Below, one piece after another: positions 1 through 64,000 of a stretch of DNA of 64,000 nucleotides (within the stretch, counting starts at the first letter, position 1; each line of letters opens with the position of its first letter). A model generated the notes under the pieces. That model was not told where the DNA came from. It worked only from the letters and a program-made list of their open reading frames with translations, and did not search any database. Position numbers and translations under genes: made by a program. The stretch comes from an uncultured Chloroflexia bacterium. GTDB lineage: Bacteria; Chloroflexota; Chloroflexia; QHBQ01; JADMIH01. The stretch spans positions 256,001-320,000 of the forward strand of contig CAWCNY010000006.1 in the NCBI GenBank assembly GCA_963797095.1, read 5' to 3'.

Positions 1-690
1 GGTACCGCGACGCGTGTGGTGCAAGGCGATGCGTTTGTGCCCACCGGCAACGTGCGGCATATTATCCTCGTGGGATCGCAGACGATCACCGACACTACGG
101 GCAAAGCCACCACGGAAGAAGTTCACCGTGAGGAGTTCTGGCTGGCACCTGGGCAGAATCACTATCTTATGCGAAGTTACGTGCCCCAAAGCGGGGTATG
201 GACGCTGCTCGATGACGACAGCTATTATGAATACGATCCGCAGAATGGAGACACCGTAACCAGATATTCGTTTGATCCTAAGTACCAGGCATCGGTAGTG
301 CCGGACCCAAACATCATTACCGATACGCTTCAGATGCCGGGCGCGAGATCCCTGGGAGAAACCATCTGGAATGGAAGGCGTGCTTTGCTGATCGAGTTGT
401 CGAACGATTCGGCTGGGACAGATGAGGCAGTAGGCGCGAAGGGCACGCCATCCGGCTCGAACGGCACTCAGGAAGCGGATTCCTCTCCGGTGAACATGTA
501 TTGGATCGATCTAGAAACGAACCAGATTTTGCAGGTTGAGATCATTACGGTAGATGGGGACGGTCAAACTAGAGACGTGCATAATTACATCGAATTGGAC
601 GAACTTATAGATAGGTCGAGTTTGCCGCCAGAGTATTTCACATTTGAGTTGCCGCCAGGGGCCTCACTGGTTGACAATCGCGGCAAGTGA
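1..690 (+). CDS. Partial secreted or lipoprotein, LolA-like C-terminal fold (5' end outside window)
   Basis: Frame is open from base 1. WID...ILQVE and C-terminal FTFELPPGA resemble LolA-like proteins. Confidence 0.5.
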   Translation, partial: GTATRVVQGDAFVPTGNVRHIILVGSQTITDTTGKATTEEVHREEFWLAPGQNHYLMRSYVPQSGVWTLLDDDSYYEYDPQNGDTVTRYSFDPKYQASVVPDPNIITDTLQMPGARSLGETIWNGRRALLIELSNDSAGTDEAVGAKGTPSGSNGTQEADSSPVNMYWIDLETNQILQVEIITVDGDGQTRDVHNYIELDELIDRSSLPPEYFTFELPPGASLVDNRGK

Positions 691-703
691 GCAACTGGAA
701 TCA

Positions 704-730
704 TAAGGGCGGAATTGAAACCCGCCCTTA
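704..730. terminator. Hairpin between convergent genes, likely bidirectional terminator
   Basis: taagggcgg-N9-ccgccctta inverted repeat followed by ccttttt. Confidence 0.6.
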
Positions 731-757
731 CCTTTTGCCACGCGATTGGCGGACATT

Positions 758-2203
758 CTATGGGTTGTTGTCGCCTGTGTAATAGATGCGGTAGATCGCG
801 TTTGCTTTGTCGTCGGTGAGTAGGAGGGAGCCATCGGGGGCCATGATCGGGTCTACCGGGCGGCCCCACACGTCGCCATTGACGCGCCAGCCTGTGGCGA
901 AATCCTCTACCAGCAGATCGCCCGCGTTGGGGTCGGGTTGGTTCTCCTTGAAGCGGATGCGTACGACCTTGTAGCCGGTTGGTTGGCTTCGGTTCCAGCT
1001 ACCGTGGAAGGCCACAAACAGGTCGCCTTTATACGAGGCGGGGAACTGGTCGCCCTCGTAGAAACCAAGTCCGAGGGGTGCCGAGTGGGCCTGCATCTCG
1101 ACTGCGGGCACGCCTGTAGTGCCGCAGAAGCCTTCAGGCGCATCCTGTGGGGCTTCAGAGTTGGTGTCCTTTACCCGGGTATCGTAGCAGTAAGGCCAGC
1201 CGTAGTTTGTGCCCTCCTTTACGTCGTAGATCGTTTCGGGGGGGATATTGTCGCCCAGGTTGTCGCGCCCGTTGTTGGTGACCCACATGTCGCCCGTTAT
1301 GGGGTGGAACACCAGGCCGACCGCGTTGCGTAAGCCATTCGCGTATACCTCCTGGAACTGCCCATCGGGTGAGTACTGGGAGACGGCTGCGCGCTTTTCG
1401 TTGCTCTCTTTGCAGACGTTGCAGGAAGAGCCTGCCGACACGTAGAGATTGCCGTCAGGCCCGAAGGCGATTGTGCGGGTTGAGTGGCCGCCCCCGGTGG
1501 GCAGGTCGTTGGCGATCACATCCTTCTTGTCTGCCTTGCCGTCACCGTCGGTGTCCTCAAGGCGGATGATGCTGCTTTCGTTGGCGACGTATACTCCGTT
1601 GTCCTTGAAGGCGATGCCGTGCACGTTGCCGAGATCGCTGGCGAAGGTGTCGGCGCTGTCGGCCACGCCGTCGCCGTCTTTATCGGGAAGGGTGACTACA
1701 CGCCCATCGCCCGTGACGGTGGCGTAGACCAGGCCGCCTGGAGAAATGCCAAGCCAGCGCACACCGTTGAGGCCGGTGGCGTACACCTGGATATGGAAGC
1801 CTGCTGGCAGGTTGATGCCGCGCTCTCCCTCGAAAACACCCGTGCTCGTGCTGTCCGTGGTTTCTATTGTGGTAGCGGTGAGGGTGAGAGGCCCTTCTTC
1901 GGCGGCCTCGGTTGGCGTTGCTTCTGCGCTTGCAGTCATGGTAGGCGTGGCTTCCGCCCCACCTGTGCCGTTATTATCGCTGCTGGCAGGGACGGTGGCG
2001 CTGATGGTGGGCACCGGGGCCGGGATCTCGCCTGTTGGGACGGATACCGGGGCGCTCGGCTGAGGGTTAGGGGCGCTGACCGTGGAGGTGGGCACGCTCG
2101 CTTGCGGTGTGGCCGTTGGATTGCCGGAATCGCACGCGCCCAGTATGAGGGCGCCAATCAAAGTGAATGCGGGGAGGATTCTGAACCGTAACTTGGATCT
2201 CAT
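758..2203 (-). CDS. PQQ-dependent sugar/sorbosone dehydrogenase family lipoprotein with Pro/Thr-rich linker
   Basis: Start taken at ATG 2203 (AGGAG RBS). Lipobox LGAC; motifs GSSCNVC, GLRNAVG, AHSAPLG, FHGSWNR, GRPVD. Confidence 0.85.
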   Translation of the reverse strand: MRSKLRFRILPAFTLIGALILGACDSGNPTATPQASVPTSTVSAPNPQPSAPVSVPTGEIPAPVPTISATVPASSDNNGTGGAEATPTMTASAEATPTEAAEEGPLTLTATTIETTDSTSTGVFEGERGINLPAGFHIQVYATGLNGVRWLGISPGGLVYATVTGDGRVVTLPDKDGDGVADSADTFASDLGNVHGIAFKDNGVYVANESSIIRLEDTDGDGKADKKDVIANDLPTGGGHSTRTIAFGPDGNLYVSAGSSCNVCKESNEKRAAVSQYSPDGQFQEVYANGLRNAVGLVFHPITGDMWVTNNGRDNLGDNIPPETIYDVKEGTNYGWPYCYDTRVKDTNSEAPQDAPEGFCGTTGVPAVEMQAHSAPLGLGFYEGDQFPASYKGDLFVAFHGSWNRSQPTGYKVVRIRFKENQPDPNAGDLLVEDFATGWRVNGDVWGRPVDPIMAPDGSLLLTDDKANAIYRIYYTGDNNP

Positions 2204-2286
2204 TCGTTCGTTGTTCTCCTGATTCGTAACGTGAGGAATGGAATAGTTTGAGCGGGAGGTAGCAAGCTCTGTTCCCAGTATACAAT

Positions 2287-2314
2287 GTCCGAGAGGGGAC
2301 GTCCGAGAGGGGAC
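2287..2314. repeat. Perfect 14-bp tandem duplication gtccgagaggggac x2
   Basis: Read directly in the divergent intergenic region. Confidence 0.9.
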
Positions 2315-2393
2315 GACAGGCGGCGGACGGCATCTTGTTGGTTGACCCATAGTGGGTATGGGAGTACAATCGTGCCCAGGAGAAGATGACGGT

Positions 2394-3470
2394 ATGAAGG
2401 TAATTGTGCAAATACCCTGCTATAACGAAGAAGAATCGCTGCCTGATGTGATCGCGGGGATGCCGAAATCTATCCCAGGCGTGGACGTGTTGGAAACACT
2501 GGTGATAGACGACGGCTCGACCGATAGAACGGTGGAGATGGCCCGGCAACTGGGGGTGACGCATATCGTGCGGCACAGCGGCAACAAGGGGTTGGCGGCG
2601 GCCTTCCAGACGGGCCTGGATGCCTGCCTGCGGCTGGGGGCCGATATCATCGTCAATACGGACGGGGATAACCAGTACCCGCAGGCGATGATCCCCGAAC
2701 TGGTCGCGCCTATCATCCGGGGTGAGGCCGAGATGGTGGTGGGCGACAGGCAGGTGCGCCGGATTGAGCACTTTTCGCCCGTCAAGAAGGTGTTGCAGGT
2801 GATGGGCAGCTGGGTGGTGCGACAGGCTTCGGGCACGGAGGTGCCGGACGCGCCTAGCGGCTTCAGGGCGCTTTCGCGTGAGGCGGCGCTCAGGCTCAAC
2901 GTGATCACGAACTACACTTACACGCTTGAGACGATAGTGCAAGCGGGCAAGAAGAACATCAAAATCGCGAGCATACCCGTTACGACGAATGTGGTCAGGC
3001 GCAAATCGAGGTTGGTGCGCGGTATCTTCGATTACGTGAAGAAGTCGGGGGCAACCATCGTGCGGTTATATGCTATGTACGAGCCTCTGAAGGTCTTCTT
3101 TTATATAGGATTGGTGCTGCTTGGGATCGCGGCCTTCGGCGCGTTGAAGATATTGTTCCACTACTTCTTCCAGGAAGGGATGAACTTCCGCCAAACCTTC
3201 GACCGGCACGCACCCACCACGATTGTGACCCTTATCACATTGGTGTTCGGGTTCCAGATATGGTTGATAGGCCTTCTCGCCGACCTGATCGCGGCCAGCC
3301 GCCGCCTTACCGAGGAAGTGCTTTACAGGGTCAAGCGCACAGAGCTTGAGCTTGATGGTTTGCGCAAGCGCGGGCAGGTTCTGACTGAAGGTGAGCAACT
3401 TGACGGTATCGAGTCCCAGGCAGCGCAAGAGCAGGCTCAGGAACCTGAATTGGAAGGGACTCATGTGTGA
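2394..3470 (+). CDS. Glycosyltransferase family 2 (DPM1/polyprenol-phosphate glycosyltransferase-like)
   Basis: IPCYNEE, IDDGSTD, NKGLAAA, DGDNQY, SGFRA; two C-terminal TM helices. Confidence 0.9.
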   Translation: MKVIVQIPCYNEEESLPDVIAGMPKSIPGVDVLETLVIDDGSTDRTVEMARQLGVTHIVRHSGNKGLAAAFQTGLDACLRLGADIIVNTDGDNQYPQAMIPELVAPIIRGEAEMVVGDRQVRRIEHFSPVKKVLQVMGSWVVRQASGTEVPDAPSGFRALSREAALRLNVITNYTYTLETIVQAGKKNIKIASIPVTTNVVRRKSRLVRGIFDYVKKSGATIVRLYAMYEPLKVFFYIGLVLLGIAAFGALKILFHYFFQEGMNFRQTFDRHAPTTIVTLITLVFGFQIWLIGLLADLIAASRRLTEEVLYRVKRTELELDGLRKRGQVLTEGEQLDGIESQAAQEQAQEPELEGTHV

Positions 3471-3769
3471 AGCCCAACGTCTTCAGCATGATCATGCACG
3501 ACGGCTCGCGCCATTTTGGCGATTTACCGCTGACTGTGTTATGGTATGACCTGCGCGATCACATACAGGGTATACCGGGCGCGCAACTCACGGGTTTTGT
3601 GACCGATCATGTTACCGAGGCCTGGATCGATTTCGACTATAAAGGGTACCGGTTCTCGGTGAACGATCAGTATGGCGATTACTGGTTTTTCGTGGAGGAC
3701 TCCGCCTGCCCAGACGATATACTTCAGGAAGTGCTGGCCTATTGCGCGCTTCTGCTGGGCAACGAGTAG
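3467..3769 (+). CDS. Hypothetical protein
   Basis: 100-aa ORF with GTGA overlap to the GT2 stop. Confidence 0.65.
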   Translation: MKPNVFSMIMHDGSRHFGDLPLTVLWYDLRDHIQGIPGAQLTGFVTDHVTEAWIDFDYKGYRFSVNDQYGDYWFFVEDSACPDDILQEVLAYCALLLGNE

Positions 3770-3874
3770 GGCAATCCAGGGCAACCTCAGTCGCCGTAGA
3801 TCAGGCAGGGTGTCACGGTGACGGGGTAAGTTCTGTTCCATTAACAGAAGGTGAATAACACGCGTCAAAATTGC

Positions 3875-3909
3875 TTGTAACCCGAAAAAGATTGTGATAG
3901 AATAAACAA
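3875..3909 (+). promoter_or_regulatory. Sigma70-like nuo promoter with overlapping Rex-like operator
   Basis: TTGTAA(3875-80)-17 nt-TAGAAT(3898-3903) with upstream TG. TTGTGATAGAATAAACAA (3892-3909) resembles the Rex box TTGTGAANNNNTTCACAA. Confidence 0.55.
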
Positions 3910-3981
3910 GGATTGTACGCCTCCATCCCATGCGCCAAAAGCGTTTCGAAGCGTGCGATCTAACTCCACCAGGAGGGAAGC

Positions 3982-4416
3982 ATGCTCGTACTGGCATCCA
4001 CGCTGGCACAGGCCACACCGATCCCCGTGGCGCAGGCTGTCACTTCCGTTTCCCAGAATCAGACTGACTGGCTTGTGATCGCCCTATTTTTCTCTTTCGC
4101 GCTGGGGATCGCCGTGACCATGATGTTCATTCCCGCGCTTTTGCGCCCCAAGGCTCCTAACCCCATCAAGGGTACGCCCTTTGAATCTGGTATGCCCCCG
4201 ATTGGGGAAGCGCAGGCGCGCTACACGATCCGCTACTACGTGATCGCCATGTTGTTCGTGGTGTTCGATATAGAAGCCGTGTTCTTCTATCCGTGGGCTG
4301 TAGCGTTCAATACTATCGGCTGGTATGGGCTGGTAGAGATGATACTGTTTATTGTCTTACTTTTAGTTGCGTATATATACGCCTGGAGAAAGGGGGCACT
4401 CGATTGGGTCTCCTAG
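3982..4416 (+). CDS. nuoA: NADH-quinone oxidoreductase subunit A
   Basis: [27 protein letters not shown]; AGGAGG RBS. Confidence 0.97.
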
Positions 4417-4910
4417 TAAATAGATTCCGTCCAAGTGTGGTTACTACCACCGCGGACTTCCTTTTTAACTGGGCGCATAGATATTCTATGTGGCCCTTGA
4501 TACTGGGAACTGCTTGCTGCGCCATCGAGATGATGGCGGTTGGCATATCGCGCTTCGATATGCTTGAGCGGTTCGGGATGCTCTACAGGTTCTCGCCCCG
4601 CCAGAGCGATGTGATGCTGGTGTGCGGCACGGTTACCAAGAAGTTCGCGCCCGTAATGCGCACCCTTTGGGACCAGATGAGCGAGCCTAAGTGGTGCATC
4701 GCGGTCGGCAACTGCGCCAGCGCGGGCGGGCCTTTCCCGACCTACGCCGTGGTACAGGGCATCGACGAAGTGGTGCCGGTGGACATCTATATACCCGGCT
4801 GCCCGCCCAACCCTGAGGCGATCTTCTACGGCATATTGAAGCTGCAAGAGATCGTCCAGCAGCAGACGCTTGCCCGCACAGGCCCCAAGCCGGAGAAGAA
4901 GCAAGCATGA
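4404..4910 (+). CDS. nuoB: NADH-quinone oxidoreductase subunit B
   Basis: [21 protein letters not shown]; probable TTG start overlapping nuoA. Confidence 0.97.
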
Positions 4911-4916
4911 TTAGTT

Positions 4917-5000
4917 GTCGGTAGTCGGTAGTCGGATGCAGTGTCAGTTCCGACTACCGACTACGGACTACCGACTACGGACTACCGACTACCGACTACC
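4917..5000. repeat. Inverted heptamer tandem repeats (gtcggta)n / (ccgacta)n
   Basis: About 3 units, a spacer, then about 7 complementary units between nuoB and nuoC. Confidence 0.9.
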
Positions 5001-5010
5001 GAGGGAACAA

Positions 5011-5538
5011 ATGGCAGACTATGTACCGTTCAAGGGTGGATACGTTCCGCCGCCTGCCGGGGTTGACCCTGAAGAGAACCCGGCAGTGCAGAAGTTGCGC
5101 GAGGCGATGCCCGATGTCATCGAGGGCGTGTCGGCGTATCGCGATCAGGTGACGATCCGGGTGTACAAGGATAGAATCGCGGAAGTATGCAAGTTCTTAC
5201 GCGATACACCGGGCCTTGAGTTCGATTTCTTGACTGACCTGACGGCGGTGGACTACCCCACCAGACCACAGCGGTTCGATGTGGTGCTCCACCTCTACAG
5301 CATGACTCAGAACCACAGGCTCAGGGTAAAGGCTGGCGTTGGTGAGAACGAGACGATACCGAGTGTAACGTCAGTGTGGAAAGCCGCCAATTGGGAGGAG
5401 CGCGAAGCCTTCGATATGTTCGGCATGGTATTTTCCGGTCACCCCGACCTGCGCCGCATTCTCCTGCCCGAAGATTGGGAGGGCTACCCCCTTCGCAAAG
5501 ACTACCCGCTAGGTGGATACGGGACATACACTTCGTAG
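5011..5538 (+). CDS. nuoC: NADH-quinone oxidoreductase subunit C
   Basis: [35 protein letters not shown]; ATG at 5011 after the repeat. Confidence 0.97.
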
Positions 5539-5611
5539 GTCGAGGACGAAAGACGAAAGGTGAAGGACGCAAGTCAGTTGGCACCCTTTGCTTTTCGTCG
5601 GAGGAACGAAT

Positions 5612-6886
5612 ATGGCTATCGAAGATCAGATTGAACTAACGGATGGCACCGACGCGCGCGTGGAGCCTGGGCGTGCCGTAGTGCAGACGGGAATTGGCCC
5701 CACAAACAACCTTGTGCCCCAGTCACAGGACATGATGCTCAACCTGGGGCCGCAGCACCCGTCGACGCATGGCGTGTTGCGCGTGCTCCTTGAGCTTGAC
5801 GGCGAAGTGGTGCGCAAAGCGATACCCGACATGGGCTATCTGCACCGGGGTATCGAGAAGATCGGGGAGTACAGGCAGTACAACCAGTTCGTGCCCTGGA
5901 CCGACCGCATGGATTATATAGCGGCTTTCACCAGCAATCTTGCTTTCGTGCAGGCTGTGGAAGAACTCATGGAGATTGAGATCCCTGAGCGGGCCAAATA
6001 CCTGCGCGTGATCTTCTCGGAATTGCAGAGGATAGCTTCTCACCTGCTGTGGCTGGGCACCCACTTGATGGACCTGGGCGCGACCACCGTCTTCCTGTTC
6101 GCCTTGAGGGAGCGAGAAAAGGTGCTTGATTTGCTGGAGCTGCAAACCGGCGCCCGCCTCACCCTGAACGCTCAGAGGGTGGGCGGCTTCCCAAAGGATC
6201 TCCCTCCAGGCTGGATTGAGAAATGCAAAGCATTCCTCGACGAGATGCCCGGCCACTTTGTCGAGTACGATTCGCTGCTGGCCGAGAACCCGATATTCCT
6301 GCGCCGCGTGAAGGGCGTGGGCGTGATCTCAGCCGAGGACGCGATCCAGTGGGGCCTTACCGGGCCGAGCCTGCGCGGGTCGGGTGTGGCCTATGATATA
6401 CGCAAGGCTATGCCCTACGCCGTGTACGATAGGCTCGATTTCGAGGTGCCTATAGGCACGCATGGCGATGTATATGATCGTTTCCTGGTCAGGATGGAGG
6501 AGATGCGCCAGAGTATCAAGCTGATCAGGCAGTCCCTCGATCAATTGCCGGGTGGGCCTGTAATGACCGAGGATATGAGGGTAGCTCTGCCGGGGAAAGA
6601 GGCCACCATGACCAGCATCGAGGCCATGCAGAGGCACTTTATCCTGGTGATCCACGGCTTCAAAGCGCCGGTGGGCGAGTACTATTCGGCTGTCGAGTCG
6701 CCCAAGGGCGAGTTAGGCTGGTATATAGTGTCGAACGGCGAGAACCACCCTTACAGGGCGCGCTGCCGGGCCGCCTCATTCGTCAACTTGCAGTCGCTGC
6801 CGATAATGACGGAAGGCGGCATGATCGCCGACGTGATCGCCAATATCGGCTCGCTCGATATCGTAATGGGTGAGATAGACAGGTAA
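5612..6886 (+). CDS. nuoD: NADH-quinone oxidoreductase subunit D
   Basis: GPQHPSTHGVLR, GYLHRG, ESPKGE, DIVMGEIDR. Confidence 0.98.
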   Translation: MAIEDQIELTDGTDARVEPGRAVVQTGIGPTNNLVPQSQDMMLNLGPQHPSTHGVLRVLLELDGEVVRKAIPDMGYLHRGIEKIGEYRQYNQFVPWTDRMDYIAAFTSNLAFVQAVEELMEIEIPERAKYLRVIFSELQRIASHLLWLGTHLMDLGATTVFLFALREREKVLDLLELQTGARLTLNAQRVGGFPKDLPPGWIEKCKAFLDEMPGHFVEYDSLLAENPIFLRRVKGVGVISAEDAIQWGLTGPSLRGSGVAYDIRKAMPYAVYDRLDFEVPIGTHGDVYDRFLVRMEEMRQSIKLIRQSLDQLPGGPVMTEDMRVALPGKEATMTSIEAMQRHFILVIHGFKAPVGEYYSAVESPKGELGWYIVSNGENHPYRARCRAASFVNLQSLPIMTEGGMIADVIANIGSLDIVMGEIDR

Positions 6887-6920
6887 TTCGCCGCTAATCG
6901 CACTGAGGAGAGTATGTTAA

Positions 6921-7706
6921 ATGGATGAAAGCCCCCAGAGCGGACACGAGGAGAGCACAGGCGAAACGCTGAACAGCGTGCGTAGCGGGCATCTGACCCC
7001 GCACGAAGAGCGCGCCGCGGCTGCGCGTGTGGACGACAGCACCGCCATCGCGCCCGGTCGGGAGATACCGCCCACCGAGATCACGAGCATACTTGACCGC
7101 TACCGCCATGTGGACCCTGAAGAGGCGATGATCCCGGTTTTCCAGGAGATGCAGACGCAGTTCGGCTATATCACGCAGGCGGCTGCCGACCAGGTGTGCG
7201 CCGAGCTGGGCCTGCCTGAGGCTGACGTGTACGGGGTGCTCACTTTCTACTCCTTTTTCCGGTATACACCGAGAGCAGGGCACGTGATCATGTCGTGCGA
7301 AGGCACAGGGTGCTATGTGCGTGGGGCCGCCGCTGTGCGCGCCGCCGTTGAAGAGCGCCTGAATGTGGGACCGGGCGAAACTACGGCCGATGGTCACTGG
7401 ACGTTCGAGCCGCAATCGATCTGCCTGGGGGCGTGCGATCTCGGCCCGCTGGTCGATATCGAGGGGCGCTTCTATTCCTATGTGACGTCTGAGAAGATGA
7501 ACCAGATCATCGATCGGTGGGAAAACAGGCAGCCGGACGAAGACGAGCCTGTAGGGGATAATATGACGGGTGGCGTCGACCACCACGCTTACGCGAGTAA
7601 TTATGGCTTCGGCCCCAACTCCGAGGAATTGTACGCGGGGTACGAGGTGGAACGATATATGCAGAGTACGGACGGAGGGCAAAAGACGAAGGACGAAGGA
7701 CGCTAG
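6921..7706 (+). CDS. nuoE: NADH-quinone oxidoreductase subunit E (2Fe-2S)
   Basis: GVLTFY, CEGTGC...CLGAC; N- and C-terminal extensions. Confidence 0.93.
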   Translation: MDESPQSGHEESTGETLNSVRSGHLTPHEERAAAARVDDSTAIAPGREIPPTEITSILDRYRHVDPEEAMIPVFQEMQTQFGYITQAAADQVCAELGLPEADVYGVLTFYSFFRYTPRAGHVIMSCEGTGCYVRGAAAVRAAVEERLNVGPGETTADGHWTFEPQSICLGACDLGPLVDIEGRFYSYVTSEKMNQIIDRWENRQPDEDEPVGDNMTGGVDHHAYASNYGFGPNSEELYAGYEVERYMQSTDGGQKTKDEGR

Positions 7707-7766
7707 AGTATGAGTCGAACTGTTCGTCTTGGTCCATTGTCATTCGTCGGCTAACTGGAGAGAGTA

Positions 7767-9701
7767 ATGGCTGAAATAACACATTATTATCCAATGGATG
7801 TCAGCAAGCGCTCGCAGTTCACACGCGAGCAGTTTGAAGATAGACAGGCTGCGGCGCGCAAACGCTGGCAGGCGACTATGACCGCCGCCGATGTGCCGGT
7901 GATCGTGGTGCCCTGGGGCTCCTCATCTGTGGCTCATGGAGCAGACAGTACTTTCGAGACGATCCGCAAGTGGGTCGAAGCGAACAGCGTGAAGGCAATA
8001 GTGCGCCGGGCAGGCCCTATGGGCACCGATTACCTGGAGCCTCAAGTAGACATAATATTGCCGGGGCAACCGCGCGTCTCCTATGCCCACATTACCGCCG
8101 ATAAGGTGCCGGAACTGCTGGAAAGCGTGCTGAAGGACGGCAATTTGCGCGCCGACATGGCTGTATGCATCTACGGCACAGACGAGTGGGATGGCGCTGA
8201 GATCGGGCTGAAGGGTATCCCTGCTGCTCGCGAGCTAGATTTCTGGAAGCTTCAGCAGCGCGTGGTGTCGCGCAACCTGGGCTATATAGACCCTGAAAGC
8301 ATTGACGATTACATTGCGCGTGGCGGCTACGAGGCGCTCAAGCGTGTGCTGTTTAGCATGTCCCCCGAAGACGTGATCAAGATGGTAACCGACGCCGGGC
8401 TGCGAGGTCGCGGGGGCGCAGGCTTCCCGGCAGGCATCAAGTGGGACGGCGGGCGCAAGGCCCGCAAGACGCCCAAGTACGTGATCTGCAACGCCCACGA
8501 AGGCGAGCCTAACGTCTTCAAAGACCGCAGGCTGCTGGAAGGGGACCCCCACGAAGTACTCGAAGGGATGATCATCCAGTGCTTCGCGGTGGGCACGCCC
8601 TGGTCCTATATATACGTGGGTGACGAGTACCCGCTGGCGATCCACAGGACCAAGGTAGCCGTGCAGCAGGCATACGAGGCTGGCCTGCTGGGCGACAACA
8701 TCATGGGGTCGGGCTTCTCCTGCCACGTGGACGTGCAGATGGGCGGTGGGGCCTACATATCGGGCGAGGCTTCGGCCCTCATGTTCGGTATCGAGGGGAA
8801 GCGCGCCATGCCGCGCACCAAGCCCCCGCGCTCGGTGGAGGCTGGCCTGTTCAATCTGCCCACAGTCGTGAACAACGTCGAAACGATGGCGTGCGTGCCC
8901 GCCATAGTAGTGAATGGGGCGCAGTGGTTCGCCGGGATCGGAACTGAAAAGAGCAAGGGCACCAAACTATTCACACTGATGGGCTCGGTTGAGCGCATAG
9001 GGATGTACGAGTTGCCGCTGGGCCGTACCATGCGTGAGTTGGTGTATACTTGCGGGGGCGGTTGCCTGGATGGACGCCCCTTCAAGGCGATCCAGACGGG
9101 AGGCCCATCGGGCGGCTGCCTGCCGGAGCAGAATCTCGACCTGATCATGGACTTCGACTCGCTCAACAATTACGGCGGCACTATGGGGTCGGGTGGCTAT
9201 GTTGTATACGACGACACGACCTGTATCGTTGATATGAGCCGCTACTTCGGGAGGTTCAACAGGTACCAGTCTTGCGGTAAGTGTGTGCCCTGTCGCGTCG
9301 GCACCAAGAACCTGCTCCACATGGTCGACCGGATAGCGCTGGGCAACAGCCGCCCTGAAGATATCCCGATCATGAAGAAGTGGAGCGACCACGTAGTCGA
9401 GATGTCGTTGTGCGGGTTGGGCCAGACCGCGCCTTTGCCTCTGCTGGGCGGCCTGCGCTATTTCCTCGATGAGTTCGAGGAGCATATTAATGACAAGCAC
9501 TGCCGGGCGGGCAAGTGCGACGTGCTTGTAGAGCGCGAGCAGAAAGGGCAGAAACACACCCCGGCCTGGTTGGAAGAGACTTATCTGCCCGCCAGGATCG
9601 GTGAGCGCTACAGGAAGCAGTTCGGCGCGATCACGCAGGGGAATGGGCAAGTGCAGGGCACCGCGCCCACTTTGACCGAGGGGGAGGCGGTGCAAAGATA
9701 A
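7767..9701 (+). CDS. nuoF: NADH-quinone oxidoreductase subunit F, long HoxF/HydB-like form
   Basis: GLRGRGGAGFP, NAHEGEP, NNVET, CGKCVPC...C; extra N-terminal thioredoxin-like region. Confidence 0.93.
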   Translation: MAEITHYYPMDVSKRSQFTREQFEDRQAAARKRWQATMTAADVPVIVVPWGSSSVAHGADSTFETIRKWVEANSVKAIVRRAGPMGTDYLEPQVDIILPGQPRVSYAHITADKVPELLESVLKDGNLRADMAVCIYGTDEWDGAEIGLKGIPAARELDFWKLQQRVVSRNLGYIDPESIDDYIARGGYEALKRVLFSMSPEDVIKMVTDAGLRGRGGAGFPAGIKWDGGRKARKTPKYVICNAHEGEPNVFKDRRLLEGDPHEVLEGMIIQCFAVGTPWSYIYVGDEYPLAIHRTKVAVQQAYEAGLLGDNIMGSGFSCHVDVQMGGGAYISGEASALMFGIEGKRAMPRTKPPRSVEAGLFNLPTVVNNVETMACVPAIVVNGAQWFAGIGTEKSKGTKLFTLMGSVERIGMYELPLGRTMRELVYTCGGGCLDGRPFKAIQTGGPSGGCLPEQNLDLIMDFDSLNNYGGTMGSGGYVVYDDTTCIVDMSRYFGRFNRYQSCGKCVPCRVGTKNLLHMVDRIALGNSRPEDIPIMKKWSDHVVEMSLCGLGQTAPLPLLGGLRYFLDEFEEHINDKHCRAGKCDVLVEREQKGQKHTPAWLEETYLPARIGERYRKQFGAITQGNGQVQGTAPTLTEGEAVQR

Positions 9702-9775
9702 AACGCAGGGCTACAGCCTACACGATTGGTGCGATATAATGGCAACAATCCGTGCGTAATTTAGGAGATGGTGCT

Positions 9776-10012
9776 GTGACGAAAGCTATTGATTTTACAG
9801 ATGAGACTTACGCTCTGCTAGAAGAAATGAGTAGGAAGATGGGTTTTGCTGACATAGAGCATCTTGTCAAGAAGTTACTGTGGGAAGCTGAACTTCAAAG
9901 AAGAAAGGAGCTTGGGAGGAGAATCAACAAGCATCGAGAAGCAATGCTCTCGCAGTATGGCGTGATGAAAGACAGCACCGAATTGATTCGTCAGGACCGA
10001 GAGCGCCAATAG
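9776..10012 (+). CDS. Putative VapB-type antitoxin
   Basis: Small low-GC ORF directly upstream of the PIN gene; C-terminal DSTELIRQDR; GGAG RBS before GTG. Confidence 0.65.
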   Translation: MTKAIDFTDETYALLEEMSRKMGFADIEHLVKKLLWEAELQRRKELGRRINKHREAMLSQYGVMKDSTELIRQDRERQ

Positions 10013-10016
10013 CCAA

Positions 10017-10461
10017 ATGGCTGACCTTATAGTAGACAGTACCTTATAGTAGACAGTAGTGTTGCCATCAAGTGGTTCATAACCGAAGTCGACAGTGCCG
10101 ACGCGCTCAAGGTGTTCGCAAAATATCAAAGTGGCCATATAACATTGCTTGCTCCTGACCTTATTAGCGTAGAAGTAAGAAACAAAATATGGCGCAAGTG
10201 TATATTCGAAGGTATGTCCAGTCAGATGCAGACCAGATAATAGCGGATTTTCGCGCAGTTGGAATCGATTTTACGGCTGATGCACTTTTGCTTGATGATG
10301 CTTACCGGTTAGCGGTAGCTTATCGATGCACTGTTTACGATGGGCCATACGTCGCCTTGAGCGAACGCAAAGGATGCGAACTGGTGACGGCAGACAAGCG
10401 CTTATTCAATGCAGTAGGAACGGTATTGCCGAACATCGTATTGTTAGCAAATTGGTCATAA
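10017..10461 (+). pseudogene. VapC/PIN-domain toxin pseudogene with two frameshifts
   Basis: MADLIVDSSVAIKWF...LLAPDL..E..N.IWRK joined to YD..YVALS...LVTADKRL is recovered only after removing a 17-bp duplication (10024-10057) and correcting a 1-nt loss near 10218. Confidence 0.85.
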
Positions 10462-10529
10462 CTGAAAAATTACGTGGTATATGATGCATAACTCATAGAG
10501 AAGAGCAGACCCAATATCGAGGAGCGACC

Positions 10530-13529
10530 ATGGCAGCAGCCAAAATGATCACTATCAGCATAGACGGCACTAAGGTTCAGGTTCCGGACGGCACATACGT
10601 GTGGGATGCCTGCCGTATGATCGGCATTGAGATCCCGAACTTCTGCTACTTGCCGGGTCTGCGGGCTTTCGGCGCTTGCAGGATGTGCGTGGTTGAGGTA
10701 TCGGGTCGCCGCGGCTTCGAGCTTGTCACTTCATGCTCCACTCCCGCAACCGACGGTATGGAAGTGCGCACCGTCAACGACCGTGTATGGCAGCAGCGCA
10801 ACATGGTCATGGAGGCGCTCGACACCGACCACCCGGTTGACTGCCCTATCTGCGAGGCCAACGGCGATTGCCGCCTGCAAGACTACGGATACGAATACAG
10901 CGTGACAGGCACCGATACCAGCCGCCCCAAGATCGTGCGCCCCGCCGAGCGGTTGTCTCCTGCTATCGACCTTGACCGCGACCGCTGTGTGGTTTGCGGG
11001 CGCTGTGTCCGCGAATGCGACGAAGTGGTTGGCGCGACCGCCCTGGCCTTCGTGGAGCGCGGCGTGGAGTCGCTGATCGATGCGCCGTTCGGCAAGTCGC
11101 TGCTCGATACGCCCTGCACCTCGTGCGGGATGTGCGTGGAGGTGTGCCCTGTTGGCGCGCTCTCCAGCCGTATCAACCTCAAGATGGAGCACCACTGGTG
11201 GCAGCGCAAGACCGAGACCACCTGCAACTACTGCTCGGTGGGGTGCACGATCAAGTTGGGCACTACGCGCAACCAGGTGTACGAGGTGAGGACCGACGAT
11301 GCGGTGGGCCTGAACGATGGCGTGACCTGCGTCAAGGGCAGGTTCGCTATGGACGTGGTCAACTCGAACAACCGCCTCTCGACGCCGCTTGTGCGCGAAG
11401 GCGGCAAGCTAGTGCAGAGCACCTGGGACGACGCCCTCGATATGATGGCTTCGCAGTTCAAGGAGTACAAGGGCGCTGTTGGGGTGGTAGCTTCCTCCAA
11501 GCTTACCAACGAGGAAAACTACCTGTTGCAGAAGGTGACGCGCCTCGGCCTCGGCACCAACAACATAGATTACGATGGACGCGCCCGGGAAGGTGACATA
11601 TTGCAGGTGCTGGCCGACATGCTCGGCTACCCCGCGCAGACCAACAACCTGATCGACACCCGCCAGAAGGCAGGGGCTGTGCTCCTCATAGGCGATAGCA
11701 TCTACGAGACCCACCCCGTTTACGCCTACCAGTTGCAGCGCATGATCCGCCTGACCAACAAGCAGGTGGTCGTGATCAGCCCTCGCTGGCAGAAGATGTG
11801 CGAATGGGCCGCCCTCTGGCTCTCGCCGAAGGCGGGTACAGAAGAGGCGCTGCTGGGCGGGATCGCTCGCGTTATCCTCGATGCGGGTCTGCTTGACCAG
11901 GCTTACCTGGACGGCAGAACCGACAACGGGGCAGCTTTCCTGAAGGCGCTGGCGGGCAAAGCGTTCTCCCTGGAGAGTGTGAGCAAGGCTACCGGAGTGC
12001 CCGCCGGGGATATAGTGGCTGCCGCCTACATTTACGCCACGGGCGGCAAGGACACGGGACCTGTCGACCTGCCTGGGCCCACTCACCCCAGCAATCTGCC
12101 CACCCAGAACGGCAAAACCGAGCCGAGCTATGCTGACGCGATCAAGAACTACGGCACCAAGCGCGGCGATACTCAATTCCCGCCCGCCACTATCGTGTTC
12201 CCCGCATCGGGGCCATATACACTGACCACTGCCGCCGTCGCGCAACTGACCAACCTGGCTTTGCTGACGGGCAACGTGGGGCGCGAGGGAGCCGGTGTGA
12301 ACCCGCTGGTGGTCGATAGCAACAGCATGGGCGCGAACGATATGGGCTGCCAGCCGGGCATGTTCCCAGGCTATCGCCCTGTGAACGCCGATAATGCCCG
12401 CGAGCTAGAAGAGTTATGGTCGCTCGACCCCGAACGCGCCAGCCAGGAAGTGCCCTCGGAGCCGGGCCTGAGCCTCGCCAACATGCTTGAGGCCATCGAG
12501 AACGGCGACATCAAGGCGCTGTGGGTGGTCGGCTCCAACCCTGTGCTTGGCAGCGACGACCCGGATGCCGCCAGGGTGCGTGCGGCCCTCTCCAAGCTGG
12601 AATTCCTTGTGGTACAGGATATCTTCTACAGCGAAACCGCTGAGCTTGCGCACATGATCCTCCCCGCTGCCTCCTATGCGGAGAAAGAGGGCAGCTATAC
12701 CAATACAGAGCGGCGCGTGCAGCGCGTGCGGCCTGCGGTCCAGACGCTGGGCGCGTCAAAGACCGACGTGGAGATCATAGGCTTGATTGGTTACAGGCTG
12801 GGGGTGATCCTGCCTTCCATGCAGCCCGGCCTGGTGTTCGCCGAGATCGCCAGGGTTGTGCCCCAGTACGCGGGAATGTCCTACGCCCGCCTCGATATGA
12901 CCGAGTTCATCAACGACGCGATACCGATGCCTGCCGCCGTGTCGCTCAAGCAGTTAAAGGTGCGCAGCCTGATGTGGCCGTGCACCAGCAGGACCGATCC
13001 AGGTACGCCTGTGCTTTATACGGATACGTTTGGGACCGCCAGCGGCAAGGCGCGCATGTGGGTGCCGTCAGGCACGGGCGCTGCGTCCGAAGCGACCACG
13101 GGGGGCGCTCTTATGGCGACGTTCGGCTTCCCGCTCTTCCCGTTCAAGTCGGGCACGCTGAGCAGGCAAAGCTACGGCCTGAGCCGGGTCGAGCCTAACC
13201 CCAGGCTGCACCTGAACACGGCAGACGCGCTCAGACTGGGTATCAGTGACCAGATGCCCGTGCAGGTTACGATTGAAGGTGCGCCAGCATCTGAGCCTGT
13301 GTACGCGGTGTCGCAGGTGTATGACAGGATGCCGCAGGGCACGGCCTTCCTCGCGATGACTCTAGAGCAAGCCGGGACGAATGCGGCGGTACGCGCTGCC
13401 AGGCACGAGATAGCAGCCGATGGGACGGGCACGAAGAAGAGCATGCCGATCACCGTAACGCCCGCACCGAATATCAGGTTGGACGAATTGACCCCGATGG
13501 GGGCAGGTATTCTTACCGCTGGTGAGTGA
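10530..13529 (+). CDS. nuoG: NADH-quinone oxidoreductase subunit G, FdhA-like long form
   Basis: 2Fe-2S domain, HPVDCPICEANGDC, two CxxCxxCxxxC-type motifs, CNYCSVGC...C, molybdopterin-fold domain; position within the nuo operon. Confidence 0.88.
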   Translation: MAAAKMITISIDGTKVQVPDGTYVWDACRMIGIEIPNFCYLPGLRAFGACRMCVVEVSGRRGFELVTSCSTPATDGMEVRTVNDRVWQQRNMVMEALDTDHPVDCPICEANGDCRLQDYGYEYSVTGTDTSRPKIVRPAERLSPAIDLDRDRCVVCGRCVRECDEVVGATALAFVERGVESLIDAPFGKSLLDTPCTSCGMCVEVCPVGALSSRINLKMEHHWWQRKTETTCNYCSVGCTIKLGTTRNQVYEVRTDDAVGLNDGVTCVKGRFAMDVVNSNNRLSTPLVREGGKLVQSTWDDALDMMASQFKEYKGAVGVVASSKLTNEENYLLQKVTRLGLGTNNIDYDGRAREGDILQVLADMLGYPAQTNNLIDTRQKAGAVLLIGDSIYETHPVYAYQLQRMIRLTNKQVVVISPRWQKMCEWAALWLSPKAGTEEALLGGIARVILDAGLLDQAYLDGRTDNGAAFLKALAGKAFSLESVSKATGVPAGDIVAAAYIYATGGKDTGPVDLPGPTHPSNLPTQNGKTEPSYADAIKNYGTKRGDTQFPPATIVFPASGPYTLTTAAVAQLTNLALLTGNVGREGAGVNPLVVDSNSMGANDMGCQPGMFPGYRPVNADNARELEELWSLDPERASQEVPSEPGLSLANMLEAIENGDIKALWVVGSNPVLGSDDPDAARVRAALSKLEFLVVQDIFYSETAELAHMILPAASYAEKEGSYTNTERRVQRVRPAVQTLGASKTDVEIIGLIGYRLGVILPSMQPGLVFAEIARVVPQYAGMSYARLDMTEFINDAIPMPAAVSLKQLKVRSLMWPCTSRTDPGTPVLYTDTFGTASGKARMWVPSGTGAASEATTGGALMATFGFPLFPFKSGTLSRQSYGLSRVEPNPRLHLNTADALRLGISDQMPVQVTIEGAPASEPVYAVSQVYDRMPQGTAFLAMTLEQAGTNAAVRAARHEIAADGTGTKKSMPITVTPAPNIRLDELTPMGAGILTAGE

Positions 13530-13552
13530 AACCAAGGACTCTAGGAGGAAAA

Positions 13553-14887
13553 ATGGACTGGGTGCTAATCCTGCTGAGGGCCATTCTGGCGTTTGCTATT
13601 GTGAATGTCACCCTTGTTATCGTCGCCTATGTTATCTACGGCGAGCGCAAGGTTGGAGCGCACATGCAGGCTCGCCAGGGGCCGAATAGAGCCGGGCCGA
13701 TAGGTGTGTTCCAGAGCTTCGCGGACCTCCTGAAGATGCTCAAGAAAGAAGACACCACGCCCAAGGACGCCGACAAAGTCGTCTTCTTCGTGGCTCCAAT
13801 AGTGGCCGCCTTCGCCAGCATCGCTGTGGTGGCAGTAATACCGTGGAGTCCCGGCAGCATCGATATCTTCGGCGTGCAGATCCCCCTTTATGTGGGTAAC
13901 GTGAGTGTGGCCATGCTTGTGGCCCTGGCTCTCTCCTCGCTTGGTGTGTACGGCGTGCTGATGGCAGGCTGGTCGTCAAACAGCAAGTATGCCCTGCTCA
14001 GCGGTATGCGCGCATCATCCCAGGTGATCAGCTACGAGCTTACTTTCGGCATCTCATTGATAGGTGTGTTCCTTCTCTCCAGCTCCCTTAGCCTGGTGGA
14101 TATCACGAACGCACAGAACGCCAGCCACAGCGCCACCCAGCCGGGTATCTGGTTTTTCTTATTGCAACCCGTTGCCATGCTGATCTTCTTCACATCGGCG
14201 CTGGCCGAAACGGCCCGCACGCCGTTCGACCTGATCGAGGCCGAATCGGAGCTTGTGTCAGGCTATCACACCGAGTACAGCGGTATGCGCTTCGGCCTAT
14301 TCCAGCTTGCCGAATTCAACGCCGCCTTCACAATGTCTGCCCTCACTTCGGTGCTCTTTTTCGGCGGTTGGAGCTCGCCTTTCGCGGCCTTCTTCGATAG
14401 CGGGCAGTCGCTGGCGGGCATCCCGGTGCTCAGTGGGCTGCTCGGCTCAGGCATACACTGGCTGATCCTGAAGATACTGTTCTTCATTTTCATCTTCTAC
14501 TGGCTGCGCTGGACGCTGCCACGCTTCCGCTACGACCAACTGATGGGCCTTTGCTGGAAGGTATTTCTGCCCGTCATCCTGGCAAACATCTTGGTGCTGA
14601 GCATACTCAAGCTGATCTTCTTCCCGCCTCCACCCGCCGGTGTAACGGTGGCAGAGCAAGCAGCCACCTATAACCCCTTGTTCTGGTGGATCCTGGTGGC
14701 GATTGAATTAGCCCTGGGTGTGGTAGCCGTCATTGGCCTCTCCCGAGTGTCAGGTCTTAGCTGGTTCGGCAAGGCAGAGCGTCCAGTGCTGGTTGACCGC
14801 CAGATTATACTGGTGCGCAACGTGCAGGGCGGGCGTGGGACGATTGAAGGCGAATCCCGAACTGTGAGCGTCTCACACGAGGCGTGA
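13553..14887 (+). CDS. nuoH: NADH-quinone oxidoreductase subunit H
   Basis: ERKV..MQARQGPNRAGP, AETARTPFDLIEAESELVSGY, TLPRFRYDQLM. Confidence 0.97.
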   Translation: MDWVLILLRAILAFAIVNVTLVIVAYVIYGERKVGAHMQARQGPNRAGPIGVFQSFADLLKMLKKEDTTPKDADKVVFFVAPIVAAFASIAVVAVIPWSPGSIDIFGVQIPLYVGNVSVAMLVALALSSLGVYGVLMAGWSSNSKYALLSGMRASSQVISYELTFGISLIGVFLLSSSLSLVDITNAQNASHSATQPGIWFFLLQPVAMLIFFTSALAETARTPFDLIEAESELVSGYHTEYSGMRFGLFQLAEFNAAFTMSALTSVLFFGGWSSPFAAFFDSGQSLAGIPVLSGLLGSGIHWLILKILFFIFIFYWLRWTLPRFRYDQLMGLCWKVFLPVILANILVLSILKLIFFPPPPAGVTVAEQAATYNPLFWWILVAIELALGVVAVIGLSRVSGLSWFGKAERPVLVDRQIILVRNVQGGRGTIEGESRTVSVSHEA

Positions 14888-14916
14888 GGATTGGTAGAGG
14901 GAATTAGGAGAGAATT

Positions 14917-15486
14917 ATGGACTTAGTAAATCAGGTAGCGGGCTTCTTCGTTACGCTCCGGCAGTTTTTCAAGCCGCCTGTGACCGTCGAATACCCCGAT
15001 ACGATACGCGACCTCTCGCCCAGGTTCAGGGGCGCTGTGGGCCTCTTGCCACACCCTGAGACCGGGCGCGAGAAGTGCGTGGGCTGTGGCCTTTGCCCTC
15101 AGATCTGCCCAGTCGATGCTATCGCCATCGGCGTGATCGAGGACGACAGGCCGGGCGCTAACCACATGGACGATTGGAAGCCCTTCGAGCACTACTACAC
15201 CAAGGGCCTCGACCCGCTGGACCCTCGCGCCCGCACGCTCACTTACTATTACGAGATCAACGAGACACGCTGCATGTATTGCGGCCTGTGTGTTGAGGTT
15301 TGCCCTGTGGAGGCGATCATTATGAGCCACCACTTCGAGATGGCTACCGACAACCGGGCCAGGACCATTTATGACAAGGATAAGCTGCTCGACCTCGGCA
15401 AGATATATATGGCCGAGCTGAACGAGAAACTGGACGCTCAGGCGCGGGCCGCGAGCGTAAGCCAGGCGTCGGACGGTGGACGCTAG
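14917..15486 (+). CDS. nuoI: NADH-quinone oxidoreductase subunit I
   Basis: TVEYP, CVGCGLCPQICP, CMYCGLCVEVCP. Confidence 0.97.
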   Translation: MDLVNQVAGFFVTLRQFFKPPVTVEYPDTIRDLSPRFRGAVGLLPHPETGREKCVGCGLCPQICPVDAIAIGVIEDDRPGANHMDDWKPFEHYYTKGLDPLDPRARTLTYYYEINETRCMYCGLCVEVCPVEAIIMSHHFEMATDNRARTIYDKDKLLDLGKIYMAELNEKLDAQARAASVSQASDGGR

Positions 15487-15533
15487 CAGGCCGGGTAATT
15501 GTTTCGGAAAGGGAGCTTTGAAGGGGAGCTTTT

Positions 15534-16346
15534 ATGAATGTTGACGTTTTCGGCATCATGATACCGATACCACCGTTAGGGCAACTGGTGTTCATTCCTG
15601 CCGCGCTGATCTCGATCGTCTCCTCGATAATGATGATCACGCGCAATAACGCCGTGCACTCCGCCCTGTGGTTGGTACTCACCTTCTTCAACCTGGCGGT
15701 GATGTATGTGATGCTGGGGGCCGAGTTCCTGGCGGCTTTGCAGGTGCTTGTCTATACAGGTGCTATTCTGGTGCTCTTTCTGTTCGTAATTATGCTCCTT
15801 GGCCTAAAATCAGGGCCGCAACTAGGCGGCGTGCATACCGCCCAGCTAATCGCCGCCTGGCCCGTAGGGCTTATTCTTGCGGGGCAGATGGTCCTGATAA
15901 TCCTCTTCACCTCGCAGCCGCGCGAGGTGCACTACGGCGATATCATCGGCACCCAGGAAGTGCTCTGGAGCAACAACAATGTGTTGGCGGTAGGGGGCAA
16001 CGTTCAGGCCCTTGGGCAGACGTTGTACACGCAGTTCTTGCTGCCGTTTGAAATTGCGTCGCTGATCCTGCTGCTGGCGGTGATCGGCGCTATCGTGCTG
16101 GCGCGTAAGGAAGAACCGGCTGAGGTAGAAGAAGTAGTGCCGTCATTGGGTATCTCTGTGGGTCGCCGCTCGGTGTCTCAATCTCCCCAGGAAGAGCAAC
16201 TTGAAAAGAAACTCCTGCCTGCCCTGGGCGGAACCAAGTATGTGCCTGGCATGACCGAGGGTGAGGTGGAAGTACCGACGGTAGACCAGCCTGACGCGGT
16301 GGGCGCTGGCACCACATCCGGCATCGAGCCGAGTAATAAATCATAA
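15534..16346 (+). CDS. nuoJ: NADH-quinone oxidoreductase subunit J
   Basis: AEFLAALQVLVYTGAILVLFLFVIML, LPFEIASLILL. Confidence 0.96.
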   Translation: MNVDVFGIMIPIPPLGQLVFIPAALISIVSSIMMITRNNAVHSALWLVLTFFNLAVMYVMLGAEFLAALQVLVYTGAILVLFLFVIMLLGLKSGPQLGGVHTAQLIAAWPVGLILAGQMVLIILFTSQPREVHYGDIIGTQEVLWSNNNVLAVGGNVQALGQTLYTQFLLPFEIASLILLLAVIGAIVLARKEEPAEVEEVVPSLGISVGRRSVSQSPQEEQLEKKLLPALGGTKYVPGMTEGEVEVPTVDQPDAVGAGTTSGIEPSNKS

Positions 16347-16413
16347 CTGCGATTTGCGAATTACCCTTTGTTGGACATTTGTTGCAGGTAATTTGTGAAT
16401 CGGGAGGGTTGAG

Positions 16414-16746
16414 ATGGACCTATCAACAGTATCGGAGACCACAGGCGTACCGTTGGCGTGGTACCTGGCGGTCAGCGCCATACTCTTTTGCCTGGGGTTG
16501 ATCGGCGTGCTGACCAGGCGCAACATACTGGTGATCTTTATGTCCGCCGAATTGATGATGAACGCCGTGAACCTGTCTCTGATTGCTTTCAGCACCTCGC
16601 TGAACTCGATGGCCGGGCAGAATTTCGTGGTGTTCGTGGTGACGGTAGCCGCAGCCGAGGCAGCGGTCGGCCTTGCGATCATTATCTCACTGGTAAGGCA
16701 GAAACCGACCGTAGATACGACGGATATAGATTTGCTTAAGGAGTAG
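16414..16746 (+). CDS. nuoK: NADH-quinone oxidoreductase subunit K
   Basis: RRN...[18 protein letters not shown]. Confidence 0.97.
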
Positions 16747-16836
16747 TCGGTAGTCGGAAGACTGGTGACGAGTGGCAAGTGGCAAGTGGCAAGTGGCAAG
16801 TGACGAGTGATCACCGACTACCGACTACCGACTACC
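16743..16836. repeat. Nested heptamer repeats (tagtcgg)2, (gtggcaa)4, (ccgacta)3
   Basis: Read directly between nuoK and nuoL; the outer arms are complementary. Confidence 0.9.
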
Positions 16837-16852
16837 AATCCCGGAGGAGCGG

Positions 16853-18886
16853 ATGCAAGAGTTCTTCTTGAACATAATATGGGTTGTACCTCTGCTGCCG
16901 TTGCTGGCGTTCGTCATCAATGGGTTGTTCGGCAATAGGCTCGGCAAAGAGGGGCCTGGGCGACCACAGGGATGGCTTGCCGGCTGGCTCGCCACCGGGT
17001 TGGTCTTTGTGTCGTTCCTGGTGGCGGTGGGGGTGTTCATCGACATAGCAAACAGGACTGCCGGTACGCCTTTCGAGTACACACTCTACACGTGGATACC
17101 CTCTGGCGACTTCAAAGTCGATGTAGCATTCCTGGTGGACCCCCTGACGGCGATTATGTTGATGGTGGTGCTGGGCGTAGGCACACTGGTGCACCTCTAT
17201 TCTAACGGCTACATGGCCGACGATGACAGGCCCGACCGGGGCTTCGCCCGCTTCTTCACCTATTTGCCCCTCTTTGTCTTCAGCATGCTGATCCTGGTGC
17301 TGTCGAATAACCTCCTTCTTCTTTTCGTCGGTTGGGAGGCGGTGGGCCTCTGCTCCTATTTGCTGATCGGGTTCTGGTTCAACAAGAAAACGGCCAGCGA
17401 TGCGGCCAAGAAGGCATTTATCGTCAACCGCATCGGCGACTTCGGGTTCACGCTGGGGATCATACTCCTCTTTGTCAATTTCAGCGGGCTGGCAACCGAT
17501 CTGAAATACACCGATATTTTCAGCGCTGCTACCCACATGTTCGAGGAAAACCAGCCTTTGCTGCTGGGTAACATGACCATCATTTGCATCCTCCTCTTCA
17601 TGGGTGCGATGGGCAAGAGCGCGCAATTCCCCCTCCATGTATGGCTGCCCGACGCTATGGAAGGTCCCACGCCTGTTAGCGCCTTGATCCACGCGGCTAC
17701 AATGGTGACCGCGGGCGTGTACATGGTAGCTCGCCTCAACCCGCTGTTCTCGATGGCTCCCGATGCGCTTCTCGTCGTTGCCATTATAGGTACGACCACA
17801 GCAGTACTTGGTTCGACTATTGCCCTGGCCCAGACCGACATCAAACGGGTGGTTGCCTATTCGACAGTCTCACAGCTTGGCTATATGTTCGCGGGCCTGG
17901 GCGTTGGAGCCTGGGCCTCGGCCATCTTCCACCTGATGACGCATGCTTTCTTCAAGGGCCTTCTCTTCCTGGGCTCCGGCTCGGTGATACATGCGATGCA
18001 CCATGCGGGCATCCACGACCCCATAGCCTCGCAGGACATCAGGAACATGGGGCAAATGCGCAAGAGAGTGCCGATCACTTTCTGGACCTTCCTGATAGGC
18101 TCGGCAGCCAACGCGGGTGTGATCCCCCTCGCCGGGTTCTGGTCTAAAGACGAGATTATCGGGAATTCCATCCTCAGAGGCCATTGGGTGGTGGGCGCTC
18201 TGTTGATGGCCGCTGCATTCCTCACAGCCCTCTATATGTTCAGGCTGGTTTTTGTGGTCTTCTATGGAAAGGACAACGTGCCGAAAGAAGCAGCCAAAGT
18301 ATTGGACAGCGAGCGTGTAGAGCGTACTATGCCATTGATCTGGTTGCCGCTGGTGTTGCTGGCGATCCCCGCCGCCTTGATCGGCTTTGTGGGCGTACCA
18401 CCAAACTCCGGCGTTTTCCACCAGTTCATTGAGCCTGTGTTCGCTCCTGGCATCGAGCTAGCGGGCGGTGTAGAACCCAGCGCGGGTTTCACCCAGCCAA
18501 CCATGCTGATCATGCTTATTTCGACTATGGTGGCGATTGGAGGTATCTTCGTCGCCTATCTGGTGTACCGCAGGCGTACCGGTATTCCGGCGGCTCTATC
18601 CGAGAACCTGCCCTGGCTGTACAACGCACTGCTCAATAAATGGTACTTCGATGAGTTTTACCAGAGAGTAGTTGTGGATAGCTTCAAGGCCCTTGCTTAC
18701 TGGTCGTGGCGCTTCGACCAGAAGGTGATAGACGGTGCGGTGAACGGGGTAGCGGACTTCATAGCCGGATTCGGCGGCAGGCTGCGCAGGCTGCAAACCG
18801 GCTTCGTGCAGGGCTACGCGCTAGCCATAGGCGTCGGTGTGCTCCTGCTGGTAACTTACCTGTTCATAATCTTGCCAAAGGGATGA
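16853..18886 (+). CDS. nuoL: NADH-quinone oxidoreductase subunit L
   Basis: GWEAVGLCSY, KSAQFPLHVWLPDAMEGPTPVSALIHAATMV, THAFFK. Confidence 0.98.
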   Translation: MQEFFLNIIWVVPLLPLLAFVINGLFGNRLGKEGPGRPQGWLAGWLATGLVFVSFLVAVGVFIDIANRTAGTPFEYTLYTWIPSGDFKVDVAFLVDPLTAIMLMVVLGVGTLVHLYSNGYMADDDRPDRGFARFFTYLPLFVFSMLILVLSNNLLLLFVGWEAVGLCSYLLIGFWFNKKTASDAAKKAFIVNRIGDFGFTLGIILLFVNFSGLATDLKYTDIFSAATHMFEENQPLLLGNMTIICILLFMGAMGKSAQFPLHVWLPDAMEGPTPVSALIHAATMVTAGVYMVARLNPLFSMAPDALLVVAIIGTTTAVLGSTIALAQTDIKRVVAYSTVSQLGYMFAGLGVGAWASAIFHLMTHAFFKGLLFLGSGSVIHAMHHAGIHDPIASQDIRNMGQMRKRVPITFWTFLIGSAANAGVIPLAGFWSKDEIIGNSILRGHWVVGALLMAAAFLTALYMFRLVFVVFYGKDNVPKEAAKVLDSERVERTMPLIWLPLVLLAIPAALIGFVGVPPNSGVFHQFIEPVFAPGIELAGGVEPSAGFTQPTMLIMLISTMVAIGGIFVAYLVYRRRTGIPAALSENLPWLYNALLNKWYFDEFYQRVVVDSFKALAYWSWRFDQKVIDGAVNGVADFIAGFGGRLRRLQTGFVQGYALAIGVGVLLLVTYLFIILPKG

Positions 18887-18891
18887 TATAT

Positions 18892-18960
18892 GAGTTCCAA
18901 GTTCCAAGTTCCTAGTAGGCGGTGGTCGGAACCAGGAACTAGGAACTTGGAACTAGAAAC
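18892..18960. repeat. Inverted heptamer repeats (gttccaa)n / (ggaacta,ggaactt)n
   Basis: Read directly between nuoL and nuoM. Confidence 0.85.
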
Positions 18961-19001
18961 GTTGAACCAGGGCTTACAACTCGGGCTGGAGGAGCTTTAT
19001 A

Positions 19002-20567
19002 GTGGATAACAACCTGCTGGACTTGCCCATCCTATCGATTATGGTGTATCTGCCGGCGCTTACGGCAGTGGTGCTGTTGTTCGTAAAGGACAACAGGCTG
19101 ATACGCCGGATCGCTGTGATAGGGGCGGCTCTCGACCTGGCGATTTCGATCATTGCCCTGGCGCTTTACGCCTACTACAAGTGGGGCAGCAGCGGTCCGG
19201 GCAGCTTCGATTTCCAGGAGAACGCCGCCTGGCTGGACAGTCTCAACGTCAGATATCACCTGGGCGCAGACGGTCTCTCCCTGTTGCTGCTGGTACTTAC
19301 CACCCTCCTGACCGTAATCTCTATTCTCGTCTCGTGGGACCCCATCAAGAAGCGCGTGCGCGAATTCTACATCGTGCTCCTCCTACTTGAGGCAGGCATG
19401 ATGGGTGTGTTCGTTTCGCTCGATTTCTTCGTCTTCTACATCTTCTGGGAAGTAATGCTTGTGCCGATGGCCCTTCTGATCGGCATCTGGGGTTCGTCCA
19501 ATCGGGTATACGCGGCTATCAAGTTCTTCCTCTATACGCTGGCAGGCTCGCTGCTCATGCTGGTGGCGATCATCGCCCTCTATTTGCAGCATGGCACCCT
19601 CGATGTCCTCACCCTACAGCAACTTGGCCCCGGCGACCCCCACGACTTCCAGAACTGGGTCTTCCTGGCCTTTGCCGCCGCCTTTGCGATCAAAGTGCCG
19701 ATGTGGCCGTTCCACACGTGGTTGCCCGATGCCCACGTGGAGGCACCCACGGCAGGCTCGATCATCCTGGCGGGGGTGCTGCTTAAGATGGGCGCATACG
19801 GCTTCATCAGGTTCGCCATGCCTATTTCCCCGGCGGGCGCGGCCCAATTTGCGCCGATCATGGTCGGCCTATCGGTGATCGCCATAATCTACGGGGCTTT
19901 GGTTTCGCTGGTGCAGCCCGACCTGAAGAAGCTAATCGCCTATTCGTCGGTAAGCCACATGGGCTTCGTCACGCTGGGCCTTTTTACAGGCATCTGGCTC
20001 AACCAGGAGGGCTACACCCAGGGCACACAGGGTATTGACGGCGCGATAATAGTCATGTTGTCGCACGGCTTCCTGACCGGCGGCCTCTTCCTCTGCGTGG
20101 GTGTGGTCTATAATCGCTTGCACAGCCGTCTGATCGCCGATATGGGCGGCATCGCCAGACCGATGCCGCGCTACGCCTTCTTATTCGGGGTGATGGTGTT
20201 CGGCTCGGTGGGCTTGCCTGGCCTGAGCGGCTTCATAGGCGAGTTTCTCACGATGGTTGGCGCGTTCCGGGCCGACTGGCTGGTGGGCACTATCACATCG
20301 TTCGTGGTTATCCTGGCAGCCTGGTATCTACTGTGGATGTTCCAGCGGGTGGTATTCAATAGAACCGCGCCGGCAGTGCGCAATTTCAAAGACGCTGATG
20401 CCATAGAAACAGGCTCGTTGGTGGTGCTGGGCGCACTCAGCCTGCTCGTGGGGGTCTACCCAGGTCCCTTGCTCGACTTCCTGCACCCGGCCACTCAAAC
20501 CTTGCTGACAACGGTTTCGGCCCAGGTGCCGAAGGTGGTGACGCTATCGCAGTTGTTCTTCAGGTAG
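19002..20567 (+). CDS. nuoM: NADH-quinone oxidoreductase subunit M
   Basis: FYIFWE, KVPMWPFHTWLPDAHVEAPT, YSSVSHMG. Confidence 0.98.
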   Translation: MDNNLLDLPILSIMVYLPALTAVVLLFVKDNRLIRRIAVIGAALDLAISIIALALYAYYKWGSSGPGSFDFQENAAWLDSLNVRYHLGADGLSLLLLVLTTLLTVISILVSWDPIKKRVREFYIVLLLLEAGMMGVFVSLDFFVFYIFWEVMLVPMALLIGIWGSSNRVYAAIKFFLYTLAGSLLMLVAIIALYLQHGTLDVLTLQQLGPGDPHDFQNWVFLAFAAAFAIKVPMWPFHTWLPDAHVEAPTAGSIILAGVLLKMGAYGFIRFAMPISPAGAAQFAPIMVGLSVIAIIYGALVSLVQPDLKKLIAYSSVSHMGFVTLGLFTGIWLNQEGYTQGTQGIDGAIIVMLSHGFLTGGLFLCVGVVYNRLHSRLIADMGGIARPMPRYAFLFGVMVFGSVGLPGLSGFIGEFLTMVGAFRADWLVGTITSFVVILAAWYLLWMFQRVVFNRTAPAVRNFKDADAIETGSLVVLGALSLLVGVYPGPLLDFLHPATQTLLTTVSAQVPKVVTLSQLFFR

Positions 20568-20578
20568 CCGGGGGATGG

Positions 20579-20652
20579 GGGAGTGGCGAGTGGCGAGTGG
20601 CGAGTGACCAGCAACCAGCAACCAGCAACTATAGTCCGACTACCGACTACCG
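20579..20652. repeat. Heptamer repeats (gagtggc)n, (accagca)n, (ccgacta)n
   Basis: Read directly between nuoM and nuoN. Confidence 0.85.
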
Positions 20653-20667
20653 CTCATTGGGGGAGCT

Positions 20668-22197
20668 ATGACGATTGACTACAACGGGATAAACCTCAAC
20701 ATAGAAGCCATACTGCCTGAGTTGATAGTGACGGTATTCGCCATTATCACCATCTTCGTTGACCTCTTCATACGGGGGCGGCAGAACAAGAGCCAACTGC
20801 TGGCAGGCATCAGCATTGTAGGCTATGTGCTGGCCTTTGCCGTGTGCATCCTCTATTTCGACAACAATATCGGCAGCCCGATCTTCAACCAGCAATCGTT
20901 CAACAACATGATCGTCACGGACAACCTGGGCTTGTTCTTCAGGATGCTCTCGCTGGGCACGGCTATCGTTGCCACCCTGCTATCCGTACAGTATGTGCAA
21001 GACCGGGGGCTGGCGCAGGGCGAATACTATGCGGTGCTGGCTCTCGCCACCGTGGGTATGATGTTCACCTCGGCCTCTACCGACCTCACGACACTCTTCG
21101 TGGGGATCGAGTTGATGTCTATCTCGGTCTACATACTCACGGGCTTCGCGCGCACCGACAAGCTATCCAATGAAGCGGCGATCAAATACTTTCTCCTGGG
21201 GGTCTTTTCCACTGCTATCCTTGTGTACGGTATGGCCTGGCTATACGGCATGACTGGCTATACCAACCTGCGCCTGATAGGCTCCAAGATAGAGGAGATA
21301 ATCACCGCGGGTGGTGGGCTGACCACCAATGCCGGGGTGCTCCTGGCGATGCTGCTGCTGATCGCGGGCCTGGGCTTCAAGATCGCGGCGGTGCCCTTCC
21401 ATATGTGGACGCCCGACGCTTACCAGGGCGCGCCTACCCCTATTACTGCTTTCATGTCGGTTGGTCCCAAGGCAGCAGGCTTCGCGGCCACCATCCGCAT
21501 ATTGACAGAGGCTCTTGGCCCCGCGTGGGACCAGTGGGTGCCTATCATCGCCTTGTTGAGTATCGCCACGATGACGCTGGGTAATGTTACAGCCGTGCTC
21601 CAACGGTCGGTGAAGCGTATGCTGGCCTATTCGTCCATAGCCCACACCGGCTACATTCTGATCGGCCTGGCGGCCTTCTCTATGACCAACCAGCAGAACT
21701 CCATCTCCTCGATACTGTTCTACCTTTTCTCCTATCTGTTTATGAATATGGGCGCGTTCGGGGTGGTGATATGGCTCCAGAGGAACGGCCTGACCGACTC
21801 GCTCGACAGCTTCAGGGGCCTTTCAAGCTGGGCTCCCGGCCCCGCTGCTTTGATGATGTTCTTCCTCCTCTCTCTGACGGGCATACCGCCAACCATAGGC
21901 TTCCTGGGTAAATATTATGTGTTCACGGCTGCACTGAACTCAGGGTTGGTGTGGCTGGTCGTTATAGGCGCTCTCAACAGCGCTGTGGCGGCGTTCTACT
22001 ACCTCCGTATCATCTGGTTCATGTACTTCGAGGAGCCACGTACAGCCCGTGTGCAGCGCTCTTCGCCCGCCGTTGTCTATACACTTGTAGGTGCTGCCAT
22101 CGCGGTGCTGCTTTTCTTCTTCGTGTCGTGGCCTATCATTGACTACGCCAAGAACTCGCTGCCTACCATAGTGGCCGTCCTGGCCGGAGGCAAGTAG
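20668..22197 (+). CDS. nuoN: NADH-quinone oxidoreductase subunit N
   Basis: EAAIKYF, FKIAAVPFHMWTPDAYQGAP, KRMLAYSSIAHTGY. Confidence 0.98.
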   Translation: MTIDYNGINLNIEAILPELIVTVFAIITIFVDLFIRGRQNKSQLLAGISIVGYVLAFAVCILYFDNNIGSPIFNQQSFNNMIVTDNLGLFFRMLSLGTAIVATLLSVQYVQDRGLAQGEYYAVLALATVGMMFTSASTDLTTLFVGIELMSISVYILTGFARTDKLSNEAAIKYFLLGVFSTAILVYGMAWLYGMTGYTNLRLIGSKIEEIITAGGGLTTNAGVLLAMLLLIAGLGFKIAAVPFHMWTPDAYQGAPTPITAFMSVGPKAAGFAATIRILTEALGPAWDQWVPIIALLSIATMTLGNVTAVLQRSVKRMLAYSSIAHTGYILIGLAAFSMTNQQNSISSILFYLFSYLFMNMGAFGVVIWLQRNGLTDSLDSFRGLSSWAPGPAALMMFFLLSLTGIPPTIGFLGKYYVFTAALNSGLVWLVVIGALNSAVAAFYYLRIIWFMYFEEPRTARVQRSSPAVVYTLVGAAIAVLLFFFVSWPIIDYAKNSLPTIVAVLAGGK

Positions 22198-22316
22198 CCT
22201 CTTTAATTCCGAGTTCCGAGTGCAAAGGCGCGGAGGACGCTGAGGGTTTCGATATTTATTCGCCTTTCCTTGGCCTCATGCCTTTTGCTTATGCATATAT
22301 GGCAGGCTGAGCGATC

Positions 22317-22478
22317 GTGTTCGCCATTCTGGGCTGGCGCTGGCGCACCTCACACCTTATCTACACCCTGCGACTTACGGGCGAATTCGGCCGCCCGAAC
22401 GCCCTGGCTACCATGGACGAGGTTTATATCAAGGTCGTGATGCGTGCCCTCCAGAGGGGTATTCGCGACAACAGATAA
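22317..22478 (+). pseudogene. Short 53-codon ORF or gene remnant (VFAILGWRW...DEVYIKVVMRALQRGI)
   Basis: Open frame with protein-like composition, preceded by an in-frame stop and no RBS; looks like the C-terminal fragment of a small membrane protein. Confidence 0.3.
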
Positions 22479-22528
22479 GCGTAAGTTTCCCTCATTAAGT
22501 TCGGCCCATCCACCGGCCTCCAATCTTT

Positions 22529-22589
22529 AGAACATATTTACTAAAACCATGTGTAAAACATGGCGAAAATTGCGTGAATCGGGTATAAT
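22529..22589 (+). promoter_or_regulatory. gyrA promoter with possible LexA box
   Basis: TGGCGA(22561-66)-17 nt-TATAAT(22584-89). AGAACATATTTACT (22529-42) is one mismatch from AGAAC-N4-GTACT. Confidence 0.4.
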
Positions 22590-22647
22590 GGAATGACGCA
22601 CATATAATAATGTAGCCAGCTACCAGCATTGGAGGAACCGGAACAGC

Positions 22648-25437
22648 ATGGAATTAGGCACAATTAGAACCGTCAATCTCGACAGCGAGATGAGATCGGC
22701 TTACCTCGATTACGCCATGAGCGTGATCGTGGCCCGCGCCCTGCCCGATGTGCGCGACGGTATGAAACCCGTCCAGAGGCGTATCATGTACGCCATGCAC
22801 CGCATGGGCCTGCGCCACAACACCCCCTATCGTAAGAGCGCCGGTATCGTCGGCGAGGTGCTCAAAGAGTTCCACCCTCACGGTGATGCATCAGTTTACG
22901 ATGCCCTGGCCCGTATGGCCCAGGATTTCTCACTGCGCTACCCGCTTGTTGACGGTCAAGGCAACTGGGGTAGCGTCGACGGAGACCCACCTGCCGCCAT
23001 GAGGTATACGGAAGCCAAGCTCTCGGAAATTGCGGGCGAGTTGCTGGTAGATATAGACAAAGAAACGGTAGATTACCAGCCCAACTACGACGACAAGACC
23101 CAGGAGCCGAAGGTGCTTCCTGCCCGCCTGCCTAATATGCTCCTGAATGGTGCTTCGGGCATCGCTGTTGGCATGGCTACCAACATCCCGCCCCACAATC
23201 TGAGCGAGCTTGCCGACGCCATCATGCACCTGATCGATAACCAGGACGCGACGGTCGAAGACCTCATGAAGCATGTGCCCGGCCCCGATTTCCCGACGGG
23301 CGGCATCATCCTGGGCGTTGAAGGCATCCGAGAGGCCTATGCCACCGGCAAAGGCCGCGTGATCGTGCGGGCGAAAGCCTACATCGAGGAGAGCCGCGCT
23401 GGTCGCTATAGCATCATCGTCACCGAGTTGCCTTTCCAGGTAAACAAAGCCAGCCTTCACGAAAAGATCGCTGAGCTAATCTCAGACGATAGGTTGCCCG
23501 GTGCAAGCCTGGTGCGCGACGAGTCTGACCGCAACGGCATGCGCCTGGTGGTCGAGCTAAAGCGCGACGCGCAGCCCAAGAAGGTGCTCAACCTCCTCTT
23601 CAAATACACCGCCATGCAGTCCACCTTCGGCGTGAACATGGTAGCTCTGGTAAACGGCAACGAGCCGCGCGTACTGCCCCTCAAAAAGTCGCTGCTATAC
23701 TATATAGATTGGCGTCTTGAGGTTGTCACCAGGCGTACCCGCTATGAACTCAAGAAGGCCCAGGAGCGTGCCCATATCCTCGAAGGACTAAAGATAGCGC
23801 TGGATAACCTGGACGCGGTTATAGCAACCATACGGGCCAGCAGGACCACCAATTCGGCCAAGAGCAACCTGCGCACCCAGTTCAAGCTCTCGGATGTGCA
23901 GGCCCAGGCAATCCTCGATATGAGGCTGGCGCGGCTGGCCGCTCTTGAGCGCAAAAAGATCGAAGATGAGTACATCTCTGTGATCAAAGAGATCGGTTAC
24001 CTTGAGGACCTCTTATCGCACCCTCAGAAGATGTACAACCTGATCAAGACCGACCTGAAGGACCTGAAAGAGAAGTACGGCGATGAGCGCAGGACCCGCA
24101 TAGTTGAGACCGCAGCGGGCGAGTTCAGCGAGGAAGACCTGATCCCCGACATCCAGGTGCTCGTCACGATCACCGACAGAGGCTATGTCAAGCGACTGCC
24201 ACATGACACCTACAAGCGGCAGAACCGTGGCGGCAGGGGTATAGTCGGCATGGTGACACGCGATATGGATGCTGTGCAGCACATGATCACCTGCAATACG
24301 CTCGACAACCTTCTTTTCCTCACTAACAGAGGGAAGGTGTACCAGCTAAAGGCGCATGAAGTGCCCGATGCCAGCAGGCAGGCCAAGGGACTCCCTCTGG
24401 TGAACCTGGTATCGCTGGAGCCTAATGAGCTTGTAACGGGCTTGATCTCCATACGCGACTTCCAGAACGACGGCGCTTACCTGGTGCTTGCCACCAAGCA
24501 GGGCAAGATCAAGAAGACCGCCCTCAGCGAATATAGCTCGGTGCGCTCCACGGGCATCATAGCCCTTAACCTGGAGCCAGGCGATGAGCTTTCAGCCTCA
24601 CGCCTTTCCCACGGCAACGGCGATATAATTGTTGCCACGCGCAAGGGGCAGGCGATTCGCTTCTCCGAGAAACTGGTGCGCCCTATGGGCAGAGCCACTG
24701 CGGGCGTAGCCGCCATAAGATTAAGGTCGGGCGACGAAGTGATCGGGATGGACGTAATCCACCCCGATTCCAATGCCTCGCTCTTGATCGTGACCAGCAA
24801 GGGTATGGGCAAGCGAACTCATCTCAAGGAATTCCCGCGCCAGGGCCGAGCAGGTGGAGGCGTGCGCGCTATCACTGTGATCGCCAAAGGTGGTCCGGTC
24901 CGGGTGGCACGCGTGGTCAATCCCGACGACGATCTGGTTGTGATCTCAAACAACGGCCAGGTGATCAGGATGTTTGTCGATGGCATTCCTCACAAAGGCC
25001 GGCCGGCACAGGGCGTCGCCGTGATGAACATGCGCGAGAAGGACGAGGTGGCCTCCATAGCCCGTATGCCACGCACTGACAAGACGGGCAAGATGCTCAG
25101 CGATGAAGATCTTGAGGTTCTGAGCGAGGACGAGATAGAAGCCGGTGTAAACGGGAAGGCAGATCGCGCTGCGACATCCAGGCCGGCGGTTGCCGTCAAG
25201 ACACCAACCAACAGGTCTACACCTAGAACGTCAGCTACAAAAGTTACCCAGGCATCGCCCGCGAGAAAACCGGCGGCCAGGGTCGCGACACCTAAGGTAG
25301 AAGCAGCACCGCCGCCAGCGCAACCCGCTACGACGAGGACCCGCTCTGCTCCTGGGCCTTCAACGAATGGCAGGACCAACGGCAAAGCCGAACCGGTGGG
25401 TGCGGCACCTACTACCAGAACACGCACGAAGAAATAG
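22648..25437 (+). CDS. gyrA: DNA gyrase subunit A
   Basis: [27 protein letters not shown] catalytic Tyr, GyrA-box QNRGGRG. Confidence 0.97.
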
Positions 25438-25457
25438 ACAGCCCTTCTTAAAGATTG

Positions 25458-25484
25458 AAACCGGGTCGCCTTTGACCCGGTTTC
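25458..25484 (+). terminator. Intrinsic terminator after gyrA
   Basis: aaaccgggtc-gccttt-gacccggttt hairpin. Confidence 0.75.
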
Positions 25485-25567
25485 TTAGCGCAGTATTCCT
25501 TTGTTCTTCCAAAAAGCAAGAACCCCCGTGCGCGGGGGTTCCTATTAGACACGCTCCGTGTTCCAGA

Positions 25568-25732
25568 TTAGTTGGTGACGAGACCGGAGCTGATCTGGGA
25601 GAAGGTGCTGCCGACCTGCTGACCCAGGAAGGTCAGGATCAGGATTACGACGATGGCGATCAGGACGAGAATAAGAGCGTACTCTACCAGGCCCTGGCCT
25701 TTCTTCTTCAACTGCTCAATCTTAGCGCGCAT
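25568..25732 (-). CDS. flp: Flp family type IVb/Tad pilin, copy 1 (54 aa; absent from the ORF track)
   Basis: MRAKIEQLKKKG/QGLVEYALIL Flp motif; GGAGG RBS. Confidence 0.92.
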   Translation of the reverse strand: MRAKIEQLKKKGQGLVEYALILVLIAIVVILILTFLGQQVGSTFSQISSGLVTN

Positions 25733-25987
25733 TATGTTTGCCTCCAATTTAGATAATAGCTTTGGATAATTGTTGTGGCGCAGTTGGCACTATTATTGAC
25801 CGCGCCGGATTACGACTTTATCTTACCCGCACCCCTAGCCTACGTGAATAGCCCTCTATTCCTATTTTGTGCCCGTACTTGCTGGCTATAAAGTCCTACT
25901 ACGTTCGAAATACCTCTTTTGGGTGAATTAAAAGAAGAACCCCGCGCATTGCGCGGGGTTCCTATTAGACACGCTCCGTGTTCCAGA

Positions 25988-26152
25988 TTAGTTGGTGACG
26001 AGACCGGAGCTGATCTGGGAGAAGGTGCTGCCGACCTGCTGACCCAGGAAGGTCAGGATCAGGATTACGACGATGGCGATCAGGACGAGAATAAGAGCGT
26101 ACTCTACCAGGCCCTGGCCTTTCTTCTTCAACTGCTCAATCTTAGCGCGCAT
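25988..26152 (-). CDS. flp: Flp family pilin, copy 2 (identical to copy 1)
   Basis: Same sequence; true start is ATG 26152 with GGAGG RBS. Confidence 0.92.
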   Translation of the reverse strand: MRAKIEQLKKKGQGLVEYALILVLIAIVVILILTFLGQQVGSTFSQISSGLVTN

Positions 26153-26355
26153 TATGTTTGCCTCCAATTTAGATAATAGCTTTGGATAATTCTTTGCGAA
26201 GACCATTTCTTTTGCAGAACACCTGCATTTGCCTTCCAACTTAGCATAGCGAGTCCTGCGTGAGGAGTGAATAGCCAACTGGTCCTGCTAATTGGTCAAA
26301 CTGCTAGCAATATGGTCCTAACACGATTGGACGCGCTTTCGGCGGTAGATTATGG

Positions 26356-26397
26356 GGAAAGCAAAGAGCCTGCCGGCCGGCAGGCTCTTTGCTTTCC
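26356..26397. repeat. Perfect 42-bp palindrome with no spacer, possible terminator
   Basis: ggaaagcaaagagcctgccgg followed immediately by ccggcaggctctttgctttcc. Confidence 0.9.
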
Positions 26398-26504
26398 AGT
26401 ACGAGATTACAGAGGATAATTACCAGGAGAAGAATAGATAATACCAGGATAATATGTGTTTCGTAGTTGTGACCGTTGATACTCGCCCCTCGATTGCATC
26501 CATC

Positions 26505-26711
26505 TCAAGGTGTTGAAGGGAACCCATCATTCACCTTAGAGTAGAGGTTGGAGAACACCTGCTGTCCAATAAAGGTGAGGATGGCGATGATTACTATGAC
26601 AACCATTGTGATTATCAACGCGTATTCGACCAGTCCCTGCCCTTTGGTATGCAACAGGTTTCGCAACCATTGCCCCGTCTTGTCCCGAGGCCTATTTGAG
26701 CCCAATCTCAC
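26505..26711 (-). CDS. flp: Flp family pilin, divergent paralog
   Basis: TKG/QGLVEYALII motif followed by a hydrophobic helix. Confidence 0.88.
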   Translation of the reverse strand: MRLGSNRPRDKTGQWLRNLLHTKGQGLVEYALIITMVVIVIIAILTFIGQQVFSNLYSKVNDGFPSTP

Positions 26712-26931
26712 TTTTTACCCCCTTTCATGCAGATACGATCTGCAACAGTGTTGTGGGGTGAAGTACCCCACTCTTAATATAGTCATACTGGCTTTTGCCG
26801 GTAATATCCTTATGAGTTATCTTTACTGAGTACCAAGGTACCCTCTTTGGATGGTACCCTGGTACTACTTACAATGTGACAAGTGATTATTGCCTACTGC
26901 GTACTGCCATTTCACCATTCGTCTCAGCGGC

Positions 26932-28107
26932 TCAGGCTGCCATCTCGGCTGGTAAGTTCGCGACAACCCGAGTGCCCTTGCCCGGAGCCGTGTCGATGCT
27001 GAGTTGTCCTCCGAACATCTCCACTCGTTGGCGCATGGTTGCCAGCCCTCGGAACTTGGGGTTATTCAGCCTGGTGTCATCGGCGCTGAACCCTGAGCCA
27101 TCGTCTTCTACATTCACAGATACTACCTCGCCGTTCACGTCGATTGATACCTGTGCATGTGTAGCGTGGGCATGCTTGGCTACGTTGGTGAGCGCCTCCT
27201 GTACGATACGGAAGATCGCTACCTCGATCTGGTTCGGCAGCCTACCGTTCATGCCGTTGATGGTTACACCCACTTCGATCTTGAACTTGTCGGTGAACTG
27301 CTGCACATAGCGGCGCAGCGTCGGCTCAAGGCCGAGGTCGTCCAGGATCATGGGTCGAAGGTCAAAGATGAACCGGCGCGTATCCTGAAGCGTGGTATTG
27401 ACGACGTTCTTGAGGCCCACCAGTTCGCTCTTGGCGCGAGCCGGGTCGACATCGAGCAGACGCTCGCATATCTCCGCACGTAGCACCAGGTTGGTCATCG
27501 TCTGGGCGGGGCCATCGTGAATCTGGCGTGACACATACAGGCGCTCATCCTCTTGAGCCTGGATCACCTGGCCCAGCATCGCTTTACTTTCAGAGCTTCC
27601 TTCATTCATATGAATTTCAGGTCGGGGCTGAAGCGGGCCGGAGCCTGTTCCTTTCATCGATGTCGAACCGGGGTTGAAGTCGTCTGGGACCGATTGTAGG
27701 AGACTCGTAAATCGCCCAATGCGCTGCTGGAGCATTTTCATGCTATTGCGCTTGTTTTCCAACTGCTCCACCTGGGCGCGCATCATGAAGAGGCGCATCT
27801 GTATCTCGTGAGCCGAGTTATAGATAGTCTTCATATCGGTGCGGCTGTAGTTGTCCAGGTTTAGCTCCATATCGCGCACGCGGTTGGTCATGCCAAGCTC
27901 GCGCTGGGCCAGTTTCTCGACCTCGCCGTTGGTCTGGCGCAAGAGCATCTCGATCTCGCTCAACTCGCGTCCCAGCGCCTCTGACTCCACTCTGGACTCG
28001 CCCAATACCGAGCTAACTTTGGTGCGAAACTCATCCGTAGCCGATCCACGTGATGTAGTTGCAGAATCCTGAGTGGTAGCATCGGGCGATTGTGGGCTTC
28101 TTGACAT
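26932..28107 (-). CDS. DegS-like cytoplasmic sensor histidine kinase (HisKA_3)
   Basis: N-terminal coiled coil (NYSRTDMKTIYNSAHEIQMRL) like the Bacillus DegS sensor domain; ER...RQIHDGPAQ, DLRP, QEALTNVAKHA, DDGSGF; no TM helices. Confidence 0.88.
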   Translation of the reverse strand: MSRSPQSPDATTQDSATTSRGSATDEFRTKVSSVLGESRVESEALGRELSEIEMLLRQTNGEVEKLAQRELGMTNRVRDMELNLDNYSRTDMKTIYNSAHEIQMRLFMMRAQVEQLENKRNSMKMLQQRIGRFTSLLQSVPDDFNPGSTSMKGTGSGPLQPRPEIHMNEGSSESKAMLGQVIQAQEDERLYVSRQIHDGPAQTMTNLVLRAEICERLLDVDPARAKSELVGLKNVVNTTLQDTRRFIFDLRPMILDDLGLEPTLRRYVQQFTDKFKIEVGVTINGMNGRLPNQIEVAIFRIVQEALTNVAKHAHATHAQVSIDVNGEVVSVNVEDDGSGFSADDTRLNNPKFRGLATMRQRVEMFGGQLSIDTAPGKGTRVVANLPAEMAA

Positions 28108-28278
28108 GATTTCGGTTCCTCTTACTTATTCAGATTATTCTGATTGTTGTCGGGCAAAATCGTGGGTATGCCCATATGGGTTCTGTTCTAATATTAGCAA
28201 GCCTCAAGCCTGTAAACAATAAACCTTTCGTACTCTAATAAGTGAGCGATAAGTCCTATAGGCGGATTATTTGCTCAT

Positions 28279-29889
28279 CTACCTTGTGAAAACGATCCCT
28301 TGCTTATCCTCATACACCTTATTCCATGTTTGTGAGGTCGATATGAATGGAATCAGGTTCTTCTGGAAGTCTTTGTTTAGCACCAGGGTGCGAATGCCAT
28401 AGCCGTCGAGGGTCTTCTGCCAATCGGCCCGCCCCTGTGATACGGAGATATAGTCGTCCCACACCTGCACCTGTCGCGCCTCGAACCGCCCATCGATGAA
28501 AAGCTGGTACTGTGGGTAAAGTTCCCATTCCAGGTAGCCGCCCCACTCCATGTAGTTGAATATAGGCGCGGGCACATCCCCCGATTTGAGGAACGCGGTC
28601 AGTTTGGTAGGTGTGCTGTCGCCCACGGCCTCTCTTGCGTTGGCGGGCACCAATGGATTTGCTTGCCTCCACAAGGGTGTATAGAGCACAGCCCCCACTA
28701 CCAATATAGCCACCATCAGCAGGTTCAACGAGTAGATCTCCGAATAGGCGTCTGCGGGCTGCGCGTCCGCAACAGCTCCGGCCTCTTGCTCCGCCGTCTT
28801 TTGGCCTTCCTCTTTTGCCTTGCGCCGGTTTTCGGCCCAGAACGCGAAGTTGGCCGCGATCATCGGAGCTGTCACCCAACCCCACCACATGACATTGCGT
28901 AGCGAAGTAAGGGCCAGGTAGCCGAATGCGATGATCAGCAGGATCTCAGTTGGGCGCAGACGGCGCTTGCTGAGATAGATTGAGACCAGGAACACCGCCA
29001 GTTGCGCGAGGAAAAGCTGCCCCGTGCCGGTATAGATGGTGGGCGATTGCCATTCGACGTTGAGAGAGCGGGCTATCGGGTCGTTGGTGGCGACGAAGAA
29101 ATAGTTGTAGATGCTTATCGTGTATGGGTTGATCAGGCTGGCGAGGGCGGCGAGTATGAACCATAGCGCCTGCCACCCGGCGGCACGCGAGCGCAGCCAC
29201 CTCCGGCCTTCGGCGCTCCCGACCTTCTCCAGCAACGTCCCGAACCCATAGATGCCGAGCAGCGCCACGCCCAGGAAGAACGAGCCGTGTACGTTGACCC
29301 AGAAGATCATTAGCGGGACCAGCAAAGGCAGCCATTTCGGGTAGGCGTCCTTGCGCTCAAGAAGGAAGAGGAAGACTATGAACGGCAGGAAAGCGAACAG
29401 CTGTGGCCGCATTCCATAGTTGGTCCAGGCGGCGAAATAGGCCGCCAGGGTGGCGATAGAGCCTGCGCGTAGTGAGTTTGAGCGCCAGGTGCAGAGCCAT
29501 AACAGAATTCCGACTGTGGCCGTGATGATCAGCACCCTGACGGTGAGCATCAGGTAGGGCGACAGCGCGTAAGCCCAGTAGAAGAGGAGTTGCGAGCCCC
29601 ACTGCGGGTTCGAATATGGCTCGCGCACCGGCGACCACACCAGCACGTCGGTGCCCAGGAACTGCCCCATCTGCATCATGATCTGGCCGCTCTTCACGTT
29701 CCACCAGAAATCAAACGGCTCAATTGAGTCGATGCTGGCGGCGAACCAGGCGATGGCAAGCGGGATGATCGCCCACAGGTGGGCCTTCTTAATGCGGAAT
29801 GCGGAGTGCGGAGTGTGAAGTACCGTGGCTTCGCCTTCGTCTTCGTCGGCGGGTGTGGCGGCAGGGAGAGAGGTTGCTGTACTGCTCAT
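28279..29889 (-). CDS. Multi-pass membrane protein, GT-C glycosyltransferase-like
   Basis: DFWW..K.G, RPQLF, WVNVHGSF, INPY, EWQSP, WGGYL, FIDGR; many TM helices. Confidence 0.7.
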   Translation of the reverse strand: MSSTATSLPAATPADEDEGEATVLHTPHSAFRIKKAHLWAIIPLAIAWFAASIDSIEPFDFWWNVKSGQIMMQMGQFLGTDVLVWSPVREPYSNPQWGSQLLFYWAYALSPYLMLTVRVLIITATVGILLWLCTWRSNSLRAGSIATLAAYFAAWTNYGMRPQLFAFLPFIVFLFLLERKDAYPKWLPLLVPLMIFWVNVHGSFFLGVALLGIYGFGTLLEKVGSAEGRRWLRSRAAGWQALWFILAALASLINPYTISIYNYFFVATNDPIARSLNVEWQSPTIYTGTGQLFLAQLAVFLVSIYLSKRRLRPTEILLIIAFGYLALTSLRNVMWWGWVTAPMIAANFAFWAENRRKAKEEGQKTAEQEAGAVADAQPADAYSEIYSLNLLMVAILVVGAVLYTPLWRQANPLVPANAREAVGDSTPTKLTAFLKSGDVPAPIFNYMEWGGYLEWELYPQYQLFIDGRFEARQVQVWDDYISVSQGRADWQKTLDGYGIRTLVLNKDFQKNLIPFISTSQTWNKVYEDKQGIVFTR

Positions 29890-30003
29890 GCTACGATTGT
29901 AGCAGCGGGCAACCGGACCTGGAATAAGATTTTCGTAGGAGTGGGGGGTAGTACCTTTTCTTGATGCCCCAGGGCATGCACCCGTGGGTTGAGCCCTTCG
30001 CTC

Positions 30004-31092
30004 CTATGGCTTATCCATCACCACCTCCTTAATCGACTGTATAACCAGATCGGGTTGCTCCACCTGGACATAGTGGTGGCTGTTCTCGGCCACGATCAGC
30101 TTCGATCCGGGCACCATAGCCGCCAGTTCCTCCTGCATCTGAAGCCAGATGCGCTCTTTTTCGTCGACGGGCCAGCCGGGAGGTTGCTTAAGGGGGAGGC
30201 CGTGCCGGATCACTGTCATCGGTACGACAGGCAGAGGACCGGCATCGCGCACCTGTTGGCCGCTGAGATGCGTCTCCTCGCAGGTAACACGCTCGCGGTT
30301 TCCGTTGATCCCCTGCTCGCGTAGTTGCTCCTGGTCGGGCGTGAGCACCGATTGGTAGCGCGCATCCAGGTCGGGGTGAACAGCATCGACCAGCACCAAC
30401 CCTGCCACCTCATTCTTATACAGCTTGGCGAAAAGCTGGACGTTAAGCCCACCCTCCGCGCCGCCCACCAAAACATACGGTCCCTGCACGCCTGCGGCGG
30501 CCAGGAGCGCATGTAGCTCATTCATCATCTGCTCGCTGGTGCGTGGGGCTGGCCCTTTGTCGCTCTTGCCCAGCCCCGCCCGGTCGTAAACGCAGGCCCG
30601 CGTGAAGGTGGAGACGTCGGGTTGTACTCCCACCCAGTCGCCCGATGTATCGCCCAGGGCCGAATCCATGATCACTGTGGGGCTGCCTTGCCCGGTGCAA
30701 CTGATCCAGAGCTTGTAGCCGCCGACATCGAAGAGCCCCTCGACAGGACTTGCCCCGGCGTATTTGTGTTTGTACCGGAAGGTACCCAATTGAGAGAGAA
30801 GCACATCGTAAGGCGCGGGGTTCTCAGGGTGATACTCGAAGACGGCACGTTCGAAGTATTGCACTGTGTAGGTGTTGCTATCGAGCGGCGATACCTCTTC
30901 CACTACCTCGGAGATAGGATAACCTTGCTGGGCGAGACCACCGTGCGCGTTCCAATAATCGAGGAAGACGCCGCCCACAGTCTTGCCCGTTTCAGGGAAG
31001 GTTTGGCTGCCTGTGCCTGGGATGTCCACCGGCGATGTGCTCTGTGTGGCGGGAGCCGCTATGCTCCCTCTAGCACACGCGATTGTGATCAA
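30004..31092 (-). CDS. Secreted protein: FPETG-type repeat plus alpha/beta-hydrolase domain (start uncertain)
   Basis: FPETGKTV..FL.YW..GGLAQQGYPISE..VQYFERA; YDRAGLGKS; SHHYVQ. Confidence 0.8.
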   Translation of the reverse strand: MITIACARGSIAAPATQSTSPVDIPGTGSQTFPETGKTVGGVFLDYWNAHGGLAQQGYPISEVVEEVSPLDSNTYTVQYFERAVFEYHPENPAPYDVLLSQLGTFRYKHKYAGASPVEGLFDVGGYKLWISCTGQGSPTVIMDSALGDTSGDWVGVQPDVSTFTRACVYDRAGLGKSDKGPAPRTSEQMMNELHALLAAAGVQGPYVLVGGAEGGLNVQLFAKLYKNEVAGLVLVDAVHPDLDARYQSVLTPDQEQLREQGINGNRERVTCEETHLSGQQVRDAGPLPVVPMTVIRHGLPLKQPPGWPVDEKERIWLQMQEELAAMVPGSKLIVAENSHHYVQVEQPDLVIQSIKEVVMDKP

Positions 31093-31278
31093 TATAGAAA
31101 TTAATGTTGGAAACGCCCTCCTGATAAGCGCATAATGAATGCCCTGGCAGACAATATATAGCCTCCTTATGGCAAAGGTAATCTGGCGACGATCCGGGTG
31201 CTCAGGATCGAGCCGGCAGGCTCCTTATTTCAGTACACCATTGGGGTGCATTGGGTGTCTGTGGAATATCTTGTGCTA

Positions 31279-32520
31279 CTATGCCGAGTTGGATTTGGTG
31301 AGTTCTACCCTGGGGTCCACAACCACATACAGGATATCGGCCAATGTATTGGAGAGAGCCACCACCACTATCAGGATCACTGTGATTGCCAGCACCAGCG
31401 GGCTATCGAGCGGCCCCCCTACCGGCGGCGGAATCACGTTGAAATCGAGCAGGTTGAACGTCGAGCCTGTCAGGAATGTGCCTCCAAGCGCGCTGTAATA
31501 GAGCATCCCAACCCCGGGGTACCCGAATACTTGCTCGATAATAATTCCCATTGAAAAGACCGCCGGTATTGCTAGCCCCACCAGCGTGATCAGCGGTATC
31601 AGCGCGTTGCGCAGTGCGTGCTTATACAACACCCTGCTTCTTGATAACCCTTTCGCGTGCGCCGTCCGAATATAATCCTGGCCCAGTACCTCCAGCAAAG
31701 TAGCCCGCGTGTAGCGCGCTATCGACGGTATCTGCAAAGCCACAAGTGTGAAGGTTGGCAGCGCCAGGTGGTATATCCTGTTCACCCAGTTCCCCTCCTC
31801 CCCCTCGTCAGCAATTCCGTTCAAGGGCAGGTACGGCACCCACGTCCAACCGTTGGTGGTGTGCAACTGGTATGGCACGATCGTCATCAGGAGCACCAGC
31901 ACCAACCCCAGCGCGAAGGGCGGTATTGAGCGGAAGGATAGGGTTACAAACGTCAGCACGTGTGCTTCCGCGGTATGGTTCCTGATAGCCCCAGTGACCC
32001 CTATCGGGATGGCTATCAGGAAGGACAACATGATAGTCAGCCCTATCAGGATTGCCGAATACCCTATCTTGGTGGAGAGCAACTCTCCCACCGGTGTCCC
32101 CTTCTGGATCACCTTCGTTTTGCCGAAATCCCCTGTCAGCACTCCCGCTCCCTTCAGGTGAAAAGCCCCGATCTCGATATCTATCCCCTTTGGTGTTGGC
32201 TGGAAGTCGCGGTCCACGTCGGTGGTATCGTTCGGGTCAAAGAGCCACACGAAGAAATCGAAGGGCCACGGTTTGTCCAGCTTATACGTCTCCTCCAGAT
32301 CCTCCACCATACTCTTCGCGGTCTGGTATGCAGGAAAATCGGCCGCACTTGGTGTCTCCTTTACAAATTCGGACCATCGCGCGTAATCGGCCAAAGCCAG
32401 CTCATAACTCACACGCGGGCTTGTCGGCAGCAGCAACACCACCACTGTGTATACCAGCAACATCGCCAGCAAGATAAACACTATACTTTGCAAAAAGCGG
32501 CGGATGATAAACAGGCTCAT
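31279..32520 (-). CDS. Peptide/nickel ABC transporter permease (OppB/DppB-like)
   Basis: GDFG, HLALP, QDYIRTAHAKGL, HALRNALIP, IEQVF. Confidence 0.9.
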   Translation of the reverse strand: MSLFIIRRFLQSIVFILLAMLLVYTVVVLLLPTSPRVSYELALADYARWSEFVKETPSAADFPAYQTAKSMVEDLEETYKLDKPWPFDFFVWLFDPNDTTDVDRDFQPTPKGIDIEIGAFHLKGAGVLTGDFGKTKVIQKGTPVGELLSTKIGYSAILIGLTIMLSFLIAIPIGVTGAIRNHTAEAHVLTFVTLSFRSIPPFALGLVLVLLMTIVPYQLHTTNGWTWVPYLPLNGIADEGEEGNWVNRIYHLALPTFTLVALQIPSIARYTRATLLEVLGQDYIRTAHAKGLSRSRVLYKHALRNALIPLITLVGLAIPAVFSMGIIIEQVFGYPGVGMLYYSALGGTFLTGSTFNLLDFNVIPPPVGGPLDSPLVLAITVILIVVVALSNTLADILYVVVDPRVELTKSNSA

Positions 32521-32630
32521 AGTGTCCTTCGTCCTCCGGTTACCAATAACTCCCTACTCGCTCGTTCGTGATACATGATACGTGATACGTGCTATGTGAC
32601 CTACTGAGCTTCTCGTCCTTCGTCCTTTCG

Positions 32631-33665
32631 TCACCCCGCGCTGCTCCGTGGGTTGAAAACCTCCAGCAGTGTGTCGGCGACATAATTAAGTGACAGCACT
32701 GTGATGTACACCATGATCACCGGCTGCAGAAAGAGCCATGCACGAATATCGTTGAATGGATTGATGTTCACAAGGTTGTTGATTTGCGATATGTTGTTCA
32801 CGATCATGTTGCCCCACGACGGCACCGGCGGGTCAAAGATGCCCTGCACGAGGTAGGACATAATCGACTCCCAGATTATGAAGTCGGCTATCTGGAGGGT
32901 GGTCGCCACCGAGATAGGAGCCAGCGAGTTGGGCAGTAAATGCCTCCAGATGATGTGCCTCCCTCCAGCCCCCAGCGCCTTCGACGCTTCGACGTAGTTC
33001 TGTCCCCTCAGCACCAGCAGTTGCCCCCTTACCAGCCGGCTGATACCCATCCAGCCGAAGATGCTGAATACTGCCAGCGTGAGTGTAATGCCGCCCTGGG
33101 TCTCCTGCAAAAAGGTGTCGTGCACTATTGTGGAGGTGAGAAGCCTGTAGCCGAAGATATACATAGGGAGGATAGGCAGGGCCAGTGTGAAATCGGTAAA
33201 GCGCATCAGCAAAGTATCTATCCAGCCGCCGAAGTAGCCCGCTAGCAGGCCGAGTAGAGTGCCTGTGATTATAGTGATGGCAGTTGCCGCTGCTGCAAGC
33301 GAAAGGGTGGCCCGGCCCCCCAGGAAGATGCGGATAAGTTGGTCCCTCCCCAGCTTGTCGGCTCCAAGCCAGAAGACGTTGTGGGTGAATGGGTCCACTG
33401 TGCCGGGCGTGGCGAACGATGCCAGCGGGCTTAGCGCGTTGGGGTCGAATGGAGAGAAGATCGGGACGAAAATGACGCCCACTATAATGAGCGTGAGCAC
33501 GGTGAGGGCCAGCATACCCGATGGGTATCGCCGGAAGCGACGGAATATAGCGACAAAGCCTCTCGAACCGGCAGGTATGCCCTGCCCGGCGTCGGGGCTA
33601 TCGTCTAATGATGGCGCTCCTATAACGGCGCGCCCTACCTCGTTTATTGCCTGAGCATCTGCCAA
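32631..33665 (-). CDS. Peptide/nickel ABC transporter permease (OppC/DppC-like)
   Basis: LGADKLGRD, AGYFGGWID, YVEASKALGA, HLLPN. Confidence 0.9.
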   Translation of the reverse strand: MADAQAINEVGRAVIGAPSLDDSPDAGQGIPAGSRGFVAIFRRFRRYPSGMLALTVLTLIIVGVIFVPIFSPFDPNALSPLASFATPGTVDPFTHNVFWLGADKLGRDQLIRIFLGGRATLSLAAAATAITIITGTLLGLLAGYFGGWIDTLLMRFTDFTLALPILPMYIFGYRLLTSTIVHDTFLQETQGGITLTLAVFSIFGWMGISRLVRGQLLVLRGQNYVEASKALGAGGRHIIWRHLLPNSLAPISVATTLQIADFIIWESIMSYLVQGIFDPPVPSWGNMIVNNISQINNLVNINPFNDIRAWLFLQPVIMVYITVLSLNYVADTLLEVFNPRSSAG

Positions 33666-33715
33666 GCATCGCTCCTATTACGGGGTGTTAATCCCGCACG
33701 GCCACTCGTCACTCG

Positions 33716-34921
<1,206 letters not shown>

Positions 34922-34941
34922 GCATTCCTCCGAAGAAGCCC

Positions 34942-35029
34942 GGTTCCCGGTTCCAAGTTCCAGGTTCCAGGTTCCAGGTTCCGACTACCGACTACCGACT
35001 ACCGACTACTAGGAACTAGCAACTTGGAA
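34942..35029. repeat. Nested heptamer repeats (ggttcca)n, (ccgacta)4, (ggaacta)n
   Basis: Read directly between two permease genes. Confidence 0.9.
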
Positions 35030-36016
35030 CTACGCTCCCAGCACCACACTACGCGGGTCAAGCACCTCTCTCAAAGCGTCGCCTATGTAGTTGATGCATA
35101 GCACCGTGAGGAAGATCATTATGTTGGGCATCAGGAACAGGTAGGCCCTGATATCGCTGAAAGGATTGAAGTTGGTGAGGCGCGATACATACTGGATATT
35201 GTTCGCCAGCATATTGCCCCACGATGGGGTTGGCGGGTCTACTATGCCCTGCACGAAATAGGCGAGTATGGCTTCCCAGATGATGAAATCGCCAATCTGG
35301 AAAGTGGCAGCCACGAATACGGGCGCGAGAGAATTGGGGAGCAGGTGGCGAAAGATAATGCGGCGATGGCCCGCCCCGAGCGCCCTCGATGCCTCGATGT
35401 AATCTCGACTGCGCAGCGAGAGCACCGACCCCCGCACCAACCGCGCGATGCCCATCCACCCGAACAGCGTGAACACGAGCAGGATGGTTGTTATGCCACC
35501 CATCGTGATCCTGAGCAGCTCCTGCCTATCTGTGCTCAGGATGAGGATCCTTGAACCGAAAATGAACATCGGCAGCAGAGGTAGGGCCAGCATAAAATCG
35601 GTGAAGCGCATAACGATCGAATCTATCACTCCTCCAAAATAGCCTGCTGCCGCCCCTACCAACACCCCTATGATAAGTGTGATAAAGGTGGCTAGCACGG
35701 CCAGGAAGAAAGAAGCGCGTCCAGCGTAGAAGATGCGCGTGAACAGGTCTTGCCCGAACACATCGGTTCCCAGGATGTGAATCTGCCCGTTCAATGGGTC
35801 GCGGGTACCCGCTGTGGCGAAAGCTATCACCGGGTTGGTTTGATCAACGGCAAACGGCGAGAAGACGGGCACCATGATTATCCCCAGCGCCATCAGCGCC
35901 AGTACAATGAGGGCGACGAAGCCTGCGCGTTGCCTTCTGAAGCGTCTCCAGGTCAGTGAGAACTGGCCCGCTTCTACAGGTTCCAGGGTTTCATTTGCTG
36001 CAATGACTGTTGCCAA
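35030..36016 (-). CDS. Peptide/nickel ABC transporter permease (OppC/DppC-like)
   Basis: LGTDVFGQD, YIEASRALGA, HLLPN, NYIGDALREVLDPR. Confidence 0.92.
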   Translation of the reverse strand: MATVIAANETLEPVEAGQFSLTWRRFRRQRAGFVALIVLALMALGIIMVPVFSPFAVDQTNPVIAFATAGTRDPLNGQIHILGTDVFGQDLFTRIFYAGRASFFLAVLATFITLIIGVLVGAAAGYFGGVIDSIVMRFTDFMLALPLLPMFIFGSRILILSTDRQELLRITMGGITTILLVFTLFGWMGIARLVRGSVLSLRSRDYIEASRALGAGHRRIIFRHLLPNSLAPVFVAATFQIGDFIIWEAILAYFVQGIVDPPTPSWGNMLANNIQYVSRLTNFNPFSDIRAYLFLMPNIMIFLTVLCINYIGDALREVLDPRSVVLGA

Positions 36017-36108
36017 GCGGAACTCCTGTCCGGTGAGCGACGGACACCGGTATATATAGTTTGTGGGGGTGTTTTACAACGGCCTGGCGTTACTTTCGAC
36101 GTGCTTGA

Positions 36109-36573
36109 TCAGAACTCGAACTTCCCTTCTTCACGAATGTTTGCGTTCGCATCATGGCCTTCATCGTCGGGTTCTTCATCTTCTACGTTGTTCTGCGTCT
36201 TGATGCGCTTGAGGCTCATTGTCAGGCCGTCAGGCGTATCTCCGAGGGCCGCCGCCAGCGCTTGCTGAAGGGCCGCCTTCGCCTCGCGTGTGAAGTCTTG
36301 CGCGGGTGGCCGGTCGCCCTCCACATAGATCAACGCGGATAAATAGACGCCCTTGCGTATTGTGGGTCTGCCCTGTCTCGGGTAGCTCGCCGGGAGGCCG
36401 GGAGGTGGCGGCGGCAATGCCTCCGTGCTTTCCTCCGCGTTCGGTGCCCCATCGTTAATATCTTCTGGAGGGACTGTTTGTTGGGCGTTTATGGCCTCTT
36501 CCCGGCCCGAATCTATAGGTGTTTGGGGGTCAGGTTGGCCGGTGGTGTCCTGCGGTTCATTTCTTGTTTCCAT
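36109..36573 (-). CDS. Hypothetical protein with acidic/Pro-rich N-terminus
   Basis: ATG 36573 with GAGG RBS, overlapping the upstream gene end. Confidence 0.6.
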   Translation of the reverse strand: METRNEPQDTTGQPDPQTPIDSGREEAINAQQTVPPEDINDGAPNAEESTEALPPPPPGLPASYPRQGRPTIRKGVYLSALIYVEGDRPPAQDFTREAKAALQQALAAALGDTPDGLTMSLKRIKTQNNVEDEEPDDEGHDANANIREEGKFEF

Positions 36574-37759
36574 ATGCGTACCTCGACACAAGTTGTTTGT
36601 CGGCGTCGTAGAGCACAGCCACATCGCCGCTGTTATTCCAGATAGCGCGCCCTGAAAGGAAACTGAACTCTCCGGGGGCAAGGTCGGTCTTGTTAGTATA
36701 GACGCGGATCGCCTCTCCCGGCTGCATCGCGTAGCTCTCCCACCTGTATTCAGTCTGTCCTGTCGTGTCTTCAAGCTCCCAGTCTGTGATGTCCACGGGC
36801 TGGGTCCCCGTGTTAGTGATCTCCACGTACTCGTCAGGCTCATTCCGCCCCTGCCCGTCGTAGAAGATATCCGTTATTTGCACGAGCTTGTTGTCCTGCA
36901 CGCTCGTGTCGCTTGCAGGTGGGGTAGTGGCAGTGGGTACGGGCGTAATGTCGAGAGCGGTATCCCCGGTGTTGACGGGAGGCTGGTTGATGCCCGTCGT
37001 GCCGTTGTCCAGCGGCTTCCACTGGCCGTTCTGCATAGTCTCAATCTGCATGATCGGGTGTATTTCCCAGATGGTGCCGCGTGTCTTGCCAACCTGGTCG
37101 GGGTGCTCAGGGTCCATCATCACCCAGCCGCTAATTCGCACCCGCTGGTGGTTCTTTACTATGTTGTTTATGCTTGTGATGGTCCACTGAGGGTGAACAG
37201 CCCGCACCCTGGGAGTGGTCTCCACCACGATTGACGACTCACGTCCCTTGTTCGGGTCGTCGGCCAGCCAGATGTGGTAGTCGACGTCCTGCACTGAGCG
37301 GCAGTTGGTCGTTTCCGGTCCCTGCTTCTTGGCCGATATCAAGTACCCCTCGATCTGAACGGGCGTCCCCTCGTATAGCGCCACCTCTTCCTTGTCCTCT
37401 GTTGACCAACTGGACCGGGGCTTGCTGTTGATATCCGAAGGCCATGTTAGTGACACAAGCGTGTGGGCCGAAATAGGCTCCCAGGTGGCTTCGTCAATGC
37501 GGTTCTTGAGGGTATTGAGCACAGGGTCGCCGCCATCTCCTGATGGTGGGCACCCCTTGAAGTAGTCAACAATCGGCTTCGGCTTGCCGTAGTAGTTGGT
37601 GCCGAACACAGGCGCGCCCGGTTTGGGAGGCGCCGTGAGGGTTGCCTGAGTTACCGGGCCCGGCACGTTCTCCTCGGGTTGCAACAGGTAAAAGGCCGAG
37701 ATAGCTATCAGGACCCACAGAGCAAGGATCGCTATGGCGATAAAGACTTTTCTTCCCAT
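36557..37759 (-). CDS. Membrane-anchored protein with putative OB-fold domain and C-terminal lamin-tail domain
   Basis: N-terminal TM; DYHI, VETTPR, WEIHP motifs; LTD motifs DEYVEITN..VDITDW, IWNNSGD. Confidence 0.75.
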   Translation of the reverse strand: MGRKVFIAIAILALWVLIAISAFYLLQPEENVPGPVTQATLTAPPKPGAPVFGTNYYGKPKPIVDYFKGCPPSGDGGDPVLNTLKNRIDEATWEPISAHTLVSLTWPSDINSKPRSSWSTEDKEEVALYEGTPVQIEGYLISAKKQGPETTNCRSVQDVDYHIWLADDPNKGRESSIVVETTPRVRAVHPQWTITSINNIVKNHQRVRISGWVMMDPEHPDQVGKTRGTIWEIHPIMQIETMQNGQWKPLDNGTTGINQPPVNTGDTALDITPVPTATTPPASDTSVQDNKLVQITDIFYDGQGRNEPDEYVEITNTGTQPVDITDWELEDTTGQTEYRWESYAMQPGEAIRVYTNKTDLAPGEFSFLSGRAIWNNSGDVAVLYDADKQLVSRYAYGNKK

Positions 37760-37794
37760 CTTTTCTTCCCAGACCCAGCCGCGTTATCTCAGAG

Positions 37795-38979
37795 TTATAG
37801 ATTCGCTAACCGCATTGTACAGGCCGCCACGACCGGCTCGATTCCCAGGCCGAGCAAGCAAGGGCGCGGGCCGCACCCGTCACGCAGCCCTATAGAGAGG
37901 GCGCGATAGAAGCAAGGCTGGCAAGGTAAGTCGCGGGCCACTATCGCGTGGGGGTTGGCTTCGCCCGGCGGCACATACGGCCCCCAGGCGCGCCGGTTTG
38001 AAGGGCCAAACACAGCGACCACAGGTGTGCCTACAGCAGCGGCTATGTGCATCGGGCCGCTATCGCCTCCTACGAACAGGTCGCACCGCTCGATGAGGGC
38101 TGCGGTCTCTTTTATGCTTGTCCTTCCTGCGAGATTCCGGATGTGTGTCTCAAGGTAGAGGTTTCCATCCCCTGTTGCCTGCTCTACCAGCGTATTCCCG
38201 GCCTCGATTTCGTCGGGACCACCCATGACCACGATATGTGCATTGTGATCAGTCGCGAGCCTGCGGGCGACCTCCACGAACCGCTCTATGGGCCAGATAC
38301 GCGCCCGGCTGAAGGCCCCCGCCCCCGGGTGAAGGGCAACCAGAGGGTGGTGTTGTGCCAATCCTTCTCGTTCGAGCAACCCGGCAACCACACGCCTATG
38401 CTCGGCGTTTACGGGGATGTGCAAGCGCCACCCCGCGCTCGCATCGGCTCCCAGTTGAGCGGCCACCGCCAGCCAGTACGCAACTTCATGCCGGGTGCCG
38501 AAACCCAGGTCGGGCACAGTATGGGTAAGCCTGTCCGTGAAGAAATGGGCATGGGGCTTACCGTTGTCCAGCCCCACGGTTACGGGCGCATTCACCGCGA
38601 TGGCTAGCACTGCGCGCTCCCAGGCTCCCCAGCGCAGGGTGGCGTGATGGAACACGGCGAAGGCGTCGTACCGCGTCATCCTCAATTTGACCAGGGTTTG
38701 CACGATCTTCGCCAACTTCACAGGGTGGGTGATAGCGAATCTGCTGCTGAAGGAGAGGCCTTCGAACTCGATGATGTTGTCGAGGTAGGGCGCACCTTCT
38801 AGTATACGGGCGGAAGAAGGCGGGGCGATCAGGTCGAGCCTGGCCTGCGGGTGCGCCGCCCGAAGCGCCTGCAAAGCGGGTGTGACGGTCAGCATGTCGC
38901 CCAGGTCGGCCAACTTGACGGCAAGTATACGCCTGTAAGGCTGGCTATGACCCTGGCCCGATACTTGCATATCTCGCAT
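37795..38979 (-). CDS. Glycosyltransferase family 9 (heptosyltransferase-like)
   Basis: LGDML..P.LQALR, LHPGA, DSGPMHIAAAVGTP, FGP, PCQPC; start approximate. Confidence 0.9.
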   Translation of the reverse strand: MRDMQVSGQGHSQPYRRILAVKLADLGDMLTVTPALQALRAAHPQARLDLIAPPSSARILEGAPYLDNIIEFEGLSFSSRFAITHPVKLAKIVQTLVKLRMTRYDAFAVFHHATLRWGAWERAVLAIAVNAPVTVGLDNGKPHAHFFTDRLTHTVPDLGFGTRHEVAYWLAVAAQLGADASAGWRLHIPVNAEHRRVVAGLLEREGLAQHHPLVALHPGAGAFSRARIWPIERFVEVARRLATDHNAHIVVMGGPDEIEAGNTLVEQATGDGNLYLETHIRNLAGRTSIKETAALIERCDLFVGGDSGPMHIAAAVGTPVVAVFGPSNRRAWGPYVPPGEANPHAIVARDLPCQPCFYRALSIGLRDGCGPRPCLLGLGIEPVVAACTMRLANL

Positions 38980-39161
38980 ACGGTAATTATACAATGGATA
39001 GAGAGGATGGGTGACAAGGGAAGCACTGAGAAGGATGTGGCACGCAAAAAGAGACTAAAGACCGATTGCTTTTGCCTGGTGTCTATGATAAAATCCCCTG
39101 TGCGCTCTTGGATCCCATATCAGAGACCACGGCGCAGTTCGAGGAGCATGCAGCTTTTATA

Positions 39162-40286
39162 ATGAAGACAGAGACCATACTGGTCATCCCGTTTGCCGAT
39201 GGCATTGGGGATTTTGTGAATGTCCAGCCGTTGCTGGCGGCTTTGAAACGCGCCTTCCCCGACGCGGCTTTCACCGTCGCGGCTTCCGAGCACGGCAACT
39301 TTCTGATCAACGACCCCGATATCGAGGTGGTCAAGCCGTCGGGTTTCAACTATGAACCCGGCAAGATGGCGATTGCCCTTCGTCCTCTTCTTCCTCAGAA
39401 GCTACTTGCATGGATGGCCGGGCCGCTATTCGACCGCGAGCTTGGCCCCTTCGACCTTGTGATCAATATGTTCTACGCCTGGGAGCGGGGCATGGCCTTC
39501 CGCCGCTACTGGACGCCCCAGGTGCCCCTGGTGCCAGGTGCTCAACACTCGCTCGATTTCCTGGCCGACGAACTTGAGCGGCAGCTCGGTATAGCCATCA
39601 CTCCTGAGCAAAGAGTACCGCGCCTGGTGCTGCGGCAAGCCTCCACTGTTTGGGCCAATCGCTTCTGGGTCACTAACGATCTTGAAGGTGAGCGCGTAGT
39701 GGGTCTTGTTCCTTCGTCCAATATGGACATCAAGCGCTGGCCTCTGCACGAATGGATCAAGTTGGATGCTCACCTGCGCGAAATGGGTGTGCGCACTCTT
39801 CTTTTCTGCGACAAGCCCAACAGTGAGCAAGCCAGGGTATTCCGCGAGGCCGAATCGCCCGCTCTGCCTGTGTTCACCCAACTCGATAGCGTAGCGGGCT
39901 TGCTGACGCATTGCGACCTGGTGGTAGGCGTCGATACCGGCTTGCTTCACATGGCCGGCGCTCTCGACATACCCTGGGTCGGCCTATTTGGCCCCACCAA
40001 CCCCGAAGTTACAGGCCCCTACAAGCAAGAGGGTGGCATCGGGCTGGTGGCCCCCTTCGAGAAGCCCATCACCTGCGGCGGCTGTTGGAAGCACTTCAAG
40101 TACGAAGACGATACGTGTCGCACACTGGCGCACGGCTCGTGCATGGACTTCCTGCGCGAAGAGACTGTGCTGGAGGCGTGCGCGACTATCCTGAGGCGCA
40201 ACATCCCGGTCCCCGCGCCTCCCGTCTACAACTATCCCGGCCCATCCTTTATCCCCGCTGTGGCCGGTTCGCCCGCTTATACATAG
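39162..40286 (+). CDS. Glycosyltransferase family 9
   Basis: GIGDF, KRWP, DTGLLHMAGAL, LFGPTNP, CGGC. Confidence 0.88.
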   Translation: MKTETILVIPFADGIGDFVNVQPLLAALKRAFPDAAFTVAASEHGNFLINDPDIEVVKPSGFNYEPGKMAIALRPLLPQKLLAWMAGPLFDRELGPFDLVINMFYAWERGMAFRRYWTPQVPLVPGAQHSLDFLADELERQLGIAITPEQRVPRLVLRQASTVWANRFWVTNDLEGERVVGLVPSSNMDIKRWPLHEWIKLDAHLREMGVRTLLFCDKPNSEQARVFREAESPALPVFTQLDSVAGLLTHCDLVVGVDTGLLHMAGALDIPWVGLFGPTNPEVTGPYKQEGGIGLVAPFEKPITCGGCWKHFKYEDDTCRTLAHGSCMDFLREETVLEACATILRRNIPVPAPPVYNYPGPSFIPAVAGSPAYT

Positions 40287-40306
40287 TATGTAATATAGAA
40301 AGGTGA

Positions 40307-40720
40307 ATGTTAATGCTCGATCTTTCGAACCCCCGCCACACACACGTGGACGAACGGCTGCGCTCTGACCTGATGATCTGGCTTTCCAGTGTCAAGCCCG
40401 ACGGCAAGGCCCATCTTGTGCCCGTGTGGTTCCTGTGGGACGGCGAGCATGTCTATATCTTCAGCAAGCCCGACCAGAAGATCCATAATCTACAGCAGAA
40501 CAAGTCGATCATGTTGGGCCTGGACGATACCAGGGAAGGCAGCGACCCCATCCTGATCGCGGGCGAGGCCGAGCTTTTGCCACCTGGCGAGGTCACACCC
40601 GCGATGCCTGCCTACGAGGAAAAGTATGCCGAGAAATTTGCTCGCTATAATTGGACAGGCGAGTTGATGGGCAAAGAATACACCGAGGCGATCAAAATCA
40701 CGCCGAGCAAGATACTCTAG
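40307..40720 (+). CDS. PPOX-class (pyridoxamine 5'-phosphate oxidase family) probable F420-dependent protein
   Basis: IWLSSVKPDGKAHLVPVWFLWDG, K..NL..N. Confidence 0.85.
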   Translation: MLMLDLSNPRHTHVDERLRSDLMIWLSSVKPDGKAHLVPVWFLWDGEHVYIFSKPDQKIHNLQQNKSIMLGLDDTREGSDPILIAGEAELLPPGEVTPAMPAYEEKYAEKFARYNWTGELMGKEYTEAIKITPSKIL

Positions 40721-40726
40721 TGATAT

Positions 40727-41863
40727 TCAGCTCGTAAGCACGCCCCAGGTCTCACGCGCGCATCGCTCCCATCTAAATGTCGCCGCTTGTGCCAATCCCT
40801 CCCGCGACAAATCCTCCCTGGTCTGTGGATTCGAGAGCAGACTCGCCACTGCGTCTGCCCACGTGTGCGCATCGGTGGGGTCAAGCAGGATACCGGCATC
40901 GCCCACGACCTCTGGAATCGAGGAAGCGTTGGACGCGATTACAGGAGTGCCACACGACGTAGCCTCAAGCGCGGGCAGGCCGAATCCCTCGTACAGGCTT
41001 GGGAAAGTGAGAGCAAGTGCCCCCGAATAGAGCGCGGGCAGGTCTTCGCGCTCCACGTAATCGGCGAACTTGATCAGGTCGCCTAAACCTTTCTCATTCA
41101 CAGCCTCGAACAGCGAATCGTACAGCCACCCGCGCTTGCCCGCCAGCAATAGCTGGGGTGGTTGCTCCACCATATTGCGCAATATCTCCCACGCCTCGAC
41201 CAGCATACCCAGGTTCTTGCGTGGTTGCAGCGTGCCCACGTGGATGCAATAGGGTCTGCTCACCCCATATTTGGCCGCTACCCTCTCTATCTCTGCCTGA
41301 TCGCCAACCGGCCTGAAGATCGGGTCGCGCCCATGATATACAACGGCGATTTTGCTTGCAGGGATGTGGTAGTGCTTGATAAGGTCGCGCTTGGTGGCCT
41401 CCGAGATCGCGATCACTCGCCGCGCCGAGCGGGCGCTGAACCACGTGGAAATGTGCAGATAGAGGCGCGACAACCGCGTGTGCGCCTGTGGATAGGCCAG
41501 GTATCCCAGGTCGTGGATCGTGACCACGGTGCGGCGTGGGTGCCACAACGGCACGACATGCGATGGCACGAACAATGTGTCGGGCGCGTGCGCCAGCATC
41601 TCAGCCGAAAGCCGCAGATGCGTCCACAATCGCGGGAAGGGTATCGCCCGCACGCGCCACGCCTTAGGCAGATCAACCCCCAGCCTCTCCCTTGCCTCGT
41701 CTTCGTCCTTAAGGTTTGCGTAAAGCACCACTTTGCGCCGCGACGCTTCGGGCAATTCGGCAAGCGCCCCAAGCAGACTCGCAGAATAGTGCTCGGTGCC
41801 CGTCCGCATGGAGAGCACAGCACGGCTGGCATCGATCCCTATAGTTGGTCGCGAACTCGCCAT
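40727..41863 (-). CDS. Glycosyltransferase family 4
   Basis: VTIHDL, VGTLQPRKNL, PSLYEGFGLPALEA. Confidence 0.93.
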   Translation of the reverse strand: MASSRPTIGIDASRAVLSMRTGTEHYSASLLGALAELPEASRRKVVLYANLKDEDEARERLGVDLPKAWRVRAIPFPRLWTHLRLSAEMLAHAPDTLFVPSHVVPLWHPRRTVVTIHDLGYLAYPQAHTRLSRLYLHISTWFSARSARRVIAISEATKRDLIKHYHIPASKIAVVYHGRDPIFRPVGDQAEIERVAAKYGVSRPYCIHVGTLQPRKNLGMLVEAWEILRNMVEQPPQLLLAGKRGWLYDSLFEAVNEKGLGDLIKFADYVEREDLPALYSGALALTFPSLYEGFGLPALEATSCGTPVIASNASSIPEVVGDAGILLDPTDAHTWADAVASLLSNPQTREDLSREGLAQAATFRWERCARETWGVLTS

Positions 41864-41870
41864 TACTTAC

Positions 41871-42000
41871 TCACCGCAGAGGTGCAGAGGACGCAGAGCC
41901 TCACAAAGATCCCCGGCAATCTCCGTGCCTCTGTGTCTCTGTGGTTCCAGGTCATCATCAATCTTACTAAATCTCTGCGTCCTAAGCGTCTCTGCGGTGA
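41871..42000. repeat. REP-like palindromic element with (acgcagag)-type 8/9-mer arms
   Basis: tcaccgcagaggtgcagaggacgcagag ... ctctgcgtcctaagcgtctctgcggtga, with an inner ctccgtgcctctgtgtctctgtggtt arm. Confidence 0.8.
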
Positions 42001-42005
42001 TCTCG

Positions 42006-43307
42006 CTACATGCCAAGCTTGAGCATCTCGTCCAGGCGCGGCACAAGCTCCTCGATTGGAACGCGTACCTGGCCCATGCTGTCGCGGTCGCGTATGGTGA
42101 CGGCTTTGTCGTTGAGGGTCTCGAAGTCTAAGGTCACACACAGGGGCGTGCCGATCTCGTCCTGGCGGCGATAACGCTTGCCTATCGAGCCTGTATCGTC
42201 ATACTGGCTCATGAATTGGAGCCGCACGATAGCGTGCACCTTCCTTGCATCTTCGGCCAGCTTTTTGGACAGGGGCAGCACCGCCACCTTGATCGGCGCG
42301 ATCTCCGGGTGGAACCTCATCACAACGCGCGTTTCATCGTTGTCAGGCTCCTCATCATACGCATTCAGGAGGTGGATCAACGCGATGCGGTCCACGCCCA
42401 CCGCAGGCTCGATCACATAGGGGGTGATATGCTCGCCCGTTTCCTCGTCGAAGTAGGTAAGGTCTTTGTTGCTGGCAGCCGTGTGCCTCTTCAGGTCGAA
42501 GTCGGTGCGCGACGCCACGCCCTCAAGCTCACCCCAGCCCCACGGGAACTTGTACTCGATGTCGGTGGTGGCATTCGAGTAGTGGGCCAATTCATCCTGC
42601 TCATGTTCTCGCAGGCGCAGGTTTTCGGACTTCACTCCGTACTTGAGGTGCCATTCGTGCCGCATCTTGACCCAGGTGCGATACCACTCAAGCTCGGTGC
42701 CGGGCCGCACGAAATACTCCATCTCCATCTGCTCGAACTCGCGTGTGCGGAAGATGAAGTTGCCTGGCGTGATCTCGTTGCGGAACGCCTTGCCCTGCTG
42801 TGCGATACCGAACGGCAACTTGCGCCTCATCGACTGCTGCACGTTGAAGAAGTTGACGAATATACCCTGTGCTGTCTCCGGGCGCAGGTAGGCCACCGAA
42901 GCGTCGTCCTCCACCGGGCCAACGAATGTCTTGAACATCAGATTGAACTTGCGTACCTCGGTCAGTTCGCCGCCACAGTCAGGGCACCTATCGCCCTCGA
43001 TCTGGTCGGCGCGGAACCTGTGGTGGCAGCTCTTACAGTCCACCATCGGATCGGCGAACTCGGTCAGGTGGCCCGAAGCCTGCCAGATAAGGGGGGACAT
43101 CAGAATAGCCGAATCGAGGCCCACGATGTCGTCCCGGCGCTGCACCATATCGCGCCACCACAGGTTCTTGATATTCCGCTTTAGCTCCACACCCAGCGGT
43201 CCATAATCCCATGTAGAAGAAAAGCCGCCATATATCTCGCTGGATGGGAAGACGAAGCCCCGACGTTTAGCCAGCGAGACGATTGTGTCCATAGATACGT
43301 TTTCCAT
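42006..43307 (-). CDS. glyQS: Glycine-tRNA ligase, alpha2 type
   Basis: [53 protein letters not shown]; ATG 43307 with AGGAGG RBS. Confidence 0.97.
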
Positions 43308-43404
43308 GCCCTTACCTCCTTGTTTGGTAGCCGGTAGTCGGATTATGGTTCCTGGTTCCTGGTTTCCGCAATCGTTTATCGTCCTCCGACTACCGGCTAC
43401 CGGC

Positions 43405-43620
43405 AACAAAAAACCCCTCATCCCTGCCATCTGGCATAGGGACGAGAGGCCGATTTACTCCCGCGGTTCCACCCTACTTGGCACCCAACTTGATGCCCTC
43501 TTTGTGATGCCTGCCTTGCTCCGGAGCGCCATTACCGTTTCAGACAACCGGGGCTTCCACCCTCTCGCGAGGCCCCTCTCTCTGTTTGCCTTCAGCGGCT
43601 ACCATTCTCCATCATAGCTA
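43405..43620 (-). ncRNA. Glycine T-box riboswitch leader
   Basis: Minus strand: AGGGTGGAACCGCG T-box, terminator ending GGGGTTTTTTGTT, and stem I with a GGC specifier (AATGGCGCTCC). Confidence 0.9.
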
Positions 43621-43672
43621 CGGTGCGGCACGGTGTGCTATTCAGTTGGTTAGTATTATAACGAACCTCGCG

Positions 43673-44122
43673 CTATGCGGCAACCTCTAAAGCGTGCTCA
43701 AACAGGCACAGAGAATCCGTAACTGCGGCGTCTATGAAGAGCGCACCATGAGTTCTTGCTACCGAGACCCTGTGGTGCCCATCGCGAACGAAGTACTCGT
43801 CACCCACCTTCTGAAGCTCAACAGGGGGCAGTGCCTCGCCGTTCAAGAATGCCTCTTCGATTCGTTCCCATCGCTGACGTGTGACATCCGTGAGTGGGTT
43901 GAAGTCTCGGTCGAAATCGCGTGTTCGATTGATGCTGCCCACGATGCAGGTCAAGGGGATCTGTTGAATGCCGCTGAGAGTCTGGCCAGCATATACACGT
44001 CCGGATTTGACTGCGGACAGAGAAAGCAGCGCATTATCCCTGGAGAGGACGGCCCTGAGCAAGCGGCCCATTATCGCCTTCTTTCTGGCACGTTGGAAAT
44101 GTGTTTCCGGCATCTTGTCCAC
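43673..44122 (-). CDS. Small ParB/sulfiredoxin-like nuclease-fold protein
   Basis: IVGSINR..DFDRDF.P, LPPVEL, YFVRDGHHRVSVA. Confidence 0.75.
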   Translation of the reverse strand: MDKMPETHFQRARKKAIMGRLLRAVLSRDNALLSLSAVKSGRVYAGQTLSGIQQIPLTCIVGSINRTRDFDRDFNPLTDVTRQRWERIEEAFLNGEALPPVELQKVGDEYFVRDGHHRVSVARTHGALFIDAAVTDSLCLFEHALEVAA

Positions 44123-44298
44123 CTCGCTTGTCTATCGGGTCTTATCATGTGATCTATCCCTCCTAATATATCGGGCATCCATCGGATAGGCATCGTGCGC
44201 AAGGTGGAACCAGGCAACAACGAGTGGAGTAACATTATCTACTACTTCTGTACGACCCTATTTAGGCCCTGGAATCGCAAGTAAGGTGGACCCCGTTG

Positions 44299-44489
44299 TC
44301 AAGACCACTGGGAGGCATTTTCTAAGGTGAGATTGCCTCCTTCTTGTGGGGTAGCTAGCCGACGGTAGACTGCCGCCGGTGTCTGATAGTCGAGGGCCTG
44401 GTGGGGCCGCTCATGGTTGTAGAATTCGATGTATTGGCCCAGGCTATGCCTTGCCTCTCTAGGAGTGCAGTATTCGTGCAGGTACACCT
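44299..44489 (-). CDS. IS3 transposase orfB, exon 3
   Basis: (E)VYLHEY...YIEFYNHERPHQALDYQTP, the IS3 C-terminal motif. Confidence 0.9.
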
Positions 44490-45260
44490 GTAGGCTAAGG
44501 GCCGTGCGCCTTGAGGTATTGCTATCTCAGGTTTCACTGCCCTCGCCTCCAAACCGGACGTACTCATTTCTGAGTATCTCGGCTTTCCCGTCCTTCGTTC
44601 CTTGGCTGGCAAGCCAAGTATTGCAAGTAGGATTTTCGGTTGTTGTGGCACTATGTGCCCCTCCTTTCCCCCTTGCAAGTGAAGGACCTGCGAGACTTCG
44701 CCTTGTACACGCCGTTAACGTGCGCCGAGAGTGGGCATTACTCCACTGACTACTACTCTCGCTCCGTAGCCTGGTGTAATATTCAGGTCCTGCAACCATA
44801 GCCTTGTGTCAGACTTGTATCTAACGCAGTGGCATTTACACTCGAGCTATCCCCGTTTAGTCTTAAACCAGATGCTTTCGATTTAGGTGGCTCGTTCAAA
44901 CCTTTATTCTCTTACTGAGACTGTGTTGGCCTAGAGGGTACATCCCATCATGAGGAGAAATGGGATGTTGGGCCAAAAGTGAGTGTCACCAGCCTTGCTG
45001 TCACCTGTCACCAGCCTGCTCACCCGGTTCAAGTTGCCCCACTCGGTTCTGAGCTTCAAGCAGTTTAGCCTTCACCATGTCGAAATTACTCTGAGAAACC
45101 CTCCGGTTGACTGGAACCATTGTTTTCCCTTACTGATGCCGTGCTATGTTCCCTCACGAGTTTTCACTCTTGAGGTAAGGCACTGAGTAGCTTCCTTTCC
45201 CTCAGGAAGCGAGATTGTTCGGAGCAATCTCACTGGCACTAAGACCCTTTACGGGCGCAC
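44490..45260 (-). mobile_element. ORF-less group II intron 2 (771 nt, IIA/ML-like)
   Basis: 5' GTGCGCCCG; domain V AAGCCGAGATACTCAGAAATGAGTACGTCCGGTTT; DVI ending CCTAC; EBS1/delta loop at 44950-57 complementary to the junction ATGAGG|AG. Confidence 0.93.
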
Positions 45261-45501
45261 CCTCATAGTTGATGGTTCTCCAAAGCCGCTCGGTGAAGAT
45301 GTTGTCCACGAACCGGCCCCTCCCATCCATGCTGATCCGCACGCCCGCCTCCTCCAACAGGCTGGTGTACTGCGGAGAGGTGAAGTGGCTTCCCTGGTCG
45401 GAGTTCCAGATATGGGGAGTCGCCCTGGAAAGAGCGGCACGAGTAGCTTCCATCACGAAGCTTTGCCCCATGTTCTGGCTCAGCTCCCAGCTAACGATGT
45501 A
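45261..45501 (-). CDS. IS3 transposase orfB, exon 2
   Basis: YIVSWEL...WNSDQGSHFTS...SMDGRGRFVDNIFTERLWRTINYE (D2 and E of the DDE motif). Confidence 0.92.
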
Positions 45502-46231
45502 GTAGGCTAGGCCGCCAGCGAGTTGCCGTTGCCGACACTTTTCTGTCGGCCCGCCCCCGAACCCCGCATGCGCGTTGTCCACGCACGAGGCTCTCCAGTG
45601 TCATGATACGTGAACGTGAGTACCCTTTGTCCTGCCTGATGGCAGTCCTCTGCTACCACGTTCGCGTATGAGGTTGAGTACAGTTTCGGCGCTCTGCATT
45701 ACGCATACCTCTGTGTCTGTCTCCTCCCTGACACCTGTCACCCTTCCCCATGTAGACGGCTTTCCCGTCCGCAGAGTAGTATGGTGACTCCGTTACCATG
45801 GGGGTCTCCCCCTTTAGGCAATCCCATATTCCCTGGGTGTTAGACGTTCTAGCGTGACTTAGGTGCTTCGTTCGCTTCCTTTAGTAACCTCGTTGGCTAC
45901 CGCCCTCCAGTGGAAAGTTTCAGACGGCTCTCGATACTCCGCCCTGTACTGGAGGCTCTGCCATAAACAGTGTGTCAGAGGACGTGGCATTGCATCGCTG
46001 GAAACTGAAGTTCGGGCAATATTGCCTGAATGGGCAATAACAGTTTAGCTCTCACCATATCACGCGGGTCTTGCAGGGCCGTACGGTAACTGTTTTCCCG
46101 TACTCCCCACTTTATCGGCATGCTACTTTCCCCTTCAACTTTCGTATCCAGGTAGGCCGATTGACCCATAGGTCTCCTTTCCAACCTATCCCGCTTGCGG
46201 CGGGGATCTAACGTCCGGTTATATGGCGCAC
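45502..46231 (-). mobile_element. ORF-less group II intron 1 (730 nt, IIA/ML-like)
   Basis: 5' GTGCGCCAT; domain V GAGCCTCGTGCGTGGACAACGCGCATGCGGGGTTC; DVI ending CCTAC; splits HSR|YIVSW exactly between codons. Confidence 0.93.
45601..45699 (-). pseudogene. Remnant of intron-encoded RT/maturase (32 codons, internal deletion)
   Basis: MQSAETVLNLIRERGSRGLP resembles the N-terminus of group II intron RTs; lies just 5' of domain V, i.e. in domain IV. Confidence 0.7.
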
Positions 46232-46714
46232 GCGGGAGTGCCAGTCCAACACCGCCACGAGGTAGAGCCAGCCTGGGTAGTCGCCCTTCATCCTGACGTA
46301 GGTCAAATCCACTCCCCAGACGTGGTTCGGGTACTGGGCCACCACTCCCCGGAGCAGATAGGGATATTTCGAATCGGACGCTCGTTTGCTACCTCTGCTC
46401 AGATGCGGACCCGGCACTATGGCCGAAAGACCCATCTCTCGCATATGCCTGATTACGGCTTTGCGGTTGACCGCATGACCCTCTTGCTGCAACTGCACGG
46501 TGATGCGCCGAGAGCCGTAGAAGGGGCGAGCTGTGTAGATTTCGTCTATGCGCCTCTTGAGGAGCACCTCCTCAGAAGAGGGAGGCACACTGTGGTAGTA
46601 CAAGCTGCTGCGGTTCAGCCCAAGCAGCTGGGTCTGAGCACGCATCGACAACCCCTGCACAGTGGTAACCGAAGGCTCCCGCTCCAGCAACGCTACTCGC
46701 TCCGCCCTACTCAT
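46232..46714 (-). CDS. IS3 transposase orfB, exon 1
   Basis: LLGLNRSSLYY, PFYGSRRI, YPYLLR, PNHVWGVDLTY, LYLVAVLDWHSR. Confidence 0.92.
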
Positions 46715-47021
46715 CGAGCCGGCCAGCTTTTTTTCCCAGCCACTCCAACTGGGTGGTCAGCTTGCCTATCTGGGCATACAGTTCATGCACTTTCTGGGCG
46801 TGTGCCTGTTCCCTCTGTGCCTGCTCTTTGGCCGACTGGCCGGAGAAGAGGGTGGGCAGCCCCTGCAAAGCGATGTCTCGCCACTGGTAGAGTTGGTGGG
46901 GGTGGATGCCATGTTCGGCGGCTATCTGCGCGACACTCTTCTCCTCGCGCAGTATCTCCCGCACGATGTTAGCCTTGTACTCCGGTGAATACTGGTTGCG
47001 TAGTCCGTTCATCTTTCTCAT
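46707..47021 (-). CDS. IS3 transposase orfA (HTH)
   Basis: YSPEYKANIV, IAAEHGIHP.QLYQW, LYAQIGKL..LEWL.KK. Confidence 0.92.
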   Translation of the reverse strand: MRKMNGLRNQYSPEYKANIVREILREEKSVAQIAAEHGIHPHQLYQWRDIALQGLPTLFSGQSAKEQAQREQAHAQKVHELYAQIGKLTTQLEWLGKKAGRLDE

Positions 47022-47083
47022 GGTTGTTCCATCTCACCTTAAATCCTGCCGTTTCGTGGTCTAGTTTATGGGATCCATTATAA

Positions 47084-47140
47084 AGGGCACCCCTCATAGG
47101 TGCCCTCTGTAGGGTGCCCTCTGTAGGGTGCCCTCTGTAG
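47084..47140. repeat. Hairpin agggcacc/ggtgccct plus three perfect 14-bp copies of ggtgccctctgtag
   Basis: Copies at 47099-112, 47113-126 and 47127-140, abutting the IS end. Confidence 0.9.
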
Positions 47141-47215
47141 AAGAGATCCTTTTGTATGCCGCTCCATAAGTCCCGAAGGGCACCTATTTTTGGTGCCTTT
47201 ATGCTCTTGGCCGGA

Positions 47216-49597
47216 TTATGATCTTGGCGATGTTTCTAATTTTGCTTCGGCGGTGGCGGTCCTTGGTTGGGCGGCTTCGGAGCGGTGGCCTTTCTGGCGT
47301 TCGGCCAGGAAATAGCTCCCTATCACGAACGTGCCCGCTGCGATCTGCAACAATATCCCTTCCCAGGTAGGATACACGCCGAGCCACGTCCCAACCCAGT
47401 AGGGCAGGTCGAGCGCGGAAATAGTGTGCGCCGGAAGCCAACCAACCATCTGCATGATATGGGTCGTGTTCCCCACCATTATCAGGAGCACGCCCCCGAT
47501 CATCACACCCGTCACCACCAGCATCTTCTTGTACGGCAGTTTGGCCTGTAGCGCCAGCACCACCACGCCCACCAGCACCGTGCCCGCCAGCCCCACAGCG
47601 ATACCCGCCAGCACCGGCCCAATGCCCGCCTCCAATACTAGGGCTTGCAGGAACAGCACCACCTCGAAGCCTTCGCGGTAAACGCTTGTGAAGCCAAGCA
47701 CTACCAACCCAAGCATCTGGCCCATCTCGCCGCTGATCAGGCGCTTCTTCTGGGCGTGGAAGCTGGCGATCCAGCCGGTCCAGTACACCTTGTGGAAGAA
47801 CCAGTTGGTGATCAGCAGCAGCACCCCGATAGCGATCAGCGATACAACCGCCTCCAACGCCTCGCCGTACCTGGCAAGCGAAGCAATCAGGTCGCTCGCC
47901 AGCAGCCATGTAAGCGCGGTAACGCCAAGCGATACCGCTACTCCCCACCATAGCGGCTTGCGGAACCGCCTGTTGGCCCCGCTCTTCAGGCTGCCCAGCA
48001 GCGAAGCGAGGATCAGCACGGTTTCAAGCCCTTCGCGGAACACTATGATTGCCGAGTTGGTGGCGACCGCCACGGGAGCGTTGTTGCCCTTCACCACCTC
48101 GGTTGCTTCCTCCAGACTGGAGTCCAGCATACCTCTGGTGGCCTTGATCTGCGACAACGGGGCCTGGTTGGAGATGAGGTACGCCAGCCCGCGCTGCGTG
48201 TCGGAGCCGTACCAGAAGAGGTCTTCAAGCTGCAAGGCCAATTGCGGCGCGAATACCTTCAACCTGGCTTCAGGCCCAGTTTCCAGGATAGCGTATGCCT
48301 CCAGGCGCGCAGACTCGGCCAGCGCATAATCGCCTGAGGCTACAGCCGATTCCATCCGGTCCAGCACCGAGGCGATCACATCCAGGTCAGCCGATGGGCT
48401 GGCCTTCTTCCATGCTTCGGGCATTATGCCATTCAGCAGGTTGGTGATCTGCGTCGTGGCAGCCTGTACTTCATCGGGGTTGGCTACGGCCGTGCGCCTG
48501 GCGGCGGCATCAAGCCCAGCGGTCTGCTCGCCCATCAGGCGCTCGATCTCGGCGGCCTTGGCGGCGTCCTGCTTTTCCAGGATGATCGCCAGGTCGGCTA
48601 AGGCCGCCGTCGCCCCAGCCTGGAAGGTGATCGCTTCCTGCAACTCGATATCCTGGGCTACTGTGCCGTTGCTCACCCCACGCGCATATTCCACCGGGAC
48701 CAGCGACAGGAAGCGGAGCAACTGGCCTGCACGCCGCACCTGCTCCTCGTCTGTAAGGGGTGCGGCTCGGAAACCCTTGAGCACACCCTCCACAGTCGCC
48801 AGATAAGTAGTGGGGTCCTTGCCCTCTACCCCTGCCTGCCTCAGCGCGTCAAACGCGCCTTGCGCCGCAGAAAGCCCCGCTGCTCCATTCTGCGTCTTAT
48901 ACTGCGCTGCCAAAATACCGAAATAGCCCGCCGCCAGCGATGTATGCTGGGCGAACCCAACCAGGAAGCCCTGTCTGTAATCGTCGGGCGCGCTTCTCAG
49001 CGCGTCTTCCATACGCGCCTGATATGTGTCCAGCAGATCGGCGCGTACCGCCTGCATGGTGTCGTCGCCTGTGATCTCGCCCCTGCCGAAGGCCGCTACT
49101 GCCAGCGTGGCATCGGCATCGGGCCTTGAGAAGCGGGTGGCCTGCCGGAACTCGCGCACCGCCAACCATTGGCGTGCTTTCGCTGCATCGCCACTTTGCA
49201 CCGATTTTTCCACTTCAGCGAACGCGGCATTGAGGAGAGCTGTCCACGTACTTGCCTGAGCGGACGCGAATAGCGGGCCTTTGCCCTGCGCCAGCGCGGC
49301 GCTTGCCTGTGTAAACCCAGCCTGGATGCCAGAAGCCCGCTCAGGCACGTCCTTTTCCAGGTCTGCCCGCAGGTCTTGATCATAGGTGGCTTGTGCCTGG
49401 GCCAACTGCCGGCTTGCGTCCGTGTTATCGAGCACATTTAATTGCGCTTGCGCTAGCAGCGAGCGTACCTGTTCAGCCGATGCGGCCGGTGTTGTCTCAC
49501 CCGATGCAACCGTCCGGGCAAAGCCGCCAGGGGCCAACATGTGGCCCCATGCAACGGCGAGTATGACTATCAATGAAATGCGTAGCAGCCTGGACAT
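47216..49597 (-). CDS. FTR1/EfeU-family iron permease with large N-terminal extracellular domain
   Basis: FREGLE and YREGFE (RExxE) motifs in the C-terminal TM domain; N-terminal signal sequence. Confidence 0.88.
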   Translation of the reverse strand: MSRLLRISLIVILAVAWGHMLAPGGFARTVASGETTPAASAEQVRSLLAQAQLNVLDNTDASRQLAQAQATYDQDLRADLEKDVPERASGIQAGFTQASAALAQGKGPLFASAQASTWTALLNAAFAEVEKSVQSGDAAKARQWLAVREFRQATRFSRPDADATLAVAAFGRGEITGDDTMQAVRADLLDTYQARMEDALRSAPDDYRQGFLVGFAQHTSLAAGYFGILAAQYKTQNGAAGLSAAQGAFDALRQAGVEGKDPTTYLATVEGVLKGFRAAPLTDEEQVRRAGQLLRFLSLVPVEYARGVSNGTVAQDIELQEAITFQAGATAALADLAIILEKQDAAKAAEIERLMGEQTAGLDAAARRTAVANPDEVQAATTQITNLLNGIMPEAWKKASPSADLDVIASVLDRMESAVASGDYALAESARLEAYAILETGPEARLKVFAPQLALQLEDLFWYGSDTQRGLAYLISNQAPLSQIKATRGMLDSSLEEATEVVKGNNAPVAVATNSAIIVFREGLETVLILASLLGSLKSGANRRFRKPLWWGVAVSLGVTALTWLLASDLIASLARYGEALEAVVSLIAIGVLLLITNWFFHKVYWTGWIASFHAQKKRLISGEMGQMLGLVVLGFTSVYREGFEVVLFLQALVLEAGIGPVLAGIAVGLAGTVLVGVVVLALQAKLPYKKMLVVTGVMIGGVLLIMVGNTTHIMQMVGWLPAHTISALDLPYWVGTWLGVYPTWEGILLQIAAGTFVIGSYFLAERQKGHRSEAAQPRTATAEAKLETSPRS

Positions 49598-49605
49598 AGC
49601 GTTCC

Positions 49606-50721
49606 TTAGTCTTGTATTGTGATATTGAGTTGGGCAGCTACCTGCGTGATCTCACCTGTAATGGCTGTTGCCCTGTTTTGCGCCTCGGCCCCCAGTTGGC
49701 CGGCTTCTTCTGGGGTGAACTGCTTGCCGTCTTGCTCTTGCTTGTATACGCCCGCCACATAGTCTTTCAGGTTGCTCAATCCTTGCGTGATTTGAGTGTC
49801 GCTGTCGGCGTCAACCGTCCGCGCCATAGGGCTTAGCCCATTATAAATGACTTGCCAGCTTGAAACATTGTCCACTATGTCCGACAGGCGCGATATGGCT
49901 CCGAAATCGCGCTCCGTGGCGCTGTTCCCCATCACGAAGCGTGAGTTCTTCCACGATTCGAAGAAATCGCTCACGGTTGGCACGTTGCCTGCCAGCGCGC
50001 CAAAAGCCTCGGCTACCGTGGGCTGCCATGCCTGCGCGGTGGTCTGCAACTCGCCCGTATAGCTATCGAGTGCATCAACGCCTGCCTTCAACACATTCGC
50101 GTCCGGTAGCGCATCGCCGAAATCCTGCTTGCCGTTGCCGTCGAAGTCGGGTTGCACTCCCTGGGCCGTATAGTCGGGGAAGGTGCCGAACAGCGTGCTT
50201 TCAGTCACCCCGAACAGGTTGCCGGGCTTGGGCAACGTGCGCCCATCGGGAAGTTTCAGGTCGAACGGCACTACATTATCCCCACCTTCCGCGCCCGATG
50301 CGCCCGCATCGAGGATCGTGTCATATTGGGAGAGGTCCGGTGTGCCTGCCACGATGCCTTCCACCTGCTCGTAGAGCGGGCTGGCTTGCTTCCAGGTGGT
50401 TCGGGCATCACTCACAGCCTTCGTCACTTCGTCCTTGTGGTCGGCCCACATTTTCGCGTAATCAAAGCCTGCGTTCTTTGCGAGTTCATAGTATTGGCTA
50501 GATGGCACCAGCAGTGCTTCTGTGCTTTTCTTGAGAGAGTCTAATTTGCTCAGCAGATAGTTCTTGATACCTGCTAGGTCCGCTTCGCCGGTCTGTGGTT
50601 GGGATATCTCGGTAGGAGCACCGGTTTGGGTAGGTTGGACAGCGGCGCTATCGCAAGCCGATAGCAAAAGAGAGATGGTGATCAGGCCGGGTGCCAGTAA
50701 TCGTTTCTCGACTCGTATCAT
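49606..50721 (-). CDS. Imelysin/EfeO-like iron-uptake lipoprotein
   Basis: Lipobox LSAC, YEQVEG, SRLSDIVDN; operonic with the FTR1 gene. Confidence 0.75.
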   Translation of the reverse strand: MIRVEKRLLAPGLITISLLLSACDSAAVQPTQTGAPTEISQPQTGEADLAGIKNYLLSKLDSLKKSTEALLVPSSQYYELAKNAGFDYAKMWADHKDEVTKAVSDARTTWKQASPLYEQVEGIVAGTPDLSQYDTILDAGASGAEGGDNVVPFDLKLPDGRTLPKPGNLFGVTESTLFGTFPDYTAQGVQPDFDGNGKQDFGDALPDANVLKAGVDALDSYTGELQTTAQAWQPTVAEAFGALAGNVPTVSDFFESWKNSRFVMGNSATERDFGAISRLSDIVDNVSSWQVIYNGLSPMARTVDADSDTQITQGLSNLKDYVAGVYKQEQDGKQFTPEEAGQLGAEAQNRATAITGEITQVAAQLNITIQD

Positions 50722-50843
50722 GGGAGCGGGATGTCACCTTTCGTAAGTGAATTAAGACAGCTTTATTTGCGGAATAAAGATAACTTAACATCCGGCGCCT
50801 GTCAAGGGGTTTCTACAGTTTTAATTGTAAAAAGTGGGTTAAT

Positions 50844-53483
50844 CTATCGGAGCAACTCAAATACCGCCTGGGTATCCGGCTCAAAGTACTGAAGAAGGTC
50901 CGGTTGAGCGTCCAAAACTGCCGGGTCAACGTCCCAAATACGGCTCTCTTCTATGCTTTGCATGTATCTGAGGCGCGGCAGCGTCCGTAAATAGTCGAGT
51001 GTACCGGGCCAATCGGCTCCGTAGGCGTTGGCGCTCACCACCACGTAGCGCACGCCCCAATCGCGCAACACATTGAGAGCCTGATCATCGGGGAAGTTCT
51101 GGAGGGCGGGGCGGAGGTCGCGCCAGGGCTGCGGCTCGAATGTGTCGTAACCGTAGGCAATGGGCTTACCCTCTCCATAGTAGGTCTCTTGAAACAGCAG
51201 CGGCCCCGACTGCGACGCCGATAGCGGCATCTCCATCACCAACCCCGGCTCAGGCTGCGCGGCCAGGAAGCGGGCGGTCTCGGTAGGCTCAACCCGGCTT
51301 GTGCCCCACGAATAGGGCGATGTCCACAGGTCGATCAACAGGAGCAGAAGGGCGAGAAAAGTAAGCCGGTTGGAGTTGATGCGCAGCCCGCCGATCTTCA
51401 CTCTGGCCTGCATGATGTAGGCCCAACCCATCCCCATGATCACCGCCAAAGCAAGCGCCCCCAGCACCCCAAACCGGGCGTAGGCACGCATCGACGAATA
51501 GAAGGGGAGCCAATCGAACAACAGTTGGCCGGGCAGCGGCAAAGGCCCGAACGAGAACTGTACCTGTCCCTCCAGGCCGTGCAGCGTCAGGCCGAGCGAC
51601 AGAATCGCGGTTACAATCAGCAGCGTTAGCCATGCCGAAGAAGCGCGATTGGCAGGCAGCCTGGCCCGCCGCCGCGTAGTCCACCCGGCCAGCACGATAG
51701 CCACCGCTACCACGCCAACATACAGGTTGGTCTCGATGATGTTCTCCTGTGCGTGCGCGCGCATGAACGGCTCGCCCCATACAGGTTGCAACTCGTTCGG
51801 TATCAGGTAATCGAGTGGCGATGCCGAGTGTTCGTCGGCGGCCTTCGCGCTATGCGTCAACTCGCCCTGCGCCCACAATCGCAGGCTGGGAATGGCGGCC
51901 ACCCCGCCCAGCACCAGAAAGACTACGGCAGCGGCAAGCAGGGGACGGACCAAGGACGAAGGACGAAGGACGGGTGACGATTGAGGGCTGTCACCTGTGT
52001 GCTCCCCGTCATCAACTGTCGTATTTCCTTCGTCCTCCGTCATTCGTCTTTGCTGCACCACCCTCACTACCGCGTAGAGTGCCAGCCCAAGCCCCACCAT
52101 GTAGGCGTAATACCACGCAGATAGCGCGGTGAGCGACACCATGAGGCCCAGCAGCGCGCCGTCCTTTACCGAGCGCGTCTTTAAGGTGCGTTCAAGAAAG
52201 TAGAACGAGAGCGCGATCCATCCTGTTCCCACAAGCTGGATGTGCCCGGCGATCTGCGCCATCCGGTAGGGGCAGAAGGCGAACGCTACCCCCGCCAGCA
52301 GCGCCGCGCCCCTGTTGCCCGTAAGCTCACGCACCAGCAGATACGCCCCCATGCCTGAGATCACAAACGACAGGAGCAGCAGCAGGTTGTAAGACACCAC
52401 ATCGTTGGTGAGCGTGCCGATCACCACACCGGGCAGGGTGTTCACCAGGGTCGGCTCGCCCTGCGCCAGGTCGAATCCATACGGTGCGTAGCTGTTGGGG
52501 TCGAACAGGGGCCACTGCCCGCGTTCTACAAGCGCCGTGCGGAACCACCACATCTTATAGAGGAACGCGAAATTGTCGGCGGGCCACCCCGGCATCGAGG
52601 TGCCAAGCCGAGTCGCCAGCGGCCAGGTGAAGGCCACCGCCAGCAGCGCCATCAAGAGAGCAACCGCCCCCAACTCTCTCCACTTTGGTGTACCGGGTGC
52701 GCCTGTATCCGCCTCAGGCTTCCGGCTTCTCAAAATGCGCAAAGCATAGTAGACAAAAAGCGCACCTGCCATCAACCCGGCCACCCATGCCATGACGGGC
52801 AACGCTGTGGTGGAGGGCAGCAGAAGAGAGGCCAGCGTGGGCAGCATTGCCGCGCCCACTCCCGCCACGATCCCGTAATAAAGAGAGCGCCGGGTGCCAA
52901 GCACAGTGGCACATACGGGTATGAGTATAGCTGCCAGCAGCCACAGGTATGGCGGCACTCGCAACCCCGCTCTCCCCGCGCGAGGGGCCGTAGCGATCGC
53001 TGAAACGGCCATCCCCAGCTTGCGCCTATCGTCAGGGCCTGGATAGAAGGTCTCGCTGTCGATTATCAGGCGGACATCAGGGCCGAGGCCCGGACCTACC
53101 GTAGTTGTGTAGGTGTTCCAACCGGGCTGTGCATCGTAGCTGCCCAGGTCCTGGGAGCCTATTGACAGGCGAAAGTGAGCGGGCGGGCTTTCGGCGGGGC
53201 GTGCGGGGTTGAGCGTAATGCTGATTACCTGGTTGGTTGCCAGCGCGGGCAGCGACACCGCCGAGGCCGTTCTGCTCCACCTGAACCCCACATCGCCCGA
53301 TTGTTCAGGCGGGTAGAAGTGCGCCGCCGAAAGGGCAGCATCGCCCAGGTCGAGGGTAACCGCCTTCGGGGGGGCCACCGCCCAGCGCACCATCAGGAGC
53401 GCTATCGCCACCGCGGCCAATCCAATCGACATGGCCGCAGTCAGCGTTCTTCGTGTCAGGTCAGGATTTCTAGGTGAGGACAT
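50844..53483 (-). CDS. Large multi-pass membrane protein, GT-C/YfhO-like glycosyltransferase
   Basis: TWPL, FAFCPYR...GH, MRAYARF, LRDWGVRYVVV; N-terminal FRWS...D.RKLG beta module. Confidence 0.7.
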   Translation of the reverse strand: MSSPRNPDLTRRTLTAAMSIGLAAVAIALLMVRWAVAPPKAVTLDLGDAALSAAHFYPPEQSGDVGFRWSRTASAVSLPALATNQVISITLNPARPAESPPAHFRLSIGSQDLGSYDAQPGWNTYTTTVGPGLGPDVRLIIDSETFYPGPDDRRKLGMAVSAIATAPRAGRAGLRVPPYLWLLAAILIPVCATVLGTRRSLYYGIVAGVGAAMLPTLASLLLPSTTALPVMAWVAGLMAGALFVYYALRILRSRKPEADTGAPGTPKWRELGAVALLMALLAVAFTWPLATRLGTSMPGWPADNFAFLYKMWWFRTALVERGQWPLFDPNSYAPYGFDLAQGEPTLVNTLPGVVIGTLTNDVVSYNLLLLLSFVISGMGAYLLVRELTGNRGAALLAGVAFAFCPYRMAQIAGHIQLVGTGWIALSFYFLERTLKTRSVKDGALLGLMVSLTALSAWYYAYMVGLGLALYAVVRVVQQRRMTEDEGNTTVDDGEHTGDSPQSSPVLRPSSLVRPLLAAAVVFLVLGGVAAIPSLRLWAQGELTHSAKAADEHSASPLDYLIPNELQPVWGEPFMRAHAQENIIETNLYVGVVAVAIVLAGWTTRRRARLPANRASSAWLTLLIVTAILSLGLTLHGLEGQVQFSFGPLPLPGQLLFDWLPFYSSMRAYARFGVLGALALAVIMGMGWAYIMQARVKIGGLRINSNRLTFLALLLLLIDLWTSPYSWGTSRVEPTETARFLAAQPEPGLVMEMPLSASQSGPLLFQETYYGEGKPIAYGYDTFEPQPWRDLRPALQNFPDDQALNVLRDWGVRYVVVSANAYGADWPGTLDYLRTLPRLRYMQSIEESRIWDVDPAVLDAQPDLLQYFEPDTQAVFELLR

Positions 53484-53597
53484 ACGGCAATCCGGCTGGC
53501 CGCTTCTGCTTAGGCGAGGCGGTCAGCCGGATTGTCATTATACAATGATCTTAGTTGTGCTGTACACCTTTTTGCTCACTTCTCATTTCATGATCCA

Positions 53598-53650
53598 AAT
53601 AATAAAGAGGGAAATGGGCATCTGCAATGCCCATTTCCCTCTTTATTATT
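53598..53650. terminator. 24-bp-stem hairpin terminator
   Basis: aataataaagagggaaatgggcat-ctgca-atgcccatttccctctttattatt. Confidence 0.8.
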
Positions 53651-53660
53651 CTCTTAGATT

Positions 53661-54227
53661 CTAGCGAGGAGTGCGGTTGCCGTTATGGCGTATGCTACCG
53701 TCGTCTTCGTCATCCTCTACGAACTCTTCTGCTTCCTCATCTTCTTCGTATTCCTCTTCGTCTTCGTCCTCTCCGCCGTTTTCGTACTCCGCTTCCTCTT
53801 CCTCTTCCATGTCCTCTTCGAATTCCTCGTAGTCTTCGCTCATCGCCTCGATGAAATCATCTACGATAGCGGCGACTTCGTCTGGATTGCCCGCAAGCTC
53901 GTGTACATCGTCCTCGGTGCCGATATCGACGCGCAGCTCGTGCTCTTCGCCTTCTGCGCGCCACATCGTGACGGCGTACATCCCTTCTTCATCTGATACA
54001 CCCGCGTAGAACCAATCATTCTGGGCGAGGTCATCGGCGTCGAGGTAAGCGTCACGGTCGGACCCCTTCAGGCCTGCCGACAGGTTGACGACCACCTCTT
54101 GTAAGGCGTCTATCAACTCCTCACGAGTGACTTCGTAATCCTCGAACTCCTCATCTTCCTCATCCATAGGCTCCAAGTTCTCATCGACCTCTTCTTCCAT
54201 CTCTTCCTGGGGCTTCTGGCTGTCCAT
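53661..54227 (-). CDS. Highly acidic hypothetical protein (79/188 Asp+Glu)
   Basis: AGGAGG RBS, 17 bp downstream of xerD. Confidence 0.8.
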   Translation of the reverse strand: MDSQKPQEEMEEEVDENLEPMDEEDEEFEDYEVTREELIDALQEVVVNLSAGLKGSDRDAYLDADDLAQNDWFYAGVSDEEGMYAVTMWRAEGEEHELRVDIGTEDDVHELAGNPDEVAAIVDDFIEAMSEDYEEFEEDMEEEEEAEYENGGEDEDEEEYEEDEEAEEFVEDDEDDGSIRHNGNRTPR

Positions 54228-54244
54228 CCGGCGTCCTCCTTGTG

Positions 54245-55171
54245 TTATTTCCCTTTCTTCTCGGCCTGCTGGCCGATCCTGGCGTACACCTGCGTAGTGG
54301 AAATATTAGCGTGTCCAAGTATTTGTTGCAAGTCGCGCATGTCGGTGCCGCCTTTGAGTTTCTGAGCCGCGAACGAATGGCGCAGAGTGTGAGGAGATAT
54401 TTCGTCGAGGCCGGCAGACTTCGCGTAGCGCTTTAGTATGAGCCAGAAACCCTGTCTCGTCAACCTCTGGCCCCTGTGGTTCAGGAAGAGCGCCCTGCTG
54501 TCGTCGTCGCGGGCAAGCGTTCTGCCCCTGGCGCGTGCGAGCAGCGCCCTACCACGCCCCATATAATCGCGCAGGGCTTGCAGGCTGTCGGGCGATGCAA
54601 TGGGGATGCGGCGCATCTTGCCTCGTCCCCGCGTGGCAACCGTGCCCGTGTCCAGGTCTATGTCACCCAGGTCGAGGGCCACCGTCTCACCCACCCGCAG
54701 CCCCGTGGCATACAAAAGCTGCATCATGGCCCGGTCTCGCAGCGTTTCGGGAGTGTCGGGAGCGATATACATCTCGCGCAAAAGCCGCCCAACTTCGCTC
54801 GCATCAATCGTGTGCGGCAGGGCGCGGTCCACATGCGGCGCTGCAAGGTCCTTAACCGGGTTGTTGCTCACAACCCCTTTGGTGATGAGGTACTTGAAGA
54901 ACGACTTGATCGCCGCCTGCTTGCGGGCCACGGTGGTAGTGGCGTACTGGCGCTCGCGCAGGTGCAGCAGGAAGTGTAGGATGTGCTCGCGGGTGATACG
55001 GTTCCAGGCCGAGGGGGCTTGGAGCGGCGGTCGCAGCTGGCCTTTCTCCTCACTCAAATAATCCGCGAATTGCGTCAGGTCGTTGCGGTAGGCCGCGAGG
55101 GTATTGCCGGAAAAGCCTCTTTGGGCTTCCAGTGCAGCGAGAAACTGATCAATAGGCCCTGAATCGAGCAT
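54245..55171 (-). CDS. xerD: XerD-like site-specific tyrosine recombinase
   Basis: NTLAAYRNDL, TVARK, LYATGLRV, LTRQGFW, SPHTLRHSFA, LGHANISTTQVY. Confidence 0.88.
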   Translation of the reverse strand: MLDSGPIDQFLAALEAQRGFSGNTLAAYRNDLTQFADYLSEEKGQLRPPLQAPSAWNRITREHILHFLLHLRERQYATTTVARKQAAIKSFFKYLITKGVVSNNPVKDLAAPHVDRALPHTIDASEVGRLLREMYIAPDTPETLRDRAMMQLLYATGLRVGETVALDLGDIDLDTGTVATRGRGKMRRIPIASPDSLQALRDYMGRGRALLARARGRTLARDDDSRALFLNHRGQRLTRQGFWLILKRYAKSAGLDEISPHTLRHSFAAQKLKGGTDMRDLQQILGHANISTTQVYARIGQQAEKKGK

Positions 55172-55352
55172 CGAGTTTCCCTCTAGCAGTTACCGCCAAC
55201 CGGTACCGCCAACCGTCATCTTCGCATTCAGAAGCGGTCTCTCACAATAGCGGTGTAGTAGAGCGCAGGGCGAGAGTTGTACAATTCTAGCAGAGCAGTT
55301 GGCTTATGTCAACTGCTAATCTGGGTGATTAAGGAGTAGTGTACACTCTTTG

Positions 55353-56297
55353 CTATCTACTGCCTTCAGATCCTGGGATCCTGACCCCCGGCCCGCCCAG
55401 TGCATTATCGAAAAAGTGGAAAACTCTCTCGGCATACTCATCCTCGCTGGCTGAGAAAGACGACACGTGCCCCACCGAAGGCACGATCCAGAGTTGCAGG
55501 TTGGGGTCGTCTGCCCCCGCCTCTGCAAGCTCCTGAGCCTGCTCCACCGGGATCATATTGTCGCCGTTGGCGTGGATCAGCAGCACCGGACGGTTTCCCA
55601 ACCTGCCAGTCGCCCGCCGAGGCTCGTTCGCCGATATGTCTGTGCCATACATCAATCTTGTTACCAACACGATACCGGGATCAAGGAACCCTGGCGCGCC
55701 GGTGCTCCCTCGTTCGATGTCCACCATAGACATCAAATTTGAGAAAGAAGAGTCGGCCACGATAGCCGCGATCTCAGGGTGATCGGGGGCGGAGTTGATA
55801 ATGGTGGCCGCGCCCATCGACCACCCGATTGCCCCTACCTCGTCTATTCCTCTCCCCTTCAGATAAGCCAGTGCCCCCGCCACGTCCCGCGTCTCCAAAT
55901 CGCCTATAGAGCCGGTGTCCCCACCCGACTCTCCATGCGCCCTGAAATCGAACATGCACAGGTCGTATCCATGCTCGTATAGCCTCCGGCCTACCTCCAT
56001 GTTGATGTAATTGTCCCTGGCGCTGCTCTCTCCATGCAACACAAGAATCGTGCGATCCCTCGGCGAATCGATAAACCACCCTTTAAGAAGTACGCCATCC
56101 GGTACGCTGGGGAAAGTCACACTTTCGTACTTCATCCCATACACTTCTGGTGTGGTGTGAAGCGGCATTCGGATCGGATGGGTGACCTTGTAAGCGGCGT
56201 AGGCTGACAGTCCGAAATAGGCAATCAGCGCGATGGCGAACAGCGTCACCCCTACCCGCGACAGCCGTTTTCTCCATCTGTGTGTAGGATCCTGCAT
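55353..56297 (-). CDS. Alpha/beta hydrolase with N-terminal anchor
   Basis: FDFRAHGESG, GWSMG nucleophile elbow, LLIH..D, GH. Confidence 0.9.
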   Translation of the reverse strand: MQDPTHRWRKRLSRVGVTLFAIALIAYFGLSAYAAYKVTHPIRMPLHTTPEVYGMKYESVTFPSVPDGVLLKGWFIDSPRDRTILVLHGESSARDNYINMEVGRRLYEHGYDLCMFDFRAHGESGGDTGSIGDLETRDVAGALAYLKGRGIDEVGAIGWSMGAATIINSAPDHPEIAAIVADSSFSNLMSMVDIERGSTGAPGFLDPGIVLVTRLMYGTDISANEPRRATGRLGNRPVLLIHANGDNMIPVEQAQELAEAGADDPNLQLWIVPSVGHVSSFSASEDEYAERVFHFFDNALGGPGVRIPGSEGSR

Positions 56298-56446
56298 CTA
56301 TGTTAGAGTAATTTCGTCGTGCTTTCCGAAAGGACATCCCCTTAATTGGAGACGTATCTATGATACAGGTTGAGCACCTCAATCGTGTACGCTGGTCTAC
56401 TGTTTGCTACGCTTCTCAATAAAGAAAGGTTACAGGAGGTTAGAAG

Positions 56447-57274
56447 ATGGCTGACAACGAGAGAGCATTCTCTTTCCTGAAGGTGAACAGGCGCGAAGGC
56501 AAGCCTCGCAAACGAGGCATAACCGAGATTCGCGGCCCCTATTACACCCCGATGGGCACACGCTACCTGCAAGACGTTCTAGAGACGATGGGAGAGTACG
56601 TCGACAACCTCAAGTTCGCGGGCGGCTCGTTCTCCCTCATGCCCCGGAAGCGTCTCATAGAGATTACCGACCTTTGCCACTCCCACAATGTGCGGGTTTC
56701 GACCGGGGGCTTCATCGAATACGTGTTGACCCAGGGTTACGATGCGGTGGACCGCTATCTTGAGGAATGCAAAGCGGTGGGCTTCGATATCGTGGAGGTG
56801 TCGAGCGGTTTCATCACTCTCCCTGCTGACAGCATCGTGCGCGTGGTCGAAAGGGTGCAAAAAGCGGGGCTAAAGGCCAAGCCCGAAGTAGGGGTACAGT
56901 TCGGGGCAGGCGGCGCGACCTCCGTCGAGGAACTGGAAGCCGAGGGCACACGTGACCCAGGCATAGCCATCAGCCTCGCCAAACGCTGCCTCGAAGTGGG
57001 TGCGGAGATCATTATGATCGAGTCTGAAGGGATCACCGAGAATGTCAAAACGTGGCGCACCGACATAGTGGCCCGCATCGCTGACGAGATCGGCCTGGAA
57101 AATGTGATGTTCGAGGCCGCCGACCCTGAGGTTTTCGCCTGGTACATCAAGAACTACGGCCCCCTGGTCAACCTCTTCGTAGACCACAGCCAGATCGTGC
57201 AACTCGAGTGCCTCCGCGCCGGAATCTGGGGTACCAAGAGCCTCTGGGGCAGGGTGCTTACCTACCAGCCGTGA
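56447..57274 (+). CDS. comA: Phosphosulfolactate synthase (ComA)/HSA32 family protein
   Basis: KPRKRGITEIRGPYY, KFAGGS, EVSSG, KPEVG, FEAA, VNLFVDHSQIVQLECLR.G.WG. Confidence 0.85.
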   Translation: MADNERAFSFLKVNRREGKPRKRGITEIRGPYYTPMGTRYLQDVLETMGEYVDNLKFAGGSFSLMPRKRLIEITDLCHSHNVRVSTGGFIEYVLTQGYDAVDRYLEECKAVGFDIVEVSSGFITLPADSIVRVVERVQKAGLKAKPEVGVQFGAGGATSVEELEAEGTRDPGIAISLAKRCLEVGAEIIMIESEGITENVKTWRTDIVARIADEIGLENVMFEAADPEVFAWYIKNYGPLVNLFVDHSQIVQLECLRAGIWGTKSLWGRVLTYQP

Positions 57275-57488
57275 CAAATAGCACCGCAATTTTCCAGGCA
57301 TGATGTTTGTCTCTGGTATACTCCGAAATCGGACGAAACTCGTTGTATGGTGAAATAGCCAGAATATGAAGGTCACGCTTGTGAGCATATTACCTGGTTC
57401 AAAATAAGCCAAAAATGGGGAGGGGTTGGGGTGGGGTCTTGGGTGCCACCTGCAACTGTGGTTTAGGCGATCACAACGAGTTTTGACG

Positions 57489-57535
57489 TTGACACGCCTG
57501 GCAGAAAGCGTTATAGTTACCCTAACAAGCGTTAG
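57489..57535 (+). promoter_or_regulatory. Sigma70 promoter with PaaR-type operator
   Basis: TTGACA(57489-94)-17 nt-TATAGT(57512-17); palindrome CTAAC-AAGC-GTTAG (57522-35) fits the PaaR consensus CNAACNNNCGTTNG. Confidence 0.8.
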
Positions 57536-57545
57536 TTTTCCTCCT

Positions 57546-58157
57546 ATGGCAATAGATCGCAAAGAGCAAATATACTCCACCGCACGCTCCCTCTTCCGCG
57601 AAAGGGGCTACCCAGCTACCACCGTGCGCGACATCGCGCGCGAGCTTAACATGCAGGCAGGCTCACTCTATGCCCACATCGAGTCGAAAGAGGACGTCCT
57701 GTGGGAGATAGTCAACCGAGCCGCCGAGCAATTCCTGGCAGCCGCCGAGCCTATCGCCGCCTCCGACCTCTCACCCGCCGACAAGCTGCGCGCCCTGGTG
57801 CGCGCCCACGTACGCCTGGTAGCCGACAACCTCGACGAGGCCACCATCTTCCTCAATGAGTGGAAGTTCCTGGGCGAAGCACGCCGCGCCTCAATTACCG
57901 AGCGGCGCAGGCGGTACGAGCACCTTTACAGGCAGGTAATAGAGCAAGGTATTCAGCAAGGCCAGTTTGCCCCCACTGACCCCAAAATGGCGACTCTCCT
58001 GGTCCTCTCTGCGGTCAACTGGATGCCCCAGTGGTACAATCCCTCCGGTCCCCTATCGCCGGACGAAATAGCCGACAGCTTCAGCAAACTGGTCCTATCA
58101 GGAATAGCCTGTGACGATGAAAGACGAAAGACGAAGGCAATACGCAGTACGAAGTAA
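57546..58157 (+). CDS. paaR: TetR family regulator, PaaR/KstR2-like
   Basis: LFRERGY..TTVRDIA...GSLYAHIESKE, NW..QWY.P.G; upstream of paaA. Confidence 0.85.
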   Translation: MAIDRKEQIYSTARSLFRERGYPATTVRDIARELNMQAGSLYAHIESKEDVLWEIVNRAAEQFLAAAEPIAASDLSPADKLRALVRAHVRLVADNLDEATIFLNEWKFLGEARRASITERRRRYEHLYRQVIEQGIQQGQFAPTDPKMATLLVLSAVNWMPQWYNPSGPLSPDEIADSFSKLVLSGIACDDERRKTKAIRSTK

Positions 58158-58184
58158 GCAGTATGCAGTAGTTAAGGAGGCACA

Positions 58185-59099
58185 ATGGACGATCCAACCC
58201 GTGTAGCAGAATTTACCGAATACGTTCAAAAAGGTGGCAAGGTCGAGGCCAACGACTGGATGCCTGAGGAATACCGCGCCCTGGTGCTCAAGTTCGTGGA
58301 GATGCACGCCAACTCCGAACTGATGGGTGTCCTTCCCGAGCGCGAGTGGATCAACAAGGCCCCCACGCTCAAGCGCAAGCTGGCCCTCACCGCCAAGATA
58401 CAGGACGAGGCCGGGCACGCCCAGCTTCTCTACCGCGTCGCCGAAGACCTCGGCAAGTCACGCGACGAGATGCTTCTCGACCTGCTGGCAGGCAAGACCA
58501 AGTTTCACAACGTCTTCCACTACCCCACCTTCAACTGGGGCGACGTGGCCGTGATCGCCTGGTTGGTCGATGCCGCTGCCATCCAATCGCAGAAGGCCCT
58601 CCTCGATTGTTCGTATGCGCCCTATGCCCGCACCATGCAGAAGATCTGCTGGGAGGAAAGCTTCCATATCAAGCACGGCTACGACATGATCATAACCATG
58701 ATGAACGGCTCGCAGGTGCAGAAGGATATGGTGCAAGATGCCCTCAACAGGTGGTGGTCGCCCCTGGTCATGTTCCACGGCCCACCCACCGACCCGGCCA
58801 AGGACCGCGACCTCTATTATCGCGTGAAGGCCAAGCCCAACTTCCTTCTCAGGCAGGAGTTCTTCTCCAAGTACATCCCCAAGATCCTCGAACTGGGCCT
58901 CACCATCCCCGATCCCGACCTCCACTTCGACACCGAAAAGAACGAGTGGATCTACACCCAGCCCGACTGGAACGAACTCAAGATGGTGGTCACGGGCCAC
59001 GGCCCCAAGAGCCAGGACCGTCTCGACCTGCGCCGCCTGAACTACGCCGACACCCAATGGGTGCGTGACATGGTCCTCGCAGAGCAAGTAGCCGCGTAG
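58185..59099 (+). CDS. paaA: Phenylacetyl-CoA epoxidase subunit A
   Basis: DWMPEEYR, HANSE, APTL.RK, AKIQDEAGH, ICWEESFH. Confidence 0.95.
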   Translation: MDDPTRVAEFTEYVQKGGKVEANDWMPEEYRALVLKFVEMHANSELMGVLPEREWINKAPTLKRKLALTAKIQDEAGHAQLLYRVAEDLGKSRDEMLLDLLAGKTKFHNVFHYPTFNWGDVAVIAWLVDAAAIQSQKALLDCSYAPYARTMQKICWEESFHIKHGYDMIITMMNGSQVQKDMVQDALNRWWSPLVMFHGPPTDPAKDRDLYYRVKAKPNFLLRQEFFSKYIPKILELGLTIPDPDLHFDTEKNEWIYTQPDWNELKMVVTGHGPKSQDRLDLRRLNYADTQWVRDMVLAEQVAA

Positions 59100-59206
59100 A
59101 ATGTGCCACGCCGCGAACCTCACTCCTATTACAACGGTATAGATTAACAGCACGCTGTTTCAAATCCCCCGGCGTGATTGATACAGAACGCTCGGAGGAT
59201 ATTTAG

Positions 59207-60148
59207 ATGAAAATCGGATTACAGATACCCTATTACACATACCCCGGTACGTCAGAACCCCTGGCCGATGCTTTCGCGCGCATCGTGCAGACCGCCGAAG
59301 CGGCGGGCTTCGACAGCATCTGGGTTATGGACCACTACTTCCAGCTTGAAGGGCTTGGCCCAGCCGAGTTCGAGATGATAGAAGCCTACACCACCCTCAG
59401 CTACGCAGCGGCGCTCACGAAGCGCGTCATGCTTGGGCCGCTCGTGGCAGGAGTTATGTACCGGAATCCCGCTATGCTGGTCAAATCGGCCACCGCTCTC
59501 GACGTCTTGAGCAAGGGGCGCTCCTACTTCGGCGTTGGCGCGGCCTGGTTCGAACGCGAGCATAAAGGCCTCGGGGTGAACTTCCCTCCCCTCAAAGAGC
59601 GATTCGAGCGCCTTGAAGAGACCCTTCAGATCGCCCATAAGATGTGGTCGGACGAGGTAACCGAGCACCTCGGCAAGCATTACAACCTGGCCGAAACCAT
59701 CAACATGCCCAACTCGGTGCAGCGTCCCCACCCACCCATAATGATCGGCGGCACAGGCGAGCGGAAGACATTCAGGCTGATCGCACAATATGCCGACGCC
59801 TGCAACGTCTTCACCTGGCGGGGCGTCGACTACGTTCGCCAGAAGTACGATGTATTGCGTGAGCGCTGCGAGGAGGCCGATCGCCCCTACAGCGATATAG
59901 AGAAGACCACTCTCAGCGAGCTAAACGTCACGCCCGACGGCAAGCCCTTAGCCAACGAATTCCTCACGCCCGACAAGCGCGAAGATATGACGGCGAGCCA
60001 CGCTATCGAGCAATTCCACCAGTTAGCCGAAATAGGCACCGACCACGCCATCTTCAACAGCACGATCTCCCACATCCCAGGCGCGCTGGACATCTGGGCC
60101 GAAGAGATCTTGCCTGCGGTGCACAAGATGGTCCCAGCAGGAAGGTAA
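59207..60148 (+). CDS. LLM-class F420-dependent oxidoreductase
   Basis: WVMDHYFQ, YRNP, GAAWFEREH, PPIMIGG.GE.KT..L.AQYADACN. Confidence 0.9.
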   Translation: MKIGLQIPYYTYPGTSEPLADAFARIVQTAEAAGFDSIWVMDHYFQLEGLGPAEFEMIEAYTTLSYAAALTKRVMLGPLVAGVMYRNPAMLVKSATALDVLSKGRSYFGVGAAWFEREHKGLGVNFPPLKERFERLEETLQIAHKMWSDEVTEHLGKHYNLAETINMPNSVQRPHPPIMIGGTGERKTFRLIAQYADACNVFTWRGVDYVRQKYDVLRERCEEADRPYSDIEKTTLSELNVTPDGKPLANEFLTPDKREDMTASHAIEQFHQLAEIGTDHAIFNSTISHIPGALDIWAEEILPAVHKMVPAGR

Positions 60149-60261
60149 GTCAACGGCGAAAGACGAAAGACAACGAGTGACGAGTGACGAGTGACGAGTG
60201 GATACGCAATACGCACGCACCACCCGTCATTCGTCATTCGTCCAAACCAGAGGTACCACAA

Positions 60262-60561
60262 ATGCCCGTATACGAAGTCTTCACACAGGCCCGCGAGGGC
60301 AAGCCGTTTGAGCACGGCGGCAACGTGGTCGCACCCGACCCTGAGTTGGCTATGCTCTACGCTCGCGAGTTCTACGGTCGCCGCCAGGAAAGCGCCCGCA
60401 TCTGGATAGTGCCTCGCGATGCCATAGTCGAGATCAAAGACCCCGACCTCCTTCACCCGCCAGCCGTCGACCGCTCCTACCGCACTGTCGGCGGCTACTC
60501 TGTGCGCGACACCCTGAGAGCCACCAGAGGCGCAGTAGCCGGGAGCCAACAGCCCGACTAA
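60262..60561 (+). CDS. paaB: Phenylacetyl-CoA epoxidase subunit B
   Basis: YEVF, H.G...APDPELA...ARE.YGRRQE...IWIVP, SYR; ATG 60262 with GAGG RBS. Confidence 0.9.
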   Translation: MPVYEVFTQAREGKPFEHGGNVVAPDPELAMLYAREFYGRRQESARIWIVPRDAIVEIKDPDLLHPPAVDRSYRTVGGYSVRDTLRATRGAVAGSQQPD

Positions 60562-60620
60562 GACGCGACGAAGGACGAAATAAGCGATACGCAGTACATA
60601 TTCCCAACGTATCAAAAACA

Positions 60621-61412
60621 ATGATAGAACAACTAACAACCAAACCCCTCCACATCCTCCTCCTCTCCATCGCCGACGACGAGTTCATACTGGGTTACCG
60701 CAACTCCGAATGGACCGGCATCGCCCCCATGCTCGAAGAAGATGTAGCCTTCTCCTCCATGTCGCAGGACGAGATCGGCCACGCCCGCCTCCTCTATGAG
60801 ATGCTACAGGCCGAAACGGGCATCTCTGCCGACAAGATCGCCTATGCGCGCCAGCCAGACGAATTCCTCTGTTGCAGGCTGATGGAGCACCGCAAGCTCG
60901 ATTGGGCGCACGCCATCGCCCGCCAGTTCCTCTACGATACAGCAGATCACGTCCGCCTTGAGGTTCTCTCGAACTCTACATACGAGCCTTTGAGGCAGGC
61001 CGCAGGCAAGATCATCCGAGAGGAGAAATACCACCTCCTCCACGGCGACATGTGGATGAACCGCCTCGCCACCCGTACCGATGAATCTCGCGCCCGCCTG
61101 ATCGCAGCCCTCGATACCCTCTGGCCCGACGCTTTGAGCATCTTCGAGCCGCTAATGGGCGAAGACGAGTTGATCAGCAATGGGGTCTTGCCCGCCACCA
61201 TGGGCGAAATGCAGGCCGAATGGCTCGCTCAAATAGCTCCCTACTTCAAAAACCTGGACCTCCCCTTCCCCGCCGAGGAAGATGCCCAGGGCCTCTACAC
61301 CACCATCAAGCCCAACTACGGCGGCAGAAACGGCGAGCACGGCCCCGAGTTCACCGAGCTATGGGAAGAAATGACCTCCGTGTACAGATTGGACCCGGAG
61401 GCGGTTTGGTAG
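60621..61412 (+). CDS. paaC: Phenylacetyl-CoA epoxidase subunit C
   Basis: ADDE.ILG.R.SEW.G.AP.LEED.A, GHAR, EEKYH, GR.GEH, P.A.W. Confidence 0.95.
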   Translation: MIEQLTTKPLHILLLSIADDEFILGYRNSEWTGIAPMLEEDVAFSSMSQDEIGHARLLYEMLQAETGISADKIAYARQPDEFLCCRLMEHRKLDWAHAIARQFLYDTADHVRLEVLSNSTYEPLRQAAGKIIREEKYHLLHGDMWMNRLATRTDESRARLIAALDTLWPDALSIFEPLMGEDELISNGVLPATMGEMQAEWLAQIAPYFKNLDLPFPAEEDAQGLYTTIKPNYGGRNGEHGPEFTELWEEMTSVYRLDPEAVW

Positions 61413-61422
61413 GAAATACACT

Positions 61423-61932
61423 ATGAAGACAACACAACAGATAACAGAACAACAGGTGCGCGACGCCCTCATGGACGTAATGGACCCGGAGATCCCACAC
61501 CTCTCCATAGTAGACCTCGGCATAGTCCATAAAGTGGAAACAGGAGACACAGGGATTGCGGTAGATATCATGCCAACCTTCGTAGGCTGCCCCGCCCTTG
61601 AGATCATAAAAGACAGCGTGCGAGAGCGCCTGGAAACCCTCGCCCCCGACCACGACATTACCGTCAACGTCACAATGGAAGTGCCGTGGACCAGCGACCG
61701 CATCTCTGAGCGTGGGCGCGAAATCCTGAAAAGCTCAGGCTTCGCCCCGCCCCTCGCCCGCAAGCTGATGCCAGCCCGTGCCAACCTGATCCAGCTACTT
61801 CCCGTAGTCGAGTGCCCCTACTGCAACTCGCGCAACACAGTAATGGAAAACGCCTTCGGCCCCACCCTCTGCCGCGCCATCTACTACTGCCACAACTGCC
61901 GCCAGCCGTTCGAGCAATTCAAACAGGTCTGA
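61423..61932 (+). CDS. paaD: Phenylacetyl-CoA epoxidase subunit D (PaaD/PaaJ)
   Basis: DPEIP.LSIVDLG, PTFVGCPA, CPYC, FGPTLCR..YYC..CRQPFEQFK. Confidence 0.95.
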   Translation: MKTTQQITEQQVRDALMDVMDPEIPHLSIVDLGIVHKVETGDTGIAVDIMPTFVGCPALEIIKDSVRERLETLAPDHDITVNVTMEVPWTSDRISERGREILKSSGFAPPLARKLMPARANLIQLLPVVECPYCNSRNTVMENAFGPTLCRAIYYCHNCRQPFEQFKQV

Positions 61933-62006
61933 AACCGACAAAGGACGAAGGATGGTGGTGCGTGCGTATTGCGTATTCACTCGTCACTCGTCACTCGTCA
62001 CTCGTC

Positions 62007-62687
62007 CTACTGTGGCTGAATAATCAGCGTCATACCATCAAAGTAGTTCCAGCGGAAGATGAATGAGTTCCACTCGGTATGGTAGAAGCCGCCATCGCCG
62101 ACATCCATCAAATAAACGCCATCGCTGTCGTACCCGTACAGCACAAGAGCATGCTCGTAGGGCACAAGCTTGAACGTCTGCCCATCGTACTCTTCCCAGT
62201 ACTCCGGACGCTCTTCATACTTGCCTGCGGTCAACCACACCACCGCCGGGTATCCCGCCCTGATATTCGCCTTGAGCCTCTCCACGTCCGTCCCGTAGAA
62301 CACCGTCGCCTTATATCCACGCTCCTCAAGCACAGACGCAAGTGGCTCGGCGTAGATGCCATAATCATCGATCCAACCGAACCCACCGTTGATATCACCT
62401 CTGAATCCGACGTGCGGGTTGGGGTTCTCGGGTATCTCCGCAATGAAATCTTTCTGCGAAACTAAATTGCCCCAGTAAAGTGTGACCGTAGCTGCGGCAG
62501 CATACTCGCAACTGAGGTTGTACCACTGAGTAACTGAAGGGATCCCGTCTATAACATATGCACCTTTTTGGGCCTCGGCTGTGGGTAACATCGCGAAGGC
62601 CGGCACTATAACGGATAGGAGGACTGAGCACGTTAAAAGAATACGCTTGCGGATTGATTTAGTATACATTTCGTCTGCCCTCAACAT
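62007..62687 (-). CDS. Secreted C39-like cysteine peptidase
   Basis: Signal peptide; Q...SCE catalytic Cys, NPH.GF.G, EHAL...GYD, D. Confidence 0.8.
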   Translation of the reverse strand: MLRADEMYTKSIRKRILLTCSVLLSVIVPAFAMLPTAEAQKGAYVIDGIPSVTQWYNLSCEYAAAATVTLYWGNLVSQKDFIAEIPENPNPHVGFRGDINGGFGWIDDYGIYAEPLASVLEERGYKATVFYGTDVERLKANIRAGYPAVVWLTAGKYEERPEYWEEYDGQTFKLVPYEHALVLYGYDSDGVYLMDVGDGGFYHTEWNSFIFRWNYFDGMTLIIQPQ

Positions 62688-62878
62688 AATATTGTGTGCT
62701 TACTGTCCTTTCTGCTTGGTGATCTTCTTCGCCCTTCTTAACATAATGCAAACAACATGCCAATAGAAGTACCGAAAAGTTAAGATTTGATGAGATTCAT
62801 CGCGGCTTGACGCACCTTTGCGCGGGTCCTTATAATAAGTTGGCGGAGCGTGACCCCTCTGCCCAGGCAAGCCATAAT

Positions 62879-63496
62879 ATGATCGATTTCTTTACATCCC
62901 CCCTCTTTCTGCTGTTTGCCCGCCTCTGTGTAGGCGGGGTATTCATTGTGTCCGGCGTTGGCAAGTGGCTCGATAAGCCTGGCACCGAGGCCAGCATGTC
63001 CCGCTACCTCTTCCTGCCCGGGGGTTCGGGCAAGTTCATCGCCACCGTCTTCCCCCCTCTTGAGATGGCAATCGGCCTGGCCCTCATCTTCGGCCTCCTC
63101 ACCCGCCTGGCCGCCCTCGGCGCTTGCCTCCTCCTCATTCTCTTCACCGGCCTCATAATCTACGACCTCTCGCGTGGCAAGACCCAATCATGCCACTGCT
63201 TCGGCAAGCTCTCCGACGACAAACTGACCCCGATGGCTGTGGTGCGCAATGTGGCGCTGATGCTCTTGTCCCTACTGGTGCTCTTCGCCTTTGACGGTTT
63301 CGCCTCGCTCGACCGCCTCATCGCGGGCAACACAAGCGGCCTCCTACTGGCAAACCTCCCGCCCACAGGCGACCCTGGTGCAAGCAATACAGTGCCGGTA
63401 GTAATCCTCTCCCTGGTGACCGTAATAGTGGTGGTATTCGGTGGCAAAGCGGTGTCAATGGTACGCAATACCCTGCGCGGTCTGGGCTTCCGCTAA
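62879..63496 (+). CDS. MauE/DoxX family membrane redox protein
   Basis: ARL..G..F..SG..K, P.LE...G..L, CHCFG, RN. Confidence 0.85.
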   Translation: MIDFFTSPLFLLFARLCVGGVFIVSGVGKWLDKPGTEASMSRYLFLPGGSGKFIATVFPPLEMAIGLALIFGLLTRLAALGACLLLILFTGLIIYDLSRGKTQSCHCFGKLSDDKLTPMAVVRNVALMLLSLLVLFAFDGFASLDRLIAGNTSGLLLANLPPTGDPGASNTVPVVILSLVTVIVVVFGGKAVSMVRNTLRGLGFR

Positions 63497-63607
63497 TGAA
63501 GAAAGACGCAAGACGAACGACGTTGGCAATGCCAAGTTCCACACTCGCCGCTCGTCACTCGCCAATAATCTTTCGTCCACAAATACCAGAAAGGAGGTGG
63601 TGTAGAG

Positions 63608-64000
63608 GTGGCAAATACTATAACTGAGCCTGCTCAGGACGCTAATGCAGCCCGCATGCGCGCATGGGTGCTCGGGCTGGTGCTATCCGCTTTTCTCATG
63701 CTTATATGCGGCTTCGTCCTTGCGGCCTTCATCGACGGCCCGGCTCGGCTCTGGACCGGCCTGACCTACGTGGTCGCTATGGGCCTCGCCCTGGTGGTCG
63801 GCCTATCGAAGACCTCTTCTGCCTGAGGGCTAAACATGATCTTCGTGATCGTGCCCCTCGGGAAGGGGACCAGAGAAACTGTAAACTGGGTAATAAGGGT
63901 TATCTTCTACACCATCGGCTCGACCTTTGGTGCGGCGGCGCTCGCGCTTCTGCTCGGCCTGGTTGGTATGGGCCTAGGCGCGATCCTGCCCGACATCGGT
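63608..64000 (+). CDS. MauF/CcdA-like membrane protein with in-frame TGA at 63824-26 (putative selenocysteine), running off the window
   Basis: GTG start with AGGAGG RBS; frame continues TCT GCC TGA GGG CTA AAC ATG ATC with no further stop to 64000; SSA*GLNMIFVIVPLG resembles S-x-C-G-x-x-M...PLG. Confidence 0.6.

What the first reader, a model, noticed from the sequence alone, without database searches (positions are those of the whole stretch)
8742..8834. NuoF has NADPH-type substitutions: possible natural NADPH:quinone oxidoreductase
Seen: YISGEASAL in place of the canonical YICGEETAL, and KPPRS in place of KPPFP. Established: the second Glu (E. coli NuoF E183) contacts the adenosine ribose and excludes the 2'-phosphate, and E183 substitutions including E183A let E. 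coli complex I oxidise NADPH. Inference: Ala at this site plus Arg replacing the adenine-stacking Phe creates a 2'-phosphate pocket in an otherwise complete proton-pumping nuoA-N complex.
Basis: partly seen in the sequence, partly recalled or inferred. Interest (0 to 1): 0.7.

Follow-up and report, generated by a model that had tools for sequence, protein, structure and literature searches.

The report
Complex I flavoprotein with NADPH-type pocket
The only NADH-binding subunit of this bacterium's respiratory complex I carries the same pocket changes as a known NADP-specific relative, so this proton pump may burn NADPH, an activity not yet shown in nature.

Summary
Window 8742-8834 encodes residues 326-356 of NuoF (7767-9701), GGGAYISGEASAL...KPPRS. 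Gap-free alignments put Ala335 on E. coli Glu183 (Thermus Glu185) and Arg355 on E. coli Phe203 (Thermus Phe205).

The NADPH reading gains independent support. Thermoanaerobacter kivui HydB is measured as NADP+-dependent and has GEST...PPRT. Its Arg340, named as a nucleotide contact, aligns with Arg355. The NAD+-dependent Acetobacterium woodii HydB has GEET...PPFP.

Across 252 distinct relatives the switch is all-or-none: Glu always goes with Phe/Tyr, and a small residue never does. It happened at least six separate times (6 of 6 independent pairs).

This NuoF is not a mutated canonical NuoF. It belongs to a Chloroflexia clade that is sister to bifurcating-enzyme BfuB/HydB proteins, with an N-terminal thioredoxin-like domain that has lost its cysteines. 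All 120 nearest homologues carry the signature.

It is the only NuoF in a 93%-complete genome, and it sits in a complete nuoA-N operon.

No activity was measured, and the link from signature to NADP rests on one characterised enzyme. I give about 0.55 that NADPH is a good substrate. It is testable in cultured Sphaerobacter thermophilus.

The parts
3982..4416 (+). nuoA
   Evidence: A 144-aa membrane ORF directly upstream of nuoB. Assigned by position and sequence character; it was not scanned against Pfam.
4293..4910 (+). nuoB. This is the ORF as listed; the true start is probably later, because it overlaps nuoA.
   Evidence: Pfam Oxidored_q6, 7.8e-29.
4915..5538 (+). nuoC
   Evidence: Pfam Complex1_30kDa, 9.9e-50.
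5588..6886 (+). nuoD
   Evidence: Pfam Complex1_49kDa, 1.5e-114.
6921..7706 (+). nuoE, 261 aa, with N- and C-terminal extensions around the [2Fe-2S] thioredoxin-like core.
   Evidence: Pfam 2Fe-2S_thioredx on residues 55-200. The best solved-structure hits are the HydC/NfnC type and E. coli NuoE, with similar scores.
7767..9701 (+). nuoF, 644 aa: BfuB/HydB-like flavoprotein and the only NuoF-type gene found in the genome.
7884..8171 (+). N-terminal thioredoxin-like domain of NuoF (about residues 40-135). It is homologous to the [2Fe-2S] domain of HydB/NfnB, but its cluster cysteines are replaced (GSSSVAHGA...GPMGTDYLEP).
   Evidence: Alignments to 9bov_B and 9n5u_B begin at residues 42-48. The cysteine columns are seen in A1 and counted.
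8496..8498 (+). His244 codon. The first-loop motif is NAHEGEPNVFK, where canonical proteins have NADE(S/G)(E/D)PG.
   Evidence: His is present in 31 of 31 rows of the Chloroflexia clade and needs one change on the tree.
8742..8834 (+). The reported signature, residues 326-356. It holds Ala335 (8769-8771), Arg355 (8829-8831) and Ser356.
9231..9485 (+). N3-type [4Fe-4S] region of NuoF. Cys503, Cys506, Cys509 and Cys549 are invariant.
   Evidence: Pfam NADH_4Fe-4S; invariant columns in A1.
9752..10461 (+). Toxin-antitoxin-like insert between nuoF and nuoG. It has an 86-aa ORF (9752-10012) and a PIN-like gene whose N-terminal half lies in another frame than the 90-aa ORF (10189-10461). It is probably not part of the enzyme.
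   Evidence: Three-frame read and tblastn to congeners. No Pfam or NCBIfam hit for either ORF.
10530..13529 (+). nuoG, 999 aa. It is FdsA-like, with a formate-dehydrogenase-type molybdopterin domain whose Mo-ligand Cys-His is replaced by Arg-Glu.
13526..14887 (+). nuoH
   Evidence: Pfam NADHdh, 6.8e-116.
14917..15486 (+). nuoI
   Evidence: Pfam Fer4 families.
15534..16346 (+). nuoJ
   Evidence: Pfam Oxidored_q3.
16414..16746 (+). nuoK
   Evidence: A 110-aa membrane ORF between nuoJ and nuoL. Assigned by position and sequence character; it was not scanned against Pfam.
16853..18886 (+). nuoL
   Evidence: Pfam Proton_antipo_M and Proton_antipo_N.
19002..20567 (+). nuoM
   Evidence: Pfam Proton_antipo_M.
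20668..22197 (+). nuoN
   Evidence: Pfam Proton_antipo_M.

Best explanation
NuoF is the FMN and nucleotide entry subunit of a complete 14-gene complex I, and its adenosine pocket is in the NADP(H)-type state of the NuoF/BfuB superfamily.

Three changes define that state. The Glu that hydrogen-bonds the adenosine ribose, and that would clash with a 2'-phosphate, is Ala335. The Phe/Tyr that stacks the adenine is Arg355, which can still stack and can also pair with the 2'-phosphate. The following Pro is Ser356.

The complex therefore most likely oxidises NADPH, either preferentially or alongside NADH. Electrons would pass through FMN, the N3 cluster and the NuoG/I/B clusters to menaquinone while protons are pumped.

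Shown here: the alignments, the conservation, the coupled switching of the three positions, the complete operon, and the single-copy status. Taken from the literature: the NADP+ dependence of the T. kivui enzyme that has the same pocket. Inferred: that the pocket state sets specificity in this clade, and the direction of operation. I take NAD(P)H oxidation as the direction because no photosynthetic reaction centre or RuBisCO gene was found.
For: 1. Ala335 = E. coli E183 = Thermus E185, and Arg355 = E. coli F203 = Thermus F205, all gap-free. The roles of these residues are given in the PMC11677225 passage.

2. T. kivui HydB (8a6t_B) has GESTAL...RPPRT, and its Arg340 aligns with Arg355. The paper says this enzyme 'operates on NADP+', and its Fig. 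4 legend names Phe205 and Arg340 as nucleotide contacts (PMC10021017, passages). NADP+-dependent activity was measured (PMC8578170, passages). A. woodii HydB (7q4v_B, NAD+) has GEETAL...RPPFP. The PDB identities are confirmed.

3. In 252 distinct core sequences, 91 of 91 with Glu have Phe/Tyr and 0 of 160 scored without Glu have Phe/Tyr; 155 have Arg in the aligned column, and two further rows carry an Arg displaced by an insertion.

4. On a 123-row tree built without the trait columns, 6 of 6 independent pairs lose the aromatic residue and the Pro together with the Glu, with none going the other way (p 0.031, the minimum possible with 6 pairs).

5. Paralogues of both states coexist in single genomes. 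G007 has one nuo operon of each type (L159, L156). G105 and G087 carry a copy nested inside the clade that reverted to EEMA/KPPFP (L140, L141).

6. All 120 of the 120 nearest homologues keep the state.

7. This is the only PF01512 gene in the 6.02-Mb, 93%-complete genome. Two NDH-2-like genes and pntB are present, so NADH can be handled by other routes.

8. The rest of the site is intact: the GRGGAGF loop, Lys225, Glu245, Lys352 and the N3 cysteines are invariant or nearly invariant.
Against: - No enzyme of this clade has been assayed.
- The link between signature and NADP rests on one characterised pair, T. kivui against A. woodii.
- Arg can stack adenine, so NADH may still bind well. Dual use cannot be told apart from NADPH preference.
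- PMC9431212 (passages) proposed a first-loop motif, N-G-D-E-G-D-P-G, as an NADP marker in T. kivui and C. autoethanogenum. That motif is absent here, where the loop reads NAHEGEPN.
- In several genomes the R-type NuoF is the only NuoF, so it may have to serve NADH as well.
- The NDH-2 assignment is weak: 29-31% identity to E. coli Ndh and no NCBIfam equivalog.
- The tree is FastTree only, with local support values.
Confidence: 0.55

Rival explanations
1. The enzyme is an ordinary NADH:quinone oxidoreductase. The Ala/Arg/Ser state would be a lineage-specific alternative way of holding the adenosine of NADH, with Arg stacking the adenine, and NADPH would remain a poor substrate.
For: In this genome and others (G002, G005) the R-type NuoF is the only NuoF, and respiration normally has to reoxidise NADH. 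The first loop differs from that of the NADP-specific T. kivui enzyme. Only one R-type enzyme has been characterised.
Against: The coupled three-residue switch recurred at least six times and reverted once as a unit, which is hard to explain as neutral change. Both states coexist as paralogues in single genomes. The only assayed R-type enzyme is NADP+-dependent, while its 58%-identical Glu/Phe sibling uses NAD+. Removing the Glu takes away the residue that holds the ribose hydroxyls.
Confidence: 0.28
2. The same NADP(H)-type pocket is used mainly in reverse. Quinol plus proton-motive force would drive NADP+ reduction to supply biosynthetic NADPH, as complex I does with NAD+ in lithotrophs and in phototrophs that have a type II reaction centre.
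For: Relatives of the clade include CO- and H2-oxidising Thermomicrobia, for which a route from CO or H2 to NADPH is still sought (PMC2615216, passage). Reverse operation of complex I is discussed in PMC4453560 (passage).
Against: No photosynthetic reaction-centre or RuBisCO large-subunit gene was found in this 93%-complete genome. pntB is present and already offers a pmf-driven route to NADPH. The direction of operation cannot be read from sequence.
Confidence: 0.1
3. It is a Nuo-Bfu-type confurcating complex I that oxidises NAD(P)H and reduced ferredoxin together at a BfuBC core.
For: NuoF, NuoE and NuoG all score higher against Bfu- or Fds-type solved structures than against canonical complex I subunits. 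Schut et al. predicted Nuo-Bfu enzymes (PMC9304861, passages).
Against: The C-terminal 2x[4Fe-4S] ferredoxin domain that defines BfuB in that study is absent; only 2 Cys follow the N3 region, against 10 in P0105 and P0118. The N-terminal [2Fe-2S] cysteines are lost. The clade is sister to the Bfu clade, not inside it. Nuo-Bfu was reported from other phyla.
Confidence: 0.04

Closest known systems
Thermoanaerobacter kivui HydB, the NADP+-dependent subunit of electron-bifurcating [FeFe]-hydrogenase HydABC (PDB 8A6T/8BEW)
   Same: The FMN/nucleotide domain is homologous (518.9 bits over residues 156-588). The pocket state is the same: a small residue at the Glu position (Ser320 against Ala335), Arg340 = Arg355, and Thr against Ser after the Arg. 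The partner Phe of the Gly-rich loop is conserved (Phe205 = Phe220).
   Different: It is a soluble, ferredoxin-coupled hydrogenase subunit with an N-terminal [2Fe-2S] cluster and a C-terminal 2x[4Fe-4S] domain, and its first loop is NGDEGDPG. The window protein has lost the N-terminal cysteines, lacks the C-terminal domain, has NAHEGEPN, and sits in a nuoA-N operon.
Engineered E. coli complex I NuoF E183 variants (Morina et al. 2011, J Biol Chem 286:34627). I saw only the title; the content is recalled.
   Same: The same residue position is altered (Ala335 = E183), in a proton-pumping complex I.
   Different: Those are laboratory point mutants of a canonical NuoF that keep Phe203-Pro204. The window protein is natural, also carries Arg and Ser at 355 and 356, and belongs to another lineage.
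Canonical NuoF/Nqo1/NDUFV1 of respiratory complex I (E. coli, Thermus thermophilus 2fug_1, Aquifex aeolicus 6hl2_B)
   Same: The core fold is the same, with 40% identity to E. coli over 401 residues. It shares the Gly-rich FMN loop, the N3 cluster motif, and the operon position between nuoE and nuoG.
   Different: It scores below the curated NuoF cut-offs (443.4 against 558.65 bits for TIGR01959). It has an extra N-terminal domain of about 170 residues and a C-terminal tail of about 55. It has GEAS/PPRS in place of GEET/PPFP. On the tree it lies apart from the canonical Chloroflexia NuoFs, which group near E. coli.
Nuo-Bfu, the predicted confurcating complex I of Deferribacteres, Proteobacteria, Planctomycetes and Nitrospirae (Schut et al. 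2022, PMC9304861)
   Same: A Bfu-like NuoEFG module sits in the middle of a 14-gene nuo cluster.
   Different: Nuo-Bfu BfuB keeps the ferredoxin-type C-terminal domain and is proposed to use NADH plus ferredoxin. No NADPH pocket and no Chloroflexia clade were described in the passages I read. Its supplementary tables could not be seen.
Complex I operons of Limnocylindria with an Stn/Nfn-like NADPH module inserted in nuoI
   Same: They are also from Chloroflexota, and also propose NADPH as a fuel for complex I.
   Different: There a separate GltD-type NADPH domain is added. Here the NuoF site itself is in the NADP-type state and the operon architecture is ordinary.

Membership tests
Canonical complex I NuoF (NCBIfam TIGR01959 / NF010120 / NF008436 equivalogs) | Score above the curated equivalog cut-off | tested here: not met
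   443.4 against 558.65, 349.6 against 389, and 335.6 against 749 bits.
Canonical complex I NuoF (NCBIfam TIGR01959 / NF010120 / NF008436 equivalogs) | FMN-binding Gly-rich loop and N3 [4Fe-4S] Cys motif | tested here: met
   Pfam Complex1_51K and NADH_4Fe-4S. G214-F220 and C503/C506/C509/C549 are invariant in A1.
Canonical complex I NuoF (NCBIfam TIGR01959 / NF010120 / NF008436 equivalogs) | Encoded between nuoE and nuoG in a nuoA-N operon | tested here: met
   The D-E-F-G order is kept in 15 of 16 congener loci.
Canonical complex I NuoF (NCBIfam TIGR01959 / NF010120 / NF008436 equivalogs) | NADH-type adenosine pocket (GEET...PP[F/Y]P) | tested here: not met
   GEAS...PPRS.
Canonical complex I NuoF (NCBIfam TIGR01959 / NF010120 / NF008436 equivalogs) | Groups with canonical NuoF on a tree | tested here: not met
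   It falls in a 31-row clade (support 100) that is sister to the BfuB/HydB clade. Canonical Chloroflexia NuoFs lie next to E. coli (FastTree only).
BfuB/HydB of the Bfu family (Schut et al. 2022) | C-terminal 2x[4Fe-4S] ferredoxin-type domain | tested here: not met
   No Fer4 Pfam hit. Only 2 Cys follow the N3 region, against 10 in P0105 and P0118.
BfuB/HydB of the Bfu family (Schut et al. 2022) | N-terminal thioredoxin-like [2Fe-2S] domain with its cysteines | tested here: not met
   The domain aligns, but the cluster cysteines are replaced. There is 1 Cys in the N-terminal region, against 3-5 in P0044, P0054, P0079, P0105 and P0118.
BfuB/HydB of the Bfu family (Schut et al. 2022) | Closest solved relatives are BfuB-type | tested here: met
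   7t2r_B scores 542.5 bits and 8a6t_B 518.9 bits, against Thermus Nqo1 at 341.3 bits.
NADP(H)-type pocket of NuoF-like flavoproteins (type: T. kivui HydB) | Small residue at the ribose-binding Glu, Arg at the stacking Phe/Tyr, Ser/Thr at the following Pro | tested here: met
   Ala335, Arg355 and Ser356 against Ser320, Arg340 and Thr341.
NADP(H)-type pocket of NuoF-like flavoproteins (type: T. kivui HydB) | First-loop N-G-D-E-G-D-P-G motif, proposed as an NADP marker in PMC9431212 | tested here: not met
   The loop here is NAHEGEPN. Among Asp-loop rows that lack the Glu, 10 have Gly and 5 have Ala, so this motif is not a strict marker.
NADP(H)-type pocket of NuoF-like flavoproteins (type: T. 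kivui HydB) | Measured preference for NADP(H) | not testable with these tools
   This needs an enzyme assay.

The most novel reading that the evidence does not exclude
A whole clade of Chloroflexia, including cultured Sphaerobacter and Thermomicrobium relatives, runs its only complex I on NADPH. That would be a natural energy-converting NADPH:menaquinone oxidoreductase. The three-residue Glu/Phe/Pro to small/Arg/Ser switch would then be a general, predictive NAD-versus-NADP code for the entire NuoF/HydB/FdsB/HoxF superfamily.
Probability: 0.35. Interest if true: 0.85.

Novelty: new variant of a known kind. Interest (0 to 1): 0.68.

Why it matters
Complex I is regarded as an NADH enzyme. As I recall it, the 2011 engineering study described NADPH-driven proton pumping as an activity not found in nature. 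A natural NADPH-accepting complex I would change how redox budgets are modelled for a large soil and hot-spring bacterial group.

It would also give about 100 mV more driving force for pumping against low-potential menaquinone; the physiological potentials are quoted in PMC9304861.

In addition, it would provide a simple sequence rule for predicting the nucleotide specificity of hydrogenases, formate dehydrogenases and complex I modules from genomes.

The question is directly testable. Sphaerobacter thermophilus is cultured, carries one NuoD and one R-type NuoF beside one weak, unclassified NuoF-like gene (L160), and its NuoF is of this type.

Tried and rejected
- **Morina et al. 2011 and Berrisford & Sazanov 2009.** Neither is held. 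Searches for text describing E183 found nothing useful. The E. coli mutant data are therefore recalled only.
- **Genome-contig scan.** It returned mostly distant BfuB homologues and only one close relative. I used those rows as a diversity sample and fetched close relatives through the genome search and the fetch from genomes instead.
- **NuoG as an active formate dehydrogenase.** Rejected. It is closest to FdsA (425 bits), but the Mo-ligand Cys-His is Arg-Glu.
- **A confurcating Nuo-Bfu.** Considered unlikely, because the ferredoxin domain and the N-terminal cluster are missing.
- **First-loop Gly as the specificity marker (PMC9431212).** It does not hold as a rule in my sample.
- **Neighbours of the stand-alone nuoEF pair in G002.** The neighbours within 5 kb on each side are unrelated housekeeping genes, so no alternative partner enzyme was found.
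- **Prior description.** Searches for an earlier description of an NADPH-type NuoF in Chloroflexota found none (passages read).
- **Earlier notes of this scan.** Nothing near this place. Related but different NADPH-module findings exist in other genomes.
- **Modelling with NADPH or NADH.** Not possible. The structure tools return no coordinates or ligand contacts, so I ran no fold.
Full report
**What is there.** The window carries a complete complex I operon on the + strand:

| Gene | Coordinates | Note |
|---|---|---|
| nuoA | 3982-4416 | |
| nuoB | 4293-4910 | ORF as listed |
| nuoC | 4915-5538 | |
| nuoD | 5588-6886 | |
| nuoE | 6921-7706 | |
| nuoF | 7767-9701 | |
| two small ORFs | 9752-10461 | between nuoF and nuoG |
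| nuoG | 10530-13529 | |
| nuoH | 13526-14887 | |
| nuoI | 14917-15486 | |
| nuoJ | 15534-16346 | |
| nuoK | 16414-16746 | |
| nuoL | 16853-18886 | |
| nuoM | 19002-20567 | |
| nuoN | 20668-22197 | followed by gyrA |

These assignments rest. The reported bases 8742-8834 encode NuoF residues 326-356, GGGAYISGEASALMFGIEGKRAMPRTKPPRS.

**Do the residues align as claimed?** Yes.
- BLASTP against E. coli K-12 NuoF has no gap in this block. Ala335 falls on Glu183, and Arg355-Ser356 fall on Phe203-Pro204.
- A 111-residue query around the site matches Thermus Nqo1, Aquifex NuoF and E. coli NuoF over equal lengths. The offsets give Ala335 = Glu185, and Arg355 = Phe205 (Thermus) or Tyr205 (Aquifex).
- A review passage states that in complex I the adenine ring is stacked by Phe70 and Phe205 in Thermus (Phe71 and Tyr205 in Aquifex), and that the adenosyl ribose is held by Glu185 and Lys76 (PMC11677225).
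- The mutant work on E. coli Glu183 (Morina et al. 2011) is not held. I saw only its title in two reference lists, so what I say about it is recalled.

**What kind of NuoF is this?** It is not a canonical one.
- Its best solved relatives are the flavoprotein subunits of electron-bifurcating (Bfu-family) enzymes. Acetomicrobium NiFe-HydB 7t2r_B scores 542.5 bits and T. kivui HydB 8a6t_B 518.9 bits, against 341.3 bits for Thermus Nqo1.
- It scores below all three curated NCBIfam NuoF cut-offs.
- It has an N-terminal domain that aligns with the [2Fe-2S] thioredoxin-like domain of HydB/NfnB but has lost the cluster cysteines. It lacks the C-terminal 2x[4Fe-4S] domain of BfuB.
- NuoG is likewise closest to the NAD-dependent formate dehydrogenase alpha subunit FdsA (425 bits, against 198-241 bits for Thermus and mycobacterial NuoG). 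Its Mo-ligand Cys-His is replaced by Arg-Glu, so it is a wire and not a formate dehydrogenase.

**A natural precedent for the pocket.** The pair of acetogen hydrogenases studied by Katsyv et al. gives a controlled comparison.
- HydABC of A. woodii 'employs NAD+', while that of T. kivui 'operates on NADP+'. The legend of Fig. 4 says the nucleotide is stabilised by the Gly-rich loop, Phe205 and Arg340 (PMC10021017, passages). The PDB codes are assigned.
- NADP+-dependent activity and 58% HydB identity between the two enzymes are reported in PMC8578170 (passages).
- In gap-free alignments to the window protein, A. woodii HydB reads GEETAL...RPPFPAN and T. kivui HydB reads GESTAL...RPPRTNE. Arg340 lies on Arg355, and Phe205 lies on the invariant Phe220.
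- So the only assayed enzyme with this pocket state uses NADP+, and its close sibling with the canonical state uses NAD+.

**Is the state conserved and coupled?**
- All 120 best homologues (47-100% identity) lack the second Glu and have Arg-Ser. Most are Chloroflexota MAGs, and some are named Thermomicrobium roseum, Sphaerobacter thermophilus and Thermorudis peleae by their sources.
- In 80 diverse BfuB-like loci from genome contigs, 74 could be read by pattern, giving 75 sites. Sixty had Glu-Glu, all followed by Phe or Tyr. Fifteen lacked the Glu: 11 had Arg, 2 His, 1 Gln, and 1 an insertion.
- I pooled everything fetched into 252 distinct core sequences. Of these, 91 of 91 with Glu have Phe/Tyr. 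Of the 161 without Glu, none has Phe/Tyr: 155 Arg, 2 His, 2 Gln, 1 Pro, and 1 unreadable by the pattern but seen as Ser/His. Two of the non-Arg rows carry an Arg displaced by an insertion.
- I filtered to 123 rows at under 80% identity, which dropped 129 near-duplicates. I then built a FastTree tree with the trait columns removed.
- On that tree, the loss of Glu needs 8 changes. In 6 of 6 independent pairs on well-supported branches, the aromatic residue and the following Pro are lost together with the Glu, never the reverse (p 0.031, the lowest value six pairs can give).
- If the second trait is Arg specifically, 4-5 pairs agree, 0 disagree and 1-2 show another polar residue.
- Caveats: FastTree local supports only, E. 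coli as the single outgroup, and related rows.

**Where the clade sits and how it is used.**
- The window protein belongs to a 31-row Chloroflexia clade (support 100), marked by a unique first-loop change (NADE to N[A/S/G]HE; 31 of 31 rows, one change). The clade is sister to the BfuB/HydB clade (joint support 100). The canonical NuoFs of other Chloroflexia lie near E. coli.
- In a sample of 121 genomes of the class, 120 have a NuoF-like match.
- In fetched loci, the R-type gene lies in nuo order (D-E-F-G, or B-C-D-F-G-H-I-J) in these groups:
  - the window's genus: 15 of 16 loci, the sixteenth being a 3.5-kb contig piece;
  - families f2 and f3 of the same order;
  - families f4, f8 and f9.
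- Three of these loci (L090, L091, L102) come from unpublished genomes G013, G031 and G097. The statement holds without them.
- In families f5, f12 and f13 it is a stand-alone nuoE-nuoF pair, and in f6 an E-F-G trio. Around the pair in G002 the neighbours are unrelated housekeeping genes.
- G096 encodes exactly the protein that NCBI names NuoF of Sphaerobacter thermophilus. There, and in G002, I found one NuoD, one R-type NuoEF pair and one NuoG-like gene at separate places. The R-type pair is therefore the only full-length NuoF partner for the only complex I (G096 also has a weak, unclassified NuoF-like hit, L160).
- Other families of the class (f10, f11, f14, f15) have canonical Glu/Phe NuoF in their nuo operons.

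**Paralogue evidence.**
- G007 has two nuo operons, one with the R-type NuoF (L159) and one with a canonical NuoF (L156).
- Family f6 genomes have an R-type E-F-G cluster beside a canonical A-F operon.
- G105 and G087 carry, beside their R-type gene, a copy nested inside the clade that has returned to EEMA...KPPFP as a unit (L140, L141).
- Coexistence, and reversal of all three positions together, is what one expects if the state sets substrate choice.

**Physiological setting in this genome.**
- The gene is the only PF01512 match in 6.02 Mb (93% complete).
- There is one clear NuoD, plus one distant NuoD/hydrogenase-like gene elsewhere.
- pntB is present. There are two NDH-2-like genes with 29-31% identity to E. 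coli Ndh over nearly its full length, though without an NCBIfam equivalog.
- So NADH can plausibly be reoxidised or transhydrogenated without this site.
- No reaction-centre or RuBisCO gene was found. This favours forward operation in a heterotroph, with the usual caution for an incomplete genome.

**Most likely mechanism.**
- NAD(P)H binds over the FMN as in complex I.
- Ala335 removes the carboxylate that would repel a 2'-phosphate. Arg355 stacks the adenine against Phe220 and pairs with the phosphate. Ser356 adds a hydrogen-bond donor.
- Electrons then follow the usual chain to quinone.
- I put about 0.55 on NADPH being a good, possibly preferred, substrate; about 0.28 on plain NADH use; about 0.1 on mainly reverse operation (NADP+ reduction); and a few percent on a ferredoxin-coupled Nuo-Bfu.
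- A possible rationale is inference only. At the physiological potentials quoted by Schut et al. (NADPH about -380 mV, NADH about -280 mV, menaquinone -74 mV), NADPH would give a menaquinone-linked pump about 100 mV more driving force.

**Against the reading.**
- Only one R-type enzyme has been assayed.
- Arg may hold NADH as well.
- The first loop differs from that of T. kivui. A published proposal places the NADP determinant in that loop (PMC9431212, passages), although in my sample that motif is not a strict marker.
- Organisms whose only NuoF is R-type may need it for NADH.

**Novelty.**
- Full-text searches found no description of an NADPH-type NuoF in Chloroflexota or of this residue code.
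- The passages I read do not mention it: PMC4453560, PMC9304861, PMC2615216 and PMC5736913.
- Supplements were closed, and subscription journals are mostly not held.
- Earlier notes of this scan describe a different route to NADPH input, Stn-like modules in Limnocylindria. One of them led me to the Nuo-Bfu paper.
- I file this as a new variant of a known kind: a complex I whose nucleotide site is in the NADP-type state.

Noticed in passing
window 9752-10461: A toxin-antitoxin-like pair sits between nuoF and nuoF's downstream neighbour nuoG. It has an 86-aa ORF and a PIN/VapC-like gene whose N-terminal half (motif LIVDSSVAIKWF) lies in a different frame from the 90-aa C-terminal ORF, so the gene looks frameshifted here. 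Homologues of both ORFs lie in the same gap in five congener loci (L084, L087-L090). The F-G spacing ranges from 93 to 1248 bp across the genus.
   Followed up: partly
window 10530-13529 (nuoG): NuoG is 999 aa and scores higher against FdsA-type NAD-dependent formate dehydrogenase (6tg9_A, 425 bits) than against any complex I NuoG. The Mo-ligand Cys-His of FdsA is Arg-Glu here. It looks like a relatively recent burnt-out formate dehydrogenase.
   Followed up: partly
window 8490-8522 (NuoF residues 242-252): The first-loop motif NAHEGEPNVFK replaces the canonical NADE(S/G)(E/D)PG. The Asp to His change is invariant in the 31-row Chloroflexia clade and is found nowhere else in the 123-row sample. 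Its role next to the FMN and nicotinamide is unexplained.
   Followed up: partly
L140 (G105) and L141 (G087): These are paralogues nested inside the His-loop clade that have reverted to GEEMAL...KPPFP. They stand alone, without a nuoE neighbour, in genomes that also keep an R-type nuoEF pair.
   Followed up: partly
L159 and L156 (G007): One genome has two nuo operons: one with the R-type NuoF and one with a canonical Glu/Phe NuoF. This would be a natural system for comparing the two.
   Followed up: partly
P0049, P0050; L107 (G091), L109 (G054): A sub-lineage of family f2 reads SGLADAL...KPPRS. It has lost even the first, otherwise nearly invariant Glu of the GE motif, while still lying in D-E-F-G order.
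   Followed up: no
window 6921-7706 (nuoE): NuoE is 261 aa against about 160-180 in most solved homologues. It has an N-terminal extension of about 55 residues and a C-terminal extension of about 60 residues, neither matching a known family.
   Followed up: no
G000:C6:631738-632427: A second, distant NuoD/[NiFe]-hydrogenase-large-subunit-like gene (384-aa frame, 110.9 + 23.2 bits to PF00346) lies about 370 kb from the nuo operon. It may belong to a group 4 hydrogenase or another complex I-like module.
   Followed up: no
L160 (G096:C1:833601-837086): Sphaerobacter thermophilus has a second, weak PF01512 hit (514-aa frame, 33% identity to the window NuoF by tblastn). It was not found by my pattern searches for the Gly-rich loop or the pocket motif, so its type is unknown.
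   Followed up: no

What the first reader, a model, noticed from the sequence alone, without database searches (positions are those of the whole stretch)
44282..47082. IS3 transposase split by two different ORF-less group II introns: a splicing-dependent transposon
Seen: the IS has IRs and an AAG target duplication. orfB is interrupted at LDWHSR|YIVSW by a 730-nt intron (46231-45502) and at NYE-G|AG-VYL by a 771-nt intron (45260-44490). Both start GTGCG, have a domain V with the AGC triad and end CCTAC. Exons of 483+241+191 nt give 915 nt, an uninterrupted 304-aa transposase with intact D-D-E; intron-free IS length is 1300 bp. Established: group II introns do target IS elements, and ORF-less introns need self-splicing or a maturase in trans. 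Inference: this is a three-layer parasite in which transposase expression requires two splicing events (an AND gate), and the IS could carry both ribozymes when it moves.
Basis: partly seen in the sequence, partly recalled or inferred. Interest (0 to 1): 0.92.

Follow-up and report, generated by a model that had tools for sequence, protein, structure and literature searches.

The report
Transposase gene split by two introns
A jumping gene of the IS3 family carries two different self-splicing (group II) introns, neither with its own helper gene, inside its transposase gene; it is a tidy new example of the known habit of such introns to settle in mobile elements.

Summary
Window 44282-47082 (- strand) is an IS3-family element of 1300 bp without inserts, with a 3-bp duplication. 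Its orfB is split by a 730-nt and a 771-nt group II intron. Rfam Intron_gpII matches both 3' ends (43.7 bits, cut-off 40). Intron-free relatives are colinear across both sites, and the three exons match the IS3 profile end to end, giving a 304-aa DD(35)E protein.

Intron 1 is a deletion derivative of LtrA-like, RT-encoding introns present in the same genome. It keeps 20 codons of the RT gene start. Intron 2 belongs to a family without an ORF seen in at least three other genomes, and has a second copy (770/771 identical) elsewhere in this genome.

EBS/IBS pairings covary with the exons in relatives. They are good for intron 2 (7/7) and imperfect for intron 1 (EBS2 5/5, EBS1 4/6).

Splicing itself, the "AND gate" and joint movement are not shown: no RNA run was available and there is no second complete intron-bearing copy. 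Group II introns in IS3-like and other transposase genes, ORF-less derivatives driven in trans, and splicing-limited transposase expression are all in print. This is a new member of a known kind, of moderate interest.

The parts
44282..47082 (-). Whole IS3-family element, 2801 bp with the two introns and 1300 bp without them
   Evidence: The ends are defined by where similarity to related copies stops (4 left ends, 6 right ends).
47083..47085 (.). Target-site duplication, copy beside the left end (AAG on +, CTT on -)
   Evidence: A 3-bp match has a 1/64 chance, so this is modest evidence.
44279..44281 (.). Target-site duplication, copy beside the right end (AAG on +)
47056..47082 (-). Left terminal inverted repeat (about 27 nt, imperfect; 18/27 match to the right one by my count from the printed ends)
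44282..44308 (-). Right terminal inverted repeat
46707..47021 (-). orfA, 104 aa, HTH_Tnp_1
   Evidence: Pfam PF01527 at 1.5e-12. NF033516 profile positions 1-83.
46726..46737 (-). G3A7 run at the orfA/orfB overlap. orfB lies in the +1 frame relative to orfA.
46232..46714 (-). orfB exon 1 (483 nt, 161 aa; HTH_21, start of rve; first catalytic D at residue 136)
45502..46231 (-). Intron 1, 730 nt, an ORF-less deletion derivative of LtrA-like (ML-type) introns
   Evidence: It keeps 132 of 139 consensus D1-DIII pairs.
45985..45989 (-). Intron 1 EBS2 (TGCCA), which pairs 5/5 with exon positions -12..-8 (TGGCA)
   Evidence: The same loop pairs with the exons of L022 and L024.
45929..45934 (-). Intron 1 EBS1 (TCGAGA) in a hairpin loop, pairing only 4/6 with TCCCGC. 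The adjacent delta A pairs with +1 T.
45640..45699 (-). Remnant of the intron-encoded protein gene start in domain IV of intron 1 (20 codons, 13/20 identical to the 620-aa IEP of L022)
45502..45595 (-). Intron 1 domains V-VI (AGC triad; bulged A 7 nt from the 3' end)
45261..45501 (-). orfB exon 2 (241 nt; second D at residue 196 and E at residue 232, 35 residues apart)
44490..45260 (-). Intron 2, 771 nt, member of a family with no ORF in any member seen
   Evidence: It keeps 188 of 197 consensus pairs.
44949..44955 (-). Intron 2 EBS1 (CCTCATG) in a hairpin loop, pairing 7/7 (one G-U) with the last 7 exon-2 bases. The adjacent delta T pairs with +1 A.
44648..44658 (-). Hairpin in domain IV of intron 2, preceded by a GGAGG-like stretch and conserved in all 4 family members. 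It is a possible maturase-binding (DIVa-like) site; this is inference.
   Evidence: 4 invariant pairs at columns 674-684.
44490..44587 (-). Intron 2 domains V-VI
44299..44489 (-). orfB exon 3 (191 nt including the stop; rve_3 C-terminal part)

Best explanation
One copy of an IS3-family insertion sequence has been colonised by two unrelated, non-autonomous group II introns. Both sit at coding sites of its transposase gene orfB, in the sense orientation.

Intron 1 arose from an LtrA-like (mitochondrial-like class, IIA-type) intron by deletion of almost the whole reverse-transcriptase gene. Intron 2 belongs to a lineage in which every member seen lacks an ORF.

Both keep the parts a ribozyme needs: the 5' GUGCG, a D1-DIII fold as intact as in their relatives, domain V with the AGC triad, and domain VI with the branch A. 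Both recognise the IS exons through EBS/IBS and delta-delta' pairings. They must therefore have been inserted, and would have to be spliced, with a reverse transcriptase/maturase made by one of the full-length introns elsewhere in the genome.

Full-length DD(35)E transposase can be translated only from mRNA from which both introns have been removed. The likely net effect is that this IS copy is damped or silenced while giving the introns a harmless home.

Shown here: the anatomy, the family relations, target-pairing covariation, and recent copying of intron 2. Inferred: help in trans, actual splicing, and the effect on transposition.
For: - Boundaries and the IS frame.
- Empty sites in relatives: L028, L050, L055 and L056 span both sites. 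L049 and L030 span site 2 only.
- Intron 1 relatives carry a gene for a 620-aa protein with RVT_1, Intron_maturas2 and AI2M-like HNH domains. Its best solved relative is LtrA (E 5.6e-121).
- Intron 1 retains 13/20 identical N-terminal codons of that gene.
- Consensus D1-DIII fold of intron 1 and 4 relatives: 139 pairs, 61 with compensatory changes. Intron 1 keeps 132/139, against 126-134 in the relatives.
- The intron 1 family EBS1 and EBS2 loops pair with the different exons of L022 (GTCGTC x GACGAC) and L024 (ATCGTC x GATGAT; GCGTAC x GTATGC).
- Both intron 1 EBS1 mismatches fall on synonymous third codon positions of Ser-Arg. The cognate TCT CGA encodes the same residues as the present TCC CGC (reasoned).
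- Intron 2 family fold: 197 pairs, 107 with compensatory changes. Intron 2 keeps 188/197.
- Intron 2 EBS1 covaries with the exon in 3 members, and delta-delta' in 2.
- The second intron 2 copy at C4:713111-713881 differs at 1 of 771 bases and sits at a worse-matching site (5/7).
- A diverged IS fragment on C5 carries the last 36 nt of an intron-2-like element at the same site. That tail is 34/36 identical, against about 80% for the IS part; P=0.016 if the true identity were 80%.
- Six ML-type maturase loci are in the genome, three of them with open frames of 628 (twice) and 653 codons.
- Published parallels: PMC2882425, PMC4238363, PMC3522654 (passages read).
Against: - No RNA data, so splicing is not shown.
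- Intron 1 EBS1/IBS1 has 2 mismatches in 6, one at position -1 next to the splice site. This could make 5' splice-site use poor.
- The nearest RT-encoding relatives of intron 1 in this genome are only about 70-81% identical in the ribozyme. Cross-service by their proteins is an assumption.
- No RT-encoding close relative of intron 2 was found in this genome: nhmmer gave only remote matches to the ML-type introns. None was found in the 60 related genomes searched by DNA either.
- Intron 2 EBS2/IBS2 is weak (4 bp).
- The IS is single-copy, so its own activity is unknown.
- orfB is in the +1 frame, not the -1 frame, relative to orfA. How an OrfAB fusion would be made is unclear.
Confidence: 0.6

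Rival explanations
1. Dead relic. At least intron 1 no longer splices in this context, so this IS copy is permanently inactivated. The intact reading frame only reflects a recent insertion.
For: - Intron 1 EBS1/IBS1 pairs at only 4/6, with a mismatch at -1.
- Intron 1 has no other copy above 81% identity in the genome.
- There is no second full copy of this IS. The other IS relatives in the genome are broken or fragmentary.
- Published work on RmInt1 reports under 1% correctly ligated exons in vivo even for an active intron (PMC4238363, passage read).
Against: - Intron 1 keeps as many consensus pairs as its RT-encoding relatives (132/139 against 126-134).
- It keeps EBS2 5/5, delta-delta', and domains V and VI.
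- The 304-codon spliced frame has no stop or frameshift, whereas the intron-free paralogue is frameshifted.
- A metagenome contig holds a 94%-identical relative of intron 1 joined to a similar exon (record 22).
Confidence: 0.3
2. One reading: a selected three-layer composite. The two introns act as an AND gate that regulates transposition, and they travel with the IS.
For: - Both introns must be removed for a full-length protein.
- Both target conserved coding sites of this IS family.
- The C5 fragment shows that site 2 was occupied in a second, diverged IS copy.
Against: - There is no second complete intron-bearing copy in this genome.
- None of the IS relatives found among the 60 related genomes has either intron at these sites.
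- The two introns have different histories. Intron 2 was copied recently to a non-IS site, and intron 1 is unique in the genome.
- Occupation of two sites is what independent homing into a safe target predicts, without any selection for gating.
Confidence: 0.08
3. Assembly artefact: the introns were joined to the IS by misassembly of repeats.
For: The genome holds many group II introns and IS fragments.
Against: - Contigs of separate public runs match at 100% and bridge three junctions: the intron 1 3' junction (45320-45584), the intron 1 5' junction (45991-46355) and the intron 2 5' junction (45105-45323). These runs may come from the source sample, so this is a second assembly rather than an independent organism.
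- The exon phases and profile positions fit to the base.
Confidence: 0.02

Closest known systems
RmInt1 in the transposase gene of ISRm2011-2 (Sinorhizobium meliloti)
   Same: A group II intron sits in the sense orientation inside an IS transposase gene. Stop codons in the intron make splicing necessary for transposase, and inefficient splicing is argued to limit spread of the IS (PMC4238363, abstract and passages read).
   Different: RmInt1 encodes its own protein, is class D/IIB3, is a single intron, and its host is an IS630-Tc1 element. Here there are two ORF-less IIA/ML-like introns in an IS3 element, and splicing is untested.
E.c.I4 in IS3-like transposases (IS629, IS911, ISEc16, ISEc31) of E. 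coli/Shigella
   Same: A group II intron homes to specific positions in IS3-family transposase genes (PMC3522654, passage read).
   Different: It is one RT-encoding intron per IS. Whether its site corresponds to either site here was not tested.
Thermosynechococcus elongatus TeI3/TeI4 introns
   Same: [quoted passage not shown]
- Mobilised and spliced by 'driver' proteins of related introns.
- Insertion at conserved sites in other mobile elements (an IS or another intron, giving twintrons).
- Good EBS/IBS pairing taken as evidence of retrohoming.

(PMC2882425, passages read.) This genome shows the same set of features, including twintrons.
   Different: The passages read say that the closest known relative of the T. 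elongatus intron proteins is the EcI5 protein; that this is a IIB type is recalled. The introns here are LtrA-like. In T. elongatus mobility was shown experimentally. Two different ORF-less introns inside one transposase gene did not appear in the passages I read.
Methanosarcina nested and ORF-less introns (Dai and Zimmerly 2003)
   Same: ORF-less and RT-encoding introns, with homing into related intron ORFs. I know this only from the title in reference lists. The same pattern is seen in this genome's twintrons.
   Different: Archaeal. The paper was not read here.

Membership tests
Group II intron (ribozyme) | Domain V/VI matching the curated covariance model above its gathering score, ending at the 3' splice site | tested here: met
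   RF00029 scores 43.7 bits against 40 for both introns. AGC triad present.
Group II intron (ribozyme) | Consensus 5' end GUGYG and 3' end AY, with a bulged branch A 7-8 nt from the 3' end | tested here: met
   GTGCG...CTAC in both. The A is at -7.
Group II intron (ribozyme) | Conserved D1-DIII secondary structure supported by compensatory changes | tested here: met
   Intron 1 family: 61 of 139 pairs compensatory. Intron 2 family: 107 of 197. These rest on small alignments (5 and 4 sequences) and on RNAalifold's own structure. Rfam D1-D4 models gave no match.
Group II intron (ribozyme) | EBS1-IBS1 and EBS2-IBS2 pairing with the 5' exon | tested here: inconclusive
   Intron 2: EBS1 7/7, EBS2 only 4 bp. 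Intron 1: EBS2 5/5, EBS1 4/6. Loop assignments are supported by covariation in relatives.
Group II intron (ribozyme) | Splicing through a lariat, with ligated exons | not testable with these tools
   No RNA run was listed.
ORF-less (deletion-derived) group II intron served in trans | No RT ORF in domain IV | tested here: met
   No RT-like match within 3.2 kb upstream of either domain V. Lengths are 730 and 771 nt.
ORF-less (deletion-derived) group II intron served in trans | Remnants of the ORF and RT-encoding relatives in the same genome | tested here: met
   Met for intron 1. Not met for intron 2: only remote relatives were found.
ORF-less (deletion-derived) group II intron served in trans | Splicing or mobility dependent on a protein encoded elsewhere | not testable with these tools
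   Indirect only: the 770/771 second copy of intron 2 and intact ML-type protein genes in the genome.
IS3 family insertion sequence | DD(35)E transposase matching the IS3 profile, with an HTH OrfA upstream | tested here: met
   NF033516 positions 1-83, 97-244, 246-327 and 330-368, scoring 43.8+106+73.6+39.5 bits across the four pieces against a cut-off of 160 for a whole protein. D136, D196, E232.
IS3 family insertion sequence | orfB in the -1 frame, fused to orfA by -1 frameshifting at an A-rich heptamer (recalled definition) | tested here: not met
   orfB is in the +1 frame. A -1 shift at the A7 run meets a stop after a few codons. The same layout is seen in 3 copies from 2 assemblies.
IS3 family insertion sequence | Terminal inverted repeats and a 3-4 bp target duplication | tested here: met
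   Imperfect repeats of about 27 nt and a CTT/CTT duplication. The ends begin TA..., with TG only at bases 6-7; the usual TG...CA ends are recalled.

The most novel reading that the evidence does not exclude
This IS3 lineage may be the dedicated homing platform of two long-lived, non-autonomous intron lineages. Each would recognise a conserved coding motif of the transposase (HSR|Y and NYE|EV). The intron 2 lineage would persist across several bacterial families without any cognate RT gene, living off the proteins of unrelated ML-type introns, rather like a SINE on a LINE. Double occupation would make the IS a splicing-gated element whose activity tracks the activity of the genome's autonomous introns.
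Probability: 0.2. Interest if true: 0.5.

Novelty: new member of a known kind. Interest (0 to 1): 0.38.

Why it matters
This is a clean natural example of layered mobile elements: non-autonomous ribozymes inside a DNA transposon, with autonomous helper introns elsewhere in the same genome. The same genome also holds twintrons and a tRNA gene split by an intron.

It offers a compact test system for three questions.

- How far can one intron-encoded protein serve diverged ORF-less introns?
- How much EBS1 mismatch does splicing tolerate in vivo?
- Does intron occupancy damp IS activity?

It does not open a new category. Each ingredient has been described for RmInt1, E.c.I4 and the T. elongatus introns.

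Tried and rejected
- Rfam D1-D4 families: no match at E<=1 in 44200-47200. I did not treat this as evidence against the introns, because these models cover particular lineages and the family alignments support a D1-DIII fold.
- RNA evidence: no RNA holder was listed for the stretch. Laying four DNA runs (X1, X6, X13, X2) gave only contigs. They bridge three intron-exon junctions at 100% identity but say nothing on expression.
- The search for related loci with exon 1 in genome contigs found no confirmed relative. The organism was therefore not named, and the distribution rests on the genome search.
- BLASTN of intron 1 against intron 2 found only 9-21-nt motifs, so they are different introns.
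- I considered that the 5' splice site of intron 1 lies one base upstream, which would improve EBS1 pairing to 5/6. I rejected this because it destroys the GUGCG...AY ends. The spliced product would be the same either way.
- I considered the 14-nt x3 repeat and hairpin just upstream of the IS as a possible intron or exon remnant, because its loop equals the IBS1 of intron 2. The repeat is unique to this place, and the 9-mer CTATGAGGG, which contains that 7-mer, occurs 75 times in the genome. I left it as probably chance.
- Literature: searches listed no paper describing two different ORF-less group II introns in one transposase gene. I read only passages of PMC4238363, PMC8919778, PMC2882425, PMC3236041 and PMC3522654, and no supplements, whose tables of insertion sites could hold such a case. 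PMC2525955 (Simon et al. 2008, ORF-less introns) is not held. Neither it nor Dai and Zimmerly 2003 was read.
- The RT scan used only four reference proteins (two classes) at E<=1e-5, so 'no RT upstream' could miss a very different RT.
Full report
**Observation.** The window lies at G000:C6:256001-320000. On the minus strand, 47082 to 44282 reads as an insertion sequence (IS).
- orfA (47021-46707, 104 aa) has an HTH_Tnp_1 domain.
- orfB starts at 46714 and is open for 161 codons up to 46232. There a stretch beginning GTGCGCC starts; it ends GCCTAC at 45502.
- The frame resumes for 241 nt (45501-45261) and is broken again by GTGCGCC...GCCTAC (45260-44490).
- It then ends with 191 nt (44489-44299).
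- Rfam's Intron_gpII model gives exactly two matches in the 64-kb window, at 45502-45595 and 44490-44587, both on the minus strand. Each scores 43.7 bits (gathering 40) and each ends on the last base of the proposed intron.
- Joining the exons in a script gives a 304-aa protein without a stop.
- The pieces fit protein profiles end to end. Pfam rve positions 4-35 are matched by exon 1 and 36-100 by exon 2. NCBIfam IS3 transposase positions 97-244, 246-327 and 330-368 are matched by exons 1, 2 and 3.
- The catalytic residues are D136 in exon 1 and D196 and E232 in exon 2, with 35 residues between the last two. The motif assignment is recalled.

**The IS.** Four left ends begin TATAATG and six right ends finish CCACC(T/A)TA. 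CTT flanks both ends on the minus strand (AAG on the plus strand). This 3-bp duplication is expected for the family but weak on its own (1/64). Without the introns the element is 1300 bp.

One feature departs from the textbook IS3 layout. orfB is in the +1 frame relative to orfA at a G3A7 run, and a -1 slip there meets a stop after a few codons. The same layout occurs in three copies from two assemblies, so it is probably real. How an OrfAB fusion would be made is open; possibilities are transcriptional slippage, a +1/-2 shift, or a separate OrfB starting at the overlapping ATG.

**Empty sites.** A paralogue at C6:794048-795345 (78.7% identical) is colinear with the intron-free IS across both sites. 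So are copies in three other genomes: L050, L055 and L056. L049 and L030 cover site 2 only. In total site 1 is empty in 4 loci and site 2 in 6.

**Intron 1.** BLASTN finds no second copy in the genome, but finds relatives 70-81% identical over parts of the ribozyme. These relatives are about 2.5 kb long. The copies on C3 and C2 carry a 620-aa ORF. On C1 and at C3:115832, 553 aa are left after an in-frame stop.
- The 620-aa protein has RVT_1, Intron_maturas2 and AI2M-like HNH domains.
- It matches the NCBIfam group II RT/maturase model at 258 bits, below the cut-off of 300.
- Its best solved relative is LtrA of Ll.LtrB (E 5.6e-121 over residues 24-593). That points to the mitochondrial-like class with a IIA-type RNA; the class names are recalled.
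- Domain IV of intron 1 still holds the first 20 codons of this gene (13/20 identical, E 4e-07 for the pair). The last codons overlap domain V, as in the relatives. Intron 1 is therefore a deletion derivative.
- RNAalifold on the first ~480 nt of intron 1 and four relatives predicts 139 pairs, 61 with compensatory changes. Intron 1 forms 132 of them, and the relatives form 126-134.
- The EBS1 loop was located by covariation. In L022 it reads GTCGTC opposite the exon end GACGAC. In L024 it reads ATCGTC opposite GATGAT.
- In intron 1 the same loop positions read TCGAGA opposite TCCCGC. That is 4 of 6 pairs, with mismatches at -4 and -1.
- Both mismatches are at third codon positions of Ser-Arg. 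The perfectly matching TCT CGA would encode the same residues. I read this as homing into, or later drift of, a synonymous variant of the same transposase motif (inference).
- EBS2 (TGCCA) pairs 5/5 with exon positions -12 to -8, in the register used by L022 and L024. The base before EBS1 (A) can pair with the first base of the 3' exon (T) in all three.

**Intron 2.** It shares no significant similarity with intron 1.
- A second copy lies at C4:713111-713881 and differs at 1 of 771 bases. It sits 9 nt after the stop of an MgsA/RarA-type ATPase gene, inside a GAGTGAA repeat.
- ORF-less relatives of 735-825 nt occur in three other genomes: L054, L035 and L052.
- Their alignment gives 197 predicted pairs, 107 with compensatory changes. 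Intron 2 forms 188 of them.
- EBS1 sits in a hairpin loop and covaries with the exon: CCTCATG x TATGAGG here (7/7, one G-U), CCTTTC x GGAAGG in L054, and CGATGAG x TTCATCG in L052.
- The base before EBS1 pairs with the first 3'-exon base here (T-A) and in L054 (G-C).
- The C4 site pairs at only 5/7, so the IS site is the cognate one and C4 looks like an ectopic insertion.
- EBS2 could be placed by covariation in three relatives (alignment column ~305), but it pairs only 4 bp with the IS exon.
- A diverged IS fragment on C5 (about 80% identical) is preceded by the last 36 nt of an intron-2-like element at the same site, 34/36 identical. That suggests repeated homing to this site.
- An nhmmer profile of the family finds only the two copies in this genome, plus remote matches to the ML-type introns. 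No RT-encoding close relative was found.

**Genome background.**
- RF00029 gives 22 matches in the genome, 19 of them above the cut-off.
- Eight of the 22 (7 of the 19) have no RT-like coding sequence within 3.2 kb upstream. These include the three copies discussed here.
- There are 10 GIIM-type and 6 Intron_maturas2-type maturase loci.
- The ML-type introns related to intron 1 are themselves inserted right after the YADD codons of another intron's RT gene, forming twintrons.

**Mechanism.**
- What the sequence shows: both introns are in the sense orientation. Each brings a stop soon after its 5' splice site, giving products of 168 and 260 residues. So only doubly spliced mRNA can encode the full protein.
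- What is inferred from established knowledge of group II introns: without an ORF they need a maturase in trans in vivo. The near-identical second copy of intron 2 means such a protein acted recently. The ML-type proteins in this genome are the candidates.
- Whether the IS is active at all is unknown. It is single-copy, and the other family members in this genome are broken.

**Comparison and novelty.**
- RmInt1 sits in the transposase gene of ISRm2011-2. Its inefficient splicing is argued to limit spread of the IS (PMC4238363).
- In T. elongatus, ORF-deleted introns with ORF remnants are driven by proteins of related introns, and insert into an IS or into other introns (PMC2882425).
- I read passages only of these papers. 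The present case combines these known features.
- Two different ORF-less introns in one transposase gene did not turn up in my three searches. I could not see supplements or the intron databases. I file it as a new member of a known kind.

**Limits.**
- No expression data were available.
- The family alignments are small.
- The structures are RNAalifold predictions.
- The genome is 93% complete.

Noticed in passing
G000:C5:310435-312906 (- strand), outside the window: A full-length group II intron splits a tRNA-Pro(GGG) gene just after the anticodon loop. RF00029 scores 67.3 bits, and the intron has an open frame of 653 codons with an Intron_maturas2 domain. ARAGORN finds the 77-nt tRNA only when the flanks are joined. 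The assembly has no other tRNA-Pro(GGG); it has 2 UGG and 2 CGG.
   Followed up: partly
L022 1579-4082 within 1201-5008 (C3:569578-572081); also C2:823305-825808, L024 1832-4379, L023: Twintrons. An LtrA-like intron with its own 620-aa (or 553-aa) protein gene is inserted directly after the YADD codons of another group II intron's RT gene. That RT gene is of a different type (RVT_1 + GIIM + HNH). There are four such places, two of them identical.
   Followed up: partly
L028 about 2340-2380 (C6: about 794860-794890): The intron-free IS paralogue has a 14-nt tandem duplication (TGGACTGGCACTCG twice) ending 3 nt before the intron-1 insertion site. It shifts the orfB frame. Whether it is related to intron insertion or loss is unknown.
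   Followed up: no
window 46726-46737 (-): orfB is in the +1 frame, not the -1 frame, relative to orfA at a G3A7 run. A -1 slip meets a stop after a few codons. The run totals 10 G+A bases in three copies from two assemblies.
   Followed up: partly
window 47086-47150 (-): Directly upstream of the IS there are three tandem 14-nt units (CTACAGAGGGCACC), then a hairpin whose 7-nt loop equals the IBS1 of intron 2. The repeat is unique in the genome, and the match is probably chance.
   Followed up: partly
L002 1506-2276 (C4:713111-713881): The second copy of intron 2 sits 9 nt after the stop of an MgsA/RarA-type AAA+ ATPase gene, inside a GAGTGAA tandem repeat. The site pairs at only 5/7 with EBS1.
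   Followed up: yes
L032 about 1470-1502 and L043 about 1724-1755 (-): More distant relatives of intron 1 in two other genomes are inserted after codons reading ADRFHL. This looks like a DDE transposase motif of another IS family (recalled, not checked), so this intron lineage may target transposase genes more widely.
   Followed up: no
window 46014-46265: A contig of a freshwater-sediment metagenome run (X2, record 22) carries a 94%-identical relative of intron 1. It is joined to 34 nt of a similar exon that differs at positions -1 and -4, which would pair 5/6 with the same EBS1.
   Followed up: partly
G000 genome-wide: Four further domain V matches above the Rfam cut-off have no RT-like sequence within 3.2 kb upstream, so they may be more ORF-less introns: C4:363294, C3:424726, C3:435563 and C4:422439.
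   Followed up: no
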